From a virus (lineage: Duplodnaviria; Heunggongvirae; Uroviricota; Caudoviricetes): a stretch of DNA of 64,000 nt. The stretch is taken from IMG/VR virus record IMGVR_UViG_3300028591_000140; one strand, 5' to 3'. The first letter of the stretch is position 1. Each line of letters starts with the position of its first letter. The notes beneath the pieces are model-generated. The model had not been told where the DNA came from and made no database searches. It was given only the letters and a program-made list of their open reading frames with translations. Positions 1 through 64,000 of the stretch are shown here, one piece after another. The translations under genes were made by a program, and so were the position numbers.

Positions 1-8
1 ATGCGTGA

Positions 9-41
9 GGGGGGTGTATTTTTGACACCCCTCCCCCATGT
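9..41. repeat. Perfect palindrome GAGGGGGGTGT-ATTTTTG-ACACCCCTCCCC (11-bp GC-rich stem, 7-nt loop)
   Basis: Read directly from sequence; no U-run follows on either strand, so it is not a classic terminator. Confidence 0.5.
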
Positions 42-483
42 CTTCATAGCCTCAAATGGGCTATCCATTTCTGATATTTTAGTGAAAAGCGACGGAATTA
101 AGCATGAAATCAACATAAAATGAATGATTATTGTCATAAAACAGTCCATTTCAATAGTAGTATACCCAACTATAGGTATTCATCATGCTTTAAGCTTTTC
201 TAAATCAAGCAGGCTTCTTAACTTTCTTATAGTTTCCTGTAAGATTGAACTTAAGAATTTCGTCAATTGCTTGATTGACTGCAAAGTTTTGGTCGCTTGG
301 AGACAGATCCGAAGAGTCCTTGGCAATTCTGGCAAGGTAACCACAAGTGTGATAGCCATGCTGTTCATCAAAGGCAAACCAATCATCGAATTGCGTAAAA
401 GGATCATAAGGATTGTCAGTAGTTGTGAGTGCATAAATTTCGTCCATAAAGGTTCCCTCATTCATGTGAAGTCAATCCGATGG

Positions 484-1087
484 CTCAAATATCTTATACT
501 TGTCCATGAACATAGCTTCATAAGGTGTATAGAAGGGAACAGATACTTGAAAAGCTGCTTAAAGAGGGTGGGGTATGGTATTTGATTAAGCCTCATGGGG
601 ATGGCTGAGCTGACGGGACCAAGAACGTCTTATCGGTAGAGCAAGACAAGAAGTGCTTGAAAACCTAGACAAGTCAGGCAAATACTTGTCCATTCTCAAA
701 GTTGAGCGCTCCATATGTCATATAGGGGATGGTATGGGTATGCTCTCTAAATATCTTATAGATACATACTTTGTTCACTCAGCAGTAAAGGGGCCACAAA
801 AGTAGCCAAAGAGGCAGGGTCTAAATATCTTATGTCCCACCGGAGTAACTTGACAGAATCCAGGCAATGAATCTATGTCAGAGAGGCATCACACGTATTT
901 GGAGGACCAGAACTCTGTAGTTACTCGAGGAGTGAGGCTCTCTAAAAAGCCTTCCAAATATCTTATTCCCTTCGAGCCTATATAGAGTCTCTATAAGCTT
1001 CTCTCAGGAAGCCTTTATACAGAGGCTCAGAGGCCGATTGATAATCCCTATTGATAAGTGCCTCAGGAAGAACACTAAATATCTTAT
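484..1087. repeat. Non-coding array of 5 direct repeats with core CTNAATATCTTAT (484-498, 745-760, 821-833, 955-967, 1075-1087); candidate iterons or protein-binding sites
   Basis: Repeated 13-mer at 75-130 bp spacing in a region without credible ORFs. Weaker copies of AATATCTT occur inside the adjacent 901-aa gene (about 1678, 1817, 2436, 3060). Confidence 0.6.
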
Positions 1088-1093
1088 TGATGT

Positions 1094-3799
1094 TTAGTCG
1101 TTGATCTCACGATTCAGAGTTGAAACGGACACGCCAAGAGTGTCAGCCACTTCCGCATAGGTATAGCCTTTGCTAAGAAGAGTCTTTGCTCTTGCGACAG
1201 AAGCAGCACTCAGTGTTTTACTTGCACGAGGAGTTGCTCTTGCCTTCAAATCGTCGATATTTGTGAATCGGAGAATATCCATCAGCATATTGTCGCTGAT
1301 AGCACCAGCTTGAATGGCTGTCCATTCACGATCGCTAATTGATATTGCGATGTTATCCGGATTGTTCGGATTTCTGCTTCTGGTGCCAACAGCTTGACGG
1401 GCTCTGGCAATTTCCTGAGAGCGAATCTTTTTCTTATCGTCTTTATCGAGATTCGGGTTTGCATTGATACGAGCCGAACTCTTAACGCTCGCAATCAATT
1501 GAGCCTGACGCTCAAGAGGCGAATTTTTCTTTGCAATATTCAGTTTAGCAAGCAAAGACGCTCTTTCATTTGCATAAGCTTCTTTGGCAGAAGCATTCTG
1601 CTGAAGACGGCCAGTTCGGATCTGTTCCTTTCTGGCAGCATTACCAAGCGCCTTAAGCTTGTTGGCGTGTTCAGCGTAAATATCTTCTATGATGGTACCG
1701 GAAGAAAGATCATAAGCATTACCGCCGCGATTAAATGTTTCGGTCATCTTATCGCTCTTGATGGTCTTAGGCTCGTAGCTTCCATCTTTCTTCTTTGACA
1801 TCTTGCCAGTATTCCTAAATATCTTTTGGCCAGACAGGTAAAGCTGTTGCTCTTCCGGAGTCATTTTACTTAAGCTCCGAACTTCAGTTCTGTCAGGGAC
1901 ATACTCAGGAGACTTGGCTCTGGATATCAAGGTAGAAGCACCGCCATTGGCTTTGCCCTGATACTTTTTATTCAGCTCTTTGATGCCGTTATCCTTTTCG
2001 GATGCTCTCCAGTCAAGATTGTGCTTTTCAGCATCAATCACGACCATGGAGTGTTTAACGGCACGAGCAATTTCTTGCTCAGTAGCATTTCGAATCGTCA
2101 TATCGGTAATCAGATTCGAAACCTTCCCCATTTGCATCTGCTTATGGAATCCAGTCTCAGGACCGGTTTTCGGCATACCTTCATAAGCAGAATATCTTGT
2201 CTTGGGATCGAAGCCTTCCAGATCCTCGAGATATTTGGCAGTACGGATCTTGACACCCTTTGTCGGAATGACAGTTACCGTATCGCCATCAAAGTCTGCG
2301 CCGGAAAGCTGAGCGGCAACATGTGAATTGATGCCGACCGCGGTTTTGGCATTACCGAGAAGTCTTCGGCCTTCCTCATTATTGTTATTTACACGCAAAC
2401 GAGGCATCTCGAAAGGACCGGCGTGAGGATATCTTATTAGAACAACCTCTTCGCCATTTTCATAGTTCGGAGCATAGATCTCCGTGTCCTTAAGAGAACC
2501 GATCGGAAGAATGACGTGTGCAGCCTGACGAGGAAGAGCCGCAGCTTTCAGATGAATAGCGGCAGAATCGCAATCATCAGCAAAAGACTCAAGAAGCTTG
2601 CGCTTAATCGTCGGGTTTGTGAGAGCACAGATTTCATCGAATTCCTGTTTCTTCTCTTTGTAGGTAATATCAAGTTGCTTTTTGGCAAGCTGAGGCGGCT
2701 GCTTGGATAGAAACTGAGAGGCCAGATTCTTAGACCATTTCTGCCAGTCCTCATCCTCATTGACAATGTTGAGAGCTCCGCGCTGATCCTTAATAGATGC
2801 GCCGAAGGGATTCTCAGGATCATCCTTCATCTTCTTCAGAACATCCATCTTCGGAGTGCCTCTTGGTTTGTTGGTATTAAATATAATGTCAACCCCATCC
2901 GGCATCTCTTTCGGATCGCCATACATTGCCATGCCTTTTAGGTAGTGGGTTCCATCGACAGCGATACGAACTTGAGCATATCGACTTGCACCAATGTTCA
3001 GATCGGAAACTCCTTCACGAATCTCAATGACGCCGTCTTTGTCAATGCCACCATCTTCAGAATATCTTATTTTGACACGGTCAGAATCAATACTCTGAGG
3101 GGTTTGCATCTTCTTGACATAGTCACCATAGTCCTCAAACTTAACACCTTCGGGAGAAGAAATCTGATCACGATTCTTATAAACTTCTTCGTAAGGAACA
3201 TCGCCCTTTGTCAGAACGACAACATTGGTTTTCTGAGTCGGATCAGATGCTTGAGGGACTGAGATTCGATGGTACTTGTAGCCTTCCTGTTTCAGAAGCT
3301 CGGTAGCTGCTTTAAGCTGTTCTTTGCTCACATTGAGCTGAATGTTAACGCCTTCGCCAACATCCAAATATTTTCTCTTTTCAACCTGCTCTTTCAGCTC
3401 ATCAGCCAGAATCGTTGCACGATCCCGACGGACTTGAAACTCAGGCTTGAGATAGTTTCGAACAGTCGATTCAGGAATGCCAAGCTCTTTGGAGATAGCT
3501 GTTTTTGAATTACCGGCATCATAAAGAGTCTGCACACGACGGATCATATCCTTCTTCTGTTCATTAACAGCAAGAGTGTGCATAGCTCGATATTGACCGG
3601 TGCTCATCTTGAAAGCCTCAGCAATCTGTTTGTCAGTAAGACCTTGTTTCTTCAGATCATTAGCTCTCGAAAGAAAGTTTCGGTTTCTCTGAGGATTCTT
3701 ACCTGAACCCCATGGGTATCTGCCGGAATGGCGAGGAGTGCCATAATGCGAAGCATCTCTGTCAGAGTCCGGAAAATATCCAGAGTAACTCTTTTCCAT
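1094..3799 (-). CDS. 901-aa protein with beta-prime-like DPBB catalytic signature (RYPHAGP ... GADFDGDTVTV, compare NADFDGD of RNAP beta-prime). Candidate YonO-like or crAss-gp66-like single-subunit non-canonical RNA polymerase. Several HTH-like segments. N-terminus carries the shared HYG..GRYPWGSG motif
   Basis: SD AAGGAGCG 7 nt upstream of ATG. Motif spacing (R-x-P-x-x-H, about 32 aa, ADFDGD) mirrors bacterial and archaeal beta-prime. A TOPRIM (FDGD) primase is the less likely alternative. Confidence 0.45.
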   Translation of the reverse strand: MEKSYSGYFPDSDRDASHYGTPRHSGRYPWGSGKNPQRNRNFLSRANDLKKQGLTDKQIAEAFKMSTGQYRAMHTLAVNEQKKDMIRRVQTLYDAGNSKTAISKELGIPESTVRNYLKPEFQVRRDRATILADELKEQVEKRKYLDVGEGVNIQLNVSKEQLKAATELLKQEGYKYHRISVPQASDPTQKTNVVVLTKGDVPYEEVYKNRDQISSPEGVKFEDYGDYVKKMQTPQSIDSDRVKIRYSEDGGIDKDGVIEIREGVSDLNIGASRYAQVRIAVDGTHYLKGMAMYGDPKEMPDGVDIIFNTNKPRGTPKMDVLKKMKDDPENPFGASIKDQRGALNIVNEDEDWQKWSKNLASQFLSKQPPQLAKKQLDITYKEKKQEFDEICALTNPTIKRKLLESFADDCDSAAIHLKAAALPRQAAHVILPIGSLKDTEIYAPNYENGEEVVLIRYPHAGPFEMPRLRVNNNNEEGRRLLGNAKTAVGINSHVAAQLSGADFDGDTVTVIPTKGVKIRTAKYLEDLEGFDPKTRYSAYEGMPKTGPETGFHKQMQMGKVSNLITDMTIRNATEQEIARAVKHSMVVIDAEKHNLDWRASEKDNGIKELNKKYQGKANGGASTLISRAKSPEYVPDRTEVRSLSKMTPEEQQLYLSGQKIFRNTGKMSKKKDGSYEPKTIKSDKMTETFNRGGNAYDLSSGTIIEDIYAEHANKLKALGNAARKEQIRTGRLQQNASAKEAYANERASLLAKLNIAKKNSPLERQAQLIASVKSSARINANPNLDKDDKKKIRSQEIARARQAVGTRSRNPNNPDNIAISISDREWTAIQAGAISDNMLMDILRFTNIDDLKARATPRASKTLSAASVARAKTLLSKGYTYAEVADTLGVSVSTLNREIND

Positions 3800-3802
3800 A
3801 AT

Positions 3803-4360
3803 TTACGCTCCTTCATCCTGAACCTGAGACAGCCGCTTATCAAAGAAGATGATCTTCTCCATGATTGCCAGAATATCCACTGGGTCCGGATTAAACACAT
3901 TGACTTCGTCTGATTGGTAAATTCTCAACTCAATATCAATCTTGTTGGGATCGACACCATACTCCAGACAAAAGAGTGCAGCGTAGATCATTAACTGCTC
4001 CATATGAGCAGGCATGGCACCAGTTTTCAAATCGTGAATTCTCAGAATGTCGTTTCGAAAGCAAATAGCATCTGCTGTGCCAAAACAATTTTCTGAATAA
4101 TATAAAGGCTGTTCTGGTGTCATTTGAAAACCTATTGCATCGTTTACATACATGTTCAAGGTTTTCTTGGATTTCGGAAGCTTGATACCAAGCTCAATAG
4201 CTCGACGAGCGAAATCATGCAGCTCAGTTCCTCGTTGAGTTGCCAATGCATTACGAAATGCGGATATCAATTTCTCTTCATCATAGTTGAGCCAGTGATA
4301 CTTGGAAGCGCTTAGAAAAGCATGTCTTCCTTCAAGATTTGAATGCCGATTGAAGATCAT
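3803..4360 (-). CDS. PD-(D/E)xK nuclease (RecB/Cas4/YqaJ-like exonuclease)
   Basis: Motifs GTADAICF ... IHDLKTG ... QLMIYA match the D / ExK / Y pattern of RecB-family nucleases. Confidence 0.55.
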   Translation of the reverse strand: MIFNRHSNLEGRHAFLSASKYHWLNYDEEKLISAFRNALATQRGTELHDFARRAIELGIKLPKSKKTLNMYVNDAIGFQMTPEQPLYYSENCFGTADAICFRNDILRIHDLKTGAMPAHMEQLMIYAALFCLEYGVDPNKIDIELRIYQSDEVNVFNPDPVDILAIMEKIIFFDKRLSQVQDEGA

Positions 4361-4631
4361 TTAATACCTCCGCTCTGTTTTCGGGGTAAATAAAACGAGC
4401 AAAGGACATTTTGTCTCCTTGCTCGATGTAGTGATCCTGATTCGGTTGATGCTTTTCATGGGCTGATTTCTTGCATTCAAGTAATGCCCAATGTTTTCCA
4501 TAAAGGACTGTAAGGTCAGGAATTCCCTGAATGTAATTCGGATCATTCTTAAAAACCATACAACCTGGAAAGCGTGCCTTAATCTCCTTAATCAGTTCAC
4601 TTTGAAACCGGTTTTCTTTCAAATTTGCCAC
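4332..4631 (-). CDS. VRR-NUC domain nuclease
   Basis: GIPDLTVLYGKHWALLECK fits the VRR-NUC PD-(D/E)xK core; about 100 aa is typical for phage VRR-NUC proteins. Confidence 0.55.
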   Translation of the reverse strand: MANLKENRFQSELIKEIKARFPGCMVFKNDPNYIQGIPDLTVLYGKHWALLECKKSAHEKHQPNQDHYIEQGDKMSFARFIYPENRAEVLNDLQSAFKS

Positions 4632-4696
4632 ACTCCTAAAAGGTCAAGGAAATGCGATATCTCCTCTATTATAAGGAATGTATTTCTTGCGAATTT

Positions 4697-5941
4697 CTAC
4701 TTCGAAAGAAAACGACTCTCATTGAAGTTTTTCTTTTGCTGAAGTGCTCTTGCGATGGCTAAATCCAAGGGACAACTTGATTTCAGTCGGTAATAATATA
4801 AATCCGTAAATGGAGTGTTCATTCGATCTATGCGACCGGCAGATTGAACCATGACTTTGTAGGAGTAATTGAGAGAATAGAAAATAATTGTGTCAGTCTC
4901 GATACAGTTCCAACCTTCAGCACCCGCAAAGTATTGAACAAGGTATACCCATTTGTCAGCAATGGGAATTGGCTCGTGCTTTTGACCATTCCACTCCGCA
5001 ACTTTAACATCATCACCATAAGGAAGACTGCGGAGAATATCCAGCTCGTAGTTGTAGTTATAGAAGATGATTGTTTTTGGATGAGTCTTTCTTAACTCAA
5101 GAATGGCATCTCCACGACTCGGGTCAGAGTTGATCGCCTTCCTGGCCACATAGCACAACTCAACCGCATTAGCTATTGGAATATCTTGATAGATGTCCCA
5201 CCTGGTTGCCATGATCCGTTTATAGAGCTCTCGATCATACTTGACAGATACCGTTTCATGATGAGCTGTTGTTGGCCGTGTGTAATCCATGTTTACAAGA
5301 ATCTTCTCACGAAGTCGCCAAAGTCGCCCTTGTTCCAAATATCTATCTACTTGAGGAAACTTGGCGAAACGCTTATACACTACATGCTGTCGGATGAAAT
5401 CGGTCTTGTTTCGATAGAAACCATTTGCCACAAAGACCGGCATGTAGTCCATCCAAGTGTCACCTGGAGTAGCACTCAACAATATCCAGTGATTTGCCGC
5501 TGAAATCTTCCAAAAGGATTTTGTCCATTCACCGGTTCCTACAACTCGCTGTTCGTCAAATATAAAGAACGCATTCTGAACAGTTACATACTTTTTGATG
5601 TTATTCCATGAATCGACATGGACCTCCATAAGACCATGGTAGATCGAATCCTCATCACCAGATATCAAGAACGGAATCAATTCTTTTTCCCATTCTTTTG
5701 TATCCCGTTTCCGAGCGGTTGTGATGATGTACAGGCTTTTAGGATGAGCCATTGGTACATAGTCATCATCAAAACCATGAAGAGTCCCATCCAGCATTCC
5801 GTCGCATTCTTTGCAAAAATAATAGGCAATTGCGGTTCTGGACTTTCCAGAGCCAACCTTGCCACAAAGGATTGAGCCGTTTCTCAATCTCTCAATTGCA
5901 TCCCATTGGTAGTCATAGAGTGCGACCAATCTATTTTCCAC
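4697..5941 (-). CDS. Superfamily-2 DNA helicase (DEAD/DExH-like)
   Basis: Walker A GKVGSGKS, motif II FDEQ, motif III LLSATPGDTW, helicase-C-like C-terminus. Confidence 0.6.
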   Translation of the reverse strand: MENRLVALYDYQWDAIERLRNGSILCGKVGSGKSRTAIAYYFCKECDGMLDGTLHGFDDDYVPMAHPKSLYIITTARKRDTKEWEKELIPFLISGDEDSIYHGLMEVHVDSWNNIKKYVTVQNAFFIFDEQRVVGTGEWTKSFWKISAANHWILLSATPGDTWMDYMPVFVANGFYRNKTDFIRQHVVYKRFAKFPQVDRYLEQGRLWRLREKILVNMDYTRPTTAHHETVSVKYDRELYKRIMATRWDIYQDIPIANAVELCYVARKAINSDPSRGDAILELRKTHPKTIIFYNYNYELDILRSLPYGDDVKVAEWNGQKHEPIPIADKWVYLVQYFAGAEGWNCIETDTIIFYSLNYSYKVMVQSAGRIDRMNTPFTDLYYYRLKSSCPLDLAIARALQQKKNFNESRFLSK

Positions 5942-6001
5942 CTCCGCAAAATATCAAAAAAGGAGCCACCCTTATAAAAGAGCAGCTCCTTGTCAGTCAT
6001 A

Positions 6002-6490
6002 TCAGAACGGGAGATCCTCACCGATATCTTCCTCATCGAGATTCCGATACTTCTTCTCGAACTCATTCTCAGCGATGGTGACATACATGTTCTTGACATA
6101 TGCCTTCACACCACTCTTGCCATTGACCTCCCAAACATAGGGACGGACGATGACATCTACGTTTTCGATCTCGGCATAATCCAGAACTGAAATGGTATCC
6201 TCAGTCAGTTCGGTCTTCTTGCCTCCGGTAATCAGCCAAATCTTCGGCGGGAAGTTGTCAAAGGCAACGGCAACCTGAAGGTATGCCTGTGGAACATCAT
6301 CAGGATCACGCGGAGAGAGATACTTAATGTTCCAGCCAATATCTTTCAGGTCCTCGGCAACATCATTGTCAAGAACCAGGCAGAAGTTTCTCTTTCCCTT
6401 TGCATTGAACTTGCTCTCCTTGCCAGCAAAATTGCGGAAGATGATTCTCGCATTCTCCACCGAAATATTAGGAATTCTCTGATTAGCCAT
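6002..6490 (-). CDS. Probable single-stranded DNA-binding protein (phage SSB-like)
   Basis: Acidic C-terminal tail ending EEDIGEDLPF, like the SSB DDDIPF tip; sits between the helicase and the polymerase. Confidence 0.45.
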   Translation of the reverse strand: MANQRIPNISVENARIIFRNFAGKESKFNAKGKRNFCLVLDNDVAEDLKDIGWNIKYLSPRDPDDVPQAYLQVAVAFDNFPPKIWLITGGKKTELTEDTISVLDYAEIENVDVIVRPYVWEVNGKSGVKAYVKNMYVTIAENEFEKKYRNLDEEDIGEDLPF

Positions 6491-6526
6491 TTGTATAGAC
6501 TCCTTTCAAAATATAAATGACAACAA

Positions 6527-9500
6527 TTAAGAGGCGAAAGCCTCAAAGTCTCCATAAGCGGAGATTGAAGTAATCGCCTCATCGACCATGGCCGCATAGT
6601 ATCTGCGGTCAATATCTTTTTCTTTACCGAGAGTTCGAACAATCTCGGCTTCCAGCCAACGATAGCCTTTGGTTCCCGTAGCGGCTGCATACTTTCCGTT
6701 CTTCTCTCTCAGAAGAACACCGCCGCCACAGTCAGGCATGACAGGACAAAAAGACCCAGCCTTACCTACGAAGTGATAGTCATGACCCTTAGCAATCTCC
6801 TCATCCAAGCGCCAATGCTCACGGACCAAATCATTTGAACGTTGAATGGTCTCAATATCAATGCCAGTTTCATCGACATCTCGAGATCCAATGACCTTTA
6901 AGTTCTGTTGCCAGTTCTTACCCCAAATATCCATAAGCTCCCGCTCAACTTTGACCAACTGTTTCTCAAAACCGCTTACATCGGGCAGACTTTCATTCAT
7001 GTCCAAATATAAAGCAGAGGTTACAGTCTTGGTTTCGCACATGTCTCTGAACTTAATCGGAGACTGGCTAAACAGAGTCTTGAATACATACGGAACCTGA
7101 AACTGAGTGCCAGTTGCAGTCCACGGGGTCATGATCTTCTCGCCGGTCGAAAGCTCAAACTCATGAGGACCGTCATTGTACTTAGCAATATATACAGCAT
7201 CGTTCACAAGGCACATCTTCTCATAGGTTGCCTCATGCTCAAAAGTATAGCCATACTCCTTGCCATACTTCATAACGAAGTCAATAATTTCCGGAGTAGC
7301 ATCCGGAATCTTTATGGAGTCCGTCTTAATATGAGCAACAGTATAGCCAAGTTCCTGAACCTTATGCTTCAGATTAATCATAAATAGAGCGCCACGCTTG
7401 GCAACAATGTTGTCTACATTACGTGGATCCCTAAAGGGATTCTCAAAGTTAGCCGAAGTCAACCCGTAGACGCTGTTAATGGCTATCTTAAGAGCATAGG
7501 ACAAAGCTTTCGCCTGTTCGTTACTGGTCAGGTATTTGGCAAGCTTTCCATTGAACATTTTGCCTGCGGCCTCGAAATCTTTATGCTTAATATAAATTCG
7601 CGCCTGCTTGATGTCGCTGAAATTCTGAGTGTAAGGCCCAAACAGATTCAGGCATTCAATGCTTGTCGGGTGCATAGATGCAATATCCAGCAAAGCAACA
7701 TTGGAGTAGATGCCAGGCTCTGAATAGACATAACCACCTTCACCGGTTTCTTCGCCCCAGTACGTACTCTTACCATTCTCAAACTTATACCCGGGAAACA
7801 TTTCCGACAGATCAGTATAGTTAAACTGAGACTGAGGCTTCTTCTCAGAACCGAATATAATTCTGGTTGTGTGCATGTTAGTTGTGGCATTCACATTCAA
7901 ACCAGAAATGTCTGCCAGAATCTCTCTTGCTATAAAGTCTGCCTGACGGGCATTGAAAACTGCTTCACATGCGATTACATCGTTATCACAGTATTCGGCA
8001 ACCTTCTCCCAGAGTTCTTCCGGAACAGGCTGATCCCAAGGAAGGCCAAGCTCCTGATGGTGAATATCAAGCTCGATCTCCCATTTCTTCAGGCTCTGTT
8101 TCTTTGCACAGAAGTCATAAACATCCGTATATGAAACGTCATAAGCTTCTCCAAACAAGGCATTTGGACTGCCATTAACAATCCTTTGAGAAAGTTCATA
8201 GATCTGCTCGACAGAATATCCAATCATTCTGGCATACAGAATGTGGTTATCGTATCTCCGGCAGTTAAACCCGACCAGTTTAAGACGAAGAAGATTCTCA
8301 ATCTCATTCGGACTGGGATTGATCATACGAACTACCGGATTTCCTTCTCCAGCTTTCTTCCAGTTAACCAGAAGCAGATTTGGGAAAACTTCAACGTCGA
8401 AGAATATAATGACATCGTCATCCGGCTCCATAGATTCGGAAGGATCCTCGGACTTAAACTGCATCTCATTCACCATCTTGATGCAGTCGGTAGCATGATG
8501 AGAGCTCTTAGCCGCGAATGTCAAAATATAAGGACGAAGATCCGTCACATCATAGTGCATTCCGCTTTCATAAGCATCATTCAGAATCTTTAAAATAAAT
8601 TGACAGCTTGTGACAGTAGCATGCGGAGCATACTCTTTCGCCAAGCTGCGCTTTATAATTGTTCTGATTGCTTTTTCATTCTTGATAGAGTCAAAGTTAA
8701 CCATCTTTGTCTCCACCTTAAACGGAAGACCCGACGATATCGTGCCAATCGGGTTTGACGTGCACTGGGTGAGCTTTCTTCGCAGCGAGCTTTTTCCAGT
8801 GAACACCTTCACCTCGATCCCGTCTTCGTAAATCCGGCTTAATCTGTCCGGGTCTCCTCCCGTATAAATATAATGCAGATGAATCCCTTGACCGGACTTG
8901 CTCAGTTCGGCATAAGTCGGTGGCCAATGAGATGCTGCCTCGATATTCTTTTCTAATGACTTTTCACCGCTTTCATCTTTTAGATCGAAGTCAATTACAA
9001 TGTGGTTCTCAGGCACTCGGACATAATGGAGCTTACTTGTGTCAAGCTTTCCAAGTACAGTCTTAACCTCATCCCACTTTTTCCAAGGCCCCTCGGTGTC
9101 CTCTCGAGCATATTGAGCTGGTGCATCCGCCATCTGAATATCAAACACCGATTTCTGGTCTGCAAAGTGAAGCCAATTTCCATCTTCAGCCACAGATTCA
9201 GAGGAAGCTTCATCGGAGGATCCATCTCCATCAGTTCCGGAAATATCATGCTTCTCTTCCTCCATTCCAAACTTGCTTAGTTTTAAGCCTTGGTAATAAT
9301 TCCAGACTTGGTTTCCAGCACTGTCTCTTGTCCGCTCATGGAATTCGTGAAAATAGTTTCTCAGCTCAGTCTTAAATAACCTCTTGCTATATGGATATGG
9401 AACTTTTGCCTCATCGCAAAACTCTTTGTATTTAGACCAAGCTTGCTGAAGAGTGACGCCCTCTCTAAACTCCACAAAATTCTCTTCCATGAAATTATAG

Positions 9501-10549
9501 AAGTCATTAGTGTCACCAAGCATCGTTCTCGGAATATAATTCTCATAGCATAAGGGATCTTCTTTATACACCTGAAGACAATGATAAGCGATTGCTCCGA
9601 GTTCAAACTTGATCTTCTTCATCAAAGTCTGATACCGATTGAATGGAATCTTGTTCTCTGTCGGTGAAACATCAATAAGTCTTCGAAGAATACCAGACTT
9701 ACTATCGGTAATGCGTACCGGATTATTTGTTCCCATGAACAGCATCGTAGAAAATCTTGTCGAATACTGTGACTTAAATTTTTCGTTTACAGTCATCTCT
9801 TCATGAGACACCAAACTATTCAGACGGGTATTCACTTCAATCTTACTCAGATCACCGTCATGCTGAATGGCAACAAGAGGATTCTTCTTAAATGCTTCCA
9901 GAGCAAACGCATCTGTTGAAGAGGCCAGAGCCTTTGCATCAAAAACTGTCCAATATCCTTCGAACAATTCTTGGATCACATTCAGAATCGTTGATTTACC
10001 AGTACCGGCAGAACCATAGAAAACAAGAAACTTTTGTAGAGTCTTCGAATCACCGCTAACAACTGCTCCGATTGCCCATTCAATCTTGTGACGCTCTTCC
10101 TCGGAATATAATGTTCCGACAAGTTCATCCCAAGCGCTATAGTCTCCTTCTTCAAGAGCATAGGGCAATCTCTTAGATGAGTAATCCTCGCGTTTCGCTT
10201 CTGTGTTTGCGAATATCAATTTCTCATCTAAGTTGTGATAGTTGTCTTGCATCTGTTTCTGACAGAACTTACGCCATTTATCTATCACACCGCTATCAGC
10301 ATTCCACATATAGAGAATACTGGCGTCCTTCAATGCGGGATTATTCTTTTTGAAATTATCCAGCTCAGCATCAATCATGTCGATGACATCATCTTGATTC
10401 TGCGACCACGCATTTTTGCGCTCATCCCATATAGCATAAAAGTCACCACCACGGATCATGAGATCCTTTGACGACTTCGTAATGAAGACTGGATAAATTT
10501 CTTGTCCGCCGCGTTTACTATTCCGTAACGCCACTTTCAGAAAATCCAC
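6527..10549 (-). CDS. Fused replicative protein: SF3 (D5/P4-alpha-like) helicase, then AEP primase-polymerase, then family-B DNA polymerase with 3'-5' exonuclease
   Basis: Walker A FYGSAGTGKST. AEP motifs IVIDFDLKDE and SGQGIHLHYIY. Exo I FFDVEVF, Exo II YCDNDV. PolB motif B KIAINSVYGLTS and motif C-like HIKTDSI. GTG start 9 nt after AGGAGG. Confidence 0.8.
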   Translation of the reverse strand: MDFLKVALRNSKRGGQEIYPVFITKSSKDLMIRGGDFYAIWDERKNAWSQNQDDVIDMIDAELDNFKKNNPALKDASILYMWNADSGVIDKWRKFCQKQMQDNYHNLDEKLIFANTEAKREDYSSKRLPYALEEGDYSAWDELVGTLYSEEERHKIEWAIGAVVSGDSKTLQKFLVFYGSAGTGKSTILNVIQELFEGYWTVFDAKALASSTDAFALEAFKKNPLVAIQHDGDLSKIEVNTRLNSLVSHEEMTVNEKFKSQYSTRFSTMLFMGTNNPVRITDSKSGILRRLIDVSPTENKIPFNRYQTLMKKIKFELGAIAYHCLQVYKEDPLCYENYIPRTMLGDTNDFYNFMEENFVEFREGVTLQQAWSKYKEFCDEAKVPYPYSKRLFKTELRNYFHEFHERTRDSAGNQVWNYYQGLKLSKFGMEEEKHDISGTDGDGSSDEASSESVAEDGNWLHFADQKSVFDIQMADAPAQYAREDTEGPWKKWDEVKTVLGKLDTSKLHYVRVPENHIVIDFDLKDESGEKSLEKNIEAASHWPPTYAELSKSGQGIHLHYIYTGGDPDRLSRIYEDGIEVKVFTGKSSLRRKLTQCTSNPIGTISSGLPFKVETKMVNFDSIKNEKAIRTIIKRSLAKEYAPHATVTSCQFILKILNDAYESGMHYDVTDLRPYILTFAAKSSHHATDCIKMVNEMQFKSEDPSESMEPDDDVIIFFDVEVFPNLLLVNWKKAGEGNPVVRMINPSPNEIENLLRLKLVGFNCRRYDNHILYARMIGYSVEQIYELSQRIVNGSPNALFGEAYDVSYTDVYDFCAKKQSLKKWEIELDIHHQELGLPWDQPVPEELWEKVAEYCDNDVIACEAVFNARQADFIAREILADISGLNVNATTNMHTTRIIFGSEKKPQSQFNYTDLSEMFPGYKFENGKSTYWGEETGEGGYVYSEPGIYSNVALLDIASMHPTSIECLNLFGPYTQNFSDIKQARIYIKHKDFEAAGKMFNGKLAKYLTSNEQAKALSYALKIAINSVYGLTSANFENPFRDPRNVDNIVAKRGALFMINLKHKVQELGYTVAHIKTDSIKIPDATPEIIDFVMKYGKEYGYTFEHEATYEKMCLVNDAVYIAKYNDGPHEFELSTGEKIMTPWTATGTQFQVPYVFKTLFSQSPIKFRDMCETKTVTSALYLDMNESLPDVSGFEKQLVKVERELMDIWGKNWQQNLKVIGSRDVDETGIDIETIQRSNDLVREHWRLDEEIAKGHDYHFVGKAGSFCPVMPDCGGGVLLREKNGKYAAATGTKGYRWLEAEIVRTLGKEKDIDRRYYAAMVDEAITSISAYGDFEAFAS

Positions 10550-10731
10550 ACATAGTTACCTCCTTTCTGGGCTTTTATGACTTTACGCCTTTTTCGCCCA
10601 ATATTCGCCTTTGTGATGTTGTGATAAAAATTTTTCTATATTTATATATAAAAAATTAATTTTCTATATTAAGTAAAAAAAAACTATCACAAACATCACA
10701 AACCCAAAATTTCGACATTTTTTCTCTCAAA

Positions 10732-11277
10732 TTATTCACACCGATTTTTCATGTAAAAATTGAGCTGATACCACAATTCGACCCGTCTCAGATCGCCTCG
10801 AAATCCTCGAATCACGAACGGTCCTCCTTGTCCATCAGCCTTGTATTTTCGATCGAGAAATCGTCTCACAACGTACTCAAAATCGTCCTCATCAAAGCAC
10901 CAATCATCGAGTCCATCCAAGCCCAAATTCTCGATCATTTCCCAAAACCAAACGCCGGTTCGGTCCCCTTCATCCGGGTCATACATGATCTCATTTTCAC
11001 AATCTTGAGCCAGCGCAACGAGCACTTCAAGCACCGAACAAGGCCCCGTTTTTTCGCATTCAAATCCGGTTTCCTGCTCAAATATCCATCTCAAATGCTC
11101 GCCGTCTCCAGCCCGATTTCCATCATTTTTGACCAGCCAATAGAAGTCTTCCGAATATAATCCAAGCAATAATTTCTGATACATGTCACGCTGTTCAGCA
11201 TCAGGAATTGCGATTTCAGACAGCCAATTGAGGTAATTTCCGCCATTTTTACCCCAAATTCGCCTATTTTTAGCCAA
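10732..11277 (-). CDS. Hypothetical protein (acidic, 181 aa)
   Basis: Long ORF packed tightly among minus-strand genes. Confidence 0.55.
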   Translation of the reverse strand: MAKNRRIWGKNGGNYLNWLSEIAIPDAEQRDMYQKLLLGLYSEDFYWLVKNDGNRAGDGEHLRWIFEQETGFECEKTGPCSVLEVLVALAQDCENEIMYDPDEGDRTGVWFWEMIENLGLDGLDDWCFDEDDFEYVVRRFLDRKYKADGQGGPFVIRGFRGDLRRVELWYQLNFYMKNRCE

Positions 11278-11279
11278 TT

Positions 11280-12041
11280 TTACTCATTTTCAGGGGAAAT
11301 ACTTGCGAAATCACGATACTGCCGAATTACCTCATAGTCGGTACTCTGCTGCTCATTTCGCACATAAACCACGTCCGGTTCATACTCCCCAATCCTTCCC
11401 AAAGCATCATGGCCGACGGTCGTGGCAATGTTCGTAATGATCTCATCTTCCTCCGAACAAAGCACTCCATCATCATACAGATATAGCGTGACCTTCTCAA
11501 AATACGGCTGCTCATTCACGAATTTTTCGGCTGCCGTAGACAGCTCATCCGTCTCCAAAACATAGGGTCCGGGAGCGTCCTCAGCAGGTGTTGTATCTAC
11601 AATTTCGAGGTCTTCTCCCTCGTCAATTCCGTTGTGAATATCCACAGCTTTGGGCGGTTTTGAGAACAGATTATACTCGGTTTTATGGGTATCTACATAC
11701 CCATTTTCTTCCATTTTTCGCCGGTAACTTTCGATATCCGCAGCCTTCCTCCGAGCGTTTTCTTCGGCTAATTTTTTCGCTTTTTCGGGGTCATTTTCCG
11801 AATTTTCTGTGATACTTTTTGTGATAGTTTTGCTTTTTTTGCCCTCAAAACTATCACAATTTCTATCACATTTTGGAAAAACTATCACATTTTTCTTCTC
11901 AGAATAGGCTTTTTTGACCTCCGCGACCTCTTCATCGAGGCGTTTTTGGTACTTTTTCTCCATCACGACCCACATTCCGAGGGCTCCACCGACCACACCG
12001 CCGATGAAATATAACAATTTTCCGTTCATTTTTCTCTCCAA
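11280..12041 (-). CDS. Hypothetical membrane-anchored coiled-coil protein
   Basis: N-terminal TM segment LLYFIGGVVGGALGMWVVM followed by charged coiled-coil. Part of the ACTATCACA repeat array lies inside the ORF. Confidence 0.5.
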   Translation of the reverse strand: MERKMNGKLLYFIGGVVGGALGMWVVMEKKYQKRLDEEVAEVKKAYSEKKNVIVFPKCDRNCDSFEGKKSKTITKSITENSENDPEKAKKLAEENARRKAADIESYRRKMEENGYVDTHKTEYNLFSKPPKAVDIHNGIDEGEDLEIVDTTPAEDAPGPYVLETDELSTAAEKFVNEQPYFEKVTLYLYDDGVLCSEEDEIITNIATTVGHDALGRIGEYEPDVVYVRNEQQSTDYEVIRQYRDFASISPENE

Positions 12042-12426
12042 TCCAAATCTCTTGCAATAATTTTTGCCGTCATCACGCTTCCAACGCTCCGATTCATGTG
12101 CTCACGAATATAAATCAGCACTTTTTGCTCGTCGATCATCTCATTTTTCGTGTTTTTGGCGACAAAATTCAGCAAATCTAATGCATTAATCATGGTTTTC
12201 TCCTTGTGATACTTTTTATTTTTCAAAACTATCACAAAAACTATCACAAAATTTTGTCTATTTGAGCCTCTCAGAGCCCATTTAATAGACGAAAATATCA
12301 CATTTTATCTCATTTTAGGTATTTCCACTCGTCGAAACGGAAGCTTTCTGTGCGTTCAAACGGGATAAATCGCTCAAAACTATCACAAAATTCCTCCGAA
12401 TCGACGCTAAAATATCCATTTTTCCT

Positions 12427-13353
12427 TCAAATCATGTCCCAAATCTGGCCATCGACATTGAAATTGAGGTGAATATTTCTCCGGCAGAGGTCGCTATCGA
12501 GCTGATAATCTCTCATAAAGGAGTCCATATAGCCGAAATCAACACAATCGTCACCGGCTCCTTTGTACCAACCACAGACTGCACCGGCCGGAGTACGAGC
12601 CATTCCGAGAGCATCCAGCACCTCATTCATGAATACGTGACCCCTCTTCTGGAGCATGTCATTGAAGAAATTCTGTGTCTGACGAAGGAATGCTTCCGTG
12701 TAATCAGGGTTCGGATTCCAGGTCAAAGGGGCTGTATGACGGTTGAAGTCGAACTCATACGGGGACTTTTTGTGGTCTTTGATGACTAAATTGTTTCCGG
12801 AAGCCTTGGTCACAGTCCCATCTTCTCCTTCAACCATGATTCCTTTCTCAACTTTGCCACCGGCGAGAAGCACTTTCTCAGCATCCTCGCCAATAACCTC
12901 TGCAACACGCCCTCTGTAGCCCAGGAAAGCCTCCTGAAGGGCAGCATAAGCCGCTGTGGTGTTCAGATATCTTTGCTTCAGAACACCGTGAGAGAGCAGG
13001 AAAAGGGCAATAGAGGCGATTTCCAGGCCGATTGCAGGGGCCAGAGCACGAGCAATCTTCCAGACCATGCGATTATATGCCTTCCAGTTCATCTCTTTTA
13101 CGTCTTTCTCGAGAGGAACCGGCCAGTTATTCTCTTTAGCCTCTTCGACCTTCTTCTGAATATCATCCAGATCCTTGTGGCAGTCTTCAACAGCCTTGGT
13201 CACATGCTTGGCACAGAGGCATCCGGCGACCACAGCACCGATTCCACAGGCAATACCACCTGCAAGAGCCAGTTCAGGGCTGATTTTACGCAGTTTCATA
13301 TATCCTTTGATGGCCAGAGTCTTAGCCGCATTCGTATTAATAGGGAGTTTCAT
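12427..13353 (-). CDS. Two-TM membrane protein, member 1 of a 3-paralog family (with 27655..28569 and 28832..29635)
   Basis: Two N-terminal TM helices, A/E/K-rich linker, conserved C-terminal W/Y-rich domain shared with the two paralogs. Confidence 0.55.
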   Translation of the reverse strand: MKLPINTNAAKTLAIKGYMKLRKISPELALAGGIACGIGAVVAGCLCAKHVTKAVEDCHKDLDDIQKKVEEAKENNWPVPLEKDVKEMNWKAYNRMVWKIARALAPAIGLEIASIALFLLSHGVLKQRYLNTTAAYAALQEAFLGYRGRVAEVIGEDAEKVLLAGGKVEKGIMVEGEDGTVTKASGNNLVIKDHKKSPYEFDFNRHTAPLTWNPNPDYTEAFLRQTQNFFNDMLQKRGHVFMNEVLDALGMARTPAGAVCGWYKGAGDDCVDFGYMDSFMRDYQLDSDLCRRNIHLNFNVDGQIWDMI

Positions 13354-13411
13354 GGTAAATATAATTCCTTTCCTTGAATTTTTGTCCTAAAATATAGCAA
13401 TTTGCTATGTA

Positions 13412-14143
13412 TTAACGCTCCAACTGCATACATTTGGGGAGCTGAATGGTGTATCCTCTGCTCGGAGAACCAGTCACACGGCATCCACGCAGGTCAGTCC
13501 AACCGTACTTATTATCGGTGAACTCGGTTGAAACACCTGCCAGATCATAAAAATCGGCTACGGAGACCTGCTTATAGTCGTTGAGAATCTCCATCATGCC
13601 GTCCAAGACCATCTCAGCCTCGCCGCGAGACTCAAAAGCAATATCTTCAAAGTCATGCGCGACTCTGCTACGGCCACCACGAGGCAGTCTTTCGGTCCTC
13701 TGGCCACCATTGAACATGCCATTGTAGTTGACTTTAGAGCCAGTTCCGCCCTGACGACGCACTACTCTCCGGCTTGCCTCACCGAAAAAGAGCATACTGA
13801 CTGCGGAATTGATGAGTTCTGCGATGTTTTCTTTGACTGCTGGGACCAAAACATCGTAAACAAGGTAGGTTTTCACGTCACCGACATCTTCGTCAATGAA
13901 AATATCAAAGAAGCGCCTGCCCAGACTCCTCTTTTTCTTCACCGCAGCCCCCTGAATGACCTTTTCAGCCTTCTTTTGAGGCACTGCGATCACTTCACCG
14001 GTGCTCTGATCAATGCCCTCACCACCGGTCGCAGCCATTTCTTCATGGTATTTCCTCGAATTTGGCTTGAAATCTTCCATATTCACTTCTGCCATTGGGT
14101 TGTTCCTCCTTAAAATAAGTAAGAGAGGCTGGGAATATCCCAA
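13412..14143 (-). CDS. Hypothetical protein
   Basis: 243-aa ORF; no recognisable motif. Confidence 0.5.
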   Translation of the reverse strand: MGYSQPLLLILRRNNPMAEVNMEDFKPNSRKYHEEMAATGGEGIDQSTGEVIAVPQKKAEKVIQGAAVKKKRSLGRRFFDIFIDEDVGDVKTYLVYDVLVPAVKENIAELINSAVSMLFFGEASRRVVRRQGGTGSKVNYNGMFNGGQRTERLPRGGRSRVAHDFEDIAFESRGEAEMVLDGMMEILNDYKQVSVADFYDLAGVSTEFTDNKYGWTDLRGCRVTGSPSRGYTIQLPKCMQLER

Positions 14144-14150
14144 TCCTCTC

Positions 14151-14180
14151 CATTTAAAAAGCTGTTTTTCTTGCGATTAA
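14151..14180 (-). promoter_or_regulatory. Promoter-like motif copy (degenerate -10)
   Basis: Minus-strand sense TTAATCGCAAGAAAAACAGCTTTTTAAATGG. Confidence 0.35.
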
Positions 14181-14188
14181 GTGCTATT

Positions 14189-14434
14189 TTATATGAATTC
14201 CACGCTTAATATAATCTCTCCGAGGGTGTTTACGGTCTTTTCGATGAGAAACAGGAAGTCGTCATCATGAAAATAGCACCAAATGTTATCGTAATAGGTG
14301 ACAACAAAGTGCCCGAGTTCGTTTTCGATGGCCTCTTTAGGGTAACCACAGACCTCAAAAGCCTCGTAAGCCAGATCTTCCAGTGCATCTGCCTGAATTG
14401 TGCCACCTTCCAAGTCTTCAAACGCAGATATCAT
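14189..14434 (-). CDS. Hypothetical small acidic protein
   Basis: 81-aa ORF in operon context. Confidence 0.4.
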   Translation of the reverse strand: MISAFEDLEGGTIQADALEDLAYEAFEVCGYPKEAIENELGHFVVTYYDNIWCYFHDDDFLFLIEKTVNTLGEIILSVEFI

Positions 14435-14979
14435 TCTTTCTTCTCCTTATACTGTATGAAGCTCATAATGTTCTCTGCAAAGCCCTCGGGTGTCCAGCAA
14501 GGTTTTGTTTCGATCATAGAAAAGTCCACATCAAAGTCAAAAGTGCTCTGATCGAACCACTTTCGATCCATTTCCAGACGCCTCTCAATGGCCTCAGGAT
14601 CGTCTCCACGGGCTTCCATTCTTTTCCTACGAATCTCCTCGGAAATATCCAAAAAGACCGTCACAAGCCCTTTATGGCCCTTATAATGCTGTTTTAGGTA
14701 CGATACACCGGGTGGGTCAATCACATAAATATCATTCTGGTCGATAATCTCCGAGGTGACACCATAACGATAGCCATTATACTCAGTGTAAGCGCACATC
14801 TCACCGAGCCGATTGAATTCTTCGTCAGATACAAATATATGTCCTTCTTCGCCTTCAAACCGAGGCGGGCGAGTGGTATATGACCAGACTGTTTTCAGAC
14901 CGTGGTCACGTGCCAGAAGCTCTGTAACAGTCGTCTTGCCACTCCCGCTCGCTCCGACAATGAGATAAATGTTTTTCAT
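14431..14979 (-). CDS. Guanylate kinase-like nucleotide kinase
   Basis: P-loop GASGSGKTT plus the TTRPPR signature of guanylate kinases. Confidence 0.65.
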   Translation of the reverse strand: MKNIYLIVGASGSGKTTVTELLARDHGLKTVWSYTTRPPRFEGEEGHIFVSDEEFNRLGEMCAYTEYNGYRYGVTSEIIDQNDIYVIDPPGVSYLKQHYKGHKGLVTVFLDISEEIRRKRMEARGDDPEAIERRLEMDRKWFDQSTFDFDVDFSMIETKPCWTPEGFAENIMSFIQYKEKKE

Positions 14980-14982
14980 GGA

Positions 14983-15249
14983 TCAATCCCCACCCAATTT
15001 CCACCATGTAACAAATTCCTTAGCACATCCATTGCAAATATCAAAGGGGCTGTGAAAAGACTGAGAGCTGTAATCGCCAATTGCCAAAGTAGAAAGCGGT
15101 CTTCCATCAAATGCAATTCGTTCGCTATTATTTGGTTCATACAACTTCCCGCAGCGATCACACTTGTAGGCTTTACTCATTTTCGGTTCCTTTCTTGAAT
15201 ATCCTTCTGTATTCCCACTTGTCATCATCGACATAATCGCCAAATCCAT
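14983..15249 (-). CDS. Small zinc-ribbon protein
   Basis: CDRCG ... CNGC cysteine pairs. Confidence 0.4.
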   Translation of the reverse strand: MDLAIMSMMTSGNTEGYSRKEPKMSKAYKCDRCGKLYEPNNSERIAFDGRPLSTLAIGDYSSQSFHSPFDICNGCAKEFVTWWKLGGD

Positions 15250-16639
15250 AGTGGTCTGCGATCTGACCGGACTTGGCGTTCTCTTTCAGATTGTTCCACT
15301 GAAGTTCATTGAATCTGGAATTCTCAGGACTGTTGAACCAGTCAAGCGCCTTCTGAATATTGCGAGAAGTTGCACCAGTCCCTCTATATTTAGGATCAGT
15401 GGCAAGAGCAATGTCGGCTCGTCCATCACCAATATCCCAAATCTCGAGCATAGAGATTGGAATATCGCCGTCATACTCCAGGAAAGTCTTGGCTATATTG
15501 GAGGCTCGATCGGTTCTCGTCTCATCCGGAATCCACTTATCATCGCCAGAAGAAACTCCAAGTTCTTTCTGTTCAATTTCAGAGAGCGTACTTACAATTC
15601 TATTAACGTCATCAATATTTTTAAGTTCACGAACAACTCTTCGTCTATAGTATTCCCGCTCTTTACCTTTATCGGTTCTGGTCCCATCTTCATTTTGAAA
15701 CCTTCTAACGCCCCATTTCTGTCCTTTAATCCCATGGTGTTCGAGATGGTCATCCTTATTGGAAATATAATTCTTAAATCGATTCTCATTCCCAATGTTC
15801 ATCTCATCCAGATCAACGCCATACTCCTTAGCACGTTCCAGAATAGCCTCGGCCAATTCTTTTTCATACTTTGGATCAATATAATTGAAGAAGCGAATTG
15901 CGGATCTTACATGATCAGCATCAGGCATGGGGTATTTCTTGATCTCCGGGACGCCAAACTTCTTGGGATTGTCTTCCTCCATGCCTTCATCACTGTGTCC
16001 AATCTCCTCAGGCACATGCTGAATCTCCGTGGCAATCTCTTTTACACCATCAGGGGGCAGTGGGTCACGATCGTTGGGCTGGGGCTTGTCCTTCTCAGTC
16101 ACCAGAATTTTCTTCATCTCTTCGAGGATCTTCTCGACAGCCTTCCGGGTCTTCTTATGGAGCTGAATATAATCCTTATGCTCATCCCACCACTTGAAGA
16201 TCTCAGTCAGATCGCCTTTGCGCCAGCTAAAAGACCACCAGTCGCAGATCATTTCGAAAATATAAGCAAGGGGCATTTCGATGCATCTGCTCGGTTCGCC
16301 CTTATTGTCCGTGCTCATAACCCAATACTGCCAATGGTGTGGGTTACGATGCATGTGCATGAGAAAAGCCCGATGGAAATTATCAACCACCTCAGATGAA
16401 CGATTGTCCTTGCGAAGATAGAAATAATCATCATAGAAGTAGTATTCGTCCGGCTCAATTTTGGAACGGTCATGCTCAGCGACAAGTTTCTCAACATCAA
16501 AAATATCAAACTCATCAGCCTTATAGTTGGCCTTGATCCAATCCATCAGTCGAGGCATCAGATTGGTCTTCATCCACTGCCAACCCTTCTGAACAGCACC
16601 TACATGCTCATTCAGGTATTCATCGTATTCAATACTCAT
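15173..16639 (-). CDS. 488-aa protein carrying the shared HHGIKGQKWGVRRFQNEDG motif internally (about aa 305), flanked by unrelated domains
   Basis: Motif identical in core to those in 56658..57218, 57446..58798, 60260..60799 and 60882..61493. Confidence 0.55.
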   Translation of the reverse strand: MSIEYDEYLNEHVGAVQKGWQWMKTNLMPRLMDWIKANYKADEFDIFDVEKLVAEHDRSKIEPDEYYFYDDYFYLRKDNRSSEVVDNFHRAFLMHMHRNPHHWQYWVMSTDNKGEPSRCIEMPLAYIFEMICDWWSFSWRKGDLTEIFKWWDEHKDYIQLHKKTRKAVEKILEEMKKILVTEKDKPQPNDRDPLPPDGVKEIATEIQHVPEEIGHSDEGMEEDNPKKFGVPEIKKYPMPDADHVRSAIRFFNYIDPKYEKELAEAILERAKEYGVDLDEMNIGNENRFKNYISNKDDHLEHHGIKGQKWGVRRFQNEDGTRTDKGKEREYYRRRVVRELKNIDDVNRIVSTLSEIEQKELGVSSGDDKWIPDETRTDRASNIAKTFLEYDGDIPISMLEIWDIGDGRADIALATDPKYRGTGATSRNIQKALDWFNSPENSRFNELQWNNLKENAKSGQIADHYGFGDYVDDDKWEYRRIFKKGTENE

Positions 16640-16654
16640 AAATATCAGTCTCCT

Positions 16655-17167
16655 TTATTCAGTAAAACCCCTCAGAGCATCTTTCACAATTTCAGGAGGG
16701 GCTTTTTCTTCATCTATTTCAATCCTAAATGTTTCTTTTTCGGTTAAAGGATGCTTAAATGGAACTGCCTTGAATTCCGCCTCAATTGTATAGTCTGGTT
16801 GACTAATTCGATAACAGGGTCGGTCATCGACCCAAAACGTTGTCGGCTCGCTCTCAATTCGTTCATCGACGGAATATAATGAGAGCTTCATCAGATTGAT
16901 CTTGCCAGTCCTTCGATCACGAATCTTGACAAATGTCGGTCTTGTTACATCAAAACAAGCCCAATCAAGAAAGACTGCTCCACAGTATGGGCAGTAACTC
17001 TTCTCAATTGGCGCACCACAGTTTGGACAATTCAGAATATCACGCATAAATGAATCACCTTTCTCTAACTGGTAATCAGAATTGCGGCAAAGTAAATTAA
17101 CATTGCTATCCCAAAACCGAGAATAAATGCAATGGCTGTCGTCCGAAACCCTCTTAAGAGAGCACAT
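16655..17167 (-). CDS. Zinc-ribbon protein (CPNCGAP ... CPYCGAVF); likely true start MRDILNCPNCG
   Basis: Double CxxC zinc ribbon; motif paralog of 46062..46700. Confidence 0.5.
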   Translation of the reverse strand: MCSLKRVSDDSHCIYSRFWDSNVNLLCRNSDYQLEKGDSFMRDILNCPNCGAPIEKSYCPYCGAVFLDWACFDVTRPTFVKIRDRRTGKINLMKLSLYSVDERIESEPTTFWVDDRPCYRISQPDYTIEAEFKAVPFKHPLTEKETFRIEIDEEKAPPEIVKDALRGFTE

Positions 17168-17457
17168 ATAAGAAAGAGGATCGCAAAAGCCAAGATTAGC
17201 AACAAATAGCCTGCTAATTTTCTCATGATGTTTACCACCCCCTCTCTAAAAATATAATTTCAGATTGGATAAGACTGTAAATAGAAAAGCTTCAATATTG
17301 AAACCTAAATTGCCAAGCCATTTAGGAACTTTATGTCCATAGAGTGTTGGACAATAATATTTGCATCTCTCACATCCAGAAGACGTACAAAAGCCATTGC
17401 CACAAGAATTGCCCATGAACGTTTTCATCAATATTACTCCTCTCTGTAAATGAAAAT

Positions 17458-17534
17458 TGGTCCAAGTGGCGAGACTCGAACTCACGGCCTCTTGATCCCA
17501 AATCAAGCGCTCTAACCAACTGAGCTACACCTGG
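17458..17534 (-). tRNA. tRNA-Pro (anticodon UGG), CCA encoded
   Basis: Hand-folded cloverleaf: acceptor CCAGGTG/CACTTGG with the C1:G72 pair typical of bacterial tRNA-Pro. D-arm GCTC-AGTTGGTTA-GAGC, anticodon arm CTTGA-TTTGGGA-TCAAG, T-arm GTGAG-TTCGAGT-CTCGC, discriminator A, CCA. Confidence 0.8.
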
Positions 17535-17544
17535 AGATTATGAG

Positions 17545-17787
17545 TCAGCTACCGGTACATTTATGATCCCCAAGATCCCAGTTTGTTATCGTCCACTTTG
17601 CATCTCGCCATGCTTGCAGAATATCATGTCCGCAGCACCACACTTTCCATCCACGATAAACAAAGTTGATTTCATATCCACAGTCTTTTCTTTTCCAGCC
17701 AGGCTCATGAATAAATGCTTCTTTCGTAATTTGAATGCCATTTCGCATACATTCTCGTCTTAGTCGTTTTGCAATTTTTCTTCGCAT
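17545..17787 (-). CDS. Hypothetical small basic protein
   Basis: 80-aa ORF. Confidence 0.4.
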   Translation of the reverse strand: MRRKIAKRLRRECMRNGIQITKEAFIHEPGWKRKDCGYEINFVYRGWKVWCCGHDILQAWRDAKWTITNWDLGDHKCTGS

Positions 17788-17838
17788 ATATAATCCTCCA
17801 TTTCACCATACCTCAATAAAAAAGAAAAGGCGGGGGTA

Positions 17839-18147
17839 TTATTCCCCGTCCTTCTCCTCTGATGTTTCATTACTTACAGCTTCAGGTTCTTTCTGTTTCA
17901 GAACATCGACATAATTATTGATCTCGTTCACGACAGCCTCGACATTATCAAACGTTTCGTTGACAGCATTGTCCACAGCCTTGGATACGACTCCCGCTGC
18001 AATCCAGCTCCCGACCTTGACTGCGGTCTTATAAACCACACTCACTTCCGGGGGCATGATAGCAGTGATAACCCCTCCAACGACCATCTGGACAGTTGCA
18101 GTCCCGAGAAGTTGTGCGCCGATCTTGCATGTATCAAGTACCTTCAT
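17839..18147 (-). CDS. Small membrane protein (holin-like topology)
   Basis: Hydrophobic segments with an acidic C-tail; followed by promoter-like motif copy at 18196-18220. Confidence 0.45.
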   Translation of the reverse strand: MKVLDTCKIGAQLLGTATVQMVVGGVITAIMPPEVSVVYKTAVKVGSWIAAGVVSKAVDNAVNETFDNVEAVVNEINNYVDVLKQKEPEAVSNETSEEKDGE

Positions 18148-18195
18148 TTGCCAATTTCTCCTTTCGAAATATCATCACTATGAAGTAAATCCCTT

Positions 18196-18220
18196 CATTA
18201 TAAGCCGTGTTTTTCTTGCG
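18196..18220 (-). promoter_or_regulatory. Conserved promoter-like motif copy
   Basis: Plus strand cattataagccgtgtttttcttgcg; minus sense CGCAAGAAAAACACGGCTTATAATG. Confidence 0.5.
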
Positions 18221-18230
18221 TCCGTAGCAT

Positions 18231-18611
18231 TTATGTATAGTCGAGCATCATCAGATACTCCTGCTTTAGAGTTTTCGCAAGATCACCCCATGTCACACGC
18301 CCTTCTGCGACTTCGTGCTGGAGTTTTACGACCTCTTTCCACGTAGTATCCATATCCACGGCTCCCGGGTGCTTGTCCAGAAGTGTATTGAACCAGATCA
18401 AATCAGCACATTTTAGACCGAGTTGCAGCCCACTGGCAAAGGATTGATCCACGTCTCGCTGGGACTTTGGCTGGCTTTTAGGATTCGTCCGCTTCTTTTT
18501 ACTTTTGCTCATAGGTGTCATCTTCCTTCTCGTCTCGAGTGAAGTAAAATATAATAGCTGGGATAAACAGGATTTCAATCCATTTGAGTAGCATGTTTTC
18601 TCTTCTCCCAC
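18231..18611 (-). CDS. Hypothetical protein (true start possibly the internal MTPMSKSKKKR)
   Basis: ORF overlapping the next ORF; start uncertain. Confidence 0.35.
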   Translation of the reverse strand: MGEEKTCYSNGLKSCLSQLLYFTSLETRRKMTPMSKSKKKRTNPKSQPKSQRDVDQSFASGLQLGLKCADLIWFNTLLDKHPGAVDMDTTWKEVVKLQHEVAEGRVTWGDLAKTLKQEYLMMLDYT

Positions 18612-18880
18612 TGTCTTTTGGCTTTCTGACGAGCTTTACGCATAATTCGTCTGACACGTCTCCAAGCCCTACTGCTGGAAATATCAATAGCGAATGTGGC
18701 GGAGAGGTCTCTTTTGAGCTGCTTGAATTCTTCCCGATCTCGCTCATTGGCCTTTTCATCGTCTATGTCCAGCACAATTTCGCTTAAATCAATCCCGCTC
18801 AGAAAACGAATGGGCTCTGTAGAATCGGAGGATGGAGCAAAATATAATGCCCCACCCTCCATAGTCATCTTGGATTCCAT
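18575..18880 (-). CDS. Hypothetical protein
   Basis: 101-aa ORF. Confidence 0.35.
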   Translation of the reverse strand: MESKMTMEGGALYFAPSSDSTEPIRFLSGIDLSEIVLDIDDEKANERDREEFKQLKRDLSATFAIDISSSRAWRRVRRIMRKARQKAKRQWEKRKHATQMD

Positions 18881-19752
18881 CAGAACTCATTCAGCAGGAT
18901 CTGCATGGCCTGCTCGGAATTGAAGCCCTGGTCGATCAGAGACTGATAGAAAGTATGTCTCTTCCATGCCAGCTTGTCCAGATCTCTCCGGATAGCATCC
19001 ATCTCAGCATCATTCTTGAGATCCTCGATGGCTTTCTGGCGATCAGCCTCCAGCTCGGCCTGCTTGGCACTGGCGTCAAGGTTGATCTGGTCAAGAGTCT
19101 TCTTCTGTTCAGCGGTGAAATTCATAGTATCGTCTCCTTTATTAAATATAATGTGATTGGTATAGTCCTGGTTATTAACCGGCTGTGGATCAATTCGTCT
19201 GACAATCATGTCGGCCAAGTCATCCACAGCGCCTCTCGGGTACATGTCGATCGGTCGAATTTTAATCTCTGCACGCTTTTTCAAGCATGCGGTTAGAGAC
19301 TCTAATTCTTCCTGCTTCTTCTCAGAGAACTTGGTATAGTCGATTACATCGGGCCAGAAGCGAGCATCCAGCATATCTACCTTTTTGGGCAAATATAAGT
19401 CTCGATACCAACCTATCGGCAAATCGAGAGGAATGGGATGCATGCTTTCATTGCCAAGAGTGTCATTCAGGGCCTGGGTCATCTTGGAGATCTGGTATGC
19501 AAACTCATCTATAGACGTGCCATAGTCGAAAGTATGGCTCTTGGTCGTAACGATAGAGATGCAGTGTGGATGACTTTTCGGCGGTTTATCGGTGCTGATT
19601 TCCAGATTGAGTTGGAGCGTTTTATGATATGGATCGTCGTCACATGACACAGACAGAATATAATGTGAAAACTCTTCTTTCAGCCCGGCCGCAGCGAATA
19701 GATCCGCGATATAGTCGTGAATGCGCTCCAGATTAATGTCGGCTCTCATCAT
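18880..19752 (-). CDS. Hypothetical protein (290 aa)
   Basis: Long ORF; no motif recognised. Confidence 0.55.
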   Translation of the reverse strand: MMRADINLERIHDYIADLFAAAGLKEEFSHYILSVSCDDDPYHKTLQLNLEISTDKPPKSHPHCISIVTTKSHTFDYGTSIDEFAYQISKMTQALNDTLGNESMHPIPLDLPIGWYRDLYLPKKVDMLDARFWPDVIDYTKFSEKKQEELESLTACLKKRAEIKIRPIDMYPRGAVDDLADMIVRRIDPQPVNNQDYTNHIIFNKGDDTMNFTAEQKKTLDQINLDASAKQAELEADRQKAIEDLKNDAEMDAIRRDLDKLAWKRHTFYQSLIDQGFNSEQAMQILLNEF

Positions 19753-19968
19753 GGTTTATGATCCTTTCAGGTTTTCTGAATCTCTCATACTTACAAGCGG
19801 AAAATGATGCCGACATTCAATTCGTGCAAGAAACACGTTTTTATTGTCGGTAACTCCTCCGGTGCCATCAGCATTTGTGATCTTGTCGATATAGTCTCTC
19901 ATCTGAGCTGTATACTTGCAGACGGCACGATGATCACATTTCGTGCATTCATCTTTGATAACGACCAT

Positions 19969-20202
19969 TTACTCCAGTCCTTTCTGTTTCTTGATTTCAT
20001 AGACGGCAGCTCTCAGATGGTTCCCAAGCTCGGCGCTGCATGTCGGGCAAATGGCAGATCCTTTCTTAAATATAAATCGAGGTCCGGCAATGAATTTCTG
20101 CCACTTCATCCACGAATCATCAACGCCTTGCTGGGCCTCAGTGAAGAATCGACTTTCCCCGCAAATATCGCAGGTTAGCATCACGCCTTCAGAAATACTC
20201 AT
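19969..20202 (-). CDS. Small zinc-ribbon protein
   Basis: CDICG ... CPTC. Confidence 0.4.
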   Translation of the reverse strand: MSISEGVMLTCDICGESRFFTEAQQGVDDSWMKWQKFIAGPRFIFKKGSAICPTCSAELGNHLRAAVYEIKKQKGLE

Positions 20203-20348
20203 TTATGGCTCCTTTTTGGAATATGGCCGGTTACATAGATGCGATCGTTATAAACTTCAAGAGGTACATAACTTCCATCGTCCTCATATTGCCACAGAAG
20301 CATTCCCGTATTTTCATCGAGAACGATGCGTCCAGGTCTTTCTTCCAT

Positions 20349-21332
20349 TTACTTCGCCTCCCCGGGATTCAGAGAAATCATGTAGTTGCCGTCTTCGCTC
20401 AGCACAGTACCGGGTAACTCACCATTCCACTGCTTGATCCAATAGTAGGATACGAGTTCATTGGTCAGGCTCTTGCTGATTCTCTGGTTCATCTCGGCCT
20501 CGCGCTCACCTGCATAAAGGGCTGCCTCTGCCTGGACCTTGACAACCTCCAGATCAGCGTTGGCTGCGATGAGGGCCTGGTCGGCTTCTGCCTGTGCTTT
20601 AATTTTGGCACGTTCGGCTTCCTGCTTAGATTCCATTGTCTTCTGTGCCTGTTCGGTCTCAGCTCTTAATTTGTTCTGAAGAGCGACCTGTTTTGCTTCG
20701 ACAGCCGCTGTGAATTCAGGCTCAAATTCGATATTAGAAATAGCAAGATCTTCAACGACTATGCCATAGACCTGCATCTCGGCTTTGAACAATTCTTTAA
20801 CTTCCTTGGATAGTGTTTCACGTTCTTCAATCAGCCCATCCGCAATCTTTTTACCGATTACGATTTTGCTGTCTTCTTGGAGACGCTGAATCATAATCCG
20901 ATCAAAATAATCTACACCAACTGTTTTGTAGAGTTCGCGTGCCGCAGCCGGTGTGATGGACCATGTAATGGCCATATGAAAACTGGTGTTCTGTGTATCC
21001 TTAGTGAATGCTTCATCATCGTATTCTTTCTTCTGGGTTCGATTATCCATCGTAACAATATTCTGCCATGGCTTAATGAAATTAAGACCGGCATCAATAG
21101 TTCTCGCTTCCACACGTCCGAATGAGGTCAGAATGCCAGTAAAGCCTGTCGGTACTGTGGCCAAGCATGAAGCCACCAATATAATGGCTGACAGGACGAT
21201 TGCGATCAGGAGAGGCCAAAAGACAAAGTGAGCTTTCTCCTCATCGTTTCTTTCAGCTCTGAGTCTTCCGATGATGTTGCCAATCACGATACCGGCAACC
21301 ACAGCAATGATAGAGAATATAATTGCGAACAT
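20349..21332 (-). CDS. SPFH/band-7 (stomatin/prohibitin/HflKC-like) membrane protein
   Basis: N-terminal TM region followed by a PHB-like domain and a long A/E/Q-rich coiled coil. Confidence 0.6.
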   Translation of the reverse strand: MFAIIFSIIAVVAGIVIGNIIGRLRAERNDEEKAHFVFWPLLIAIVLSAIILVASCLATVPTGFTGILTSFGRVEARTIDAGLNFIKPWQNIVTMDNRTQKKEYDDEAFTKDTQNTSFHMAITWSITPAAARELYKTVGVDYFDRIMIQRLQEDSKIVIGKKIADGLIEERETLSKEVKELFKAEMQVYGIVVEDLAISNIEFEPEFTAAVEAKQVALQNKLRAETEQAQKTMESKQEAERAKIKAQAEADQALIAANADLEVVKVQAEAALYAGEREAEMNQRISKSLTNELVSYYWIKQWNGELPGTVLSEDGNYMISLNPGEAK

Positions 21333-21335
21333 GGT

Positions 21336-21812
21336 TTAATTTTCCTTTCTTTTATTACGTTTTAGTGACTCAAAGTCCACATGTTCACCAGTTGTGTGAA
21401 TAAGGGAAAGGGTTCCATCTTGGATAACAGATCCGTCATTCAAATATAAGCCATCAAAGAACCCCGTCATGATTCCTGTTCCGTCTGGACCATAATAGAT
21501 CCTTGTTACCATGAAAATGGCGTCAGGATCCTGCGGGTAATAGCAAATATCACCTACTTGAATGGGATCAACATGTATGGTATTTGAAGAGGCGATCATC
21601 TCCATATGATTGAAGTCAATTTTACCTTCACTAACAAGGTAATCGAACTTTGCCAAAGCTTCCTCTTCGGAATCGGCATAGACATTAAAATAGTCTACAA
21701 AAGTTTCTTCATGCCGAATTTTATATATCATGCGTTGTCCTTTCTTATTCTGTATGTTTAGGGAATGTTGCGACGTACTTAAAAACACACTGGGACATGA
21801 ATTTTGCATCAC
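21336..21812 (-). CDS. Hypothetical protein; paralog of 22082..22549
   Basis: N-terminal YFNVYADSEEEALAKFDYLVSEGKIDFNHMEMIASS versus YFEVEADNEAEAMDAYQHLVQEAKIDYGDMEMVDSS. Confidence 0.5.
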   Translation of the reverse strand: MMQNSCPSVFLSTSQHSLNIQNKKGQRMIYKIRHEETFVDYFNVYADSEEEALAKFDYLVSEGKIDFNHMEMIASSNTIHVDPIQVGDICYYPQDPDAIFMVTRIYYGPDGTGIMTGFFDGLYLNDGSVIQDGTLSLIHTTGEHVDFESLKRNKRKEN

Positions 21813-22140
21813 CAGGCCAATCCTGATACTCTCGATAACGCTTTATGGTAAATATCTCTTCGCCATTTCGAAAGTATTGACAGAAATCGCCCTGGGTGTT
21901 TTCGCGTTTGGAGAATTCTTCTGGATGCTCTGAAACATAATCGGGAGTTAATCCACATTGTTCCAGGCATTCCTTTAAGAATTCGTCGTATTTCTTGGCA
22001 ACATCTTGAGCATAAGCTTGAATGAAATCCTGAAGCTGCTCCAGTTCAGTGATGTCAGGCTGATAGGAGTCCAGTAGTCTCTTATCCATTAATTTTGATA
22101 GGCCACACTTTTTCTGTTCCAAACATGAATATGGAGGCAT
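21745..22140 (-). CDS. Hypothetical protein
   Basis: 131-aa ORF. Confidence 0.4.
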   Translation of the reverse strand: MPPYSCLEQKKCGLSKLMDKRLLDSYQPDITELEQLQDFIQAYAQDVAKKYDEFLKECLEQCGLTPDYVSEHPEEFSKRENTQGDFCQYFRNGEEIFTIKRYREYQDWPGDAKFMSQCVFKYVATFPKHTE

Positions 22141-22549
22141 CTGAACCTCTGGTGAAAACTAAAGCTGGATAAGTTCGACCGGTTCTCCAGATACGATCGG
22201 GCGAAAGCACTTCCTTTTGAATAACCGTTCCATCATGTCGAATTGCGTCGAATTCCATCCAGGACTTCATGTTTCCATCTTCGCCATTTGAAAATCGTCT
22301 CCGAATGCTGGTGATGATAAAGTGACGATCTTCTGGATGAATTTTATCGGCAGCCCAGAAGCATTCTTGTCCGACTTCAAAATTCTCTCGGATCAACTTG
22401 TCGGATGAATCCACCATCTCCATATCACCGTAGTCGATCTTTGCTTCTTGGACCAAATGCTGATAAGCATCCATGGCTTCTGCCTCATTATCGGCCTCGA
22501 CTTCAAAATATCCGACCAGTTCCTCTCTGTGTTCAATTTTAAATTTCAA
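22082..22549 (-). CDS. Hypothetical protein; paralog of 21336..21812
   Basis: See the paralog entry. Confidence 0.5.
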   Translation of the reverse strand: MKFKIEHREELVGYFEVEADNEAEAMDAYQHLVQEAKIDYGDMEMVDSSDKLIRENFEVGQECFWAADKIHPEDRHFIITSIRRRFSNGEDGNMKSWMEFDAIRHDGTVIQKEVLSPDRIWRTGRTYPALVFTRGSDASIFMFGTEKVWPIKING

Positions 22550-22980
22550 TTTCTTCCCTCCTTAAAAAACCCAGCTAAGAGAATCTTCCAGTCATCCCAA
22601 TCAGGTTCCGCGGAAAAATAAAAAGGCGATTCACTAAACCATTTATCCTTCTTCTCCTCAGAAATATCATGGAAATCGTGGAAGACATCTGGCAAGGTCT
22701 TGGATTTTGGACAGGGAGGAGGCGGAACCCAGTCTTTGTCGTGAAGAGCATAATAAACAACATCGACCCCTTCTGCTAATTCTTCATTTGCATAGAGGCC
22801 CATGCCGGAAATATAATGTTCCTCGTCGATGGCTATCTTCAGAGGTTTCCATCTGGATTCTCCGAGATCGCAATCAGCTAATCCTGGACGAATATGAATG
22901 ATTCCATGGCGTTCGAGAGAACCATCAACTGGGTATTTGATTAATAAACGCGACTGGTCTAAAACTTTCATCTCGCTCAT
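22546..22980 (-). CDS. Hypothetical protein
   Basis: 144-aa ORF. Confidence 0.45.
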   Translation of the reverse strand: MSEMKVLDQSRLLIKYPVDGSLERHGIIHIRPGLADCDLGESRWKPLKIAIDEEHYISGMGLYANEELAEGVDVVYYALHDKDWVPPPPCPKSKTLPDVFHDFHDISEEKKDKWFSESPFYFSAEPDWDDWKILLAGFFKEGRN

Positions 22981-23096
22981 CTCCTTTCTGAATCAAAAAA
23001 AAATAAAGAGAGGTTAAAAACTTAGCCTCTCTTTTGGTTGCTTTACAGGGTCTTCTTCATTTTGCTCACCTCCTCCTTAAATCAAAAATATAGGAT

Positions 23097-24530
23097 TTAC
23101 CAGGTGTACTCGCTGATCTTCTTCTCGAGAGATCCGACACCTTCCTCAGCCAGGAGGATGAAGTCGAAGACCTTCTCAGACCAGCCGGCGATGATATTAG
23201 TCTTTTTGCCGTAGAACTGCTGGGTGCCATAACCCTGAAGATCCACAGCGTGAACCCAAATATCATTTCCGGTCTCCCGACGATACCGATCAGCCAGAGA
23301 CTGAACAGGAGCTCTCCAACTGGAGTTGCACTCGTTGTCGGAAAGGATGATGATACGGTCAGCCTTGATCTTCTGCTGGGTCATGGCCATGAACGGAAGC
23401 TCCATATAGGTTCCTCCGCCGCATCTGCTGGACGATACTGCCTCCAGAATGCTGACTCGCTTCGGAACAGTGACGTTCTTGATCTGGTTATTGAACGTGT
23501 AGACGACAGCGTCCTCACAGATCCGATTAGCGATCAGACCGAGCATGAAGGAAATATCACAGCAGCGGACATCGGATTTGTCGCTGACAGGATCGCTCAT
23601 AGATCCGGAAATATCAATCGCAATGACCGTCTTTCCCGGAATCTTGGGCAGGTTGGAGATCGAAGCGTCCAGAGCATCCTCAAGCACATCATAGGTCTTG
23701 CTGGTGCCGAGGCCCTCATTCTTCAGAGTCCTGTATGCCGACAGGAATCGGAACGGGAGCTGCTTGGACTTCCTGACCGCCACAGGATCACGAAGTTTGG
23801 CGTAGACATCATCCAGGTTATACGGATCAGCCTTAATGATGTTGCGCAGGTTTCTCATCATAGCCATGTAACCGAGCTTCTTGCCTTCGATGAGATCCTC
23901 CCAAACCTCTTTCTTGTTTCCTCTGGCGCTGAGCTGAGTCTCCCAGGTTTCAGGGATCTCCATGGTTCCCTCAATGCAGCGCTTCCAGAGTGCAGCCTGC
24001 TCACCATTCATAGGCTTGGGACGGCAGAGACACAGGAGGTCACGCATCTTGACGGACTTGGAATCACCCTTATACTTGGCGAGGCTGTACTCATCCAGGG
24101 TCTTGAGGACATCGCCGATTCCCTTCTTCAGAGAGTTGGGGATGGGCTTGCCGAAGGTTGCGAGGTAGTAAGACATGATCTCAGTGATGTCGTCTGCTCT
24201 CACGGCAACACCTTTGACTGTCTGGCGCACGAAAGGTTTACCCTCAGGTGCATGGGCGAGATGGGCCGTCAGGACATGAGAAATGGACCTCATGTTAAAC
24301 TCCCGTCTGGCAAAGACAGCGAGATTGCTGACAAACTCGGGATCAGCCTTGATGACTCGATCCAGAGTCTCCAGAATATCATCGCTGTTGTCCCCATAAA
24401 ACTTCTTCTCGTTGAAGAAGCTGGTGAGGACCTGAGTGACGAGCTTGGATTTGTCGGCCATAGAGTATGCGACATGTCCTTCGTGGTTGGTCGTGCGAAT
24501 GGTGGGTCTCGGGGAATTGAACTTAGCCAT
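23097..24530 (-). CDS. rsr: Ro60/Rsr-like protein: TROVE domain plus C-terminal vWA domain with MIDAS motif
   Basis: vWA MIDAS DISGSM (VIAIDISGSMSD). Size about 477 aa from ATG at 24530 with SD GGAGGTG. Long helical TROVE-like N-terminal region. Sits immediately upstream of the Y-RNA-like array. Confidence 0.6.
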   Translation of the reverse strand: MAKFNSPRPTIRTTNHEGHVAYSMADKSKLVTQVLTSFFNEKKFYGDNSDDILETLDRVIKADPEFVSNLAVFARREFNMRSISHVLTAHLAHAPEGKPFVRQTVKGVAVRADDITEIMSYYLATFGKPIPNSLKKGIGDVLKTLDEYSLAKYKGDSKSVKMRDLLCLCRPKPMNGEQAALWKRCIEGTMEIPETWETQLSARGNKKEVWEDLIEGKKLGYMAMMRNLRNIIKADPYNLDDVYAKLRDPVAVRKSKQLPFRFLSAYRTLKNEGLGTSKTYDVLEDALDASISNLPKIPGKTVIAIDISGSMSDPVSDKSDVRCCDISFMLGLIANRICEDAVVYTFNNQIKNVTVPKRVSILEAVSSSRCGGGTYMELPFMAMTQQKIKADRIIILSDNECNSSWRAPVQSLADRYRRETGNDIWVHAVDLQGYGTQQFYGKKTNIIAGWSEKVFDFILLAEEGVGSLEKKISEYTW

Positions 24531-24689
24531 AGTTTGGCACCTCCGAAAAATTTTTATAGTAGGGAAAATATGATGGACCTCCCGTCTAAACAGAGAAAAG
24601 CAAAGTCGGATAAATGGTTTTTGGAAAAGTGGTGCAGACACTTTTAAAAATATGTTCATCTTGAAGTAACCGACTTTAACACTACTGTC

Positions 24690-24836
24690 CAGACAGGAGG
24701 TACCAAAACAAACCGAGAATTTCTGAAGCGCTTTAAAAGACAGTCCGGGATGGGCTGTTTATAGGATTCGAACCTATTAAAAACGAGTATTAATCATTTT
24801 ATTAACCGAAGTAAGCGCATCATACACTGCGGTAGT
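24690..24836 (-). ncRNA. Y-RNA-like (YrlA-like) tRNA-mimic module Y5
   Basis: Minus-strand order: GCAGUGUAUGAUGCGCUUACUUC, then T-arm AUAGG-UUCGAAU-CCUAU, then acceptor-like hairpin (AAACAG ... CUGUCUUU), then GCGCUUCAG-AAAUUCUCGG tail. Boundaries approximate. Confidence 0.4.
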
Positions 24837-25049
24837 TTTGCAGAATATAAATAGGTCTTAGATGCGATGAATTCGAGAGCGGTTAAAAATCGTCACGGTG
24901 AACGAGAAGCCGCGGCGATTAAAAAGCAGCGGACTCAAGAGAAAGGCAAAGACTTAAGCCGCCGAAAAAGTACAAGGAGGTCTTGTATGAAAATCATCAT
25001 CTTGAAGTAACCGACCTCTGCAATGCACATCTAAGACCTTGTGGAGAAT

Positions 25050-25173
25050 GCGGAGAATATCTGAAACGGTTTAATTTTGCTTTTTGCTCTACCGACTGAG
25101 CTACATCTCAAAATGAGAAGATAAGATTCGAACTTACGACAGAAAAGGAAGTAACCGTTTCATTCACTACCGC
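25050..25173 (-). ncRNA. Y-RNA-like (YrlA-like) tRNA-mimic module Y2
   Basis: Minus strand: GCGGUAGUGAAUGAAACGGUUACUUCC (GGUAGUGA matches the conserved Ro-binding-stem sequence of Y RNAs); T-arm GUAAG-UUCGAAU-CUUAU; closed acceptor hairpin CUUCUCA-UUU-UGAGAUG; D-arm UA-GCUC-AGUCGGUA-GAGC; then AAACCGUUUCAG, complementary to UGAAACGGUU of the 5' part. Confidence 0.5.
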
Positions 25174-25178
25174 ATAGT

Positions 25179-25310
25179 TGGCGAGGATGACCGGAATCGA
25201 ACCAGTGTCGTCGGCAATTACAGTGCGAAGTAACCATTTCATACACTTCAAATATAATTGAGGAAAACTGAAAAGGTACATTACGCCGTTCTACCACTGA
25301 ACTACATCCT
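25179..25310 (-). tRNA. tRNA-like gene with about 58-nt internal insertion: perfect 7-bp acceptor GAGGAUG/CAUCCUC, D-arm, T-arm, encoded GCCA; anticodon-like loop CUGUAAU (GUA, Tyr-like)
   Basis: 5' half GAGGATG-TA-GTTC-AGTGGTA-GAAC-G at 25286-25310; 3' half ACTGG-TTCGATT-CCGGT-CATCCTC-G-CCA ending 25179. Between them lies GCGTAATGTACCTTTTCAG ... GAAGTGTATGAAATGGTTACTTC, the same helix element as in the Y-RNA-like modules. Insertion position (D-arm/anticodon-stem junction) is non-canonical. Confidence 0.5.
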
Positions 25311-25384
25311 CGAAATATAGGCCGAGCAATTCAAATTCGCTTTTAAATTCAATAAATTAGCATAATATATCATGCTTTGCGTAA

Positions 25385-25470
25385 CCACACGCCTGTATAC
25401 AAATACAGATAGGAGTCGAACCTATGAACTCGTTGAAGTAAGCGGATCTCTCACTACGGCCTGAATTGTA
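25385..25470 (-). ncRNA. Y-RNA-like module Y3 (more degenerate)
   Basis: GGCCGUAGUGAGAG ... CUUACUUC, T-arm AUAGG-UUCGACU-CCUAU, acceptor hairpin CUGUAU-UUGU-AUACAG, D-arm-like GCGUGUGGUUACGC. Confidence 0.35.
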
Positions 25471-25499
25471 GGAAGGAGGAGCCGAGAAAACCAAAGTCA

Positions 25500-25612
25500 G
25501 ATAAAAACTTGAAGGGGTGATGTAACAAGACAGCCTTCAAGGGTCGAGTAACTAACTCTAAATTATGGCAGTTGAAGTATCTGGCTTCTGCACTACGGCT
25601 CTTATGGATTAA
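25500..25612 (-). ncRNA. Y-RNA-like stem element Y4 without tRNA-like domain; ends in a hairpin plus U-run
   Basis: GAGCCGUAGUGCAGAAGCC ... CUUCAACUGCC, then CUUGAAGG/CCUUCAAG 8-bp hairpin followed by UUUUUAUCUG (intrinsic terminator-like). Confidence 0.35.
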
Positions 25613-25821
25613 AAATATGATCCCAAATACGATAAAATTGATCTCGGTTGAGGTGTATTGATGGAAAAGGAGATCAAAGAATGGATGAAGGGAGACGACC
25701 TTTCTTTAGTCTCTAAGGTCATAAAGAGTCCGCAAAGCCAAGGAGGTACGTCAAATTTTATGTTCTTCGAAGTAACCGAGCTCTGCAATGCGTATTCGGG
25801 ATCAAGGGTGGATCTGCGGAG

Positions 25822-25947
25822 AAAAAGCTGAAACGGTACATATAGCGCTCTATCCGACTGAGCTACCACTCTGAACGAGTAGACTGGATTCGAACCAATG
25901 ACCTCTTCATCCCTAATGAAGTAACCGTTTCATACACTGCCGCAGCG
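25822..25947 (-). ncRNA. Y-RNA-like (YrlA-like) tRNA-mimic module Y1
   Basis: Minus strand: GCGGCAGUGUAUGAAACGGUUACUUCA; variable-arm-like hairpin CUUCA-UUAGGGA-UGAAG; T-arm AUUGG-UUCGAAU-CCAGU; closed acceptor-like stem CUACUCG-UUC-AGAGUGG; D-arm UA-GCUC-AGUCGGAUA-GAGC; GUACCGUUUCAGC pairing with UGAAACGGUUAC (10 bp, one bulged U); then UUUUU. Confidence 0.5.
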
Positions 25948-25950
25948 GAA

Positions 25951-26112
25951 TTATTCAGGTTTGGATTTCATTCCGTACTTCTTGCCGTCCGAAGCGACAA
26001 AAATATACTTATGCGGGATCAAAGTATCTGCTCCCACAAGGCAGGCGCAGATCAGATAGGTAACACCGATGCTTCCGAGACTTTTGGCAATGGCTACCGC
26101 AACGTCTTTCAT
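25951..26112 (-). CDS. Possible 53-aa small membrane protein (MKDVAVAIAKSLGSIGVTYLICACLVGADTL ...)
   Basis: ATG with upstream GGA-rich SD; hydrophobic core. Not in the supplied ORF track (below 60 aa); lies inside the ncRNA array. Confidence 0.3.
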   Translation of the reverse strand: MKDVAVAIAKSLGSIGVTYLICACLVGADTLIPHKYIFVASDGKKYGMKSKPE

Positions 26113-26254
26113 TTGTGTTCCATCCTTTCTAAATTACAGAAAAATATAGAGCGGAGAATATCTGATGTGGTCTAAATTCAAACAGCTTTCGAAGTAACCA
26201 CCTCATACACTTCCGCTCTCTATCATAAAAGCTGTATTTTTTGCGAATTTGCGC

Positions 26255-26545
26255 TTACTCTTCGATTTCGTCTACCGGCATGTCCGGGCAGTCAATCTCA
26301 TCGACTTTGTTGAGAAACTCCTCGGCAATATCAATCCAGATGTCTGCACATTTGCTCCAGCCGGCAGCCATGACCATAACATAACGCCAGATTCCGTCTG
26401 GTTCGGCATGAATGAATTTCTTGGCAAGATTGAGATAGAATCTACCCTTTTTATCACATCGGCCAGACAGCTTATGTGCTTTCTTTCCGATTCTATAGAA
26501 CCAGTCTCTCTGATTCTTGGACCAGCCACCGGAAATATCAGCCAA
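26255..26545 (-). CDS. Hypothetical protein
   Basis: 96-aa ORF. Confidence 0.45.
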   Translation of the reverse strand: MADISGGWSKNQRDWFYRIGKKAHKLSGRCDKKGRFYLNLAKKFIHAEPDGIWRYVMVMAAGWSKCADIWIDIAEEFLNKVDEIDCPDMPVDEIEE

Positions 26546-26948
26546 CGCGCTTCACCTCATCCATATACTTTTTCGCAAGGGACTTGATGCCGAGATCGTA
26601 CTTAGCCTTCAGGACATCGAGGAAATATCTCTGGCTATCCAGGATGACGAGAAGGAACTTCAAGATGCGGACGAGCTCATCATGAGACGCATTCTGCATC
26701 ACTGCATATTCGAAAAGGCGCTCCGTGAAATAGGGGCTCTCGAAGCGCTCGAGGTTTTTCTGCTTGTACTCGATGGGATCCATGGCGTAGGTGCCTTTGT
26801 AATCCCAGGTCTGAAGCTCCGGCCAAGTGGGATTGACGCCGTTCTTCATATCATAGAGCAGGCCACTGAGAAACTCTTTGTGTCTCTCTTTCTGCTGCTC
26901 GGGGGTCAGGGGTTCGGGCTTTTCATTTCTCTTCTTGAAGTCGCTCAT
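26538..26948 (-). CDS. Hypothetical protein
   Basis: 136-aa ORF. Confidence 0.45.
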   Translation of the reverse strand: MSDFKKRNEKPEPLTPEQQKERHKEFLSGLLYDMKNGVNPTWPELQTWDYKGTYAMDPIEYKQKNLERFESPYFTERLFEYAVMQNASHDELVRILKFLLVILDSQRYFLDVLKAKYDLGIKSLAKKYMDEVKRVG

Positions 26949-26977
26949 TGTTTGTGTTTCCTTTCAAATATCAGTAT

Positions 26978-27130
26978 TTAGAAACCATACTTATAGTAAT
27001 GGTCTCGGGCTCTGGTTTTTCCTTGTTCAGAGGCATAGCCGTAGACGAAGCTGACCGAATAGGTAGCGGCCAGAATACAAATGCTTTGCAGGAGACCTTT
27101 GCCGAAGCCTTTCATGAATGCACCGTTCAT
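26978..27130 (-). CDS. Small membrane protein (start taken at the internal MNGAFMKGFG)
   Basis: Hydrophobic segment ICILAATYSVSFVYGY; SD before the internal ATG. Confidence 0.4.
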   Translation of the reverse strand: MNGAFMKGFGKGLLQSICILAATYSVSFVYGYASEQGKTRARDHYYKYGF

Positions 27131-27217
27131 TTGCAGTTCCTCTCTTTCATAATTACAGAAATATAAAAGGAAGAGACCATAGTAATTTACTACGATCTCA
27201 TCCTTTTTCACTTGGTC

Positions 27218-27514
27218 TTATGCTACTTCAGAATCAACCACAACGGGCTCCGGTTCTTCCTCAGCAACCTCATCCGGCTGCGGGAGCATCACGGGTTCCT
27301 CGGGTTCGGGCAGGTAAGCAGGAGTGGACTCGTCCTCAGTCGAGACGCTCATAGCTGCCGCGACAAGCAGTCCTCCTACACAGAATGCTGCTATGCCGAC
27401 GACGACCTTCGCGCCGTTGACCAGGATCGTCTTCCGCTTGGCCTTCTTCTCCTCGAGTTCCTTTTTCTGTTCCTCAGTCAGTTCGGGTTTCTCCTTAGAT
27501 TTAAAAAGCTTCAT
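27218..27514 (-). CDS. Small single-TM protein with acidic proline-rich tail (holin- or spanin-like topology)
   Basis: TM VVVGIAAFCVGGLLVAAAMSV flanked by K/E-rich N-terminus and PEPEEP tail. Confidence 0.45.
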   Translation of the reverse strand: MKLFKSKEKPELTEEQKKELEEKKAKRKTILVNGAKVVVGIAAFCVGGLLVAAAMSVSTEDESTPAYLPEPEEPVMLPQPDEVAEEEPEPVVVDSEVA

Positions 27515-27554
27515 TTCTTTCGATTCCTTTCTTTACTTAATTAAGACCTCCGTC

Positions 27555-27580
27555 TCACTATAAGGCATGTAAATTTTGCG
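27555..27580 (-). promoter_or_regulatory. Conserved promoter-like motif copy
   Basis: cactataaggcatgtaaattttgcgg. Confidence 0.45.
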
Positions 27581-27654
27581 GTTTAGATAGCAATTACCGC
27601 AATAATCGCCACAGCCAGGAGAATATAAGTGATCGTGATGAGTCTCATTTATGG

Positions 27655-28569
27655 TTACCTCCACTTCATATCGGTTTCGTCATCATCCAGCTCATAGTCC
27701 AGACGCTGAGCATCTTCGCCATTACTGTCCTCAAGATTGAGATGCCACTTCGGAGCGCCAGACTTCGTGAAGCCGATCACATGGGCCACACTATCATCGG
27801 ACAATTGAATGGCCGTGATCTTCAGCTCAATCGGGCAATTGAACCAGCCGAAGTCCTTACCGATCTTAACGCCATTCGGAAGAGTATCATCTGCATTGAT
27901 GTGCTCATCACTCGCCGGCAGATCCAGATATTCACGCCAAGTATCGTAACAGACTGCGGACTTTCTCATACCCCAGCGAGTATGAGTCATTTCCAGATTG
28001 AGTTTTTCGGTCATTTTCCGAATGAAGTCCAGATCAGACCAGTAATAGTCGTGAAGGATCGGGTCATAGCATAGTGTGTTACCATGGCCGGTGTTGATGA
28101 CCGTCGCATAGTTGACCGGATGAGACTTCACATCATCTTTCGCCATCTCATCCTTCATTTTCTCATACTCTTTCGGCCCATACTTCTCGATGACTTTCTT
28201 CTCGAGTTTCTCGGCCTCCTCTGTTTTGGTTGCCAATGCTGCCGTGGCGATGGCTGCCTGAGCATACTTGATCTTATAGCCGGCAAATATCATCGCACCA
28301 CCGCCAATGACCATTGCTGTCGGGATGCCAAGATGAAATGCCAGAATCTTTCCTTTCTCGATCAGGTACTCCTTATGAGAAAGTCCCTCCTTAGCATCGA
28401 GGGTAGCAAGCTCTGTCACCATCTTAGGCGTCTCTATGCCGGTCTTGACTGCGCCTCCTGCCATCATGCAGACACCAAATATCACTCCGACAGTCGGGGC
28501 AGCCTTGATAAGTGCTTTACCTGTGAGTTTCGCAGTTGTCTGGATTGTTTTCAGATTCAATGGAACCAT
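27655..28569 (-). CDS. Two-TM membrane protein, family member 2 (paralog of 12427..13353 and 28832..29635)
   Basis: Same architecture and conserved linker and C-terminal blocks. Confidence 0.55.
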   Translation of the reverse strand: MVPLNLKTIQTTAKLTGKALIKAAPTVGVIFGVCMMAGGAVKTGIETPKMVTELATLDAKEGLSHKEYLIEKGKILAFHLGIPTAMVIGGGAMIFAGYKIKYAQAAIATAALATKTEEAEKLEKKVIEKYGPKEYEKMKDEMAKDDVKSHPVNYATVINTGHGNTLCYDPILHDYYWSDLDFIRKMTEKLNLEMTHTRWGMRKSAVCYDTWREYLDLPASDEHINADDTLPNGVKIGKDFGWFNCPIELKITAIQLSDDSVAHVIGFTKSGAPKWHLNLEDSNGEDAQRLDYELDDDETDMKWR

Positions 28570-28575
28570 GAAATA

Positions 28576-28731
28576 TCATTCCTCCACTTCTTTGGGTTCA
28601 TCATTGTTTGAATGCCGTTCCACATAGCTGACATGCGGTTCAGTCATGATGCCATACATGCAGATAGCACCGGCGATGAACGACGTTGAGACCATAATGC
28701 CTCCGACCATTGTTGCGAGAATATACCTCAT
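28576..28731 (-). CDS. Small membrane peptide (MRYILATMVGGIMVSTSFIAGAICMYGIM ...)
   Basis: Internal ATG with SD AAAGGAG; a TM helix. The longer 117-aa ORF-track version has no RBS. Confidence 0.4.
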   Translation of the reverse strand: MRYILATMVGGIMVSTSFIAGAICMYGIMTEPHVSYVERHSNNDEPKEVEE

Positions 28732-28802
28732 GCTGAATCTCCTTTCTGCTTTCAAAGCGAAAATATAAAAGAGAGGCCAGATTTTGCTCCGAGCCTCCCT
28801 CT

Positions 28803-28829
28803 CTATTATAGTGAATGCAAAACCTGCGA
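28803..28829 (-). promoter_or_regulatory. Conserved promoter-like motif copy
   Basis: ctattatagtgaatgcaaaacctgcga. Confidence 0.5.
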
Positions 28830-28831
28830 TT

Positions 28832-29635
28832 TCAGAATGGCAGTGGTCCCGAATCCTTGAGATACGAAATATCATTCGGATGAATCCCGTACTCCAACTG
28901 ATAGAAATGGCTGCCATCCGGATTGTCAATGATCTGAGGAGCTAACTCGATCCAAGCGCCACCATAGTAGCCAGCGCCCTCAGTGAACATCTCATCGTCA
29001 TAGCTCCAGCCAAGATGCATTGATTTGGAATTGCCTTTGAGACCAAACATGTGAAGAATACTGTCCAGATACACGGTATCCATTTGCAGGAGTCTCTTGT
29101 TAGCACAAAGTTCAACCCAGAGAATATCCTTCAGATCTGCGTAGATCCATTGCTCGCTATAGGGTTCCCAGATCTTGAACTTCTCGGATGTATTCAGGGC
29201 ATACTTATCAACTTTTTGACGGAGCTCTTTTTCTTCGGCAATTTCCTTCTTGACTTCTTTGACTGCATTCTCTCCATACTTCTCGCTGAATTTCTTCTCG
29301 AGATCCTCGCTTGCAGTCTTATAAGCCAACGCCGCAGCGGTCAGAGCAGTCTCATTGCTGACATGCCACTTATGTGCACCAATCGCACAACCCATTGTGA
29401 ATAAAGCCATCAATCCGGCCGGAATATACTTTTTCCAGTTCTTTCTGACTACTTTGCGGACTGTCTGCTTTACCGGAATATCACTGTCTTCCACAAATAG
29501 AACAGCCTCAGTGGTATCCGATAAGCAATCCAGGGTTGCCGTATAGGTTAAGTAACCCGTAGTGACAACCCCGGAACAGACAAAGCCAGTCAGAAGCGCC
29601 GGACCGTTTTTAAGGGCCCAGGTTTTCAGACTCAT
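28832..29635 (-). CDS. Two-TM membrane protein, family member 3
   Basis: Paralog of 12427..13353 and 27655..28569. Confidence 0.55.
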   Translation of the reverse strand: MSLKTWALKNGPALLTGFVCSGVVTTGYLTYTATLDCLSDTTEAVLFVEDSDIPVKQTVRKVVRKNWKKYIPAGLMALFTMGCAIGAHKWHVSNETALTAAALAYKTASEDLEKKFSEKYGENAVKEVKKEIAEEKELRQKVDKYALNTSEKFKIWEPYSEQWIYADLKDILWVELCANKRLLQMDTVYLDSILHMFGLKGNSKSMHLGWSYDDEMFTEGAGYYGGAWIELAPQIIDNPDGSHFYQLEYGIHPNDISYLKDSGPLPF

Positions 29636-29638
29636 AGC

Positions 29639-30664
29639 TTACACCTTGCTCGCCACGTCAAGGACGAACTTGCCATAGCGATATGCCAGATAGCCAGCCG
29701 GGATCGCCGGAAGCGCTCCGACAAATATCACACAGCCCTTGGTCCAGCCATGCTCCTTCAGCCACCAGGCCAGCTTCTCAGCGGCAGGGGTATCGGAGGC
29801 GATGGAGAGGGATCTGGAGTAGTCATTGGCATCCTGGAGTCTGACCAGCTCTTCATTGTCATGGGCCATCAGAATGCAGTCGGCTTCCTCCTCAGTCCTC
29901 TTCGCCTGAATATCATGGAGCATCTTTGCTTTGGCTTCGTCAAACTCCCGTTCGAGAGAATCGACATTGCGCGCTGTCTTCTCGTCCAGCCGCCGTTTCT
30001 CCTTGGCAATCTTCTCCTCCATGCCACGGACAGAGTCTCTGCGTTTCCGATCGAATTTCTCCTTCTCAGCCGCAAGCTGTTTCTCAAGGGCCTCTTTCTT
30101 GCCCTTTGCCTCGCCGACGATCTTGTTCTTGGTATCCTCAGCGATATGCTTGAGCTTGGCTGCATCCTCGGAGATTGTCTCGTCAACGTTCTCATACATC
30201 TTGCGCTGGATCTCCCACTTCTCAGTGGCATCAGCAATTTCACGATCCAGAGCTTCCACCGTCTCGTCATAGTTGACAGAGACCTTGAACGCCGCGATGG
30301 AGTCCTCCATATCCTTCTGGATCTCAGCGAGCTTGGCGTCGTAATCCAGACTCTTCTTGAATTCCTCAAGAGCACGGGCGCCATCAGCGTAGAAGGCATT
30401 CTTTTTAGAGTCAAAGCCGGATGTACGCTTCCACTCTTTGATGGCGATCTTCAAATCCTTACCTTCACGAGATAGGACAGCGTCCCGGAGAGCAATATCA
30501 TTCTTTGCCTTCATGTACTTAGCCAGATCGTCCGAAGAGTTTTCGGCGACGGCCAGTTCCAGCGCCTTGACCTTCTCAAATTTCTCATCGGCAATATAAT
30601 TACCGATTTTGAAGGTGCCGATAAGACCTGCCATGACGAATTCAGAGATAAGTTTGGTGTTCAT
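29639..30664 (-). CDS. Long coiled-coil protein with C-terminal TM anchor
   Basis: E/K/A-rich heptad-like sequence; C-terminal hydrophobic CVIFVGALPAIPAGYLAY. Confidence 0.5.
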   Translation of the reverse strand: MNTKLISEFVMAGLIGTFKIGNYIADEKFEKVKALELAVAENSSDDLAKYMKAKNDIALRDAVLSREGKDLKIAIKEWKRTSGFDSKKNAFYADGARALEEFKKSLDYDAKLAEIQKDMEDSIAAFKVSVNYDETVEALDREIADATEKWEIQRKMYENVDETISEDAAKLKHIAEDTKNKIVGEAKGKKEALEKQLAAEKEKFDRKRRDSVRGMEEKIAKEKRRLDEKTARNVDSLEREFDEAKAKMLHDIQAKRTEEEADCILMAHDNEELVRLQDANDYSRSLSIASDTPAAEKLAWWLKEHGWTKGCVIFVGALPAIPAGYLAYRYGKFVLDVASKV

Positions 30665-30689
30665 TTCTTTTTAGTTCCTTTCTTTTTTA

Positions 30690-31577
30690 TTAAAACAGCA
30701 GACTTGCAGTGCTGTCCCATTTGGTGTAAAGTTTGCAATTCGGTCTCAGGACCAAATATTTGAGTTCGGCTTTGGCCTGCGTAGACATGCAGTCATCATC
30801 CAGAACAGTAGAAATCCCATCTACATCATATCTAGTCTGACCAAATGCCAGAATCTCAAGAGGCCGACCATGCTCCCGAATATAATTCTTGATGCTCTCT
30901 ATATACTCGGGAGTGGCTGCGTGTTCTTTGATCCACTGATTCTGAGGACAATCCGGATTGGACTGATCAGAATATAACACTCTGAATGTGATTTGATCAG
31001 CATTAAGTACATGTTTGACATGCTGAAATATCTTCTCTGGCTTAGGCTGAGATTGTCCAGGCAGAATTTGGTCAGTCATATTTAGCGAGATTCGAAGATT
31101 CAGACCAGAACTCTTGATCATTTCACATAACTTGGAAATATCAATACGCTCTTTTGCTCCTGTGTATTTCCAATTAATTAGGTGAGATAGCGAGCTGATA
31201 CTGAGGCTCACCGTATTAACCCCGACATGATCACGCAGAAACTCAATATAATTCTGATCCAGGAAAGCTCCGGCCGTCTGAATCGAAATATGTCGGAACG
31301 GCTTGCTCAGGCTCTCGTTCAGTAGACCAAAGAGAGTGAGAAAAGCTCGATTCTGTGTGGGTTCGGCATCACCGGTCAGCATGACAGCGTTGCAATTGTT
31401 ATCACGGGCATAGGCCAGACGCTTTTTGTAATCCTCAATTGCCTTGTGAATCTCAGGATTATTAAACGCCATCCGATTCTGCCCGTAATCTTCACTGTGT
31501 TGTTTGCTCACACAGAACGCGCAGTCATTCACGCACTTTTCAGTGGGAACAACAATTGAAAGTGACTGAATTTGCAT
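30690..31577 (-). CDS. Radical-SAM enzyme (QueE or activase-like); function unassigned
   Basis: CVNDCAFC CxxxCxxC cluster near the N-terminus. Confidence 0.55.
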   Translation of the reverse strand: MQIQSLSIVVPTEKCVNDCAFCVSKQHSEDYGQNRMAFNNPEIHKAIEDYKKRLAYARDNNCNAVMLTGDAEPTQNRAFLTLFGLLNESLSKPFRHISIQTAGAFLDQNYIEFLRDHVGVNTVSLSISSLSHLINWKYTGAKERIDISKLCEMIKSSGLNLRISLNMTDQILPGQSQPKPEKIFQHVKHVLNADQITFRVLYSDQSNPDCPQNQWIKEHAATPEYIESIKNYIREHGRPLEILAFGQTRYDVDGISTVLDDDCMSTQAKAELKYLVLRPNCKLYTKWDSTASLLF

Positions 31578-31794
31578 AGTTCCTCTCCTTTCAAATATCA
31601 GTCATCGTCAGTGGGCTCCATGCTATTGCGGTTCAGAACCCCACTAACAATCTTCCCACAGAGATAAGTTGCCTGCTTTTCATTGAATCCGACCTTCAGA
31701 AAACTCTGATGTTGCATCCACATGAATTCTGCCAGAGCTCCTGTAGCGGTCATCAGCTTCTGAATCATTTCATTCGGATCTGGATTTGCCATTT

Positions 31795-32061
31795 TTAGCT
31801 CCTTTCAAATATCTTGGTCACAAGTTCTTTAAGCATGGCCGCTTCTGACAGTCCTCTCTGTGCAGCCATAGCTTTAAGTCTTCGTCTATGCTCAGTGTTG
31901 AGACGAATATGATAGGTATGCTCGTAGCCCTTTCTCTGCTTATCCTTCGATTTCGGCTGAAAACAATTCAGATAGGGCTCACTGGTATCGCATACAGAAC
32001 AGGGTTTGCCGTCCTTAGCACTCGGTGGCCAGTATACGCATCTTCTTCCGCATTCAGGCAT
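31795..32061 (-). CDS. Small Cys-rich protein with RHH-like C-terminus
   Basis: CGRRC ... CSVC, then RRRLKAMAAQRGLSEAAMLKELV. Confidence 0.4.
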   Translation of the reverse strand: MPECGRRCVYWPPSAKDGKPCSVCDTSEPYLNCFQPKSKDKQRKGYEHTYHIRLNTEHRRRLKAMAAQRGLSEAAMLKELVTKIFERS

Positions 32062-32425
32062 CTTTTTGACTCATCTCCTTATTTCGATCTACCTCATCGA
32101 AGACTTCTCGTAGCTCTTTTCGTTTCTCAAGCTGCTTCTTCTTTTCTGCCTCTCGATCTAAATGCATAGAGAACAATTCATAGCGAATATAATCGAAAAA
32201 GCTAAACCGAACATAGTGACAATTGCCTTTGTAACAGAATTCGGCATAGCCATCTTTCAAAGTCCATTTGTATGGATCAAGTCCGTAGCATACTTTGAAT
32301 TCATTGTAGGATATCTTGGTAGACCAGCTTTGTCGAGTTCTAACCCACTGCACGAATAAGGCGATTAGAAACATCACGCCAAAGATAGCAGTCATCCCAC
32401 CAAGAATGGATAGTAAGGAAAGCAT
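32054..32425 (-). CDS. Small N-terminally TM-anchored protein
   Basis: TM LSILGGMTAIFGVMFLIALFV. Confidence 0.4.
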   Translation of the reverse strand: MLSLLSILGGMTAIFGVMFLIALFVQWVRTRQSWSTKISYNEFKVCYGLDPYKWTLKDGYAEFCYKGNCHYVRFSFFDYIRYELFSMHLDREAEKKKQLEKRKELREVFDEVDRNKEMSQKDA

Positions 32426-32557
32426 AACTTAATACATCCTTTCCATAATTTCTCGATCATAAATCACAGACTCACCGACTTTCCATACACACTGGCGGCC
32501 AAGGTTTTTAGTCGATTGCATGGACCAGAGATCAAATATCCACGCTCAGGATGGCGC

Positions 32558-33322
32558 TTAACCTGCTGTCTCCACCGTCTCTGCTTGCGGTTGAGTCGGC
32601 GAAACATTCGACTTGGCATCTGAATGATTGTTCTTTCCATTGGTTTCTCCTTTCAACATATAAGGCAGTGACATTTCTATACATCTCTTATTTTTAGAAA
32701 GCCTCTCGTACTCCGGATCAACACCGTCTATCAAATATGTCGCATAGCGCATACCATTTCTCATGCCTACGCTATACTCATCGTTGCCATTGGTGTACTC
32801 AATAGCATTCTTGAGCATATGGAGAGGTGTGGTGAAGTCACAGTCGTAGAAATGAAACTGGAGCCAGTAAATATAACTTTTCAGGTTATAGTCCAGCTCG
32901 GCAGGCTGAATGACTGGGATCTTAGCTTCACGGGCTTCTTTGATCATTTCAGGAATCTTGTCCCAAAAGTCCTGAACATGCTTGAGTGCTCGGAGATCTT
33001 TAGAGTCTTTGCTTTGATCGTAGCGAGCTTGAAGACGTGCAATCCACTGTTCCTTCCACTCAAACTTTGGGCAAAATATCACTACGGGGATTTTTGAGGG
33101 ATTAGAAGCCAGATACTTTCTGACTTCTCGATGCGTGGAAACAAAGACTGTGAATCCCTGCTCTGCCAACTGAATGGCGGTTTTGACATATATGGGAATC
33201 CAGTTCATCATGCCCATTTCCTGTGAAAAGGTGCTGCTCTCCAAGTCAATTGCACCATTCCAGCCGGCACAGGAGCTTTTCCCTATTCCAGGATATCCAC
33301 AGATGATGAGACCCTTGCTCAT
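32558..33322 (-). CDS. P-loop NTPase or kinase-like protein (start taken at MSKGLIICGYPGIGKS)
   Basis: Walker A GYPGIGKS; SD GGAGGAAGG before the internal ATG at 33322. Confidence 0.5.
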   Translation of the reverse strand: MSKGLIICGYPGIGKSSCAGWNGAIDLESSTFSQEMGMMNWIPIYVKTAIQLAEQGFTVFVSTHREVRKYLASNPSKIPVVIFCPKFEWKEQWIARLQARYDQSKDSKDLRALKHVQDFWDKIPEMIKEAREAKIPVIQPAELDYNLKSYIYWLQFHFYDCDFTTPLHMLKNAIEYTNGNDEYSVGMRNGMRYATYLIDGVDPEYERLSKNKRCIEMSLPYMLKGETNGKNNHSDAKSNVSPTQPQAETVETAG

Positions 33323-33533
33323 AATCCTTCCTCCGTGAGCTCCATGTTGGTAATGCCCAGAATGTTCATGAGAAACAGGGTCTGGCGCAGATGCTCCTTG
33401 CAAAAATACTTGGGATTTGGATCGTTCGGACCGCCAGCAAGAGAACGTACCTCGCTCATGTTACCGCCATTGTCTTTCAGCTTGGCAAAGTCAATGGCTG
33501 GATTGATCCCTTTTCCGCAGATAAAGCAGCGAT

Positions 33534-34061
33534 TCATAATTCTGATTTCCTTTCTTGTAATTTCTGCATGAGTTTATCGTATGACTTCATATAAAGTTCG
33601 TACTGGCACTCACAGTCATATTTAATCTCAATGATGGACTCATCGAGGGTTTGACATATTTGATTGTAAACGTTAAGAGGTAAGGGCTTGGACTTCTTTC
33701 TGGTAGCAATGCAAGTCCAATTATCGCCACCCTCAGCTTCAGGAACATAAGGACTATAAGCGTTAGTAGCTGCAAATATCACTTTTCCAGAATAGTTAGT
33801 CTCGATTGCCTTAAAAAATCTTGGCTGAGGATAAACATCATGTAAAACAATGACATCAGGATCTTTTTCGAAGATTTTCTGAACATAATGAAGGATCGTG
33901 GACTTACCGGTTGCAGGAGGACCATAGATCAGGTAATTACGCTTAAGCCCTTCCTCCCGATTGTGTAAGAGCGCACCTATAGCGCACTCGATTTGCATTC
34001 TCTCAGCATCCTTAAATAATGTGCCGAGGAGAAAATCCCAGGTGACTGATACTCTGCTCAT
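33534..34061 (-). CDS. 175-aa stand-alone paralog of the SF3 helicase P-loop region of the 6527..10549 protein
   Basis: ERMQIECAIGALL ... LIYGPPATGKSTILHYVQKIFE versus ERHKIEWAIGAVV ... LVFYGSAGTGKSTILNVIQELFE. Confidence 0.55.
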   Translation of the reverse strand: MSRVSVTWDFLLGTLFKDAERMQIECAIGALLHNREEGLKRNYLIYGPPATGKSTILHYVQKIFEKDPDVIVLHDVYPQPRFFKAIETNYSGKVIFAATNAYSPYVPEAEGGDNWTCIATRKKSKPLPLNVYNQICQTLDESIIEIKYDCECQYELYMKSYDKLMQKLQERKSEL

Positions 34062-34265
34062 GTAGTATCATCCTTTCTTACTGAATCAGGTTAGGAATTG
34101 GATCTGACGGATACTTGGGAGTTGCTTTGATCCAATTCTGAAACTTAAAATAACACTCGTTGCAAAGGTACATTTCTGGAGCTGCCGTTTCATAGCGAGT
34201 CAATTGAAGCTTGATGACTGGTTTTTCAAGTGGCTTATAGCATCGGTAGCAATGAAAGGAAGGTT

Positions 34266-34697
34266 TCATGTGAGTCGCATCGCCTTTCCAGTTTCATTAT
34301 CAACTATAAAGACTGATTTGTTTGCTGCTTTGGACACACGTAAAATATCCTCAATTGAAAAAGAGTCCCGTACCAATTTATTATTCAGATACTCTTTTGT
34401 AGTTCCGATTCGATCTGCCGTCTCTTGAACGGTCAGACCACCCTCACGCATAAGCCATTTAATCAGATTGCTTCTTCTGCGGTTTTTGTATGTCGCAGAG
34501 ACAATAGGAACAACTGGAACGTCCGTATACGGCATAAATATCACTTTCCTCTCATGCCGGTGGATCTCCCTTATAAAGCTGTACCGCTGTAAGCTTTTGT
34601 CTGGAGACCTTGAACTTGCGATGGCATACATGACACTCCGATCGGCCATTACCATTCCAGAAGACTGCATTTTTGTGCCTGCAATAAGGGCACACAA
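34266..34697 (-). CDS. HTH DNA-binding protein
   Basis: LTVQETADRIGTTKEYLNNKL helix-turn-helix. Confidence 0.45.
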   Translation of the reverse strand: MCALIAGTKMQSSGMVMADRSVMYAIASSRSPDKSLQRYSFIREIHRHERKVIFMPYTDVPVVPIVSATYKNRRRSNLIKWLMREGGLTVQETADRIGTTKEYLNNKLVRDSFSIEDILRVSKAANKSVFIVDNETGKAMRLT

Positions 34698-34740
34698 TCA
34701 ATCCAAAACAGGGTTTGTTCGCCATAAATATCATCCTTTC

Positions 34741-36015
34741 TTATCCGTAACTTACTTCAGATTTATCATCTCTAAGTCGTACGAAGACTGGGAATTGAAG
34801 ACTTCGAAGTCCCGTAATCATGTCGGCCGAGACTTCCTTGTACTTGACTTCGCATAAAGTCCCGATCAGGTCCTTTCGGCGTTTCCAGTAAATATCACGT
34901 TGCTCATCACTGAAGCCAGATCCAACCTTAACCTCATTATTCATAAATTCTAAGACAAAAGCCCCAAGCGTTCCTTTCAAACGCCCTGAGCCTTCTTCGC
35001 ATCTAACTATGGGCAAATCCATCGAATAGAATTGCTTCACTTTGAGGATCCCTTTATGCCGAGTCCGTCTGTAGGGGCATTCTGTATTGACCATCAAGCC
35101 CTCTTTGTCTTCGGCGATCATTTTATCAAGAAGCCTCCAAATCATTGACTGGTCTTCTCCATGATACAAGACCGGGACAATGGTCGCTGCATCATTCGGG
35201 AGCTTCAAAATATCACCGAAATGATCCAGCAGGGAACGACGATCGCTATAAAGCATACACGGAGTATCATTCTCAAAGTCCTCCAGAGGAATCAGATCAA
35301 ATATCATATATCGAATTTGACGTTTCGCCTCCAGATCATCGCCGTTAATAATCCCGGTTGCCATCCTGAATGCTTCATTGTCGCTGAGGTCACCTTTATC
35401 TCTGAGAATCAGTTCACCGTCCAAGACCAAGTCAGCATCATTGGCTCGATCACCGACTGCCTTGATGATGTGATCCAGACCCTCATAGACCTGCCCGCTT
35501 CGAGCAATCAGTTGGCCTTTATACATTGTTGCCCGGACGCCGTTAAGCTTTTGCGTCAACCAGAATTCAGTGCCTTCATCAAGCGGATACTTATTGATCG
35601 GATACGCCTGCTGAACTTCCCACTCAGGAATGAGACCCGGAATGATTTTATTGACTGATTTTGCAGTAACGCCGAGTCGAAGTGTCTTTGCTAAGAGCTG
35701 AATATAAATCTCTTGGGTATGTGGATCATAAAGAGATAGAAGGGTCCCAACTTCTCTCGAGACCTCTTCATTAACTCCATGAAGTCTGGAAAGAAAGTCG
35801 CAGCAGTCAAATATATTGTCGAAGTGAACCAGCTCAACTCTGCTCTTACGGACTAACGCACGTAATGTCTTTTCAGAGAAGTGATAGGAGAGAAGCGGGT
35901 TTAAGGCATACCAAAGAAACTTTTTGAAGTAAATATCATCACGGTATTTCTGAATCACTTCAGCTTTGGCATTTCCTCCGACAACTGACTGAAGCTCCAT
36001 GACGGCGTCAATCAT
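34741..36015 (-). CDS. ATP-dependent DNA ligase-like nucleotidyltransferase (variant motif I KLNGVR)
   Basis: Motif I TQKLNGVRA (Asn where Asp is expected), motif III DGELIL, motif IV EGLMV, motif V LKVKQF, OB-fold C-terminus. Confidence 0.6.
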   Translation of the reverse strand: MIDAVMELQSVVGGNAKAEVIQKYRDDIYFKKFLWYALNPLLSYHFSEKTLRALVRKSRVELVHFDNIFDCCDFLSRLHGVNEEVSREVGTLLSLYDPHTQEIYIQLLAKTLRLGVTAKSVNKIIPGLIPEWEVQQAYPINKYPLDEGTEFWLTQKLNGVRATMYKGQLIARSGQVYEGLDHIIKAVGDRANDADLVLDGELILRDKGDLSDNEAFRMATGIINGDDLEAKRQIRYMIFDLIPLEDFENDTPCMLYSDRRSLLDHFGDILKLPNDAATIVPVLYHGEDQSMIWRLLDKMIAEDKEGLMVNTECPYRRTRHKGILKVKQFYSMDLPIVRCEEGSGRLKGTLGAFVLEFMNNEVKVGSGFSDEQRDIYWKRRKDLIGTLCEVKYKEVSADMITGLRSLQFPVFVRLRDDKSEVSYG

Positions 36016-36075
36016 AATACAAATGCTCCTTTAGCTTAAAAATAAAAAGGGCCCACCATTTCTGATGAGCTCTCT

Positions 36076-36101
36076 CACTATAAGAGTTGTGTTTCCTGCG
36101 A
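36076..36101 (-). promoter_or_regulatory. Conserved promoter-like motif copy
   Basis: cactataagagttgtgtttcctgcga. Confidence 0.5.
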
Positions 36102-36113
36102 TTGGAGAAAATA

Positions 36114-36395
36114 TCAGCAGACCATAACCAATCGCCAGATGAGAGGGTGCTTCTTTGCGAAGTTATAGATGTCTCTGAGAATTGCATAGTTGACAGCCTG
36201 AAAGTTTCCAGTGTCAATCACATAACCATCATGTGAAATGAAGAGTGACTGATAAAAGGCACTGAGGAGAATATACTCTTTTAGATAATCAGCCTTGTAG
36301 GGTTCTGCTCGGTAGAGTTCTTCATATTGATTTAAAGCTTCCTCAGCTCTTTTATAATCCGGAACACCTGAAAAAACATTGTGATAGAATATCAT
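36114..36395 (-). CDS. Hypothetical small protein
   Basis: 93-aa ORF in a tight operon. Confidence 0.4.
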   Translation of the reverse strand: MIFYHNVFSGVPDYKRAEEALNQYEELYRAEPYKADYLKEYILLSAFYQSLFISHDGYVIDTGNFQAVNYAILRDIYNFAKKHPLIWRLVMVC

Positions 36396-36673
36396 TTAGA
36401 CAATGCCTCCGCCAAACTGCTCCACATTCTCAGATTATCAGCATTGACTTCATCATGACCGAGAATATAATAGGTGAATTCTTTTTCGGGATCGGTCATG
36501 GTATCGAATACGGCTCTTAATTGGGCACTCTCAAGCTCATTTGCTTTTGTTCTATTTAATTTGTGGCGAAGAACCGACTTAACAAAATTTTGTTTTTCGG
36601 GCTCCATGGCAAACCAGACTTCACGAAGCGGGACACCGCCACTGCCGATAAAATCAAATATGCCTTTCATCAT
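36392..36673 (-). CDS. Hypothetical small protein
   Basis: 93-aa ORF. Confidence 0.4.
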   Translation of the reverse strand: MMKGIFDFIGSGGVPLREVWFAMEPEKQNFVKSVLRHKLNRTKANELESAQLRAVFDTMTDPEKEFTYYILGHDEVNADNLRMWSSLAEALSK

Positions 36674-36942
36674 GGATAGAGGATGTTCCTCTCCTTTCCA
36701 AAGTCATGATAGAATTTTTGCTCCAGTTCATCGAGGATTCTCGCAATCAATTCGTCTCGTTTGATAGGATCTTGGCCCTCAAAAAATTCCCATTCACGGA
36801 AGTCAACAAGGTATGTAGCGTATTGCCGATCTCGATAGAGCTTGATTTTCATACTTGGGCCTGCAATAAAATATGATTCAAAGGCAACAGAGAAGCCTTT
36901 CCTGGCCAGATCATAAAACTTATCAAACATCCAGAGTCCCAC
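36670..36942 (-). CDS. Hypothetical small protein; tandem paralog of 36923..37219
   Basis: Shared F.L...GF....ES ... KL...DRY...LV pattern. Confidence 0.45.
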   Translation of the reverse strand: MGLWMFDKFYDLARKGFSVAFESYFIAGPSMKIKLYRDRQYATYLVDFREWEFFEGQDPIKRDELIARILDELEQKFYHDFGKERNILYP

Positions 36943-37219
36943 CTTTTGTTAAAATTGCAGGAATATCAGGCCCATGAACAACTTCGAGATCTCCAAAGGC
37001 GAGTTGAAAATCACGGGTCAACATAGTGAGAAGCTCCATAGTGATTAATTCATGAGTCGCCGGATCAGTTTTATTCCAATGTTCCGTTCGACTCTTTTTA
37101 ACGAGATGAACTACATATCTATCATACTTTGAGAGTTTAACTTGAATATAATCCGGGCCAAAGGATTCCAAAGAAAGTTTAAAGCCAAGATTGGTCAGTT
37201 CAAACAGTTTCTCAAGCAT
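36923..37219 (-). CDS. Hypothetical small protein; tandem paralog of 36670..36942
   Basis: See the paralog entry. Confidence 0.45.
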   Translation of the reverse strand: MLEKLFELTNLGFKLSLESFGPDYIQVKLSKYDRYVVHLVKKSRTEHWNKTDPATHELITMELLTMLTRDFQLAFGDLEVVHGPDIPAILTKGGTLDV

Positions 37220-37883
37220 TCAGATTCCACTCCTTATGCTTCGTAATAAGTGTATCCTGATACTCAGGAGGCTGTTCATTCCAGAGGACGAGGGCAACCT
37301 CAACAATACGTCCTTCCGTCACCTTACCGTCTCCCCATTTAAGGCAATTCGCTTTGATGGAGAGTGTCTTAACTAAACCCTGCTGGATTAATGCTTTGGC
37401 ATTACGAATATGCTCATTTTCTTCGAGGAACCATCCATAGAAATATAATCCGCCAGGCCGATCTTCAAGTAAACCGCATCCGAGAACACAGTCGGAATTA
37501 TGGTTCCAAGTAACAGGCACTTTTCTCCCGTCTTGATTTGAAAATGCCCCTTTGACGATATTACAGTCTTTGAAACCATACATACCGTCAATCACGGCCC
37601 AGCCCTCAAAGTCGCATTCTCTATCAGGTACAGCATCCGGCCAAGCCCACATCCAATGCATAGTGATGAGCTTTTCCTCTTTTTCGAGTCGGATCAACTT
37701 CAAAGCCATCTTATATGCCTGGAGATCTGTATCACCTGTGGTATCAAGAATATGGCCATGGTAATGAGTGCGGAGATAATATGATTTAGGCTTATGCCAG
37801 CCGGTCGTATTTCCTCTCTCAAACTTGTCACAGCCGAGTTTCTGAAGTTCGCGCTTGATCCGCTTAATGAATTTTCGTTTCAT
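37212..37883 (-). CDS. Hypothetical protein with His-rich HYHGH cluster (possible metal-dependent hydrolase)
   Basis: 223-aa ORF; only a weak motif. Confidence 0.45.
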   Translation of the reverse strand: MKRKFIKRIKRELQKLGCDKFERGNTTGWHKPKSYYLRTHYHGHILDTTGDTDLQAYKMALKLIRLEKEEKLITMHWMWAWPDAVPDRECDFEGWAVIDGMYGFKDCNIVKGAFSNQDGRKVPVTWNHNSDCVLGCGLLEDRPGGLYFYGWFLEENEHIRNAKALIQQGLVKTLSIKANCLKWGDGKVTEGRIVEVALVLWNEQPPEYQDTLITKHKEWNLNA

Positions 37884-37895
37884 TTCTTGTCCTTT

Positions 37896-38225
37896 CTATG
37901 CCGGTGTGAATCCATGATTGAGAAACCATTCTCGATTGACATTATGCGGAATGGAATCTAAGAGTCTTACCAGATTCGCATATGCCTTATAAGCTGAAAC
38001 TCTATAAGAGCATCTCTTAAATATCTCTACGCCAGTGTCATCTGCTCCCCAAGCATTGAGGAGGACATAGTAGCCGTTAAAATAATTAAGGGAGACTCTG
38101 CAATGTACAAAGCCTCCCTCAAAGCACGGATGCCAGTCGTCCGTAACATGGATCATACGCTCTTTGGTTTTGATGTTGAGCTTATTCTTCATGCGGAACC
38201 TCCGAACAAAGTTATAAAAGCCCAA
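37896..38225 (-). CDS. Hypothetical protein
   Basis: 109-aa ORF. Confidence 0.4.
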   Translation of the reverse strand: MGFYNFVRRFRMKNKLNIKTKERMIHVTDDWHPCFEGGFVHCRVSLNYFNGYYVLLNAWGADDTGVEIFKRCSYRVSAYKAYANLVRLLDSIPHNVNREWFLNHGFTPA

Positions 38226-38837
38226 GGAATAACAAAGTCAATGAACACGACAAATATCACGGCTACGAGTATGAGTATATTCGCGGCAATGAAAGAATCT
38301 AAAAAGCTGCTACCGGGATTGTTCATAAAAGCTGCAATGACTAAGCTTACAAATATCCACAGGACAATTCCAGCAAGTATTTTAGACATCATTCCTCATT
38401 ATTCTCCATTTCCTCGAGCCAGTCTCTAAAATCATCAAAGCACTCCGGACAAAGATCCATTCTTTTACTTGAAGTACCGAGATAGACAATTGTCTGGATT
38501 AGGTAACGGCGTTCATTAAGCTTTTTCTTGCATCTAACGCACTTAATTTCCATAAATATCACTCTCCCTTCTCTGCCAATGACTCTCCATCCTTTTTCGA
38601 TGGTTCAAAATCTTCGCAAAGGTAAGCAAGGATTTCCCTATCAACCCCACGAAAAGCACAATACTTATATCCACAGTTTTTGCAGTTCATTACTGTATAT
38701 TGATCTTCAGTGAGTTGAACCATATTCATTTCAAAATCCTTCCATCTTTTGTGCATTTACGCCACTGGATTCCGTCAAAGCACCTCCAGCCGAATGACTC
38801 TCCGGCTGCCACAGGGTACGGCCTGAATGGAATTACT

Positions 38838-39584
38838 TCAGAGAGTTTCTTGAGCATTATTATCCTCCAAAGTAATAATCTCAGAATACGGCAGGCTACG
38901 GATCCAATCACAGAGGCCATGCCATTCGTCAAGTTTATGGTTGTGGCGCTCACGGTAGATCTTACTGAGTGCTTCGTAGGAGAACATGTACGTCCTCCGC
39001 TGATTGTAAGAAGAGGGGAGAAGCTGGATCATCTGCCACCAGTATGTTTTATCCTTAGTCTCGAGGAATTTGGCACGGTACTTGTTCAGCGCTTTACAGA
39101 TAATATCTAACTGGCCATCAGGTGTATAGAAGCAGGTACTTCCATCAACGTCGATAGAGCAAAGCCCAACATCAAGGCCAAGATCGTCAATCGTGAGAAG
39201 GTGCTCATGACTGAAATCATCAGGCGTGAATTCCTTCGAGTGGATCTTATGCATCGTGCTACAGGAGTTCTTCTCAACGCCCATGCGGTAGGTGTCAAGC
39301 TCCTTAAGCATGTATAGCGGAGCAATGATGTCCACATAGCAAATAATCATTCTTCTAAACTTGGCATCAGTAGAACCGGCTTTGCACAACCGCATCATGA
39401 GGTCATGGTCATTAGGGCCGACTCTGAATCCAGAAGCGATCGTTACCGGTGTATCATCCTCGTCAAATGTGTTCTCAGTAGGATGCCAGGCACTATCCGA
39501 TTTGGCCCAGCTATTCATAGGATTTCTCATGCCCCTAATAGCAGCTTCCCATCCAACGACTTCCGTATTTTCAATTTTCAGCAT
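38838..39584 (-). CDS. Possible divergent ThyX-like (flavin-dependent thymidylate synthase family) protein
   Basis: Size and a degenerate R-x ... S-x-x-H segment (YRMGVEKNSCSTMHKI) loosely resemble the ThyX RHR/S motif region. Neighbourhood includes SHMT and dCTP deaminase. Weak call. Confidence 0.3.
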   Translation of the reverse strand: MLKIENTEVVGWEAAIRGMRNPMNSWAKSDSAWHPTENTFDEDDTPVTIASGFRVGPNDHDLMMRLCKAGSTDAKFRRMIICYVDIIAPLYMLKELDTYRMGVEKNSCSTMHKIHSKEFTPDDFSHEHLLTIDDLGLDVGLCSIDVDGSTCFYTPDGQLDIICKALNKYRAKFLETKDKTYWWQMIQLLPSSYNQRRTYMFSYEALSKIYRERHNHKLDEWHGLCDWIRSLPYSEIITLEDNNAQETL

Positions 39585-40161
39585 TCAAATATCATCCTTT
39601 CATTCAGGGAGACCTAAGTATTGCTTTCCTGTCCATTTATACATGGCTCCGCAGTTAAAGCATTCAGTTGTAACAATAGTCTGTGCCGTAATAATCAATT
39701 CAGATGGAATATAAGCACTCCATCCGCAATACGGGCATCTTGGAGTCATAGGTTATCCTTTCTCCCAGTATCGGTCTTCACCATTTACTTCATGTTTCTC
39801 AAAACGCTCAGGGTAATTCCAGGGATCGCCGCAGAACCTGTTCTTAGCAAATTCAGCATTTTCTGTATGGCTGCATTCGCCTTGGCCTCGGAGAGCACAA
39901 TAAGCATATACTTTTTTCTCGCACTGCTTACCGTTACACAAATATGCGATTCTCATTTCAGTTCTCTTCCCATGAAGTTGATGCCAAGATTCATCCACTC
40001 TTGGGCACAGGCAGGGCAAAGAGTCACATACTTACCCTGGACAGTTGCATGTGTCTGCCAATCTGGGTCATCTTCGAAGTTGGCAACTTGAGTAAATCCG
40101 CCATCTAACCCCGTATCACCAAGATACTTGAGAAATCGAGTTTTCTGGCAGCGATCACAGG

Positions 40162-40698
40162 TTAGGAGTTTTCCTTTGGCTTCTGCCATAAATTCAACAC
40201 CTTCTCTCTTTGTTGACGAATATGATCTTTTACTCGACATTCAAACCAACTATCATACGCTGCATAACAAATTGCGACATCCTTTTCATCAAAATAATGA
40301 ATGCCATTGGAGCACCTTAGAACAGGGCTCATATCAAAAGCATCGGCCGTAACATGACGCCCTTTGTGATACACAGTCTCAAGATCAAAAGCCGCTACTG
40401 CTAAAGGAGTATTTTGAGCTTCCCGAAGAGCATATGGATCATCAGCCAACAGATCTTGATCCAATAACCAAATATCATTAACGTCTACTGCCGAAGCTCG
40501 TCCTAACTTACGAAGAGAATAGCGTCCGTACTTTGTTTGGCATAGACACTTAAACTCGATTCTTGCTGCGTAGGCCGGAAGCTTAAGTTCAATCAGAGCT
40601 GGTTTAGACTCTGGGGTTATAGCAACTTTATAAACGATCTTGTCTGTGGTTGCAGTAAATTCATTCATCGGCTTCATCCATATAGGTGGCCATCTCAT
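40162..40698 (-). CDS. Hypothetical protein
   Basis: 178-aa ORF. Confidence 0.45.
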   Translation of the reverse strand: MRWPPIWMKPMNEFTATTDKIVYKVAITPESKPALIELKLPAYAARIEFKCLCQTKYGRYSLRKLGRASAVDVNDIWLLDQDLLADDPYALREAQNTPLAVAAFDLETVYHKGRHVTADAFDMSPVLRCSNGIHYFDEKDVAICYAAYDSWFECRVKDHIRQQREKVLNLWQKPKENS

Positions 40699-41425
40699 CC
40701 GCTATATGCAGGAAGAAAGCCAGAGAGTTGGCTCCATAGACTTTGCCGACACTCTGAACATCATCATGCTTCCAGGAGCTCATATGGTAACGAATGGCCT
40801 GTGCTTCTTCGTCCGTCAACTTCATGAATTTGTTAATGAGATAGACGCTCTTCTCACCATGTCCAAAGATGAAGTCTTCTTTAATCTCATAGCTCTGGAC
40901 GGTCTCCCAAATGTAATCGCCCATACTGTCATGTTTGATCAGATTCTTATCGGCAGCTTCGACCTTTGCCTTGTCATAGGTCTTCTGATTTCGCTGAGTC
41001 GGCTTATACATGTTTACCTTGCAAATATCATGCAGGAGAGACACGATAGCGATAGACTCATGCGGCAACAAAGTAGATTCATCGCAGTCAGGGTTTGCAT
41101 CAAGAACCTCGTCACTCAGAATATCACCAGTGAATGTGCCAGTCAGAGCACACAGCCGGTAATAGACATTTAGGCTGTGCTGAAGAAGACCTCCAGGAAC
41201 TGCCAAATGATACCGAGAACTGGCCGGGGCAGTAAAGAAGTCATTTTCCTCCAACCATTTCAGAAGCTCATCGGCACCAAGGCGTTTAATTTGAATCTTG
41301 AATATTTCGCCGAATGATTTCTTAAGAAGCTCAACATCAAGCATTAGTTTCCTCTCCTTCCAGCTCAACAGTGAGTTTATACTCAGTGTTGTCATAGTAG
41401 ATGAACCAGTCACCCAGAATATCAA
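40661..41425 (-). CDS. HD-domain phosphohydrolase
   Basis: H ... HD motifs (YHLAVPGGLLQHSLN; SLLHDICK). Confidence 0.6.
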   Translation of the reverse strand: MIFWVTGSSTMTTLSINSLLSWKERKLMLDVELLKKSFGEIFKIQIKRLGADELLKWLEENDFFTAPASSRYHLAVPGGLLQHSLNVYYRLCALTGTFTGDILSDEVLDANPDCDESTLLPHESIAIVSLLHDICKVNMYKPTQRNQKTYDKAKVEAADKNLIKHDSMGDYIWETVQSYEIKEDFIFGHGEKSVYLINKFMKLTDEEAQAIRYHMSSWKHDDVQSVGKVYGANSLAFFLHIADEMATYMDEADE

Positions 41426-41825
41426 TCATGGGCATGCCGCGGCCGATCATGGTATGTGCCTCATCAGAATCCAGAAGCTCACAAATGAGGCAACATTGAT
41501 CCTGCATCTCCGGATCACGAAGAATCACGATTTCAATTCTCCGGCCATCTGTGAAATCCGTGGTGGCGAAGACTTCACGTCGAATATCTGCTGCCATGTC
41601 TGCCTGTCTCTCTTTCACCAGATCTACCAGATTCTGAGAAACCTTGAGGTGCTCATAGAATCCCTGAGTGATCTCCATGCAGTAGTCCAAGCGGCCACGG
41701 ACATTAAAGGCGTCACCGAATTTGGACTCCTCCCATGCTTTGTCGCAGGCAGTCTTGGAGTCCTCTGCCTCAATTGCTCTCTCGAATTCACCCTGCACGG
41801 TCATTCCGATGATAAATTTGCTCAT
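41337..41825 (-). CDS. Hypothetical protein
   Basis: 162-aa ORF. Confidence 0.45.
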   Translation of the reverse strand: MSKFIIGMTVQGEFERAIEAEDSKTACDKAWEESKFGDAFNVRGRLDYCMEITQGFYEHLKVSQNLVDLVKERQADMAADIRREVFATTDFTDGRRIEIVILRDPEMQDQCCLICELLDSDEAHTMIGRGMPMIDILGDWFIYYDNTEYKLTVELEGEETNA

Positions 41826-42046
41826 TTAAGTAATTTTCCTTTCTTATATTTTAGATTAGGAATCGTATCCTCATGAATCCAATGCTCTTGGCCAATCTTT
41901 AACGTGGTAATTTTGCCACGAGAAATATACTGTCGCACAGCAGGAATAGTTACTCCGAGCTTTTTAGCATACTCAGCGATTGTTAAGTAACTTACCGGTC
42001 GTCCATCTTGGATTTCTACATATACATGAATCATTCCGATATACAC
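41822..42046 (-). CDS. Small HTH DNA-binding protein (excisionase/MerR-like)
   Basis: LTIAEYAKKLGVTIPAVRQYISRGKI. Confidence 0.45.
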   Translation of the reverse strand: MYIGMIHVYVEIQDGRPVSYLTIAEYAKKLGVTIPAVRQYISRGKITTLKIGQEHWIHEDTIPNLKYKKGKLLK

Positions 42047-42590
42047 TCTACTTTCTCATACTCACCCTGAATAGCCATTCCGATTTAATTTGCTAAGGTT
42101 TCGTTTGTCGTTCTTTTAATCTCGACATCGGTTAATGTTTCAAGCTCGTCAAGACGCTCATTAAGAAATGTCCTGTACTCGTCGGAATTGATAACCTTCA
42201 TTCTTTCTGCCTCAGAGAAAAGGAACAGGAGATAAAGGGCAGTGTTATCCATTATTTACCTCCTCTGCTTCCTTGAAGACTGCTGCACCGGCCTTGCCAC
42301 GCTCCTTCTTCGGAGTGCCGTCCTTCGCATGGCGTTTACGGTTTTTCTTGGTCACCTTTGTTCCGGCATCCACAAAAGTAACCACACCATCATCTGCCAC
42401 AATTCGTCTCATTCCAGTGAAATTGCTCATTTGCCAACCGCTCCTTTCATTTACTTAAATATCGGTTTCGTAGGCCGCAAGTTCTCTTCTGGCTTCTTCC
42501 ATCGTGTCAGCCGAAAAGAGAAAAGTGCCATGCAAATATACTTCAACATGGCCTCGGACATTTCTGAAGTCGTACATTAGTCGTGCCTCC

Positions 42591-43013
42591 CTATAGTTTT
42601 AAGCAGAATTCATCACACATGGTTTCCCACTCAACATCTTCGATCAGGCCACAATCGTACTGTTCTTCTAAGTTGTGATAGCATTGCCAGAAATAATGAT
42701 CAGTGTGCCAATCATAGAAAATATCCTCGAAAGTCACCTCGATATTCTCCGGAAAAGAGCCCATAGCATCGCACCATCTTCCGAACTCATACCATTCACA
42801 GGCATAGGTTCCACGCTGGAGCATCTCAAATATCACCAAACGTGCATACGCCCAGAAATGCTCGATCGGAAAGTCCATGATTCGATTAACTAATGCTTCT
42901 CTCGGAGTCCCATTTACTGCAATTCTTCTGGCGATCTCGCAGCAGTCTCTCCACTGTCTGGACAGGATTTTGTCCGGCAACACATGGATCATTTCTTTAT
43001 GCCAGATTCTCAA
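42591..43013 (-). CDS. Hypothetical protein
   Basis: 140-aa ORF. Confidence 0.45.
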   Translation of the reverse strand: MRIWHKEMIHVLPDKILSRQWRDCCEIARRIAVNGTPREALVNRIMDFPIEHFWAYARLVIFEMLQRGTYACEWYEFGRWCDAMGSFPENIEVTFEDIFYDWHTDHYFWQCYHNLEEQYDCGLIEDVEWETMCDEFCLKL

Positions 43014-44099
43014 ATATCATCCGCTCCTTTCAGTTCGCATGTCGAACTCACTAATAAATAGAGAGAAGACCCAGAATTACTCCAGATCTCCTCTCTACTT
43101 ATACGGATGTAATTTTAGCGGACTTTTCCGACAAAGATCCACGAGGGATTTTTCGCCTTTGGATTTAGATTTGAATCGGTCAGAAGCTCTTGCTTGGATA
43201 ACGGCCGTTCTTTGGTGTAGACTGAATGGTTTTCGTACTTAGCCTCGACCAAATCGTCCTTCACACGCTGAACAATCAAGTAATCGGGCATGCTGTGATG
43301 ATTTCGTACAGAGAAATTATTTCTGTAGAATCGGTCACCTTTGTAAATATCAGCCATTAGCCTTTCTCCTTGAAATGAATGGGCTTGGCGGTTCCTTCAT
43401 TCATGCCATACTCCAAACATTCACAGCAAGGATCTTTCCAATCCTCTTTCTTTTCGTGCTCGCAAAGAGGGCAATACTTCTTAAAATCTACCTCTTTATA
43501 GTTTTCATTCATGGGTCTAATCTCCTTTTTTCAGGACCCAGCCTGATTTGGTGCAAGAATAGTTGAGGGTTGCTCCGGTCTTAAGAAAAATGTCAATTGA
43601 GCCATCTTTCTTTGAGGTGAATTTAATTACGTCCGGAACAAACCAGGGAAACTCTTCGCTGAAACGATTATAGAGTCTCTTAGGTGTCATGCTTATCCTC
43701 CTCTTCCATCGGGCCGTAATAAGGACCTGAGAAAGCATCCACCTTTTTCTCTATGCGTTCGAGATCCTTTCTTAAAATGACAAAATGGTCATGCTGAGAA
43801 CCAGAAGCATGCAATTTGAGAAACGTAAGCATCTCATGACAATCCATAAGCCTCTGATAAATGTCAGAAAGCAACTTCATTAATGAATTCACTGGTCGAT
43901 CCACTATTCTGCCTCCTTTGCCTCAATCTCATTCGGATAAGGCTTGCCATCCAGCATTGACCGAATATAATTTGCCGGAACACCAGCCTCCAGTGCATTC
44001 TTGACATACTTCATCTCTGAGGTGGCGTCCGAAGCAGCTTTCATCATATTATAGAAATCGCTGAATTTGACCTCTACTCGATCCTCAGCGCCAAATGCA

Positions 44100-44585
44100 T
44101 CAGCAAGTCCCATTGTCGGATTCCTCCTTGTTGTCTGATTTTTCTTGGACGACATGAATATGCTCCTCCTCGCATAAGACCTGATAGCCAATAGCATTGC
44201 CTGTTGGATCGAAATAGAATCTATGCGGATTCTTGAAGATTTGCAGATACTTCTCAGCCAGTTCGTCGCTCAGAGAAATGCAATCCTCTTCTCCAAGACC
44301 ACAGATAAAGAAAGTACCGGCGATAATATCCCAAACATGGCCATTCTCATCTGTCATAGCTCGATTCAAGGGCAATTGGTTAATCTTGCCCTCTTCATTG
44401 CAGACGATGGCCACAGGATCATCATAGGGATAGACCATCTGGATATAACCACCGACTACATGTTGATAGCTTTCCAGACTGCTTTCAATTTCGTCGATCT
44501 TTGCAAACTTGCCGGGTTCAACAATAATGACTTTCATCTTTCTCCTTTCTGAAAATCCTTCCATGACATAGAGGACTGAACACAA
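44100..44585 (-). CDS. Hypothetical protein
   Basis: 161-aa ORF. Confidence 0.4.
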   Translation of the reverse strand: MCSVLYVMEGFSERRKMKVIIVEPGKFAKIDEIESSLESYQHVVGGYIQMVYPYDDPVAIVCNEEGKINQLPLNRAMTDENGHVWDIIAGTFFICGLGEEDCISLSDELAEKYLQIFKNPHRFYFDPTGNAIGYQVLCEEEHIHVVQEKSDNKEESDNGTC

Positions 44586-45088
44586 CGGTTATTCTGGTAT
44601 TTGCCATTGTATCCCTGGCTACGATCATAGACCTCGTCCGTAGCCCTCTCGATTGGCTGAAAATATACCTGGCCTATTTCCATACCCGGATATACAATTG
44701 TAGGATGTACAACGGTGATCTCCATTGTCCAGCATCCGCAGAATCCATCGTCGCCATATCCTGCTGTGATATGGATGGCAATGCCGAGACGCCCAGTGGA
44801 AGATCGACCGTCAATACCCGGGAAGAAATCATAGGTACCGCTGACTTCATCCGTTCGGCCCAAATATAAGATACCGGGCTGGAGTGTCATACCTTTTTCT
44901 GGGATTTTCAGAGCAATCGTCGGATTGTCTTTTTTCGGGTCGAGGGGAAAATATGCCGGATCATAGATCAGGAGTTCATCTGCCAGCTTGATGTTATAGG
45001 AATTGGGATTGAGCTGATCTTCGTTGAAAGGTTCAAATATAATGTTGCCCTTCTTCATTTCTTCTTTGATACGTGCTTTTGACAGCAT
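44534..45088 (-). CDS. dcd: dCTP deaminase (dUTPase superfamily)
   Basis: GRSSTGRLGIAIH and GYGDDGFCGCWTMEI blocks typical of Dcd. Confidence 0.7.
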   Translation of the reverse strand: MLSKARIKEEMKKGNIIFEPFNEDQLNPNSYNIKLADELLIYDPAYFPLDPKKDNPTIALKIPEKGMTLQPGILYLGRTDEVSGTYDFFPGIDGRSSTGRLGIAIHITAGYGDDGFCGCWTMEITVVHPTIVYPGMEIGQVYFQPIERATDEVYDRSQGYNGKYQNNRCVQSSMSWKDFQKGER

Positions 45089-45091
45089 AGA

Positions 45092-45523
45092 TTAGGTTCC
45101 TTTCTTTTCAGGAATAGGTTGAGACATATGGATCAAGCACCCTTCACAGCTATAGTGACGTTCTGTAGCAGTGAAGAACTTGGATTTTGATTTAACTACT
45201 TTAGATCTGACTTGTCCGCCACAAATAGGACATTTAAAGCTTGCTCGGTTAATGTCCTTGTCAATTTCCCGTTGAAAACTGATCACACCGGCAGAGAGTT
45301 TCGTATAGGGTGCAAAGCCAATAAGCTTAAAGAAGTTCTCCAGTTCTTTGATACCTGAGGACTGATGAATCGCATAGCCTTCCGGAGTGAGTTCCAAATT
45401 TGCGATCAATAGTCTTCTATATTCCAGAACACCATTTAAGATCACGGCTGCCACCAGATTATTTAGTGCCTCTTCGGCAGTTACTGCTCGTGATGAATCT
45501 GTATACTCAAGCTCCTTTGACAT
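45092..45523 (-). CDS. Hypothetical zinc-finger protein
   Basis: CPICGG ... CEGC. Confidence 0.4.
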   Translation of the reverse strand: MSKELEYTDSSRAVTAEEALNNLVAAVILNGVLEYRRLLIANLELTPEGYAIHQSSGIKELENFFKLIGFAPYTKLSAGVISFQREIDKDINRASFKCPICGGQVRSKVVKSKSKFFTATERHYSCEGCLIHMSQPIPEKKGT

Positions 45524-45769
45524 CTTCGGGTTCCTCCAGTTCTCTCAGTTCATCGAGTTTTGCATAGTAAGCCTTATGACGTTCGTAGACATTCTTATCA
45601 TTTACCGCCGGGACATAGACACGTTCTCCACAAATGCGGCAGAGAGCTCTTGTCTCTAAGAACTTGAAGGAGACCTCTTGTACAGAAGTCTCCTCCATAG
45701 ATGACTCAAGCTTGTAAGGAACTTTGACGCCGCATTTGGTGCAATAGACCTCGGGCCGCAAAGTCATGG

Positions 45770-46102
45770 TTACCAGTCCTCCAGAACAACATTCGATGAA
45801 TGAACCAAATAGTTGATGCCGTCAATTTTGACCTGAATCTGGTCGCCGTCCTCATAATCTTTCCAGGACTGCACATCGCCCTCGACAATATCACCATTCG
45901 GGAGCTGGATGATGGCATAGTCATAGGAGTAGTTGTCAAAGACCTGACGATTACAGCCGGTCAGAGAGATCACAAAGACTCCCAGAGCCAGTGCCAGGAT
46001 GACAAAGCTGATGATTCGGACAATGTCGTGCTTCATTTTTGCGTTCATTTTGAATTTCCTCCTAAGCATGATATGATTTGAATGCATTAATGACTTCTTC
46101 AT
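45770..46102 (-). CDS. Putative lipoprotein
   Basis: Signal-peptide-like N-terminus with LTGC lipobox. Confidence 0.45.
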   Translation of the reverse strand: MKKSLMHSNHIMLRRKFKMNAKMKHDIVRIISFVILALALGVFVISLTGCNRQVFDNYSYDYAIIQLPNGDIVEGDVQSWKDYEDGDQIQVKIDGINYLVHSSNVVLEDW

Positions 46103-46700
46103 AGAGTTCTTCTATACGCTTGGTGTTTTCAAGTTTTACTTGGAGCAGGTTTGCATCTGGTTTGGCTTTGTGAGTAAATCGCGTGTCACAGTAAGGGCAA
46201 ACAGAATCGAAAACAGGAGCCCCACAGTTTGGACAATTTTGTGGAAGCTCCTCATTTTCAATAGATTCAATTGGGTCAACTGGCTTTAGACCGATTTTTT
46301 GACGATACTCATTCGGAGTCATGACTCCTTGCTCAATTAGAGATTTCAAAGTATCGAGCTGATCCCGTTCCATCTTTTCAAATACGTCCGAAACAGTTTC
46401 AGACTCAGAAAGTTCCCAATAATTTTGGACACGTATGTAGTGGTCATTTCCTATAACTGCTCGATCACCTTCTTTAATAGTTTCTTCAGGAATATCACGA
46501 AGATGCTCGGCGTGGTACTCAGTAAGCTCGTCCTTAGTCTTTTGAATCTGCTCGGAGCATTCCTCAATTCTTCTCAGATAATTCCGTTGCAGTCTTTTGG
46601 CATTCAAATGAGCAAGATACATGAGCCAAACAAAAATGCAGCAAAGAATCGTAGGTATAATAACCGATTCTTGCAGGACAAAATCGAGAAAATCTCTCAT
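46062..46700 (-). CDS. N-terminal-TM protein with C-terminal double zinc ribbon (CPNCGAPVFDSVCPYCDTRF)
   Basis: Ribbon motif shared with 16655..17167. Confidence 0.5.
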   Translation of the reverse strand: MRDFLDFVLQESVIIPTILCCIFVWLMYLAHLNAKRLQRNYLRRIEECSEQIQKTKDELTEYHAEHLRDIPEETIKEGDRAVIGNDHYIRVQNYWELSESETVSDVFEKMERDQLDTLKSLIEQGVMTPNEYRQKIGLKPVDPIESIENEELPQNCPNCGAPVFDSVCPYCDTRFTHKAKPDANLLQVKLENTKRIEELYEEVINAFKSYHA

Positions 46701-47425
46701 CGCCTCATTCCTTCATAGATCTCTTGCGTGATCAGAGCATCATAAAGGGAATTATGCTTCTCGCCGGTAGGGAGTTTGCCTTTGAGATTTATGACGAGTT
46801 TTTCCCGGTCCAAGTCAAAGGCATCGAACATGCACTCGGTATCAGGGTACCAGTAGACTTTATCGTTATGGAGCATATTCGGGTACTTGCCGTCATAATC
46901 AACCCGAGGGCATATATCCTGACAAATATCATATGCACATGGGTTGACGCAGGACGGAAGTTTCCTCGATCCACCGAAGAGATTGGCCAGCAGGACCATA
47001 TCGTAATGGCAGACATCACCGACAAGCTGAATTCGTTTGTCTTCAGAAATATCTGCCTGATCTTCGAGCCACTCTTCGAGAATACCCCGAATGTAAGCAG
47101 AATCTCCAACTACATAAGTCTCGCTATCAATGACAGAGACTCGGTTGGAGATCCTTCCTCTCATATGATCTTGTCGGAGATTGGCGATGACATTTTCAAA
47201 GGTCCAGTCATCACAGAGCAATTCATTGAAATCAGTGAACTCGGCATAGAACCGTTCGTCCTTCTCAGTGACCATGCCAATGCTGATGAGTGTCGTGCCG
47301 GGAACCAGCCCAGTGAATTCAGTGTCAAAATATACGTTCATGCGATAGACTCCTTTTCTTTCTTCATTTTGTGCAGTTCTTCGATAAAATCCTGAGATCT
47401 CCAGCCGAACCGGTTCAGTTCGCAA
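46697..47425 (-). CDS. DEDDh 3'-5' exonuclease (DnaQ/RNase T-like)
   Basis: Exo I FDTEFTG, Exo III HNSLYDALIT. Confidence 0.65.
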   Translation of the reverse strand: MRTEPVRLEISGFYRRTAQNEERKGVYRMNVYFDTEFTGLVPGTTLISIGMVTEKDERFYAEFTDFNELLCDDWTFENVIANLRQDHMRGRISNRVSVIDSETYVVGDSAYIRGILEEWLEDQADISEDKRIQLVGDVCHYDMVLLANLFGGSRKLPSCVNPCAYDICQDICPRVDYDGKYPNMLHNDKVYWYPDTECMFDAFDLDREKLVINLKGKLPTGEKHNSLYDALITQEIYEGMRR

Positions 47426-48369
47426 TATCGGACAACATCCTCACTATTGATGATGCCAGCCCAGTAGAGTTTCCCAAGAAGTTCTTCAATGGATTTGTAG
47501 CCGAGATTCCGAACTTGACACAGACTCCCTTCCTCAAGACGACTCAAGAGTTCCCGTATAGAGTAAATCTGCCCTCGATACAGACAATTCCGGGTTCGGA
47601 CAGTCAACTCGGAAATATAAAACTCGATAGGCTGGTCGTAAGGATCTTTTTCTTTGGCAGGATTTGTCCAGTCGATTGTTGACGCCTCGGCCAAAGTAGA
47701 TCTCTCCTTAATCAATTGCTTGTGCGCATAGGAGATCCGATCACGTTCTTCGTCGATTTTCTTGGCTCCCTCAATGCCATCCAGAATCAGACGATTTCTC
47801 GAAGGATGACGCAACTTACGAACAGCCTTATGGACAACTTGACGTACTCTGTCTGGACTGCGCCCGACAGCTTCGGAGACGGTTGCCAGCGTATTACCAT
47901 CCTTATAAATAAGAAGCAGCCAGTCCTTCTCTCGAGGTTGAAGCATGTTCAGGGCTTCTTCCAGTCCGTTCATATGATCCTCGTCCATGATAAAACCAAT
48001 AGGCTCAAGGAAAATATCATCGAGCAGGTTGTAAGGCCAAACCGCTAAATACCCCGCCGGGATTTTTCTGGGTTTCGTTTCAATACTCTTTTCATAAGAG
48101 CACCTTACTAACCCGGTGAAGTATTCGGGAAAGGCAGACCAGACATCAGAAAGATCGTCTTTAGCAACCCGGCCGCAGAGAAGATCCGTTGTCACACCGA
48201 AATAATCAGCCAAGGCCATGATTGCATCAATGGACGGTGGATAGCGTTTGGTAATGATTTTGTTCAAGGTGGAGTGGCCAATGCCGGTATCCTGTGCGAT
48301 CGCATTGATTGACTTTCCACTCTCTTGGATAAGCAGATTGAGAATATCAGGAGTCCATACTTTTTCCAT
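47338..48369 (-). CDS. Composite transcription regulator: N-terminal XRE-type HTH, sigma-70 region-4-like segment, and RNAP alpha-CTD-like helix-hairpin-helix
   Basis: SINAIAQDTGIGHSTLNKI (HTH); RSPDRVRQVVHKAVRKLRHP (sigma region-4-like); TVRTRNCLYRGQIYSIRELLS ... VRNLGYKSIEEL (alpha-CTD-like). Confidence 0.5.
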   Translation of the reverse strand: MEKVWTPDILNLLIQESGKSINAIAQDTGIGHSTLNKIITKRYPPSIDAIMALADYFGVTTDLLCGRVAKDDLSDVWSAFPEYFTGLVRCSYEKSIETKPRKIPAGYLAVWPYNLLDDIFLEPIGFIMDEDHMNGLEEALNMLQPREKDWLLLIYKDGNTLATVSEAVGRSPDRVRQVVHKAVRKLRHPSRNRLILDGIEGAKKIDEERDRISYAHKQLIKERSTLAEASTIDWTNPAKEKDPYDQPIEFYISELTVRTRNCLYRGQIYSIRELLSRLEEGSLCQVRNLGYKSIEELLGKLYWAGIINSEDVVRYCELNRFGWRSQDFIEELHKMKKEKESIA

Positions 48370-48525
48370 TGCAGATTATCCTTTCTTACAGTCTTTAATA
48401 GCCTTCGCTATTGAACAAAGGCCAATTCCTATAGCCGCAGCTATGTACGCATATGAATTTGTATTGCTTCCGATCATGCAAGCCATTGCAGTCCCGAAGA
48501 AGATGCAAAATCCTATGTACTCCAT

Positions 48526-48876
48526 TTACTCGTTCGCCTCCGAGATTTCATAGATCGGTTCATTAGGGATAGAATCCGAATGCCTACGCCAAATCACCGT
48601 ATCTACTGGCAACTCGTAAAATGGTGTTGGGATTGGAATAACCGAAACTGCATTGATCCACCAGTTAGAAAGAGGTCCGATCAAGCATCCATTAGGCGTG
48701 CATGAAGCAACACATCTGAGGTCGTCATCATAATTCTCTAAAGGAATTACGTTGTCGGCATTACAGATTAAACTCATCGTTCCTCCATCAGCGCTCACTC
48801 CGTCACGAATAACGAAGTATTCATCTCCAGAACTCAGGGTAACAATCATCCCGGTTTCTAATTCACTTAGTTTCAT
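48526..48876 (-). CDS. Hypothetical protein
   Basis: 116-aa ORF. Confidence 0.4.
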   Translation of the reverse strand: MKLSELETGMIVTLSSGDEYFVIRDGVSADGGTMSLICNADNVIPLENYDDDLRCVASCTPNGCLIGPLSNWWINAVSVIPIPTPFYELPVDTVIWRRHSDSIPNEPIYEISEANE

Positions 48877-49125
48877 GTTTTATCTCCTTTTATTAGCCTA
48901 TAAATTGACCCGCCTATGTCAATCAGACCTAAGACGGGCCAAGCTAAGGCAATAACTTCGAGGTAAACCAAGACGAGAATCACAGCAACAGTCACACGTC
49001 CAGGCATTTCGTTCATGCCCGTCTTTACAATCGCTGCAAACTCAGTCAGCTTCTCTTTGCACTCTACACTAATATAGTAGTGCATGTAGAGATCACCGAT
49101 GATCCAGAGAATAGGTACAAGCCAA

Positions 49126-49530
49126 TTAGTCATGAATTGTTTTTTCCTCCTTCTCGTAAGTTACAATCAGAATATAACTGTGATCATCTGTCACTCTATC
49201 AAGACGAACCTTGAGAACTTTGGCTGGATCATATCGAATGAATTTGATGTTTTCCAGCCATTCAATGGTATCTGTGATGCCAACTGGTAAAGCATAGAGC
49301 TGATGCATAATTGTTTCAGGACTTAGATAGCTCGTGCATGCCAACATCTCATTCAGATAGGCTTCTATTGCCTCGAGGAAGCGTTCCATATACGTCTCAT
49401 CAATACTCCACATAGGCGACCGCTCTGAAATCACAAGCTCTTTTCCGAGTAATTGACTTTCCATTTTGAATTCTCCTTTCATAAATAAAAAGAAACTCCA
49501 AGCCTTTTTCAGCTCAGAGTCTCCTCTCAT
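49126..49530 (-). CDS. Hypothetical protein
   Basis: 134-aa ORF; preceded by promoter-like motif at 49528-49553. Confidence 0.45.
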   Translation of the reverse strand: MRGDSELKKAWSFFLFMKGEFKMESQLLGKELVISERSPMWSIDETYMERFLEAIEAYLNEMLACTSYLSPETIMHQLYALPVGITDTIEWLENIKFIRYDPAKVLKVRLDRVTDDHSYILIVTYEKEEKTIHD

Positions 49531-49553
49531 TAATAGCCGTGTTTTTCTTGCGA
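49528..49553 (-). promoter_or_regulatory. Conserved promoter-like motif copy
   Basis: cattaatagccgtgtttttcttgcga. Confidence 0.5.
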
Positions 49554-49873
49554 AGATGAAAGGTTTTAAAATAGAAAAAGGACCCTCAATACTGAGAGTC
49601 CTTCATTACAGTCTTATTCAGTTTCAGCCTTCTCCGCCGAACTCGCCAGATACGTCAGTCGGGCCATAGATGTCTTCATAGTCCTGATCTTCGGCTTCGG
49701 ATGATTCGATGATGTAGCCGTCCTCATCTTTGTAAACTTCTACGTACATCCCATCTTCGTAATAGGCATCTACAAATTCTTTGCTCATCTCACTGACTCC
49801 TTTCAAGACAGATTGGAGCCAGTATAGCACATCTTTATGAAAAAAGAAAGAAGCGGAGGTGTTAATTCCGCTT

Positions 49874-50242
49874 TTAATGGTTGTGATGGTGATGCTGTTG
49901 TTGTTTCTTCTTTTTCATCATAGCCTCATAGATCTTATGATGCTTGAAGTTCTTCATGTCCTTCTTGCAGACTTCCTCCATCTTGCCAACCGCAAGCTCA
50001 AACTGAGCCGCCGCTTCTTTCCAACGTTTTTCTTCTTCAATTTCTTTCTTTTTCTTGGCTTCCAGGATCTGATCTACCATGTCAATAATCCATTCATTGC
50101 CTGGTTTCGCATTCGCCTCGACGACGGGCTGTGCGGCTACTACGATTCCACCTGCCATAGCAGCACATCCAATCATCTTAGGGTATTTGATTACCTGATT
50201 GATTAAATTCATATTAAGCATTATAGCTTCAACTCCCTTCAC
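49874..50242 (-). CDS. Small membrane protein (true start probably an internal ATG; track start is GTG)
   Basis: TM MIGCAAMAGGIVVAAQPVV; promoter-like motif 50240-50264 immediately upstream. Confidence 0.4.
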   Translation of the reverse strand: MKGVEAIMLNMNLINQVIKYPKMIGCAAMAGGIVVAAQPVVEANAKPGNEWIIDMVDQILEAKKKKEIEEEKRWKEAAAQFELAVGKMEEVCKKDMKNFKHHKIYEAMMKKKKQQQHHHHNH

Positions 50243-50264
50243 TATAAGGGATGCGTATCTTGCG
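50240..50264 (-). promoter_or_regulatory. Conserved promoter-like motif copy
   Basis: cactataagggatgcgtatcttgcg. Confidence 0.5.
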
Positions 50265-50267
50265 TTT

Positions 50268-50597
50268 TTATAAGTATTCTTCCCAAAACTCCTTTGGAAG
50301 AGGCTTCATACGTAATGCCCACATAACTTTTCGTACTTGAAATATAGGATAGTTTTCGTCCGTAGCATTGGCCGAAAAGTAGTCGGGAAACTTGGGATGC
50401 AGATAAATATCGTTCGCTAACCATGGATCAAGAGCATCCCAGTAGACATACTTAGCAGTGAATCGTTTTTGAGTAATGATTAAGCCACTTCCATTTTGAA
50501 TGAACAGCGTCCCCATCTTATAGACCGGATGATCCAAAATGATCGGTTCACCATAGATAGGAGCCGCGACTTCTGGCTTTTCATAAAAGTATTTCAT
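50268..50597 (-). CDS. Hypothetical protein
   Basis: 109-aa ORF. Confidence 0.4.
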   Translation of the reverse strand: MKYFYEKPEVAAPIYGEPIILDHPVYKMGTLFIQNGSGLIITQKRFTAKYVYWDALDPWLANDIYLHPKFPDYFSANATDENYPIFQVRKVMWALRMKPLPKEFWEEYL

Positions 50598-50779
50598 AAG
50601 AATAAAAAGAAGCGGAGGTGTTAATTCCGCTTGAGTAGCTCTCTTAGTTTCTCCACTTCTTTTATAAGTTCCTGTTTCTCCTGTTTGCTATGCCTGAGTT
50701 CATTGAGTGCAACTCCGAGTGCGATTCCACACAAAGCTTCACCAATACAAAATTGTACATTCATTTAAAACACTCCCTT

Positions 50780-50809
50780 CATTATAAGCTGTGCGAAAGT
50801 TGCGAAAAA
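50780..50809 (-). promoter_or_regulatory. Conserved promoter-like motif copy
   Basis: cattataagctgtgcgaaagttgcgaaaaa; drives a 47-aa membrane peptide ORF starting about 50765. Confidence 0.55.
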
Positions 50810-51040
50810 TAAGTGGAGGTGTTAATTCCACTTATTTCTGATAATTATTTTGCTTATGTGACATTTAATTTATTGGTGCCATCGTCTAAGATTTGGCTGA
50901 GATTTTCTCTATGCCGGCGATATATGGTGCGTAATTCAAGAATTACCATTGCACCGCCAGCACCTAAGAAAAAGCCACCGCCAAGACTTCTTAAAACTAA
51001 TTTTTTCATAATTTCTGGTGTCATCATATACAACTCCTTT

Positions 51041-51070
51041 CATTATAAGCTATGCGAAAGTTGCGAAAAA
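51041..51070 (-). promoter_or_regulatory. Conserved promoter-like motif copy
   Basis: cattataagctatgcgaaagttgcgaaaaa (near-identical to the copy at 50780). Confidence 0.55.
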
Positions 51071-51105
51071 GAAAAGCCACTGTAGTAGTGGCAATTCTTT
51101 ATGCT

Positions 51106-51474
51106 TCAGCCTTTTCTGAAAAGGTTCTTCAGGCCCATCAGGACACCTCCACGGATCAAATTCCACCCGATGTAGAATGCAAGTTTGCTGTCGGGAATGA
51201 GGTAGGAGCGTTCCTCGTACTCGGCATCATCGCAAGGCATCGTAGTAAAGCCGTCGAGATCCATCTGAATGGCTGCTCGCTTGGTGTCATCAAACTGCAC
51301 TACTCCGAGAAGGCAGCTCTTGATCGGACGAAAAGGACCATCCATGAGATTTTTCTTTTCCATAACATACCTTTCCTTTCTGAAATATATAAAGAAGGAG
51401 CCATGTTTCAGACTCCTTCCTTGCTTATAAGACGAAATGGTCGAAGGTCTCCGAATCCACGAAGATCTTGTCAT
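51106..51474 (-). CDS. Hypothetical protein (likely start at the internal MEKKNLMDG)
   Basis: ORF following promoter-like motif 51041-51070. Confidence 0.4.
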   Translation of the reverse strand: MTRSSWIRRPSTISSYKQGRSLKHGSFFIYFRKERYVMEKKNLMDGPFRPIKSCLLGVVQFDDTKRAAIQMDLDGFTTMPCDDAEYEERSYLIPDSKLAFYIGWNLIRGGVLMGLKNLFRKG

Positions 51475-51820
51475 GACCTTTCAGCTCATCTCCAAATATA
51501 CGGTCGGCCGCTTCCTTCTTGATAACGACCCATTTTCCAGTTGGATAGATTCCGTACTGAATCTCTGGCTGGTTATTGAAGACTGGCTTAACGGATCCCT
51601 CCATCACAGTAACTCCAAGAGCCATGTTGCCTTTACACGTATCGCAAGGATCATAGTCGAGTAACATGTTTCTTGGAGCTTCGATGTCTTCTCCTTTTCG
51701 CCCATCTCCGATATGGCCCAGCAAGGCAATTTCATTCTTCTCCTGTCCACACCAGAAACAGATCGGTATTGTTGGATTGACTCCATACTTCTTAGATAGC
51801 CGAATATCATTCTTGCCCAT
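51425..51820 (-). CDS. Hypothetical Cys-containing protein
   Basis: CFWCG ... CDTC. Confidence 0.4.
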   Translation of the reverse strand: MGKNDIRLSKKYGVNPTIPICFWCGQEKNEIALLGHIGDGRKGEDIEAPRNMLLDYDPCDTCKGNMALGVTVMEGSVKPVFNNQPEIQYGIYPTGKWVVIKKEAADRIFGDELKGHDKIFVDSETFDHFVL

Positions 51821-51880
51821 AGATCGTCAGCTCCTTTCAGACTAATCTCGTCTATTCAAAGAGCTGTTTTTCATGCGTGC

Positions 51881-52528
51881 TCAAAAAGCTTCGACGTTTT
51901 TAACCTGAAATTTGATTTCAACTTCTGGACTTCGGAGAGTGACGATCTCAACTGGCTTATAAAAGTCCAAGCTTCCGATCGATTTCATCATTCTGCTATG
52001 CTCGGGAATTTGGTACATCGCCCACCTAACGAGATCCATCTTATGGCTTTTAACGAATAGTCGACGCTCATCAAAACTATGATAGGATGCAAGCAGCACT
52101 CTCACAGAGAATCCGCTACTATAGATGTCGATATCATTTGCGAGTCCAACTACGTACTCTCGAAACTGATCATCCATTTTTTCAAATTGCGCCGAAAGTC
52201 TTTCACATTTCTCATGCTTTTTTCGAAGACGTTCCGCCAAGTGTCTTATGTTTTCTTCGGCTTCCTCAACAGGCTTATTGACAAATGGATCAAGAATTGT
52301 TCTGCAAATAAATCGGTCATCAAACCTTTTATTCTCATATCCAAGGGTTTTAAACCATTCTATGATTTTACTTTTTTGATCTATTGATGAGTCTTTATAA
52401 GCAGAACCTGTTAGTTTAGAAACTTGCCTAATACATCCATTCTTGACTATATAGTAAACGTTAAAATATCTGTGATCCATCCAACGGAGATCAGTATAGA
52501 TCACATCATTTTCTTTCCAAAAAGCCAT
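51881..52528 (-). CDS. Hypothetical protein
   Basis: 215-aa ORF. Confidence 0.45.
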   Translation of the reverse strand: MAFWKENDVIYTDLRWMDHRYFNVYYIVKNGCIRQVSKLTGSAYKDSSIDQKSKIIEWFKTLGYENKRFDDRFICRTILDPFVNKPVEEAEENIRHLAERLRKKHEKCERLSAQFEKMDDQFREYVVGLANDIDIYSSGFSVRVLLASYHSFDERRLFVKSHKMDLVRWAMYQIPEHSRMMKSIGSLDFYKPVEIVTLRSPEVEIKFQVKNVEAF

Positions 52529-52550
52529 CTGAAGAAGCTCCTTTCAGACT

Positions 52551-53780
52551 TTAGAGAGCTTTAATAATTTCATCAATCATATGAGCGACCTTGATGAAGT
52601 CTACCTCTTTGTACCCGCGAGTCGTCATGGCCGGCGTACCGATTCGGACACCAGAAGTTTGCATAGGAGATCTCTTTTCACCAGGCACACAATTTTTGTT
52701 CAGGGTGATACCGTGCTTATCACAGGCTTCCTGAACCATTTTGCCGGTGACATTGGGATGGGTCTCTGAGAAGTCCAGCAAAAAGAGATGGTTGTCCGTG
52801 CCGCCAGTGATGACATGATAACCCATATACATGAATTCATTTGCCATGGCCTCGGCATTACGCTTGACTTGATGAATATACTCACGATACTCAGGAGTCA
52901 GAGCTTCCTCGGCCGCAACCGCTTTGCCAGCAATGATGTTCTGAATAGGACCGCCCTGGCATCCGGGGAAGACTGCCGAGTCAACCTTTTTGGCAAGTTC
53001 CGGACGACAGAAAATCATGCCACCTCTTGGGCCACGAAGAGTCTTATGAGTCGTGGTGGTTACAATATCGGCGTAGCCAAAGGGCGTCGGATGATCTCCA
53101 GCAGCGATAAGACCCGCAATATGCGCCATATCTACCATGAAATATGGCCGATCTATACCATCAGGCCACGGCGAGAACGGAGGATTTTCATCTTCGGTCA
53201 CCATTGCAGCAGTGTCTTTGACGATGTGATAGATTTGCTCGAAGTTGATGATTCGAGAATAAGCGCTTGCCCCGGCGAGGACAAGTTTTGGCTTGTGATA
53301 ATAGATCTTCTGCTGGAGATCCTGATAGTCGATTCTTCCATTTTGATCTACGCCATAGAAGACCATGTTATAGAGTTTTCCGGAGAAGTTGACAGGGCTG
53401 CCGTGACTTAAATGCCCGCCGTTGTCCAAACTCATAGCCAGAATTGTATCGCCCGGCTTGAGGACAGACATATATGCGGCCATGTTTGCCTGGCTCCCGC
53501 TGTGAGGCTGCACGTTGACGTGATAGCTCGTGCAGAAGACTTCCTGCCACTTATCAGCACAATACTGCTCCAGCTTATCGTAGAATTCACAGCCGCCGTA
53601 GTACCGCCCCTTATTACCCGACTTATGATCAGCCGGGTAACCTTCGGTATATTTGTTCGTCAGAATGGATCCGACAGCTCTAAGAACATCATCGGAGACA
53701 AAGTTCTCACTGGCAATCAGTTCAATGGCATTTGCCTGACGGATTTTTTCACCCTCGATGAATTCGAATACTTTGGACAT
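52551..53780 (-). CDS. glyA: Serine hydroxymethyltransferase (GlyA) carrying an extra insertion
   Basis: IELIASENFVS ... PHSGSQAN ... TTTTHKTLRGPRGG SHMT blocks. About 20-aa insert (TEDENPPFSPWPDGIDRPYFM) before the conserved VDMAHIAGL segment. Confidence 0.8.
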   Translation of the reverse strand: MSKVFEFIEGEKIRQANAIELIASENFVSDDVLRAVGSILTNKYTEGYPADHKSGNKGRYYGGCEFYDKLEQYCADKWQEVFCTSYHVNVQPHSGSQANMAAYMSVLKPGDTILAMSLDNGGHLSHGSPVNFSGKLYNMVFYGVDQNGRIDYQDLQQKIYYHKPKLVLAGASAYSRIINFEQIYHIVKDTAAMVTEDENPPFSPWPDGIDRPYFMVDMAHIAGLIAAGDHPTPFGYADIVTTTTHKTLRGPRGGMIFCRPELAKKVDSAVFPGCQGGPIQNIIAGKAVAAEEALTPEYREYIHQVKRNAEAMANEFMYMGYHVITGGTDNHLFLLDFSETHPNVTGKMVQEACDKHGITLNKNCVPGEKRSPMQTSGVRIGTPAMTTRGYKEVDFIKVAHMIDEIIKAL

Positions 53781-54122
53781 TTACTTTTCTCCTTCTGTGA
53801 TTAATTCAATGTATCGCTCAAGAAGACGCCCCACACATTTTGGGCCAAGTTCGACCTGAACTGTTTTCAGGGACGCCGAATAGATCTGACCATGTTTACG
53901 GATCTCTAATCGGGTGGGTGTCCGTGCAAGGTAGTAGGTCTTGTCCATAGGGATTTCTTTGATGATCGGAAACTTCGGATCTGTTTGACCTTTAACATAA
54001 TCCTGCATGGCCGGAAACTTTGGATCAGTTTGACCTTTAACTTGATCCTGAAGCTCAAACACAGCATCAATAAACATAATGCAGCGCGTATAAAGCCCGG
54101 TGTCAGCGATTCGTGCGTTCAC
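53781..54122 (-). CDS. Hypothetical protein with internal tandem peptide repeat (VKGQTDPKFP twice)
   Basis: Encoded by an approximately 45-bp imperfect tandem DNA repeat at about 53965-54053. Confidence 0.4.
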   Translation of the reverse strand: MNARIADTGLYTRCIMFIDAVFELQDQVKGQTDPKFPAMQDYVKGQTDPKFPIIKEIPMDKTYYLARTPTRLEIRKHGQIYSASLKTVQVELGPKCVGRLLERYIELITEGEK

Positions 54123-54236
54123 TTTCTTTTCCTCTTTTCTTTATGCTTTACCCAAACCGAACAATTCTTGCATTCCATGTTGCACTCTCGTAAGAAGCAC
54201 TCACAGAAAGGCTTTTTCTTCTGTTTGGTTTTCATA

Positions 54237-54719
54237 TCACACCACCGCAGAATTGCAGTATGTCAGAACCATCTCAATGGGGACATCGGGATTACACTGA
54301 GTCAGCATGTCGTTCATCATGTTTTCTCCAAGCTTGCCAAGATCGCAGACATGGCATTTGAGGATCATGTTCTGAAACCCACCTTCATTCCAATGCTCAA
54401 AGATCTCCATGCCTTCCCAATTCGGAATGCCAAGGTTATTGTTCTGCATAGTTTCCTTAATTGCGCCGCATATAGCATCGAGTTCTTTGGCCGGATTCTT
54501 CTTCCGCTTTAAAAGAATTACAGTAGCCGTGATTCCGACTACTGCAACTCCACCGATGATAAGTTCTTTCTTATGATCTTTTGCAAACTGCCGCAGATTC
54601 ATGAGTTTTTTCTCCCTTCCATTTAGCTTCCACATACCGTGTATATAGGGCATACTTTTCGAAAAGTTTCTGAGTATCCATGCCAGCGATTTTGCCGATA
54701 ATGTTATACCATTTCTCAT
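54237..54719 (-). CDS. Single-TM protein; paralog of 54860..55189
   Basis: N-termini nearly identical: MN(L/F)(R/K)QFAKDHKKELIIGGV. Confidence 0.5.
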   Translation of the reverse strand: MRNGITLSAKSLAWILRNFSKSMPYIHGMWKLNGREKKLMNLRQFAKDHKKELIIGGVAVVGITATVILLKRKKNPAKELDAICGAIKETMQNNNLGIPNWEGMEIFEHWNEGGFQNMILKCHVCDLGKLGENMMNDMLTQCNPDVPIEMVLTYCNSAVV

Positions 54720-54859
54720 CTACTTCGATGGCGAAGCAACCCATATGAGAGCCGTCATTATACGGGGTAAACTCGGAGTCAAGAGTATGCTTCATTAGGA
54801 GTTTGATTCCGAGCCGTTCTCGAAGTCTCAGCTTTACTTCCATTTTGAATTCTCCTTTC

Positions 54860-55189
54860 TTATGCCACGATGACCTGCGGAACGTCCGGAACATGCGCAA
54901 TGATGAACTGGATGAGATCATTCGGATCAGCGTTGTTGTGTTCGACCATATACTGACCAATTTCGCCAAGATTGGCGATACGGCCGTTTCCAGTGACCAT
55001 CTGGGTGACGCCGAGATCATCCCAATTACGCAGCATCGTATTCATGATCTCCTGAAAGTTTTCTCCCGTCGGCATGACAGCGGCAAGATGCTTCTTATGA
55101 AGAATGATGCCGACCGTGACTCCGGTAACAATAACTCCACCGATGATGAGTTCCTTCTTGTGATCCTTTGCGAATTGTTTGAAATTCAT
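54860..55189 (-). CDS. Single-TM protein; paralog of 54237..54719
   Basis: See the paralog entry. Confidence 0.5.
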   Translation of the reverse strand: MNFKQFAKDHKKELIIGGVIVTGVTVGIILHKKHLAAVMPTGENFQEIMNTMLRNWDDLGVTQMVTGNGRIANLGEIGQYMVEHNNADPNDLIQFIIAHVPDVPQVIVA

Positions 55190-55208
55190 GGTTAGTTTCT
55201 CCTTTCAT

Positions 55209-55514
55209 TTATAGACAGGTCCATGCCTGTGCTTCCAGAATATTGTTTATCGTCTCTACTCCATAGCAGAAACGTGGAACCGCCTTGAAGAAATAACGAG
55301 CCTGATCCGGCAGAGTCTTGAACAGGTACCACATTAATTTGTCTGTAGAAATTTCAAGCCGGACATCATCTGACAGATGCCAATGCATAATGCCATCTCG
55401 AAGACACTCATTCTTCTTCCTGAAGTTGGCATTCTCAATGTCGTGAATACCAAGTGCCAGTCGGCCAGACTCAGTAGATTCCCAACTTGCTCGAATCTTA
55501 TCCTGATACTTCAT
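55209..55514 (-). CDS. Hypothetical protein
   Basis: 101-aa ORF. Confidence 0.4.
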   Translation of the reverse strand: MKYQDKIRASWESTESGRLALGIHDIENANFRKKNECLRDGIMHWHLSDDVRLEISTDKLMWYLFKTLPDQARYFFKAVPRFCYGVETINNILEAQAWTCL

Positions 55515-55568
55515 AAGCAGTCCTCCTAAAAAATATAGAAGCCAGTCCTTTTCGTCGGCTTCTCGCTT

Positions 55569-55595
55569 CTATTATAATGACTGCAAAACCTGCGA
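55569..55595 (-). promoter_or_regulatory. Conserved promoter-like motif copy
   Basis: ctattataatgactgcaaaacctgcga. Confidence 0.5.
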
Positions 55596-56112
55596 TTAGA
55601 AATACTGATTGAATCGTTGCAGCTCTAATTTGGTTCCCCAGACGGTATAGCGATTCGGGAGATTTTTGTCATCTCGCTTCTGTCTCGTTACTTTGAGATG
55701 ATTCGCTTCGCAATATGCTGAGACTCGCAAAGCATCTTCATCTGTAAGTTTGAGGATTACAGAATATAATGTGCAGCCCATTAGTTCTGGCCCTCATCAC
55801 AATTATCTCGGATGCTCTCTAACAACTCTATAGCATACTCATAGAGTGCTTTTTGTCTCATACCAGCAGTAGAGTGACGATACCAGGGATCTTGCACGTT
55901 CCAGTCATCCATCATTTTCTTATGACGCTCGATTTCGTTTTCAACATGTTCAAATGCTTTCATCTGAATCATTCCTTTCCAAAAATTAGAAGGATTGTAC
56001 GCTTCGAACGTACGTCTCTCAAATTACTTTGAGTGTTCTACCATTAAACTATTAGCGTGGTTATGGCGTCTCAGCCACCGCCTGGCATAACCCAGCGAAT
56101 TCCACTTTCCTT

Positions 56113-56145
56113 CATTATAGGCTATGTTAAACTTGCGAAAAAAAA
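56113..56145 (-). promoter_or_regulatory. Conserved promoter-like motif copy
   Basis: cattataggctatgttaaacttgcgaaaaaaaa. Confidence 0.5.
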
Positions 56146-56313
56146 TGAAGCTGGTGGGATTCGACTCACCCACAATGTCTTGTGCTCGACTTTACCTGAT
56201 TCATTCCTTAGATCCGTTTCCAGATCGTGGTGTCCGTCTACAATTAGTCTCCCAGAACGCGCTACACGCTCAACCGTGCCATAAGGTTTAGGTTGCTGGG
56301 TCTTCAGCTCCTC

Positions 56314-56343
56314 ACTATAAAGACTGTTTTTCTTGCGAAAAAT
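56314..56343 (-). promoter_or_regulatory. Conserved promoter-like motif copy
   Basis: cactataaagactgtttttcttgcgaaaaa. Confidence 0.5.
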
Positions 56344-56381
56344 GAAAGCCCATGCATAATACACAAGCTTCCATTTTGAAT

Positions 56382-56597
56382 TTAGACAAGATCCTTAACC
56401 AGTTTGCCAAGATCCTCTTTGGACATCTTTGCATTGACATTCAGGTGGACAAGAGCCTGCTCACCATCGAATTGAACGCTGATCGGATCGTTGAAGTTGA
56501 GATCCAAATTCACCCCAATCTTCTTCGATACGGCCTTCTTCACCACTCTGGCGAGAATACTTTGCACAAAGCCCGTTTCAATAATCATTTGGTCCAT
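56382..56597 (-). CDS. Hypothetical small protein
   Basis: 71-aa ORF between two promoter-like motif copies. Confidence 0.4.
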   Translation of the reverse strand: MDQMIIETGFVQSILARVVKKAVSKKIGVNLDLNFNDPISVQFDGEQALVHLNVNAKMSKEDLGKLVKDLV

Positions 56598-56631
56598 TTA
56601 CCTTTCTCCTTTCAAATGACTAATTTCTTGT

Positions 56632-56656
56632 CATTATAAGGAATGCGAATCTTGCG
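56632..56656 (-). promoter_or_regulatory. Conserved promoter-like motif copy
   Basis: cattataaggaatgcgaatcttgcg. Confidence 0.5.
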
Positions 56657-56657
56657 C

Positions 56658-57218
56658 TTAGAAACCGGCCTTATGAAGAAAGTCCTGAACAGCCCATTTA
56701 CCCGTGGTCGAAGCCCAGAATACAGCATCTTTTGCGGCAGTAGCTGCATACTGGCCGATCTTCTGATCCAGACCTGTCACATGTGCAACAGTATAAAGAG
56801 CCGCTGCACTGGCTGAAGCTCTTGCAATGTTGCCGGTAGCCGCATTGATCAGGCCACGACCAGTCTTCTCGACTTTATTGACTGTGTCTTTCCGCGTACG
56901 CTCAGCTCTTGCCTTAGCTGCATGTTTGCCCATGTCCTGAAGAGCGAGCTGACGTTCAAACTCTTCCTTGTACAGAGGATCCGTGCTCCGCTGCTTTACG
57001 GTCTCCCGAATGAGCTTGCGGCGAGTGCCAGCGCCTTCACCATAGAACATCTTGGCTCTGGCGTACTCTTTGGCGTCCTTCGCAGCAGCGCGTTTTGTCG
57101 AGTTCGGGATCTTGTGACCCAGTTCCTCAGGAGTTCGACGGACGCCCCATTTCATGCCCTTGATGCCAAAGTGAAGCATGTCCTCAAGTGTGTTGAATTC
57201 ATACCCATAGTAGTTCAT
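56658..57218 (-). CDS. Shared-motif protein 1 (N-terminal YGYEF ... HFGIKGMKWGVRR), 186 aa
   Basis: N-terminal motif shared by six proteins in this window; the rest is an A/K-rich low-complexity domain. Confidence 0.55.
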   Translation of the reverse strand: MNYYGYEFNTLEDMLHFGIKGMKWGVRRTPEELGHKIPNSTKRAAAKDAKEYARAKMFYGEGAGTRRKLIRETVKQRSTDPLYKEEFERQLALQDMGKHAAKARAERTRKDTVNKVEKTGRGLINAATGNIARASASAAALYTVAHVTGLDQKIGQYAATAAKDAVFWASTTGKWAVQDFLHKAGF

Positions 57219-57410
57219 ATGACAACCTCCTTAAAATATAAAAAGAAGAAAGAGCCTTGCCTAAGCTCCTTCTTCTCTTACAGTTAGTTGATGTGTACGC
57301 TGTCAAGAATGTACACGATCGGGAGAACAACCGTAGCGACTAAGGATATTAAAATCAAGTCTGCCACAGTGTCTCTAAGATCCTGCCTCTCTGACATATC
57401 TCCACCTCCT

Positions 57411-57437
57411 TCTATTAAGAAGGCTGTAAATCGTGCG
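57411..57437 (-). promoter_or_regulatory. Conserved promoter-like motif copy (variant)
   Basis: ctattaagaaggctgtaaatcgtgcgg. Confidence 0.4.
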
Positions 57438-57445
57438 GGCCTGCA

Positions 57446-58798
57446 TTACTGATTACGATAATAGTTTCGAACAATATCGTTGTAGGAAAGATTCGTATTC
57501 GGGTGTTCTTTTCTATAATCAGCAACAATTTTATCACGCTGTTTCGTCGTCATAGCAGAACTCGCCACTTTTGCGCCAACAGCCATGCCGCCATAAAGTG
57601 CAGCCTGGGGAGCAATTGCTTTCAGAGACACGTCCAGCATGGCGCTTTGAGCATGCTTATTGATGGTGTCTTGCCCAAGTTTGGTGACTTTATCAACAGA
57701 TACTTTTCCGGAATTCAGCACAATGACTGGAGTCTTAGTCATAAAGCCAGAATACTTCTTGTCATTAAAGTCCATAATAGCGTCATAGCCCTTATTCCGC
57801 ATTGTCTGATAAAAAGCTTGTGTAGTTTTTGCATTCTGGTCGGCAAGCGTAATATTAAAAGCTTTATACACAGCGGAGTCAACTTTACCAGATTTCAGAT
57901 GATTAAGAGCCTTATCAAGCGCTACTCTCTGAGCGCCAGTAGTACCCATTCTGGCCATATTAATTTCGTCCATCAAATCTTTCTTGAATCCACTATCTTT
58001 TGCCATCTCTGCGAGAGCACTGGTTGCAGACTTCGTGGAAGCCATCTTAAGCTGCTGCGTAGTATTCAGTGTTTTCTGATAAACAGATTTACCTTGTCCA
58101 GAAAGCTGCTGCGCATAATAGCCAGTATACTTTTTGACATCCATTTTGTTCTTCGAGAAAACAGCATAGAAGCCATCTCGTACAGAGGCTGAATCAGAGG
58201 TAGCAACACGAGACATAGATGTTCCAGTGTCAATAAGTTTATCAAAGTTATACTCTTTGTACTTTGCAGCGCCATATGCCACAGCCGCAGTTACTGCTAC
58301 AGCGCCAGCCACCTTGAGCATTTTCTCAGTTCGCTCTCGCTTATAAGCAGCGATCTCAGCCTCTTCTTGATTCATGCCCTTCTCTTTATACTGCTCAATC
58401 AGCTTCTCACGTCTGGCACTGATCTTGTCTTCTTTGTTCAGCTTTTCCTTAATACCTTCGTCTTTAAGATCCTCTTTGGCAAAAGTAGTTTCATTCTTAG
58501 CCTTAATAAGTTTCTTTTGCGCCTCTTCGTTATATACCATGCCACCAGCAGTTTTCCGATTATACTCACCTTTGGCTGCCTTTTCCAAAAGTTTGGCATT
58601 TTCGAGTCGAGCTTTTGCACCAGCCTTATCTACTGGATGATAGTTTTCGCCAGTGCCCTTACCGAAATAACGTTCTTTACCTGCTGCATTAAACGATCCA
58701 TCTTCATTCTGCCATCTACGAACGCCCCAATGCATTCCTTTAATGCCATGGTGAGTAATGTCGCTTTCGCAAGCAAATGCGTATCCATACATTTCCAT
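57446..58798 (-). CDS. Shared-motif protein 2 (MEMYGYAF ... HHGIKGMHWGVRRWQNEDGS), 450 aa
   Basis: Same N-terminal motif; large C-terminal domain of unknown function. Confidence 0.55.
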   Translation of the reverse strand: MEMYGYAFACESDITHHGIKGMHWGVRRWQNEDGSFNAAGKERYFGKGTGENYHPVDKAGAKARLENAKLLEKAAKGEYNRKTAGGMVYNEEAQKKLIKAKNETTFAKEDLKDEGIKEKLNKEDKISARREKLIEQYKEKGMNQEEAEIAAYKRERTEKMLKVAGAVAVTAAVAYGAAKYKEYNFDKLIDTGTSMSRVATSDSASVRDGFYAVFSKNKMDVKKYTGYYAQQLSGQGKSVYQKTLNTTQQLKMASTKSATSALAEMAKDSGFKKDLMDEINMARMGTTGAQRVALDKALNHLKSGKVDSAVYKAFNITLADQNAKTTQAFYQTMRNKGYDAIMDFNDKKYSGFMTKTPVIVLNSGKVSVDKVTKLGQDTINKHAQSAMLDVSLKAIAPQAALYGGMAVGAKVASSAMTTKQRDKIVADYRKEHPNTNLSYNDIVRNYYRNQ

Positions 58799-58865
58799 TT
58801 TGAAATCTCCTATAAAAAAAAGAAAAGCCGCTGTAGAGCGACCCTTCTTTTATGGTGAGATCTAT

Positions 58866-59078
58866 TTACTTCGATTTTTCAGCAAGAATTTGTTCGATAA
58901 GCTGCTTAGTAATTGCTATATCCGGATGCTTTTGCTGATACTCCTGAATAAGCTTCATCTGTTCATCAAAGAAACCCTCAGCAAGTCCGGGGCTACAATA
59001 CATCGGTTGAGTCTTTAGCTTGATGATAGGGCCTACAACGGGCAGATGTGTGAGAAGGAAATAGGTGGTTTTCTTCAT
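58866..59078 (-). CDS. Hypothetical small protein
   Basis: 70-aa ORF. Confidence 0.35.
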   Translation of the reverse strand: MKKTTYFLLTHLPVVGPIIKLKTQPMYCSPGLAEGFFDEQMKLIQEYQQKHPDIAITKQLIEQILAEKSK

Positions 59079-59869
59079 CTTAACTCCTCCAATCCAGTCT
59101 CAATTTCTTTATAGATCTTGAGTAAATATGGATCAAAGTATAGCTTGACCCGATGCTGCATCCAAGAAGGAACCCCATAGAAAGCTCCGGCAATACTACC
59201 AGTAATGCAGGCCAGAGTATCGCTGTCTCCACCAACACTCACGGCTGTTCGAATGGCATCCTCAAAACTCTCGGATTCAAAGAATGCTTCGAGTGCCTGA
59301 GGAACAGTATACTGGCAAGTTTCATTGAATTGATAGAAAGGCCGAATCTCATCTATCGTGAAGTCTAAATCGTAATAGGTCTTTGCGAGGTCGAGCAGTT
59401 CTTCTTTTGTCCAGCCATGCAAAGCACCCCAGACAAGACATGCCGTAGCTTCGGCGCCTTTTAGTCCTTCCGGATGATTGTGAGTTACACCAGTTACAAT
59501 AGCGCTGAGCTCTTTTACCTCGTCCATGGTAGCTGCAAAATATCCTACCAGACTTACACGCATCGCCGCACCGTTGCCATAGCTGTAATATGGCTGCGGA
59601 TTATCCGAGTACATCCATCTGTAAAAACGACCACCAAATCCACAAGCAGGATACGGACGACCTATCTCTTGCATCATCTCAACCGTATGCTTGGCCAAGT
59701 CCAAATCAGGATTCTTTCTCCAGTCCAGAAGAGCTTTGCCTACAGCCAGAGTCATGATGCTGTCATCAGTAATCGAACAGTTTCTTGCGAAAATATCGAA
59801 GTCTTTCGATCTATAGTTATTAAATTCGAACCGAGAACCTGCCACATCTCCAATAATTGCTCCGAGCAA
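59075..59869 (-). CDS. ADP-ribosylglycohydrolase (ARH/DraG family)
   Basis: MLGAIIGDVAGSRFEF N-terminus and SVGGDSDTLACITGSIAGA C-terminal block characteristic of the ARH family. Confidence 0.65.
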   Translation of the reverse strand: MLGAIIGDVAGSRFEFNNYRSKDFDIFARNCSITDDSIMTLAVGKALLDWRKNPDLDLAKHTVEMMQEIGRPYPACGFGGRFYRWMYSDNPQPYYSYGNGAAMRVSLVGYFAATMDEVKELSAIVTGVTHNHPEGLKGAEATACLVWGALHGWTKEELLDLAKTYYDLDFTIDEIRPFYQFNETCQYTVPQALEAFFESESFEDAIRTAVSVGGDSDTLACITGSIAGAFYGVPSWMQHRVKLYFDPYLLKIYKEIETGLEELR

Positions 59870-59913
59870 TATGATTCCTCCCTTAAATATACAGAAGATT
59901 TGCCAAATCTTCT

Positions 59914-60141
59914 TTAGTTAGATTTATACTGACACTGTGCTTTCTTTTCACTCAGATCGCTCAACTGATACGGTTTTGCTTTCGGATACTTCTGGCAGAA
60001 GCCCTTGTCGCATCCTTTTGCTAAAACCTTGCCATTGACCTCATAGTCTTTTTCGGCGTACTTACAACCTTCACACTGACTATAAGTCTCTCGTTTCCAA
60101 AGGACTTGCTCAGTGTTATACTTTGCGTTCTTTGAATCCAT
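59914..60141 (-). CDS. Small Cys-rich protein
   Basis: CEGC ... C ... C pattern. Confidence 0.35.
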   Translation of the reverse strand: MDSKNAKYNTEQVLWKRETYSQCEGCKYAEKDYEVNGKVLAKGCDKGFCQKYPKAKPYQLSDLSEKKAQCQYKSN

Positions 60142-60259
60142 GATCTACACCTCCTCGACCATTATACCACATGCTCAATCAGTTCTACAAATACATCTTT
60201 CACTTGGAACAGCGGTGGAATGGTCTCCGGCATCTAAAGGATAATTTGAAGTCCTCTTT

Positions 60260-60799
60260 TTAAACATAGACAAATCTTTGTTCATCTACGTCCCAAACAG
60301 TATGCGCGGCTTTGTCGGCTGCTCTTTCAGCACGCTTTTTGTTGATAGCCATCTTTGCTGCTACTCCTGCTGTATAAGCGACTTTAGCGGCAGACTTTGT
60401 GGCACGACCGTCATTGAATGCAAAGTCAATTGTCACGTCCAATGCGGCTTTTGTTAGCATTCGTTTGACAATTTGACGGCCCTTTTCTGCACGAACAGCA
60501 GCTTTATAGCTTTTACCTTTATCAAGCTTTTCTCGAATTCTTTTATAACCCTCATCACCAAATCGAATCTGATCTTTTGTTCGACGATTATACTGTTCCG
60601 CAGTAGTACGATGCCCTTCGCCATAAACTTCAGCAGTTTTTGATTCATTTCCATAGCGTCTCTGCCCCGCCGCAGTCAAAGAGCCATCTTCATTCTGAAA
60701 GCGTCGAACGCCCCATTTCATGCCCTTGATGCCATGGTGCTGGAGATCGGATTCGCATGTAAAAACATAACCGTAATAGTTCATTATTAGATCCTCCAA
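60260..60799 (-). CDS. Shared-motif protein 3 (MNYYGYVF ... HHGIKGMKWGVRRFQNEDGS), 179 aa
   Basis: Same N-terminal motif. Confidence 0.55.
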   Translation of the reverse strand: MEDLIMNYYGYVFTCESDLQHHGIKGMKWGVRRFQNEDGSLTAAGQRRYGNESKTAEVYGEGHRTTAEQYNRRTKDQIRFGDEGYKRIREKLDKGKSYKAAVRAEKGRQIVKRMLTKAALDVTIDFAFNDGRATKSAAKVAYTAGVAAKMAINKKRAERAADKAAHTVWDVDEQRFVYV

Positions 60800-60881
60800 T
60801 TAGTATGCTATTGGGTTTCTGGCATAATTACTTTTGCCCATCTTATACACATTTTCGATATAAAAGGACAATTCCTGCATA

Positions 60882-61493
60882 TTAAAAATCATACTTAGTA
60901 AGATCCATTTTCATGGAAGTTAAGCCGCCCCAAACATCGTCATCTTCAGAAATTTGTTTTCCCGCCACAAATCCAAGTTTTTCATAAATATGACGTGCAT
61001 CAGGAGAATCGCCAGGAACTTCGAGAGTCATGGTCTTGTATCCTCGTTCTTTGCATTCATGAGCAGCAGCCATCAAACTGGCAGTTGCATAGCCGTTTCC
61101 TCGCTGCTTCGAATTAATACCAAGCCAAACCACATTGACGGACGTAGGTGATTCTTGATATAATTCAAGGTCACCAATTCGCTTCTCTCCAATTTTGATT
61201 TCAAAATTTTTGGTATTCATCTGCTCTTTATAAACATGTTTAGATCCACGAGCAAGAATCTTGGCAAATGTACCTTTTTCAAGCTGTTCAATCGTGATCG
61301 GTGTCCCATCTTTGCCCTTGGCACTTAAAACTGACTTCTCATAATAATTGCTATTAAGAGTCTTTTCTCGTGGCGAACGATCTTCCGGGTCTAAAGGATA
61401 GGGAGGTCCGTTTCTCTTACCCCATTTCTGGCCCAAAATCCCATGGTGCTCGAGATCTTCTTCCCGAGTAAACTCGTATCCATACATTTCCAT
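60882..61493 (-). CDS. Shared-motif protein 4: N-terminal MEMYGYEF ... HHGILGQKWGKR motif fused to a GNAT acetyltransferase domain
   Basis: GNAT acetyl-CoA-binding block QRGNGYATASLMAAAHECKERGYKTMTLEV ... YEKLGF. Confidence 0.6.
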   Translation of the reverse strand: MEMYGYEFTREEDLEHHGILGQKWGKRNGPPYPLDPEDRSPREKTLNSNYYEKSVLSAKGKDGTPITIEQLEKGTFAKILARGSKHVYKEQMNTKNFEIKIGEKRIGDLELYQESPTSVNVVWLGINSKQRGNGYATASLMAAAHECKERGYKTMTLEVPGDSPDARHIYEKLGFVAGKQISEDDDVWGGLTSMKMDLTKYDF

Positions 61494-61557
61494 TTTGAAA
61501 TCTCCTTAAAAAAGAGAAGCTAACTGTGTTTTAGTCAACTTCTCTTTTAGTATGCTA

Positions 61558-61941
61558 TTAGATTCTCGGGGTGATTGCCTTGACCCATCCAAGGCAGGTT
61601 TTGTTCAGTATTGTCGTCTCCTCGAGAGTTCCAGTCAGCACAATCGCCGCTAAGGTGCCGGTTACGGTCAGACCGATCTTGGCGAGTCCGATGACTGCTT
61701 CCATCTTGGCCTGCTTCAGTCGATCGGCGGCCTCTTTCTCAGCCAGCGCCTGCTTTGCTTCGTCGAGCTTGCGCTTCAGCTCATTATTGAGGTCGTCGTC
61801 TCTGGCCTTGCAGTCCTCATGGAATGCATTCAGCAACTCGTGATAGTTCTTCAACGCATCCGTATATTCCTTATCCGCCGGATTGAGCTCCTGGATCTTC
61901 CCAAAGATCCTCTCCAATTCCTTAAGCATTTCCTCTTGCAT
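61558..61941 (-). CDS. Coiled-coil protein with C-terminal TM helix
   Basis: E/K-rich coiled coil followed by AVIGLAKIGLTVTGTLAAIVLTG. Confidence 0.45.
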   Translation of the reverse strand: MQEEMLKELERIFGKIQELNPADKEYTDALKNYHELLNAFHEDCKARDDDLNNELKRKLDEAKQALAEKEAADRLKQAKMEAVIGLAKIGLTVTGTLAAIVLTGTLEETTILNKTCLGWVKAITPRI

Positions 61942-61973
61942 AATTCTTACAATCCCCTTTCAAATAATAGGTT

Positions 61974-62000
61974 CTACTATAAGAGGTGCAATTCTTGCGG
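61974..62000 (-). promoter_or_regulatory. Conserved promoter-like motif copy
   Basis: ctactataagaggtgcaattcttgcgg. Confidence 0.5.
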
Positions 62001-62091
62001 GTTCATTTCATAAAAATAGAGGCCCTTCCAAAATGGAAAGACCTCTTGTAGATGCTATTACTTTATCACAGGTTTTGGACCCCTGCATACG

Positions 62092-62523
62092 TTAAATTCC
62101 TTTTCTTTGACTTAATAGCCAAAAGAATTTACGATAAGCGTCATAATACATATCCTTGCCACAAGGAATCTGGTGAATGGCTTGAAGAGTTACGAAAGGA
62201 ATCCCTTCAGTTACTGCCAGCAAGAGATAATGCTTCAATTCAGAAGATGCATCGGTTGCCGCCTGTTCAACAAGTGTAATGGCTCGCTGAAGATCAACTC
62301 TTGACTCGGCCAATCTCGCTGTAGGATCAGATGGCTCAGAACCGTGCACTGTCCCAAGTTTCACGGCTTCCATTTTGATTTCAAGCTCAGACAGCATCTT
62401 TTTCCACTCAGGGTATTGCAGACAAAAGTGCTTAAGCTCGTAGTACCGATGCTTTGAAATCCAATACCTATTTTTACAAGACAATTCAGGTTTTAACTCC
62501 GGCATACTTATCGCTCCTTTCAT
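62092..62523 (-). CDS. Hypothetical protein (possible ArpU/RinA-like phage transcription regulator; weak)
   Basis: Size and position next to the HTH and integrase only. Confidence 0.3.
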   Translation of the reverse strand: MKGAISMPELKPELSCKNRYWISKHRYYELKHFCLQYPEWKKMLSELEIKMEAVKLGTVHGSEPSDPTARLAESRVDLQRAITLVEQAATDASSELKHYLLLAVTEGIPFVTLQAIHQIPCGKDMYYDAYRKFFWLLSQRKGI

Positions 62524-62792
62524 AATCCACAGATGTAACGCAAAATCTCATTTGAACAATTCGCCAGTCGCAATGCATTCGTGATGACACCGAATGGCGC
62601 TTTCTCGAATGCTTGAACTTGGTGACGGTATCTCCAGAGAGTGGAGCAATTGATTCCTAATTGAAATGCGAGATCTGATGTGGTATAATGATTGGCGCGA
62701 AGGTATTCATTTACAACTGCATCAAAACGATCCATCCGTTTTGAGAGTCGATCAGTCCGTTTAGCCTCTTCGGTTAATAAGACCTTGGGCAT
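62520..62792 (-). CDS. HTH DNA-binding regulator (Cro/excisionase-like), divergent from the integrase
   Basis: TTSDLAFQLGINCSTLWRY helix-turn-helix; inverted repeat TTGTGATG ... TTATCACAA lies in the divergent intergenic region 62793-62980. Confidence 0.5.
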   Translation of the reverse strand: MPKVLLTEEAKRTDRLSKRMDRFDAVVNEYLRANHYTTSDLAFQLGINCSTLWRYRHQVQAFEKAPFGVITNALRLANCSNEILRYICGL

Positions 62793-62980
62793 TGTTCATT
62801 ATTCCTTTCTGTTTGTGATGCCGGCTCGAATATGGTTTATCACAACGAATGCAGAAAGGCAATAAGAAAAGTTACAGAATGGTTGCAGGGGCGCACGAAT
62901 GGTTTCATTTCCGCACGTATCTGTACCAAACTTTTCAAACGAAATTTGTTCAAGTGTTACAAAAATCGAGGAGGATAGCA

Positions 62981-63991
62981 ATGAAAGTACCGACCCCTAA
63001 AAGGCTCCCATCCGGATCATGGCGCATCCAATTGATGGTGAATGGACACAAATATAGCATCACAGATAAGGACCCGAAAGTCTGCAAGCAACGAGCAAAA
63101 GAGATCTATGCCGGTATTGAGCAAGAGAAACGGACAAGTCTAACCGTTGGGCAAGCAATAGACAAATATATCGAAACCCAAGAGGGGACTCTTTCTCCAT
63201 CAACTCTGAGCGTCTACAAAAGGTATCGCCGAAATTATCTCCAGCTTTTAATGCCCTGTGCGGTTAACGACCTCACTCCAGAGCTCGTCCAATTGGCGAT
63301 CAGCAAAGACTCTCAGCAAGGAAAAAGTCCAAAGACTATCCGAAATGCCTATGGACTATTGACCGCTACTCTCAAACTTTACCGTCCAAAATTCAAGCCA
63401 GAAAGCAAACTGCCCCAGAAGGAAGTACATGAAATCGTAATTCCAACTGAGACGGAGATGAAACAAATTTGGGCTGAAGCAAAAGGGACAAAATCTGAGA
63501 TCCCAATTTTGCTTGCATCCTGGCTTGGACTTCGTATGTCTGAGGTTCGTGGACTTAAATACGCAGACTTCAAAGGGAACCAAGTCCACATTCAGAGAGC
63601 TGTCGTCCGTACAAGTGATGGAGATGTTGAGAAAAAGACGAAAAGTTACTCTGGAGATCGCTGGATTACCTGTCCAAAATACATTCTCGATTTACTTGCA
63701 GCTCAAGAGAATAAGGGCGAGTATGTGTGCAGGTATTCGGAGTCCACGATCTACAATGGGTTTGTCCGAGTCTGCGAGAGAGCTGGTATCCAGCATTACC
63801 GTTTTCATGATTTACGCCATTTCGCTGCATCTGAAGCTCATTCTCTGGGGATCCCCGACAAATATCAGATGAAACGAATGGGGCACAAGACGGATAACAT
63901 GCTTAAGAATGTATACCAGCATACAATCCGAGACAAAGAAGACGCCTTCGCAACTTTAATAGATGATCATATGACTGAACTTCTGGCTTAA
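62981..63991 (+). CDS. int: Tyrosine recombinase/integrase
   Basis: C-terminal HDLRHFAAS ... MGHKTDNMLKNVYQHT (R..HxxR..Y catalytic pattern). AGGAGG SD before ATG at 62981. The only credible plus-strand gene. Confidence 0.8.
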   Translation: MKVPTPKRLPSGSWRIQLMVNGHKYSITDKDPKVCKQRAKEIYAGIEQEKRTSLTVGQAIDKYIETQEGTLSPSTLSVYKRYRRNYLQLLMPCAVNDLTPELVQLAISKDSQQGKSPKTIRNAYGLLTATLKLYRPKFKPESKLPQKEVHEIVIPTETEMKQIWAEAKGTKSEIPILLASWLGLRMSEVRGLKYADFKGNQVHIQRAVVRTSDGDVEKKTKSYSGDRWITCPKYILDLLAAQENKGEYVCRYSESTIYNGFVRVCERAGIQHYRFHDLRHFAASEAHSLGIPDKYQMKRMGHKTDNMLKNVYQHTIRDKEDAFATLIDDHMTELLA

Positions 63992-64000
63992 TTTCACACG

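What the first reader, a model, noticed from the sequence alone, without database searches (positions are those of the whole stretch)
1094..3799. 901-aa protein with a beta-prime-like NADFDGD catalytic loop: candidate non-canonical single-subunit RNA polymerase
The segment VVLIRYPHAGPFEMPRLRV ... (32 aa) ... VAAQLSGADFDGDTVTVIP reproduces the spacing and residues of the double-psi beta-barrel catalytic region of multisubunit RNAP beta-prime (R-x-P-x-L-H ... NADFDGD). The same signature defines YonO of the Bacillus SPbeta prophage and the crAss-like virion RNAP; 901 aa is close to YonO in size. The protein also carries several HTH-like segments and the shared N-terminal motif described above, hinting that it is virion-packaged.

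If this is correct, the phage would encode its own transcription machinery. The many conserved promoter-like motifs (next finding) are candidate targets.
Basis: partly seen in the sequence, partly recalled or inferred. Interest (0 to 1): 0.8.

Follow-up and report, generated by a model that had tools for sequence, protein, structure and literature searches.

The report
Phage single-chain two-barrel RNA polymerase
The 901-residue protein is very probably a phage-encoded single-chain RNA polymerase of the "two-barrel" kind (relatives: fungal QDE-1, Bacillus YonO), flanked by DNA-binding domains; its family is large, already predicted in the literature, and still untested biochemically.

Summary
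ORF 1094-3799 (- strand, 901 aa) carries R456-Y-P-H ... D502-F-D-G-D, the only D-x-D-G-D in the window.

- An AlphaFold model (pLDDT 77) matches QDE-1 best (Foldseek E 7e-8).
- The candidate catalytic residues are invariant in 12 homologues from Firmicutes and Actinobacteria phages.

It is not new as a kind. It matches PHROG 4291 ("RNA-dependent RNA polymerase") over its full length, 250 phage genomes encode homologues, and two papers (2010, 2021) predicted this family to be YonO/RdRP-like. It is not a YonO-family member by sequence.

Genome position suggests a YonO-like or lambda-Q-like role. The gene is the last one of the replication operon. It lies beside a 5-copy ATAAGATATTTRG array and a conserved ~80-aa partner gene at the genome end, upstream of the structural genes.

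Virion packaging is plausible. The phage 1706 homologue is deposited as "structural protein", and the N-terminal leader resembles DUF7211 leaders on five other window proteins.

No activity has been shown.

The parts
1094..3799 (-). Complete ORF, 901 aa: HTH-flanked single-chain two-barrel RNA polymerase homologue
3680..3799 (-). N-terminal leader, residues 1-40 (MEKSYSGYFPDSDRDASHYGTPRHSGRYPWGSGKNPQRNR). Predicted disordered. HYG..R.SGRYP.GSG is invariant in the family and resembles DUF7211 leaders.
   Evidence: pLDDT about 30 for residues 1-40. Invariant columns H18-G33. hhalign against DUF7211-type leaders: probability 85%, E 6e-6. Not detected by Pfam DUF7211.
3377..3682 (-). N-terminal helical DNA-binding module with paired/CENP-B/Sleeping-Beauty-like HTHs, residues about 40-141
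   Evidence: Pfam CENP-B_N, HTH_24, HTH_28 and Terminase_5 at residues 81-124. PDB sequence hits 2elh and 6urs. Helices 40-141 in the model.
2756..3082 (-). First (beta-like) double-psi beta-barrel, residues about 240-348. Invariant D255-G256, Y274-A-Q276-V-R278-I-A-V and H285-Y-x-K288-G289.
   Evidence: Beta-strands 242-347. Invariant columns. Motif match by eye to QDE-1 D709, Q736, R738, K743 and to YonO TDGCG / MVRLPWVKG.
2261..2530 (-). Second (beta-prime-like) double-psi beta-barrel, residues about 424-513
2423..2434 (-). R456-Y-P458-H459 motif (the R-x-P of two-barrel RNAPs, in YonO-type R-x-P-H form)
   Evidence: R456, P458 and H459 invariant.
2282..2296 (-). D502-F-D504-G-D506, the predicted Mg-binding catalytic loop
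   Evidence: SGADFDGD invariant in 12 divergent and 59 closer homologues. Only D.DGD in the window.
1100..1333 (-). C-terminal double HTH module, residues about 823-900; the last HTH is sigma-70 region-4-like
   Evidence: Pfam HTH_23 3e-13, HTH_7, HTH_38 and Sigma70_r4_2 2.6e-7. Sigma70_r4_2 hits all 12 family members tested.
485..1087 (-). Array of five ATAAGATATTTRG motifs in a non-coding stretch directly downstream of the RNAP stop codon. Candidate promoter(s) or binding sites for the enzyme's HTH modules; the rival reading is terminase/cos recognition sites.
   Evidence: 6 matches against 0.24 expected; 5 lie here and 1 (one mismatch) lies inside the gene. The same core AAGATATTT is repeated at the equivalent place in L001 (4 or more copies) and L006 (12 or more copies, 53-bp spacing).
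205..465 (-). Conserved ~80-aa partner gene, always just downstream of the RNAP gene (1706 gp76, ReqiPepy6 gp107, RosaAsantewaa gp55, Circum gp99). The real start may be the second ATG.
   Evidence: PHROG 4303, E 1e-35. Alignment with conserved L-T-T-x-D-N-P-[FY]-[DN]-P. Synteny.

Best explanation
The ORF encodes a single-polypeptide RNA polymerase of the two-barrel (double-psi beta-barrel) superfamily, in the QDE-1/YonO branch.

Two barrels, at residues about 240-348 and 424-513, form the active site.
- D502, D504 and D506 would hold the catalytic Mg.
- D255 would help hold the second metal.
- Q276, R278 and K288 would hold the RNA 3' end and the NTP.
- R456 and P458 complete the conserved set.

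Unlike YonO or QDE-1, the core is flanked by a paired-like HTH module at the N-terminus and a sigma-region-4-like double HTH at the C-terminus. I infer that these give the enzyme its own DNA-site recognition.

Inferred role: it is the phage's own transcriptase on DNA. The gene is the last one of the rightward replication operon. Downstream of it lie a motif array, a conserved ~80-aa partner gene and the genome end. In circularly permuted relatives, the structural genes follow on the same strand. The most likely programme is therefore YonO-like or lambda-Q-like. The enzyme is made with or after the replication proteins. It starts at site(s) just downstream of its own gene and reads across the joined genome ends into the late operon.

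A fraction may also be packaged into virions through the conserved N-terminal leader.

Shown: the fold prediction, motif conservation, family membership and synteny. Inferred: activity, template, promoter and timing.
For: Fold:
- AlphaFold2 model with pLDDT 77.
- Foldseek top hits are QDE-1 (E 7e-8 to 1.5e-6, probability 1.00), then RDR2 (1.6e-4), then Rpb1/beta-prime chains.

Family:
- PHROG 4291 matches full length, E=0.
- Pfam RdRP gives weak hits in 6 of 12 members, centred on the catalytic loop.
- The core has 1269 50%-identity clusters at E<=1e-3.
- 250 phage genomes carry full-length homologues.

Conservation: D255-G256, YAQVRIAV, HY.KG, R.PH and SGADFDGD are invariant from Lactococcus to Streptomyces phages.

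Motif correspondence:
- QDE-1 D709, Q736, R738 and K743.
- YonO R-S-P-H...D-N-D-G-D with spacing 43, against 46 here.

Literature: the same family was predicted as YonO/RdRP-like.

Architecture:
- The RNAP start codon lies 4 nt after the exonuclease stop.
- The module VRR-NUC, exonuclease, RNAP, small ORF, genome end is conserved.
- Structural genes and TerL follow on the same strand in permuted contigs.
- SPbeta has the same layout: yonO, yonN, a 1.7-kb gap holding the YonO promoter, then the late operon.

Motif array: it sits next to the gene, and its core is conserved in L001 and L006.
Against: - No enzymatic evidence exists for any member of this family in the papers I could search.
- The profile of close homologues shows no detectable sequence similarity to YonO or to any PDB sequence outside the HTH parts.
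- pTM is only 0.50, and the residue-level mapping of the first barrel was done by eye, not by superposition.
- The 13-bp motif is absent from the rest of the 64-kb window. In L006 it sits at a regular 53-bp spacing, which fits a protein-binding array (terminase/cos, origin) at least as well as tandem promoters.
- No comparable motif was found in L007 or L009.
- The phage 1706 homologue is labelled a virion structural protein. That points to an injected early enzyme rather than a late one.
- The first barrel has the Q-x-R form typical of RNAi RdRPs, so an RNA or single-stranded DNA template cannot be excluded.
Confidence: 0.6

Rival explanations
1. Virion-packaged, injected early RNA polymerase, like N4 vRNAP, crAss gp66 or P23-45 gp96. 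The conserved N-terminal leader would target the protein into the capsid or ejection path. The HTH modules would hold it on the motif array at the genome end that enters the cell first. There it would transcribe the first phage product(s) without host RNAP.
For: - GenBank EU081845 labels the phage 1706 homologue (36% identical over the full length, E 8e-170) 'structural protein'.
- The only other 1706 protein with this type of motif, orf7 (two copies), is also labelled structural.
- The leader is invariant and predicted disordered.
- The leader aligns to DUF7211 leaders on five other window proteins.
- The motif array and the small conserved ORF lie within 1.1 kb of the apparent physical end.
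Against: - In the window the gene is coupled to the exonuclease and replication genes, not to structural genes.
- The ReqiPepy6 'structural protein' notes are copied from 1706 and are not independent data.
- I could not read the 1706 paper to check the basis of the label.
- The motif is not found in front of other window genes, so an injected enzyme using it could express only one 86-aa ORF before the DNA end.
- The window's DUF7211 genes lie beside the integrase, not in a structural module.
Confidence: 0.3
2. Replication-associated RNA synthesis. The enzyme would act on single-stranded or recombination intermediates, as QDE-1 does with RPA and a helicase. It would prime DNA synthesis or make regulatory or double-stranded RNA, rather than transcribe genes. 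This includes the literal 'RNA-dependent RNA polymerase' of the RefSeq label.
For: - Synteny with the ssDNA-binding protein, SNF2 helicase, VRR-NUC and Cas4-like exonuclease is constant.
- The best structural match is QDE-1, which has both DdRP and RdRP activity.
- The first barrel has the Q-x-R signature described as specific to RNAi RdRPs.
Against: - The neighbouring 1340-aa protein already carries a primase domain fused to the DNA polymerase.
- The enzyme has two sequence-specific-looking HTH modules, including a sigma-4-like one. That suits promoter recognition on duplex DNA.
- YonO, with the same motif form, is a DNA-dependent RNAP for late genes.
Confidence: 0.07
3. Not a polymerase in function. 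It would be a large HTH DNA-binding or packaging-recognition protein, as SEA-PHAGES records annotate it, whose barrel core is structural. The HTH modules would bind the repeat array near cos, like a small terminase.
For: - Many depositors call it 'helix-turn-helix DNA-binding domain protein'.
- There are weak Pfam Terminase_5 and PHROG small-terminase hits on the HTH parts.
- A repeat array with helical-phase spacing lies next to the genome end.
- No small terminase is annotated in phage 1706.
Against: - Strict invariance of the whole catalytic residue set across about 36-50% identical proteins is not expected for a dead enzyme.
- The core, not the HTH parts, is the best-conserved region.
- TOPRIM reading: nothing named as a primase or topoisomerase is among the listed fold matches.
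Confidence: 0.03

Closest known systems
Lactococcus phage 1706 ORF75 and its homologues in Fremauxvirus/Nevevirus, Faecalibacterium phage FP_oengus, ReqiPepy6 gp106 and many Arthrobacter, Gordonia and Streptomyces phages (PHROG 4291)
   Same: Same family:
- 36-52% identity over the full length, with the same leader, N-terminal HTH, two barrels and C-terminal HTH architecture.
- Same position as the last large gene before the genome end, followed by the same ~80-aa gene.
- Predicted as YonO/RdRP-like by Ruprich-Robert & Thuriaux 2010 (PMC2919709) and Koert et al. 2021 (bioRxiv 10.1101/842583).
   Different: - At most about 51% identical to any deposited phage. Its close relatives (up to 97%) are only in metagenome assemblies.
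- It sits in a larger genome: the closest relative's contig is 97 kb, and the window holds an integrase.
- In the window the repeat array lies between the RNAP gene and the small ORF.
QDE-1 (Neurospora) and eukaryotic RDRs (Pfam RdRP PF05183)
   Same: - Single chain with the beta-like barrel before the beta-prime-like barrel.
- D-x-D-G-D loop, and Q-x-R plus K in the first barrel.
   Different: - The Pfam score is below the curated cut-off (16.4 against 23.8 bits).
- No sequence hit to the PDB chains.
- The phage protein has HTH modules and the leader. It acts in a DNA phage, not in RNA silencing.
YonO of Bacillus prophage SPbeta
   Same: - Single-chain phage RNAP of similar size (839 aa).
- R-x-P-H ... 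D-x-D-G-D with nearly the same spacing (43 against 46), and V-R...K-G and D-G motifs in the first barrel.
- The gene sits upstream of a small gene, a non-coding gap and the late operon.
   Different: - No detectable profile-to-sequence similarity.
- Only YonO has been shown to be a processive DdRP for late genes.
- Not tested here: whether YonO lacks a matching leader or HTH modules. YonO was not scanned against Pfam.
Phage single-chain two-barrel RNAPs with solved structures: P23-45 gp96 (tape-measure fused, virion), P23-45 gp64 / P74-26 gp62 (non-virion), crAss-like phi14:2 gp66 (virion)
   Same: - Phage-encoded enzymes that recognise short phage-specific promoter motifs.
- Possible virion delivery.
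   Different: - Different domain context: no tape-measure fusion and not a 2000-aa multidomain protein.
- HTH flanks are specific to this family.
- No activity or promoter is known here.

Membership tests
Two-barrel (DPBB) RNA polymerase superfamily | Two double-psi beta-barrel domains forming the catalytic core | tested here: met
   [not shown]
Two-barrel (DPBB) RNA polymerase superfamily | Metal-binding Asp triad D-x-D-x-D in the beta-prime-like barrel | tested here: met
   D502-F-D504-G-D506, invariant in 59 and in 12 homologues.
Two-barrel (DPBB) RNA polymerase superfamily | Invariant R-x-P upstream of the Asp triad (Rpb1 R446/P448) | tested here: met
   R456-Y-P458, invariant, 46 residues before D502. 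The list of invariant residues comes from PMC2919709.
Two-barrel (DPBB) RNA polymerase superfamily | Beta-like barrel residues: one acidic (Rpb2 D837 / QDE-1 D709) and two basic (Rpb2 K979, K987 / QDE-1 Q736+R738, K743) | tested here: inconclusive
   Invariant candidates exist: D255-G256, Q276-V-R278 and K288-G289. They were matched by eye to the QDE-1 and YonO motifs. R278-to-K288 is 10 residues, against 5 in QDE-1 and YonO. No residue-level superposition was possible.
Two-barrel (DPBB) RNA polymerase superfamily | Template-dependent RNA synthesis | not testable with these tools
   Needs biochemistry. No paper on this family's activity was found.
PHROG 4291 (phage 'RNA-dependent RNA polymerase') | Full-length match to the family profile | tested here: met
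   E=0, 1158 bits, residues 16-900 on profile positions 12-906 of 909.
Pfam RdRP PF05183 (eukaryotic RdRP / QDE-1) | Score at or above the curated gathering threshold | tested here: not met
   16.4 bits against a cut-off of 23.8, E 0.0038, residues 493-590 only. 6 of 12 family members give weak hits, best E 7e-5.
YonO family (SPbeta) | Detectable sequence homology to YonO | tested here: not met
   hhalign of the 59-sequence profile against YonO gives probability 0.2%. Only short motifs correspond.
YonO family (SPbeta) | Transcribes the phage late operon from a promoter downstream of its own gene | not testable with these tools
   The synteny is analogous, but there are no expression data.
Virion RNA polymerases (N4 vRNAP, crAss gp66, P23-45 gp96) | Protein present in the virion and delivered with the DNA | not testable with these tools
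   Indirect only: the 1706 orf75 label 'structural protein', and a leader similar to DUF7211 leaders.
   [not shown]
Pfam DUF7211 (N-terminal motif family) | Match to the 25-residue profile | tested here: not met
   No hit at E<=10 for residues 1-81. Related only at profile-profile level, probability 85%.

The most novel reading that the evidence does not exclude
The enzyme is a self-targeting transcriptase that needs no sigma factor. Its paired-like and sigma-4-like HTH modules would read the ATAAGATATTTRG sites next to its own gene. Its disordered N-terminal leader would be one version of a general signal that loads a set of proteins into the virion for delivery with the DNA. In this phage the other leader-bearing proteins include two acetyltransferase-domain proteins.
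Probability: 0.25. Interest if true: 0.75.

Novelty: new member of a known kind. Interest (0 to 1): 0.45.

Why it matters
Single-chain two-barrel RNA polymerases are rare as studied enzymes (QDE-1, YonO, crAss gp66, P23-45 gp96 and gp64). They bear on the origin of cellular RNA polymerases.

This family is far larger than any of those. It has at least 1269 clusters at 50% identity, and 250 sequenced phages of Actinobacteria and Firmicutes carry it. Yet most genome records label it only 'HTH DNA-binding protein', and nobody has assayed it.

If it is active, it would be a compact RNAP (about 100 kDa) with built-in DNA-recognition domains. A candidate cognate site lies next to the gene, which makes promoter recognition by a minimal two-barrel enzyme directly testable.

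The leader shared with DUF7211 proteins offers a second testable question: is it a virion-targeting signal?

Tried and rejected
- **TOPRIM/primase reading:** rejected by the fold searches.
- **PDB sequence searches:** the single sequence and the 59-sequence profile hit only HTH domains.
- **YonO profile comparison:** hhalign of the family profile against YonO found nothing. The profile is shallow (Neff 2.0), so this does not exclude distant homology.
- **Genome-wide promoter motif:** ATAAGATATTTRG is confined to 485-1087, plus one 1-mismatch match inside the RNAP gene. The frequent 'TGATATTTGAAAGGAG' strings are stop codon plus ribosome-binding site, not promoters.
- **Sigma-70 promoter and terminator scan of 1-7000:** no more sites than in shuffles.
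- **Rfam on the whole window:** nothing in the 1-1100 non-coding region.
- **Independent virion evidence from ReqiPepy6:** its 'structural protein' notes are copied from 1706.
- **Papers I could not get:** Summer et al. 2011 was not retrievable, and the Garneau et al. 2008 phage 1706 paper did not appear in the library search.
- **Literature searches for 'DUF7211' and for experimental work on this family:** nothing found.
- **afdb50 fold library:** unavailable. BFVD added only other 'RdRP'-labelled phage models.
Full report
**1. Observation**

The ORF runs from 3799 to 1094 on the - strand, starts with ATG and encodes 901 aa. It contains VVLIRYPHAGPFEMPRLRV (residues 452-470) and VAAQLSGADFDGDTVTVIP (residues 494-512). 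The key residues are R456, P458, H459 and D502/D504/D506.

D-x-D-G-D occurs only once in the 77,689 residues of all six-frame ORFs of the window. Residue shuffles give 0.01 DFDGD and 0.025 R.P-(30-50)-D.DGD per shuffle.

The distance from R to the first Asp is 46 residues. YonO has 43 (R492-S-P-H ... D535-N-D-G-D). E. coli beta-prime has about 35 (from my own knowledge). The R-x-P-H form also matches YonO rather than beta-prime's R-A-P-T-L-H. The signature is real, but it is the YonO/RdRP version, not a copy of beta-prime.

The HTH segments are real:
- HTH_23 (E 3e-13), HTH_7, HTH_38 and Sigma70_r4_2 at residues 862-900.
- CENP-B_N and HTH_24 at residues 81-124.

**2. What the protein is**

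*Family.* PHROG 4291, named "RNA-dependent RNA polymerase", matches residues 16-900 at E=0 and 1158 bits. Pfam RdRP (PF05183) matches only weakly around the catalytic loop: E 0.0038 and 16.4 bits, against a cut-off of 23.8. It also gives weak hits in 6 of 12 family members.

*Predicted fold.* An AlphaFold2 model built on 59 homologues has mean pLDDT 77 and pTM 0.50. It shows two beta-rich blocks, at residues 242-347 and 426-512.
- Foldseek against the PDB puts QDE-1 chains first (E 7e-8 to 1.5e-6, probability 1.00). RDR2 follows (1.6e-4), then many Rpb1 and beta-prime chains at weak E-values.
- Nothing named as a primase or topoisomerase appears in either list.

*Conservation.* I aligned 12 members: Lactococcus phages 1706 and P092, Rhodococcus ReqiPepy6, Streptomyces RosaAsantewaa, Arthrobacter Circum, Gordonia Conley and metagenomic relatives. 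Their alignment identity to the query is 41-75%. The following are invariant:
- D255-G256
- Y274-A-Q-V-R278-I-A-V
- H285-Y-x-K288-G289
- R456-x-P458-H459
- S-G-A-D502-F-D-G-D506

By eye these match the QDE-1 active-site residues D709, Q736, R738, K743 and D1007/1009/1011. They also match the YonO strings TDGCG, MVRLPWVKG, RSPH and DNDGD. The mapping of the first barrel is by motif only. R278-to-K288 is 10 residues, against 5 in QDE-1 and YonO.

**3. How common, and is it known**

tblastn finds full-length homologues in 250 phage records, at 39-51% identity. By organism name they are Arthrobacter (95), Gordonia (55), Streptomyces (54), Lactococcus (13), Faecalibacterium and others.

A full HMMER scan with the 410-residue core alone finds 1269 clusters at 50% identity with E<=1e-3. 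Nearly all of the 150 best hits listed are about 900-1000 aa, with the core at about 230-650.

Depositors call the protein "helix-turn-helix DNA-binding domain protein", "hypothetical protein" or, in RefSeq, "RNA-dependent RNA polymerase".

- Ruprich-Robert & Thuriaux 2010 placed the phage 1706 protein among five YonO-like families (PMC2919709).
- Koert et al. 2021 described exactly this HTH-flanked protein in the actinophage supercluster and in Lactococcus and Faecalibacterium phages. They reported an HHpred hit to PF05183 and the DxDGD loop, and suggested RNA polymerase activity (bioRxiv 10.1101/842583).

I found no biochemical study of the family.

By sequence it is not a YonO-family member: hhalign of the 59-sequence profile against YonO gives probability 0.2%.

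**4. Context**

*Gene neighbourhood.* Upstream on the same strand lie the following genes:
- a 1340-aa primase-DNA polymerase fusion;
- an ssDNA-binding or annealing protein;
- an SNF2-type helicase;
- a VRR-NUC endonuclease;
- a Cas4/RecB-like exonuclease, whose stop codon lies 4 nt before the RNAP start.

The order VRR-NUC, exonuclease, RNAP, ~80-aa gene, genome end is conserved in ReqiPepy6 and several actinophages; phage 1706 keeps the same order, with five extra genes (a 'structural protein' and an endolysin among them) between its exonuclease and its RNAP gene. ReqiPepy6 has an annotated 3' cos overhang at that end.

*Partner gene.* The small ORF at 205-465 is the orthologue of 1706 gp76 and ReqiPepy6 gp107. 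It carries a conserved L-T-T-x-D-N-P-[FY]-[DN]-P motif.

*Genome end.* Window position 1 coincides, to the base, with the end of an independent 97-kb ENA contig whose RNAP is 97% identical. The window therefore probably starts at a physical genome end.

*What follows in relatives.* In circularly permuted contigs of relatives, the RNAP gene and the small gene are followed on the same strand by small genes, a head-tail connector, DUF7211 proteins and TerL.

*Other window content.* The far end of the window holds an integrase on the opposite strand. This suggests a temperate phage whose right arm is this window.

**5. Candidate target sites**

Between the RNAP stop codon and the small ORF lies a 600-bp non-coding stretch. 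It holds five copies of ATAAGATATTTRG on the gene strand.
- The window has 6 matches against 0.24 expected. The sixth has one mismatch and lies inside the RNAP gene.
- The core AAGATATTT is repeated at the equivalent place in the 97%-identical relative (4 or more copies).
- It is also repeated in a relative whose RNAP is 68% identical, with 12 or more copies, several at a 53-bp spacing.
- Two other relatives show no such motif.

The array could be the enzyme's promoter(s) or binding sites for its HTH modules. The regular spacing and the position near the genome end fit terminase or cos recognition sites just as well.

It is not a genome-wide promoter. Other repeated strings in the window are either stop-codon-plus-RBS junctions or a separate TTTGTGATAGTTTT cluster at 10.7-12.4 kb.

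**6. N-terminal leader and virion question**

Residues 1-40 are predicted disordered (pLDDT about 30). Even so, they contain an invariant H-Y-G-x-x-R-x-S-G-R-Y-P-x-G-S-G.

Five other window ORFs carry the DUF7211-type motif (Y-G-Y-x-F ... H-H-G-I-K-G-M-K-W-G-V-R-R), four of them at the N-terminus. Two of the five have weak matches to acetyltransferase families (PHROG).

Pfam DUF7211 does not detect the RNAP leader. A profile-profile comparison aligns the first 21 columns with probability 85%, E 6e-6.

The depositors of phage 1706 labelled orf75, the RNAP homologue, "structural protein". It is 36% identical to the window protein over the full length. The only other 1706 protein with this kind of motif, orf7 (two copies), has the same label.

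I recall that those labels came from virion mass spectrometry (Garneau et al. 2008), but I could not read that paper. The ReqiPepy6 notes merely copy the 1706 labels. Virion packaging is therefore plausible but rests on one database label.

**7. Mechanism**

*Shown:*
- a predicted two-barrel fold;
- a complete and invariant candidate catalytic set;
- flanking HTH modules, the last one sigma-region-4-like in all 12 members tested;
- conserved synteny.

The gene position mirrors SPbeta. There, yonO is followed by a small gene, a 1.7-kb gap holding the YonO-dependent start site, and the late operon. It also mirrors lambda Q and pR' (from my own knowledge).

I therefore favour a late-gene transcriptase that reads across the joined genome ends into the structural genes (about 0.6, counting versions where some enzyme is also packaged).

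The main rival is an injected early enzyme (about 0.3). A replication-linked RNA synthase or literal RdRP (about 0.07) and a non-catalytic DNA-binding or packaging protein (about 0.03) are less likely.

**8. Verdict**

The thing is a new member of a known, previously predicted family that has never been characterised experimentally. Interest is moderate. A specialist would not be surprised that it exists. The size of the family, the built-in HTH modules, the adjacent candidate site array and the shared leader make several clean experiments possible.

Noticed in passing
window 56658-57218, 57446-58798, 60260-60799, 60882-61493 (all - strand, motif at the N-terminus) and 15173-16639 (- strand, motif near residue 305): Five ORFs share a DUF7211-type motif (YGY.F...D..HHGIKGMKWGVRRFQNEDG). 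Two of them (60882-61493 and 15173-16639) have weak matches to acetyltransferase families. No paper in the library mentions DUF7211. In phage 1706 the motif-bearing orf7 is labelled a structural protein.
   Followed up: partly
window 485-1087 (- strand): Five copies of ATAAGATATTTRG lie in a 600-bp non-coding stretch between the RNAP gene and the small terminal ORF. The core AAGATATTT is repeated at the same place in relatives L001 and L006 (12 or more copies in L006, at 53-bp spacing). It could be a promoter array, HTH binding sites or terminase/cos recognition sites.
   Followed up: partly
window 10688-12384 (- strand): Six or seven copies of TTTGTGATAGTTTT are clustered upstream of the primase-DNA polymerase gene. 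They partly overlap weak ORF calls (11280-12041, 12026-12301). They look like iterons or an operator array, possibly a replication origin.
   Followed up: no
window 1-45: The window starts at exactly the same base as the end of an independent 97-kb ENA contig of a related phage, which suggests a physical genome end. A G/C-rich inverted repeat (GGGGGAGGGGTGT ... ACACCCCCCTC on the - strand) lies at the very end.
   Followed up: partly
window 205-465 (- strand): An ~80-aa protein (PHROG 4303, unknown function) is conserved as the immediate downstream partner of the RNAP gene from Lactococcus to Streptomyces phages. It carries an invariant D-N-P motif near the N-terminus and could be a cofactor of the enzyme.
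   Followed up: partly
window 23097-24659 (- strand) and 25182-25311 (- strand): A 520-aa protein matches PHROG 850 'RNA-binding protein'. About 500 bp upstream Rfam finds a 130-nt tRNA-like element (43.8 bits) that ARAGORN does not call as a tRNA. From my own knowledge this pairing resembles a bacterial Ro (Rsr) protein with a tRNA-like YrlA RNA; I did not test this.
   Followed up: no
window 17458-17534 (- strand): tRNA-Pro (anticodon TGG) encoded among the phage genes.
   Followed up: no
window 62849-63991 (+ strand): A 380-aa integrase (PHROG 1, E 3e-47) on the strand opposite to nearly all other genes. This suggests a temperate phage, with the window as its right arm.
   Followed up: no
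window 47338-48369 (- strand): A 343-aa protein combines an N-terminal repressor-like HTH with a weak match to an RNA polymerase sigma factor family (PHROG 351, E 4e-9). It could be a further transcription factor of the phage.
   Followed up: no
representative protein P0256 (1809 aa): One relative carries the RNAP core at residues 1179-1595 of an 1809-aa protein, so it is fused to a large N-terminal extension.
   Followed up: no

What the first reader, a model, noticed from the sequence alone, without database searches (positions are those of the whole stretch)
6527..10549. Single 1340-aa polypeptide fusing SF3 helicase, AEP primase-polymerase and family-B DNA polymerase; a truncated helicase paralog elsewhere
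Order from the N-terminus: D5/P4-alpha-type helicase (Walker A FYGSAGTGKST), an acidic linker, AEP motifs (IVIDFD; SGQGIHLHYIY), PolB exonuclease motifs (FFDVEVF; YCDNDV), and polymerase motifs (KIAINSVYGLTS; KTDS). Having helicase, primase and polymerase all in one chain, with the helicase at the N-terminus, is an uncommon architecture. A 175-aa stand-alone paralog of the helicase P-loop segment (33534..34061, GPPATGKSTILHYVQKIFE) sits 23 kb away; it may be a regulatory or decoy fragment.
Basis: partly seen in the sequence, partly recalled or inferred. Interest (0 to 1): 0.65.

Follow-up and report, generated by a model that had tools for sequence, protein, structure and literature searches.

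The report
GP55-type all-in-one phage replicase
This 1340-residue phage protein does join a helicase, a primase and a proofreading DNA polymerase in one chain, but it belongs to a family described in 2016 and tested biochemically in 2025; the only new point is that its small "paralog" belongs to an undescribed family of mini-ATPases found in many such phages.

The parts
6527..10549 (-). Gene for the GP55-type four-in-one replicase (1340 aa plus stop codon)
   Evidence: ORF. phrog_4210 matches end to end (aa 1-1339 against profile 1-1285 of 1304, E=0). BLASTP against GP55 of phage 1706 is end to end at 39% identity, E=0.
9260..10549 (-). N-terminal region with the SF3 (D5/P4-type) helicase core, aa 1-430. 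Walker A GSAGTGKST is at 9989-10015 (K185), Walker B VAIQHDGD at 9851-9874 (D231), motif C FMGTNN at 9722-9739 (N275), and the Arg finger GILRRLID at 9671-9694 (R289/R290).
   Evidence: Pfam DUF5906 covers aa 177-290 at 5.9e-14. TIGR01613 covers aa 159-386 at 1.6e-14. A profile search of PDB hits 7ola at 1e-7 and 6k9c at 3e-5. The listed residues are invariant in 14 replicases of 42-96% identity.
9167..9259 (-). Acidic, low-complexity linker, aa 431-461
   Evidence: 10 D/E in 31 residues. pLDDT is below 50 in the model. The region is poorly conserved in alignment A2.
8714..9166 (-). PriS-like AEP primase catalytic domain, aa 462-612. Motif I IVIDFD is at 8984-9001 (D520/D522), motif II SGQGIHLHYIY at 8864-8896 (H557), and the likely motif III GIEVKVF at 8801-8821 (E579).
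8450..8692 (-). Alpha-helix domain (aHD), aa 620-700, with Y666 and F678
   Evidence: Four helices are predicted at aa 625-694. Y666 and F678 align with GP55 Y655 and F667, whose mutation abolishes priming. Both are invariant in A2.
7835..8437 (-). PolB 3'-5' exonuclease subdomain, aa 705-905. Exo I FFDVEVF is at 8384-8404 (D718/E720), Exo II GFNCRRYDN at 8246-8272, and Exo III YCDNDV at 7976-7993.
   Evidence: phrog_1252 'DNA polymerase' covers aa 692-910 at 2.9e-41. D718/E720 align with GP55 D712/E714, whose mutation makes the enzyme exonuclease-dead. These residues are invariant.
6530..7834 (-). PolB polymerase subdomain, aa 906-1340. Motif A LLDIASMHPTS is at 7661-7693 (D955), motif B KIAINSVYGLTS at 7454-7489, and motif C HIKTDS at 7316-7333 (D1077).
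   Evidence: E. coli Pol II models cover aa 933-1079 at E 2.4e-8. The profile search hits 3k57 at 1.8e-7 and archaeal PolBs. D955 aligns with GP55 D949, whose D949A mutant loses polymerase activity.
33534..34061 (-). Stand-alone mini-ATPase (175 aa), a compact paralog of the replicase helicase core. It has Walker A GPPATGKST (aa 47-55), D75 (Walker B equivalent) and N100 (sensor-1 equivalent). The Arg finger and the B' region are missing.
   Evidence: BLASTP gives E 4e-15. hhalign gives 99.1% probability, E 1.6e-18, aa 7-163 against replicase aa 139-338. There are 8 close homolog clusters in the same gene neighbourhood. dN/dS is 0.10-0.29. The wider family has at least 44 clusters.
10732..11277 (-). 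Conserved 181-aa gene of unknown function directly upstream of the replicase; a possible partner
   Evidence: phrog_4678 at 2.6e-45, no Pfam hit. It is 34-40% identical to Rainydai gp56, ReqiPoco6 gp071, Scap1 gp41 and Damascus gp49, each directly upstream of its replicase, and to FP_oengus gp26, one gene further upstream.

Best explanation
The gene encodes the phage's replicative enzyme, a GP55-type 'four-in-one' replicase. By homology with GP55 of Lactococcus phage 1706, the mechanism is as follows. The N-terminal SF3 helicase domain binds a nucleotide (UTP or dTTP in GP55), mediates self-association and unwinds DNA. The central PriS-like AEP domain, together with the helical aHD domain, makes short RNA primers. 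The C-terminal family-B polymerase extends those primers and proofreads with its 3'-5' exonuclease. Primer hand-off can occur in trans between subunits of a dimer. What is shown here: the homology, the domain folds and order, and the conservation of every catalytic residue. What is inferred: the activities themselves, the nucleotide preference and the oligomeric state. The 175-aa ORF is a separate, selected gene. It encodes a cut-down copy of the same ATPase core that can probably bind nucleotide. It lacks the DNA-contacting B' segment and the trans-acting arginine finger. It is therefore not a helicase, and most likely acts as an accessory or modulator that docks on the replicase helicase domain. 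That last step is inference only.
Against: No activity was measured for this protein, and at 39% identity to GP55 the details (nucleotide preference, primer start site, dimer) may differ. Pfam and NCBIfam do not detect the AEP domain, and they detect PolB only below their curated cut-offs. PolB motif C reads KTDS rather than the classical DTDS, although this is invariant in the family. For the mini-ATPase there is no direct evidence of interaction with the replicase. The AF2 model is poor (pLDDT 56.8). In this window the gene lies 23 kb from the replicase. Most replicase-bearing phages found (for example Arthrobacter and Gordonia phages, FP_oengus and 1706) showed no detectable stand-alone copy.
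Confidence: 0.9

Rival explanations
1. The long ORF is an assembly or sequencing artefact that fuses separate helicase-primase and polymerase genes.
For: None found. The idea came only from the unusual length and domain order.
Against: The same uninterrupted architecture occurs in 252 independently sequenced phage genomes and in thousands of metagenomic proteins of 1250-1400 aa. GP55 was expressed and purified as one 1317-aa polypeptide.
Confidence: 0.01
2. The polymerase is a protein-primed (phi29-type) PolB, and the AEP domain is vestigial or has another role.
For: Zhang et al. align the PolB motifs with phi29 DNA polymerase, and GP55 shows strand displacement and very long products like phi29.
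Against: The profile search of PDB hits only E. coli Pol II and archaeal PolBs, and no phi29-type chain at E<=1. Only about 41 residues separate motif B from motif C, which leaves little room for a TPR2-like insertion (my knowledge of phi29 structure). GP55 extends RNA primers made by its own AEP domain, and D509A abolishes primer synthesis. The AEP catalytic residues are invariant. No terminal-protein gene was identified in the stretches annotated.
Confidence: 0.04
3. The 175-aa ORF is a decaying remnant of a duplicated replicase gene with no function.
For: It matches only part of the replicase and has large internal deletions.
Against: The ORF is intact, has its own ribosome-binding site and keeps its length of 147-178 aa in 8 homolog clusters of 53-90% identity. 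dN/dS is 0.10-0.29. Walker A, D75, N100 and a C-terminal motif are invariant. Similar stand-alone proteins are found in at least 44 clusters at 50% identity and in many cultured Streptomyces phages.
Confidence: 0.05
4. The mini-ATPase is an independent nucleotide-binding enzyme or regulator (for example a kinase-like or DNA-repair factor) that no longer works with the replicase.
For: In this window it sits 23 kb from the replicase, between a DNA ligase gene and another P-loop gene. It is no closer to its own replicase than to distant ones (34-47% identity), which indicates long independent evolution.
Against: In Streptomyces phages its counterpart sits inside the replicase gene cluster. It retains the N- and C-terminal helical segments that flank the ATPase core in the replicase. 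All contexts seen belong to the same phage group, with DUF6353 genes nearby.
Confidence: 0.35

Closest known systems
GP55 of Lactococcus phage 1706 (four-in-one replicase; Zhang et al. 2025 NAR, PMC12205980; architecture noted by Kazlauskas et al. 2016 NAR, PMC4889955)
   Same: It has the same domain order (SF3 helicase, PriS-like AEP, aHD, PolB exo and pol) and a similar length (1317 against 1340 aa). The end-to-end alignment has 39% identity. All experimentally essential residues are conserved (K189/K185, D509/D522, Y655/Y666, F667/F678, D712-E714/D718-E720, D949/D955). The replication-gene neighbours are similar, and both phages carry a phrog_4291 'RNA-dependent RNA polymerase'-type gene.
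   Different: The proteins are only 39% identical. The window protein has a longer acidic linker and a divergent, longer segment at about aa 1180-1290. The window phage also carries a stand-alone mini-ATPase paralog, which the searches here did not detect in phage 1706.
'DNA primase/polymerase' of actinobacteriophages (Arthrobacter, Gordonia, Streptomyces, Microbacterium, Rhodococcus ReqiPoco6) and the 'helicase/polymerase' of Faecalibacterium phage FP_oengus
   Same: These are full-length homologs at 45-56% identity with the same architecture. A conserved gene of about 180 aa lies upstream of the replicase, and DUF6353 genes are nearby.
   Different: The hosts differ, and none exceeds 60% identity. 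The closest relatives (up to 96%) are unnamed metagenomic proteins.
NrS-1 phage primase-polymerase (PDB 6a9w) and pRN1 ORF904 prim-pol
   Different: Those enzymes use one active site for priming and extension, depend on a helix-bundle domain, and have the helicase C-terminal. Here the AEP domain only primes (in GP55), uses an unrelated aHD, and sits after the helicase.
Poxvirus D5 / phage P4 alpha-type primase-helicases
   Same: The SF3 helicase core is D5/P4-like (DUF5906, TIGR01613).
   Different: The domain order is reversed (primase is N-terminal in D5 and P4, as in 94% of fusions), and those proteins have no fused polymerase.

Membership tests
GP55-type four-in-one replicase | End-to-end homology with GP55 in a single polypeptide of about 1300 aa | tested here: met
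   BLASTP gives 39% identity over aa 1-1334, E=0. phrog_4210 is covered 1-1285 of 1304.
GP55-type four-in-one replicase | N-terminal SF3 helicase with Walker A Lys (GP55 K189), Walker B, sensor 1 and Arg finger | tested here: met
   K185, D231, N275 and R289/R290 are invariant. Pfam DUF5906 scores 5.9e-14. PDB 7ola scores 1e-7.
GP55-type four-in-one replicase | PriS-like AEP domain with catalytic acidic residues (GP55 D509) | tested here: met
GP55-type four-in-one replicase | aHD helical domain with the essential aromatic residues (GP55 Y655, F667) | tested here: met
   Y666 and F678 are aligned and invariant. Four helices are predicted at aa 625-694.
GP55-type four-in-one replicase | C-terminal PolB with Exo I-III and polymerase motifs A-C (GP55 D712/E714, D949) | tested here: met
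   D718/E720, Y766/D767, Y853/D857, D955, K1021..G1029 and T1076-D1077-S1078 are invariant. Pol II hits score 1.8e-7.
GP55-type four-in-one replicase | Measured helicase (UTP/dTTP-dependent), RNA primase, polymerase and exonuclease activities; dimer formation | not testable with these tools
   This requires purified protein. It is known only for GP55.
Protein-primed (phi29-type) PolB | Sequence affinity to phi29-type polymerases, TPR1/TPR2 insertions, and a terminal-protein gene | tested here: not met
   No phi29-type PDB chain appears at E<=1, whereas Pol II and archaeal PolB are hit. The short spacing between motifs B and C argues against a TPR2 insertion. No phylogeny or PolB structure model was made, so this is a weak test.
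D5/P4-type primase-helicase | Primase domain N-terminal to the SF3 helicase, with no fused polymerase | tested here: not met
   The helicase core is at aa 139-340, the AEP domain at aa 462-612 and PolB at aa 705-1340.
SF3 helicase (applied to the 175-aa paralog) | Walker A, Walker B and motif C (sensor 1) | tested here: met
   GPPA(T/S)GKST, D75 and N100 are invariant in 9 sequences and align with K185, D231 and N275.
SF3 helicase (applied to the 175-aa paralog) | Arginine finger, and the B' DNA-binding segment between Walker B and motif C | tested here: not met
   R289/R290 align with W115/T116. About 18 residues of the B' region and about 24 residues after the Walker A helix are deleted.

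The most novel reading that the evidence does not exclude
The mini-ATPase (33534..34061, and its relatives in at least 44 sequence clusters and many Streptomyces phages) is a dedicated second subunit of GP55-type replicases. It would be a nucleotide-binding copy of the helicase core without an arginine finger or a DNA-binding hairpin. It would dock on the replicase helicase domain to load, cap or regulate its oligomer. If so, the supposedly self-contained 'four-in-one' replisome has an unrecognised trans-acting partner in some lineages.
Probability: 0.3. Interest if true: 0.5.

Novelty: new member of a known kind. Interest (0 to 1): 0.27.

Why it matters
The replicase itself adds little. It is one more member, probably from a gut phage, of a family already shown to carry out helicase, primase, polymerase and proofreading functions in one chain. 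Useful by-products are a residue-level map for this lineage and independent fold support for the AEP domain that HMM libraries miss, which explains why databases label these proteins only 'DUF5906' or 'DNA polymerase'. The more interesting lead is the family of stand-alone mini-ATPases derived from the replicase helicase core. It has no PHROG family of its own. Phage records annotate it inconsistently, as hypothetical, AAA-ATPase, ABC-like, terminase small subunit, helicase or primase/polymerase. It may be an accessory factor of these compact replisomes. The conserved gene of about 180 aa upstream of the replicase is a second candidate partner.

Tried and rejected
1. Frameshift or fusion artefact: rejected because of the conservation.
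2. Pfam and NCBIfam domain mapping: these found only the helicase (DUF5906) and sub-threshold PolB hits, and gave nothing for the AEP domain. A single-sequence PDB search found only Pol II.
4. The AF2 model of the 175-aa paralog, built from a 9-sequence alignment, was too poor (pLDDT 56.8) for a fold search, so none was run.
5. The IMG/VR scan for the mini-ATPase found only weak P-loop matches.
6. I tested whether the mini-ATPase is a recent duplicate of its own replicase. It is not: it is 46% identical to its own replicase and 34-46% to distant ones.
7. Contig look-ups for distant mini-ATPases mostly gave contigs too short to show whether a replicase is nearby.
8. A megablast of the first 25 kb against phage genomes found no close cultured relative.
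Full report
**Observation.**
The window holds an uninterrupted minus-strand ORF at 6527..10549 encoding 1340 aa. It starts at a GTG preceded by AAAGGAGG nine bases upstream. Its N-terminus (MDF...) matches that of its characterised homolog.
- Walker A GSAGTGKST, aa 179-187
- IVIDFD, aa 517-522
- SGQGIHLHYIY, aa 552-562
- FFDVEVF, aa 716-722
- YCDNDV, aa 853-858
- KIAINSVYGLTS, aa 1021-1032
- KTDS, aa 1075-1078

An acidic linker spans aa 431-461. The 175-aa ORF at 33534..34061 (-) is also real and matches aa 139-197 of the large protein at 46% identity, E 4e-15.

**Is the fusion genuine?**
Yes. A tblastn search of 50,697 phage genomes finds 371 records, and in 252 of them one match covers at least 80% of the protein. 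These are phages of Arthrobacter, Gordonia, Streptomyces, Microbacterium, Curtobacterium, Rhodococcus and Lactococcus, plus Faecalibacterium phage FP_oengus. All are below 60% identity and are annotated 'DNA primase/polymerase', 'helicase/polymerase' or 'DNA polymerase'. The metagenomic protein search saturated at 8000 hits, and the best 120 are all 1250-1400 aa at 61-96% identity. PHROG family phrog_4210 matches from residue 1 to 1339. A sequencing frameshift cannot explain this.

**Domain calls.**
- Helicase: Pfam DUF5906 (aa 177-290, 5.9e-14) and TIGR01613 'phage/plasmid primase, P4 family' C-terminal domain (aa 159-386, 1.6e-14). A profile of 14 family members hits a solved primase-helicase (7ola, 1e-7) and the NrS-1 'Primase' chains 6k9c and 6k9e over the ATPase region (aa 178-286), each at 3.1e-5.
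- PolB: the signal is weak but consistent. E. coli Pol II models cover aa 933-1079 (2.4e-8, below the curated cut-off). The profile search hits 3k57 at 1.8e-7 and archaeal PolBs at about 3e-3. phrog_1252 'DNA polymerase' covers aa 692-910 at 2.9e-41.

**What it is.**
The architecture is already in the literature. Kazlauskas et al. [quoted passage not shown] They also note that the primase is N-terminal to the helicase in 94% of fusions. Zhang et al. 2025 (PMC12205980) purified GP55 (1317 aa) and reported the following:
- DNA polymerase activity, lost in D949A.
- 3'-5' exonuclease activity, lost in D712A/E714A.
- UTP/dTTP-dependent helicase activity, lost in K189A.
- RNA primase activity, lost in D509A. 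Priming also needs a new alpha-helix domain (aHD), in which Y655 and F667 are essential.
- Dimerisation through the helicase domain.
- De novo replication of ssM13 DNA.
- More than 1000 homologs, mostly in human-associated phages.

I fetched GP55 from NC_010576. The window protein aligns with it over its whole length at 39% identity, E=0. In the primase core the identity is about 70%. Each experimentally essential GP55 residue has an identical counterpart: K185, D522 (with D520), Y666, F678, D718/E720 and D955. In an alignment of 14 replicases spanning 42-96% identity, these residues are invariant. So are D231 (Walker B), N275 (sensor 1), R289/R290 (Arg finger), H557, E579, Y766/D767, Y853/D857, K1021/N1025/Y1028/G1029 and T1076/D1077/S1078. 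Motif C is 'KTDS' throughout the family.

The gene context fits a replication module. Downstream lie a phage ssDNA-binding/annealing protein (6002..6490), an SF2 helicase (4697..5941) and an exonuclease (3803..4360). A phrog_4291 'RNA-dependent RNA polymerase'-type gene also lies nearby, as in phage 1706.

**Mechanism.**
By homology, the protein is the phage's replicase. The helicase opens the duplex, the AEP domain plus aHD lays down RNA primers, and the PolB domain extends and proofreads them. Priming and extension are able to work in trans within a dimer. Homology, fold, domain order and conserved catalytic residues are shown here. The activities, nucleotide preference and oligomeric state are inferred.

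The PDB profile search hits only Pol II and archaeal PolBs, and no phi29-type chain at E<=1. The spacing between motifs B and C is short. GP55 extends its own RNA primers. I did not build a phylogeny.

**The small paralog.**
This is the part not covered by the literature I found.
- Its best PHROG match is the replicase family itself (aa 7-66, 3.7e-11).
- It has only eight close homolog clusters (53-90% identity, 147-178 aa). The three contigs examined, which carry two of these clusters, show the same gene neighbourhood, downstream of an ATP-dependent DNA ligase.
- dN/dS is 0.10-0.29, so it is a maintained gene.
- A profile-profile comparison shows homology over nearly its whole length, not only around the P-loop. 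Residues 7-163 align with replicase aa 139-338 (probability 99.1%, E 1.6e-18).
- Relative to the replicase it has two deletions: about 24 residues after the Walker A helix and about 18 residues between Walker B and motif C. The latter is the region that forms the DNA-binding hairpin in SF3 helicases (my knowledge).
- Walker A, D75 (equivalent to D231) and N100 (equivalent to N275) are invariant. The arginine-finger pair R289/R290 is replaced by W115/T116.
- It is about equally distant from all replicases (34-47% identity), so it is not a recent duplicate.

An exhaustive HMM search of 1.84 billion representative proteins gave 158 hits. After local re-scoring, 44 of the 152 sequences examined are stand-alone proteins of 130-215 aa in which the match begins within the first 30 residues, and 43 of these have an intact Walker A. 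Another 51 are replicases of at least 1100 aa, and the rest look like fragments. Thirty of the small proteins share the same compact layout. Of these, 26 hit phrog_4210 and none has a PHROG family of its own.

Cultured phages carry such proteins too. Streptomyces phage Rainydai gp53 (165 aa) lies 2.3 kb upstream of its replicase. At least 30 Streptomyces phage records (Bing, Soshi, Rima, DrGrey, OlympicHelado and others) have a stand-alone copy. In the three I could check against replicase coordinates (Soshi, OlympicHelado, Meibysrarus) it lies about 2.3-2.7 kb upstream of the replicase. These copies are annotated variously as hypothetical protein, AAA-ATPase, ABC-like protein, terminase small subunit, helicase or DNA primase/polymerase.

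The AF2 model of the window's copy was too poor to use (pLDDT 56.8). Its secondary structure does show four strands alternating with helices around the P-loop.

My reading is that this is a nucleotide-binding, non-helicase derivative of the replicase ATPase core that probably acts with the replicase. There is no direct evidence for that. An independent function remains a serious rival.

**Verdict.**
The novelty is limited to the mini-ATPase family and a conserved upstream neighbour. Interest is low to moderate.

Noticed in passing
window 23097..24659 (-), 25060..25161 (-), 25182..25311 (-), 25827..25931 (-): The phage encodes a Ro60 homolog (Pfam TROVE 1.1e-34 plus vWA_Ro60 3.8e-13). Next to it are two sub-threshold YrlA (Y RNA-like) matches (43.0 and 38.1 bits against a gathering score of 69; E 8.7e-8 and 2.3e-6). 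There is also a tRNA-model match with a roughly 70-nt insertion in the anticodon arm that ARAGORN did not call. The region 24001-26000 has reversed GC and AT skew. The related contigs L002 and L003 carry the same Ro60 gene. This looks like a phage Ro60 and Y-RNA-like module.
   Followed up: partly
window 10732..11277 (-): This 181-aa protein of unknown function (phrog_4678, no Pfam hit) lies directly upstream of the replicase. It is 34-40% identical to Rainydai gp56, ReqiPoco6 gp071, Scap1 gp41 and Damascus gp49, each directly upstream of its replicase, and to FP_oengus gp26, one gene further upstream. It is a conserved candidate partner of the replicase.
   Followed up: partly
window 1094..3799 (-): This 901-aa protein matches phrog_4291 'RNA-dependent RNA polymerase' end to end and has helix-turn-helix domains at both ends. 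The same family is found in phage 1706 (orf75) and ReqiPepy6 (gp106). It is presumably a phage single-subunit RNA polymerase of the YonO-like kind, but that was not tested.
   Followed up: no
window 12427..13353 (-), 27655..28569 (-), 28832..29635 (-): Two window ORFs are DUF6353-type paralogs: 12427..13353 (Pfam 1.3e-43, phrog_2152) and 28832..29635 (phrog_2152). A third, 27655..28569, is inferred only from its position next to the latter; its equivalents in L002 and L003 carry DUF6353. Such genes also flank the replicase region in FP_oengus and Rainydai, and they occur next to distant mini-ATPases in L017 and L018.
   Followed up: partly
window 32558..33403 (-): The second gene downstream of the mini-ATPase (a 72-aa gene lies between them in L002 and L003) encodes another P-loop protein, with the motif GYPGIGKSS (281 aa; phrog_4182, unknown function; no Pfam hit).
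   Followed up: no
window 30690..31577 (-) and 34741..36015 (-): A radical SAM protein (Pfam 1.4e-11) and an ATP-dependent DNA ligase (phrog_114, 5.4e-72) lie in the same early-gene region as the mini-ATPase.
   Followed up: no
window 10550..10731: The intergenic stretch upstream of the replicase gene is very AT-rich, with runs such as TTTTTTACTTAATATAGAAAATTAATTTTTTATATATAAATATAGAAAAATTTTTATCAC. It could be a promoter or an origin-like region.
   Followed up: no
window 17458..17534 (-): A tRNA-Pro (anticodon TGG) gene.
   Followed up: no

What the first reader, a model, noticed from the sequence alone, without database searches (positions are those of the whole stretch)
23097..26240. Phage-encoded Ro60 (TROVE-vWA) gene followed by an array of tRNA-mimicking Y-RNA-like modules
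The 23097..24530 product has the Ro60/Rsr architecture: a long helical TROVE-like region plus a vWA domain with a DISGSM MIDAS motif. Immediately downstream on the same strand lies about 1.6 kb without credible ORFs. It contains at least five structured modules read on the minus strand.

Three modules (Y1, Y2, Y5) share the same gene order: (a) a 5' element GCGG(C/U)AGUG(U/A)AUGAAACGGUUACUUC, which contains GGUAGUGA, the conserved 5' strand of the Ro-binding helix of metazoan and bacterial Y RNAs; (b) a canonical T-arm (NNNGG-UUCGAAU-CCNNN); (c) an acceptor-like stem closed by a 3-4-nt loop (for example CUUCUCA-UUU-UGAGAUG); (d) a canonical D-arm (UA-GCUC-AGUCGGNUA-GAGC); (e) ACCGUUUCAG, which base-pairs with the UGAAACGGUUAC of element (a) (10 bp with one bulged U in Y1).

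This is a circularly permuted tRNA topology with both RNA ends in a Ro-binding stem. It matches the architecture described for bacterial YrlA-type Y RNAs, which are often encoded next to rsr, including in phages. Modules Y3 and Y4 are more degenerate; Y4 ends in a hairpin plus U-run. Finding several tandem Y-RNA paralogs beside a phage Ro60 gene would be unusual. It suggests the phage brings its own Ro60 RNP, possibly for RNA quality control or host RNA decay, or for evasion of tRNA- or RNA-targeting defence.
Basis: partly seen in the sequence, partly recalled or inferred. Interest (0 to 1): 0.9.

Follow-up and report, generated by a model that had tools for sequence, protein, structure and literature searches.

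The report
Phage Ro60 gene with ten Y RNAs
A phage-like element from a gut or rumen Clostridia host carries a Ro60 RNA-binding protein gene preceded by ten different small "Y RNA" genes in a row; several mimic tRNA, and one is a full tRNA-shaped molecule with its own CCA tail, which makes this a large and varied example of a known system.

Summary
The finding is real and its core interpretation holds, with corrections.

- **Protein.** The 477-aa product of 24530..23097 (minus strand) is a Ro60/Rsr protein. It matches Pfam TROVE (8e-35) and vWA_Ro60 (3e-13). Its closest solved structure is the Ro60 of Thermus phage phiLo.
- **Position and number.** The RNA region lies upstream of rsr, not downstream. 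It holds ten co-oriented modules, not five, at 26218..24588.
- **Shared stem.** All ten share one stem: 6 bp, a 1-nt bulge, 2 bp, an internal loop, a 9-bp helix, then an invariant UACUUC. The helices covary between the paralogs.
- **Independent test.** A covariance model built only from distant relatives finds nine of the ten modules in the 64-kb window and nothing else. M2 scores 96 bits and M7 scores 93 bits.
- **Module types.** M2 and M7 are complete circularly permuted tRNA mimics of the YrlA type. M5 and M9 are partial. M1, M4 and M10 are hairpins. M3 and M8 have 120-nt pyrimidine-rich interiors. M6 is unpermuted: it has an open 7-bp acceptor stem followed by G-CCA, and the Y stem sits in the anticodon position.
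- **Relatives.** Related loci carry arrays of 2-7 modules, often interleaved with real tRNA genes.
- **Family membership.** The published GNCGAA motif is absent, and the Rfam YrlA threshold is not reached.
- **Verdict.** This is a new variant of a known kind.

The parts
23097..24530 (-). rsr: Ro60 homologue, 477 aa (TROVE ring plus vWA domain with the DISGSM MIDAS motif). A GGAGGUG ribosome-binding site lies 8 nt upstream of the ATG.
   Evidence: Pfam TROVE 8.1e-35 and vWA_Ro60 3.2e-13. PDB 9KOP/9L5Y (phage phiLo Ro60) E 1.7e-39. More than 5000 homologues, the closest all about 477 aa.
24588..24690 (-). M10: minimal Y RNA (shared stem plus a 52-nt interior, no tRNA-like arms), directly upstream of rsr.
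   Evidence: R1 47.3 bits, E 1e-10. R2 36 bits, E 3e-6. Fold.
24710..24835 (-). M9: Y RNA with a V-like hairpin, a T arm (AAUAGGUUCGAAUCCUAU) and one further hairpin, but no D arm.
   Evidence: R2 36.5 bits, E 2.5e-6. Compensatory G-C to A-U change in helix H2 against L008.
24856..25036 (-). M8: Y RNA with an 11-bp terminal stem (UCUUAGAUGUG / CGCAUCUAAGA). Its 120-nt pyrimidine-rich interior contains ACCUCCUU and two hairpins each followed by U5. It is a paralogue of M3.
   Evidence: The automated partner search finds the 3' strand. R2 gives a partial hit, 17.9 bits, E 0.03. The stem is conserved, with a U-G to U-A change, in L009-L011.
25048..25175 (-). M7: complete YrlA-type module, in the order Y stem 5' strand, T arm, closed acceptor-like hairpin, D arm, Y stem 3' strand.
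   Evidence: Rfam YrlA 43 bits. R2 93.4 bits, E 8.6e-19. Compensatory changes in the T, AS and H2 stems against L008-L011.
25179..25311 (-). M6: unpermuted tRNA-shaped Y RNA. It has an open acceptor stem (GAGGAUG / CAUCCUC) followed by G73 and CCA (25181..25179), a D arm and a T arm. The Y stem, closed by a loop, replaces the anticodon loop. Only 3 nt separate its CCA from M7.
   Evidence: Rfam tRNA 43.8 bits against a gathering score of 29, with a 70-nt insertion. Orthologues in L008 and L011. The same design occurs in L076, L077 and L142.
25319..25462 (-). M5: YrlA-like module with a T arm, an AS hairpin, a degenerate D-like arm (GCGU-GUGGUU-ACGC) and an extra hairpin.
   Evidence: R2 39.2 bits, E 6e-7. 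Fold. M5 and M6 are missing together in L009 and L010.
25479..25601 (-). M4: Y RNA with the variant motif AUACUUC and two interior hairpins, but no tRNA-like arms.
   Evidence: R2 32 bits, E 2.4e-5. The U-A to A-U swap at the top of H2 is compensated.
25621..25801 (-). M3: Y RNA with an 11-bp terminal stem and a 120-nt pyrimidine-rich interior containing ACCUCCUU. It is a paralogue of M8.
   Evidence: Partner search score 15. R2 gives a partial hit, 19.7 bits, E 0.012. Fold.
25814..25945 (-). M2: complete YrlA-type module that also keeps an anticodon-arm-like hairpin (CUUCA-UUAGGGA-UGAAG) and an AGGUC variable loop.
   Evidence: Rfam YrlA 38.1 bits. R2 95.9 bits, E 2.5e-19. Compensatory A-U to G-C change in the anticodon-like stem in L011.
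25951..26112 (-). 53-aa hydrophobic small ORF embedded in the array between M1 and M2. Its role is unknown.
   Evidence: The ORF is listed. It is called as a gene in L009-L011 and is 89-94% identical there.
26149..26218 (-). M1: minimal 70-nt Y RNA (shared stem plus one hairpin, UUCGAA-AGCUG-UUUGAA), of the YrlB type.
   Evidence: R1 61.8 bits, E 9e-15. R2 39.5 bits, E 5.5e-7.

Best explanation
This is a phage or prophage Ro60 ribonucleoprotein locus. Ten Y RNA genes and the rsr gene lie head to tail on one strand, separated by spacers of only 3-57 nt, apart from the M1-M2 interval, which holds the small ORF. They are therefore most likely transcribed as one precursor and cut into individual RNAs (inferred).

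Each RNA pairs its 5' and 3' ends into the same conserved stem: 6 bp, a 1-nt bulge, 2 bp (AG/CU), an internal loop (UGNA opposite a U-rich strand), a 9-bp helix, then UACUUC. This stem is the likely docking site for the phage Ro60 (inferred from conservation and from known Ro60-Y RNA biology).

The variable interiors would give each Ro60 particle a different partner or property. The interiors are complete or partial tRNA mimics, short hairpins and long pyrimidine-rich loops. The model here is the Deinococcus and Salmonella Y RNAs, which tether Ro60 to the exoribonuclease PNPase.

M6 has true tRNA topology with an encoded CCA. It is probably released by RNase P and 3' trimming like a tRNA. That cleavage would also free the ends of its neighbours M5 and M7 (inferred).

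The overall role is remodelling or quality control of structured host or phage RNA during infection, possibly including counter-defence (speculative).
For: Protein identity:
- Pfam TROVE and vWA_Ro60. The closest solved relative is phage phiLo Ro60.

Ten modules with fixed spacing:
- The 5' element has the same spacing in all ten.
- Paralogue covariation of the shared stem: 94% of cells paired against 37-46% in slid controls, and 15 of 17 pairs changed on both sides.
- An unsupervised partner search recovers the same 3' strands.

Structure in relatives:
- RNAalifold on 71 modules predicts the H2, T, AS and D helices and five pairs of the terminal stem, with 27 of 28 pairs compensated.
- On 61 modules from other loci, 95.3% of cells are paired against 38-47% in slid controls.

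Independent detection:
- Model R2, trained without the window or its close relatives, finds M2, M7, M1, M5, M9, M10, M4, M3 and M8, and nothing else in 64 kb.

Link to Ro60:
- R2 gives 231 hits in 86 loci, almost all on the rsr strand.
- An exact scan of IMG/VR for the 5' element returned 100 stretches, and 56 of 99 newly fetched loci carry a Ro60 homologue nearby.

Conservation of the array:
- Module order is conserved in four syntenic relatives with compensatory changes.

Precedent (Chen et al. 2014, PMC4201824):
- M. smegmatis YrlA is cut by RNase P and receives CCA.
- Each species has one tRNA-like and one hairpin Y RNA.

Precedent in phages:
- Phage phiLo Ro60 binds two upstream Y-like RNAs and host PNPase (PMC12135203).
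Against: - There is no expression, processing or binding data for any of these RNAs. All loci are metagenomic.
- The published Rsr-recognition motif GNCGAAN0-1G is absent, so the Ro60 contact site is inferred only from conservation.
- No promoter-like site was found upstream of M1 on the minus strand.
- The M8 interior has two hairpin-plus-U5 elements that could terminate transcription before rsr.
- No PNPase, RNA-repair or nuclease gene lies nearby, so the effector is unknown.
- R2 hits on M3 and M8 are weak (E 0.01-0.03) and partial.
- Some pairing statistics rest on strands or examples that I chose for complementarity.
Confidence: 0.82

Rival explanations
1. The modules are not free-standing RNAs. 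They form a long structured 5' leader of the rsr mRNA: repeated Ro60-binding sites that let the protein autoregulate its own synthesis or stabilise its message.
For: The modules are contiguous with rsr on the same strand. M10 ends 57 nt before the start codon. No promoter or terminator consensus separates the modules. M8 contains hairpin-plus-U-run elements that could act as attenuators.
Against: In relatives the same modules are separated from rsr by up to 14 genuine tRNA genes, or lie downstream of rsr (L014, L068, L086, L107, L113, L142). Each module closes on itself with its own covarying terminal stem. Characterised homologues are processed into stable trans-acting RNAs (PMC4201824). A protein-coding ORF sits inside the array.
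Confidence: 0.08
2. The tRNA-like modules work mainly as tRNA decoys or substitutes, independently of Ro60. They could be baits for host anticodon nucleases or other tRNA-targeting defences, or substrates that soak up tRNA-processing enzymes. On this view they are part of a phage tRNA cluster.
For: Relatives interleave the modules with real phage tRNA genes. Many modules keep an anticodon-like arm with a CU-NNN-AA loop. Nine of 61 have N-CCA after a 7-bp acceptor-like stem, against 0.8 expected. M6 is tRNA-shaped with CCA. A phage Ro60 homologue was reported as a counter to the Ppl defence system and lies directly upstream of a stretch of annotated tRNA genes (PMC11482910).
Against: Five of the ten window modules have no tRNA-like arm at all, yet keep the same conserved non-tRNA stem and UACUUC. 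The stem motif co-occurs with Ro60 genes across IMG/VR. In M6 and M7 the anticodon loop, the usual nuclease target, is missing. The decoy and Ro60-partner roles are not mutually exclusive.
Confidence: 0.07
3. The region is a conventional or decayed tRNA operon: ordinary tRNAs, tRNA pseudogenes, or an intron-containing tRNA at M6.
For: The T and D arms are canonical, and the Rfam tRNA model passes its gathering score on M6 (43.8 bits). A real tRNA-Leu sits in the orthologous array of L008.
Against: ARAGORN finds no tRNA in 24500..26300. In M2, M5 and M7 the arm order is T, then acceptor, then D, with the acceptor closed by a 3-5-nt loop. M6 lacks a 7-nt anticodon loop even after the Y hairpin is removed, and a 70-nt insertion is far too small for a group I intron. 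The non-tRNA stem is conserved and covaries across 61-71 relatives, which pseudogenes would not show.
Confidence: 0.02

Closest known systems
Bacterial and phage YrlA Y RNAs (Rfam RF02553; Chen et al. 2014, PMC4201824; Wang et al. 2018, bioRxiv 10.1101/312249)
   Same: They are encoded within 4 kb of rsr on the same strand. The 5' and 3' ends pair into a long stem. The interior is a tRNA mimic in the order T arm, closed acceptor-like hairpin, D arm, with an optional V or anticodon-like hairpin before the T arm. The YrlA model aligns full-length to M7 and M2.
   Different: Scores are 43 and 38 bits against a gathering score of 69, and no relative examined reaches it. The GNCGAAN0-1G motif is absent and is replaced by a clade-specific core: a bulge, AG/CU, UGNA and an invariant UACUUC. 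There are ten genes instead of the one to a few reported.
Hairpin-type Y RNAs: S. Typhimurium and M. smegmatis YrlB, D. radiodurans Yrn2 (PMC4201824)
   Same: M1, M4 and M10 (and M3 and M8, with large loops) are stems formed by the RNA ends, without a full tRNA-like domain. They are encoded beside a tRNA-like Y RNA and share its presumed Ro60-binding stem. M8 carries a hairpin with a pyrimidine-rich loop, as described for YrlB and Yrn2.
   Different: There is no sequence similarity. Five such RNAs occur in one locus. M3 and M8 have 120-nt interiors with CCUCCU motifs.
RNase P-cleaved, CCA-tailed M. smegmatis YrlA (PMC4201824)
   Same: M6 and its counterparts in L076, L077 and L142 present an open 7-bp acceptor stem. 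In M6 and L142 the stem is followed by N73-CCA. [quoted passage not shown]
   Different: In M6 the open acceptor is genomically encoded. The gene is in normal tRNA order, the Y stem is closed by a loop and the RNA would be a single piece. In M. smegmatis a permuted precursor is cut into two halves.
Thermus phage phiLo Ro60 with Yrl1 and Yrl2 (PMC12135203, PDB 9KOP and 9L5Y)
   Same: It is the closest solved protein (E 1.7e-39 over residues 13-465). It is phage-encoded, and its Y-like RNAs lie directly upstream of the Ro60 gene.
   Different: phiLo has two Y-like RNAs, identified through a CGAA motif, and no tRNA-like domain was described for them. The window has ten RNAs without CGAA, five of them with tRNA-like arms.

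Membership tests
Ro60 / Rsr protein family | TROVE (HEAT-repeat ring) domain | tested here: met
   Pfam PF05731, E 8.1e-35, 121 bits against a cutoff of 23.
Ro60 / Rsr protein family | C-terminal Ro60-type vWA domain with a MIDAS DxSxS motif | tested here: met
   Pfam PF25045, E 3.2e-13. The sequence reads DISGSM, and D306, S308, G309, S310 and M311 are invariant in 20 homologues.
Ro60 / Rsr protein family | NCBIfam equivalog of bacterial Rsr (NF041674, cutoff 900 bits) | tested here: not met
   Only 44 bits over residues 224-423. The protein belongs to a divergent phage clade nearest phiLo Ro60 and is not an equivalog of chromosomal Rsr.
Ro60 / Rsr protein family | Binds Y RNA on the outer ring surface | not testable with these tools
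   This needs a gel-shift assay, immunoprecipitation or a structure.
YrlA Y RNA (RF02553) | Encoded within 4 kb of rsr on the same strand | tested here: met
   All ten modules lie 58-1690 nt upstream of the rsr start codon on the minus strand.
YrlA Y RNA (RF02553) | A stem formed by the 5' and 3' ends enclosing a T arm, a closed acceptor-like hairpin and a D arm in that order | tested here: met
   Met in full by M2 and M7, partly by M5 (degenerate D arm), and by M9 for the T arm only. The helices covary in 61-71 relatives.
YrlA Y RNA (RF02553) | GNCGAAN0-1G motif near the 5' end (Chen et al. 2014) | tested here: not met
   There are zero matches on the RNA strand of 24531..26230. The positional equivalent is CGGUUAC.
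YrlA Y RNA (RF02553) | Rfam gathering score (69 bits) | tested here: not met
   43.0 bits for M7 and 38.1 bits for M2. No YrlA hit reaches the gathering score in 8 related loci.
YrlA Y RNA (RF02553) | tRNA-type modifications (pseudouridine 55, dihydrouridine) and association with Rsr in vivo | not testable with these tools
   This needs RNA from the host or phage.
Canonical tRNA gene | Cloverleaf in normal order with a 7-nt anticodon loop | tested here: not met
   ARAGORN finds none in the region. The Rfam tRNA hit on M6 needs a 70-nt insertion in place of the anticodon loop.
Canonical tRNA gene | 7-bp acceptor stem, D arm, T arm and a 3' N73-CCA | tested here: met
   Met by M6 only: GAGGAUG / CAUCCUC followed by G and CCA. 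It is conserved in L008 and L011. The three stems are 100% paired in four lineages.
Metazoan Y RNA (RF00019) | Match to the Rfam model; GGUCCGA bulged helix | tested here: not met
   No hit at E <= 10 in 24400..26500.

The most novel reading that the evidence does not exclude
M6, together with independent counterparts in L076, L077 and L142, may define a third topology of bacterial Y RNA. It is a genuine tRNA-order gene in which a closed Ro60-binding hairpin is grafted into or beside the anticodon arm. The acceptor stem is open, and in two of the four lineages it is followed by an encoded N73-CCA.

If such RNAs are matured by RNase P and RNase Z and carry a live CCA end, or are even aminoacylated, they would physically couple phage Ro60 to tRNA-handling machinery such as the CCA-adding enzyme, synthetases, EF-Tu or the ribosome. 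They would also act as tRNA-style punctuation that releases the neighbouring Y RNAs.

The N-CCA found in the acceptor loops of 9 of 61 permuted relatives would then be the same function reached by the opposite permutation.
Probability: 0.2. Interest if true: 0.8.

Novelty: new variant of a known kind. Interest (0 to 1): 0.55.

Why it matters
Why bacterial Y RNAs imitate tRNA is still an open question. This locus and its relatives offer a natural series of variants on one conserved Ro60-binding stem. The series runs from hairpin-only RNAs, through RNAs with a T arm only and fully permuted tRNA mimics (with or without CCA in the acceptor loop), to an unpermuted tRNA-shaped form with a CCA end.

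That series makes the role of the tRNA-like domain directly testable, for example through RNase P processing, CCA status, charging and partner proteins.

The family is abundant in gut and rumen Clostridia phages, is often embedded in phage tRNA clusters, and is missed by the Rfam YrlA threshold. Phage 'tRNA arrays' next to TROVE genes are therefore probably under-annotated for Y RNAs. Ten different Y RNAs for one Ro60 also suggests that a phage can build a panel of Ro60 particles with different specificities.

Tried and rejected
1. **Stem-only covariance model R1**. It found only modules with short interiors (M1, M10) because the model's window limit excludes long insertions. I replaced it with a Python partner search and with model R2.
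2. **Plus-strand small ORFs inside M3 and M8** (25658..25831 and 24867..25010). I rejected them because relatives show frame-breaking indels of 1-2 nt there and there is no usable ribosome-binding site.
3. **The 120-nt interiors of M3 and M8 as a mimic of 5S rRNA or another known RNA.** No Rfam hit appeared at E <= 10. Long-interior modules in other loci are not homologous to them.
4. **Megablast of 12 kb around the locus against INPHARED phages.** There was no match, so no isolated phage relative is available.
5. **Exact-pattern scan of IMG/VR for larger arrays**. At most 2 strict matches occurred per stretch, so it was not useful for counting. It did show the link to Ro60.
6. **Neighbouring genes checked for PNPase, RtcB, RNA ligase or nuclease partners.** None was found.
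7. **Reviews by Sim et al. 2020 and Boccitto & Wolin 2019.** Neither could be opened, so the highest Y RNA copy number reported in the literature could not be checked beyond Chen et al. 2014.
8. **A script detecting anticodon-like arms**. It mis-anchored on the TTC of TACTTC in many rows, so I used only rows with 5 T-stem pairs.

Full report
**What is there**

On the minus strand, the ORF 24530..23097 encodes a 477-aa protein. It matches Pfam TROVE (E 8.1e-35) and the Ro60-specific vWA domain (E 3.2e-13). It contains the MIDAS sequence DISGSM, whose residues are invariant in 20 homologues.

Its closest solved relative is the Ro60 of Thermus phage phiLo (PDB 9KOP and 9L5Y, E 1.7e-39 over nearly the full length). 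D. radiodurans Rsr and a chain named RNA-binding protein RO60 (PDB 9NEN) match only in the C-terminal part. The protein falls far below the NCBIfam equivalog cutoff for chromosomal Rsr (44 against 900 bits). It is therefore a Ro60 of a divergent phage clade.

The start codon at 24530 is preceded by GGAGGUG and matches the length of the homologues.

The window is phage-like. Almost every gene is on one strand. PHROG matches include a DNA polymerase-primase, a helicase, a ligase, a large polymerase, a head maturation protease and an integrase. Relatives of the Ro60 gene lie on IMG/VR viral contigs and on contigs binned into rumen and gut Clostridia genomes. No isolated phage shares the DNA.

**The RNA array**

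The 1.7 kb between 26218 and 24588 lies upstream of rsr on the coding strand.

All seven exact GGTTACTTC sites in the 64-kb window, plus two one-mismatch variants, fall here on the minus strand. Aligning their contexts shows ten modules with an identically spaced 5' element. Folding each one shows that they all share one stem, made of these parts:

- a 6-bp terminal helix (11 bp in M3 and M8);
- one bulged nucleotide on the 5' strand;
- two base pairs (AG/CU, or AU/AU in M3 and M8, a compensated change);
- an internal loop, with UGNA on the 5' strand opposite six mostly U-rich nucleotides;
- a 9-bp helix;
- the unpaired motif UACUUC.

Across the nine permuted paralogues, 94% of pair cells are standard pairs, against 37-46% when the partner strand is slid. 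Fifteen of 17 pairs changed on both sides. I had picked those 3' strands by eye. An unsupervised search for the best partner within 300 nt returned the same strands with the same loop length.

**Module types**

| Module | Coordinates | Type |
|---|---|---|
| M2 | 25945..25814 | Complete YrlA-type circularly permuted tRNA mimic; also keeps an anticodon-arm-like hairpin and an AGGUC variable loop |
| M7 | 25175..25048 | Complete YrlA-type mimic: T arm, closed acceptor-like hairpin, D arm |
| M5 | 25462..25319 | T arm, acceptor-like hairpin and a degenerate D arm |
| M9 | 24835..24710 | T arm only |
| M1, M4, M10 | see parts list | Hairpin-type, with no tRNA-like arms |
| M3, M8 | see parts list | Paralogues with 120-nt pyrimidine-rich interiors |
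| M6 | 25311..25179 | Unpermuted tRNA-shaped form |

M6 needs more detail. The Rfam tRNA model passes its gathering score on it (43.8 against 29 bits), but only with a 70-nt insertion at the anticodon. The gene runs in this order:

1. acceptor 5' strand;
2. D arm;
3. the 3' strand of the Y stem;
4. a closing loop;
5. the 5' strand of the Y stem with UACUUC;
6. T arm;
7. acceptor 3' strand;
8. G and CCA.

Only three nucleotides separate that CCA from the first base of M7.

ARAGORN finds no ordinary tRNA in the region. A 53-aa hydrophobic ORF (26112..25951) sits between M1 and M2 and is 89-94% conserved in three relatives.

**Independent statistical support**

From related loci I extracted 99 distinct tRNA-like modules. 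RNAalifold on 71 of them predicts the 9-bp helix, the T arm, the acceptor-like hairpin, the D arm and five pairs of the terminal stem. Twenty-seven of 28 pairs are compensated.

On 61 modules that exclude the window and its four close relatives, 95.3% of cells pair against 38-47% in slid controls, and 23 of 24 pairs changed on both sides.

A covariance model built from those 61 (R2) was run on the whole window:

| Module | Bits | E-value |
|---|---|---|
| M2 | 95.9 | 2.5e-19 |
| M7 | 93.4 | 8.6e-19 |
| M1 | 39.5 | 5.5e-7 |
| M5 | 39.2 | 6.2e-7 |
| M9 | 36.5 | 2.5e-6 |
| M10 | 36 | 3.2e-6 |
| M4 | 32 | 2.4e-5 |
| M3 (partial) | 19.7 | 0.012 |
| M8 (partial) | 17.9 | 0.029 |

Nothing else in the window scores below E = 1. 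E-values from this shortened calibration are rough.

Rfam's own YrlA model aligns full-length to M7 (43 bits) and M2 (38 bits) but stays under its gathering score of 69. It annotates nothing at threshold in eight relatives.

**Relatives**

Four syntenic contigs, whose Ro60 is 82-90% identical, keep the array in the same order:

- L008 has M1-M10, plus a genuine tRNA-Leu(UAA) between M8 and M9.
- L011 has M1-M9.
- L009 and L010 lack M5 and M6 as one block.

Their alignment shows compensatory substitutions in four places:

- the anticodon-like stem of M2;
- the T, acceptor-like and 9-bp helices of M7;
- the 9-bp helix of M9;
- the terminal stem of M8.

Across 86 loci, R2 gives 231 hits, almost all on the rsr strand. 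In the loci I tabulated they lie mostly just upstream of the gene. Most loci with the motif carry 1-3 modules by the strict partner-search count. L062 has 7. The window and L008 have 8 by that count and 10 by inspection.

In several phages the modules are interleaved with, or flank, arrays of 13-14 real tRNA genes.

An exact scan of IMG/VR for the 5' element returned 100 stretches, and 56 of 99 newly fetched loci carry a Ro60 homologue within the fetched DNA. This ties the motif to the protein.

The unpermuted M6 design recurs in three further lineages: L076, L077 and L142. L142 again has N73-CCA. The acceptor, D and T stems are 100% paired in all four lineages, although a perfect acceptor stem was my selection criterion.

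Nine of the 61 permuted relatives carry N-CCA immediately after a 7-bp acceptor-like strand, against 0.8 expected from shuffled loops.

**How it most likely works**

- **Shown by sequence:** the genes are co-oriented, tightly packed and followed by rsr.
- **Inferred:** there is one precursor, processed into separate RNAs. This is documented for M. smegmatis YrlA and YrlB and for D. radiodurans Yrn2-tRNA-Yrn1 (PMC4201824).
- **Inferred from conservation:** the invariant bulge, loop and UACUUC core is the docking site for Ro60. The covarying flanking helices only supply structure.
- **Inferred by analogy:** the different interiors give different partners or stabilities. The analogy is with Ro60-Y RNA-PNPase complexes in Deinococcus and Salmonella and with phage phiLo (PMC4201824, PMC12135203).
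- **Inferred:** M6, and real tRNAs in relatives, would be cut out by RNase P and 3' trimming, which would punctuate the precursor.
- **Unknown:** the biological purpose, whether RNA decay, quality control or counter-defence. One preprint reports a phage Ro60-like protein, encoded directly upstream of a stretch of annotated tRNA genes, as a counter to the Ppl defence system (PMC11482910).

**Comparison with what is known, and novelty**

Phage-encoded Ro60 with adjacent YrlA-like RNAs has been known since 2014, when 22 phages were listed (PMC4201824). Multiple Y RNAs per species are also known.

The following points are new relative to the papers I could search:

1. the size and diversity of the array, with ten paralogues of at least four types;
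2. a clade-specific conserved core in place of the published GNCGAAN0-1G motif, which has zero occurrences here;
3. the unpermuted, tRNA-order Y RNA with an encoded CCA;
4. the systematic embedding of such modules in phage tRNA clusters of Clostridia-associated phages, invisible to Rfam at its threshold.

I therefore file this as a new variant of a known kind.

**Caveats**

- Everything is computational and metagenomic.
- The Ro60 contact site, the processing and the partners are all inferred.
- Two key reviews could not be read.

Noticed in passing
window 25951-26112 (minus strand): A 53-aa hydrophobic small ORF sits inside the Y RNA array between M1 and M2. It is 89-94% identical in L009, L010 and L011. 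In L008 it is replaced by genes of 155 and 41 aa. It has no family match.
   Followed up: partly
L011 4778-4841 (same insert in L009 and L010); orthologous to the interior of window M9 at 24710-24835: The orphan Rfam motif DUF3800-VIII (RF03075) scores 48.3 bits against a gathering score of 40.2 inside the expanded interior of the M9 orthologue. An RNA class of unknown function may therefore be used as the variable loop of a Y RNA. The window's M9 lacks this insert.
   Followed up: partly
window 25746, 25479, 24980, 24700 (minus strand): The anti-Shine-Dalgarno-like sequence CCUCCU occurs four times on the RNA strand of the 1.7-kb array, against 0.32 expected. It lies in the pyrimidine-rich interiors of M3 and M8 and in two spacers. 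No explanation was tested.
   Followed up: partly
relatives, e.g. L012 3747-3885, L025 566-702, L042 3717-3857, L070 884-1019: Nine of 61 permuted tRNA-like modules carry N-CCA directly after a 7-bp acceptor-like strand in the hairpin loop, against 0.8 expected from shuffled loops. This is the look of a circularly permuted tRNA gene and suggests RNase P cleavage that exposes a CCA end.
   Followed up: partly
relatives and window M2 (25917-25901): Many modules keep an anticodon-arm-like hairpin just after UAC. It has a 5-bp stem whose 5' strand is the UUC(G) of the conserved motif, a 7-nt loop of the form CU-NNN-AA (for example GUU, UUU, GCU), and then AGGUC. M2 has the loop UUAGGGA, which is conserved in four relatives.
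   Followed up: partly
L008 4655-4739; L014, L068, L107, L113: Genuine tRNA genes are interleaved with the Y RNA modules in relatives. L008 has a tRNA-Leu(UAA) between its M8 and M9 orthologues, and other rsr loci have arrays of 13-14 tRNAs beside the modules. The window itself has only tRNA-Pro(UGG), at 17461-17534.
   Followed up: yes
window 62849-63991 (plus strand): A tyrosine-integrase-like gene (PHROG 1, E 3e-47) is the only large plus-strand gene. It lies at the window edge and may mark a prophage boundary.
   Followed up: no
window 21336-21812 and 22082-22549; 12427-13353, 27655-28569 and 28832-29635 (minus strand): Two small ORFs just downstream of rsr look like paralogues of each other, judged by eye from their translations. 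Three DUF6353 paralogues are scattered around the locus. Their functions are unknown.
   Followed up: no
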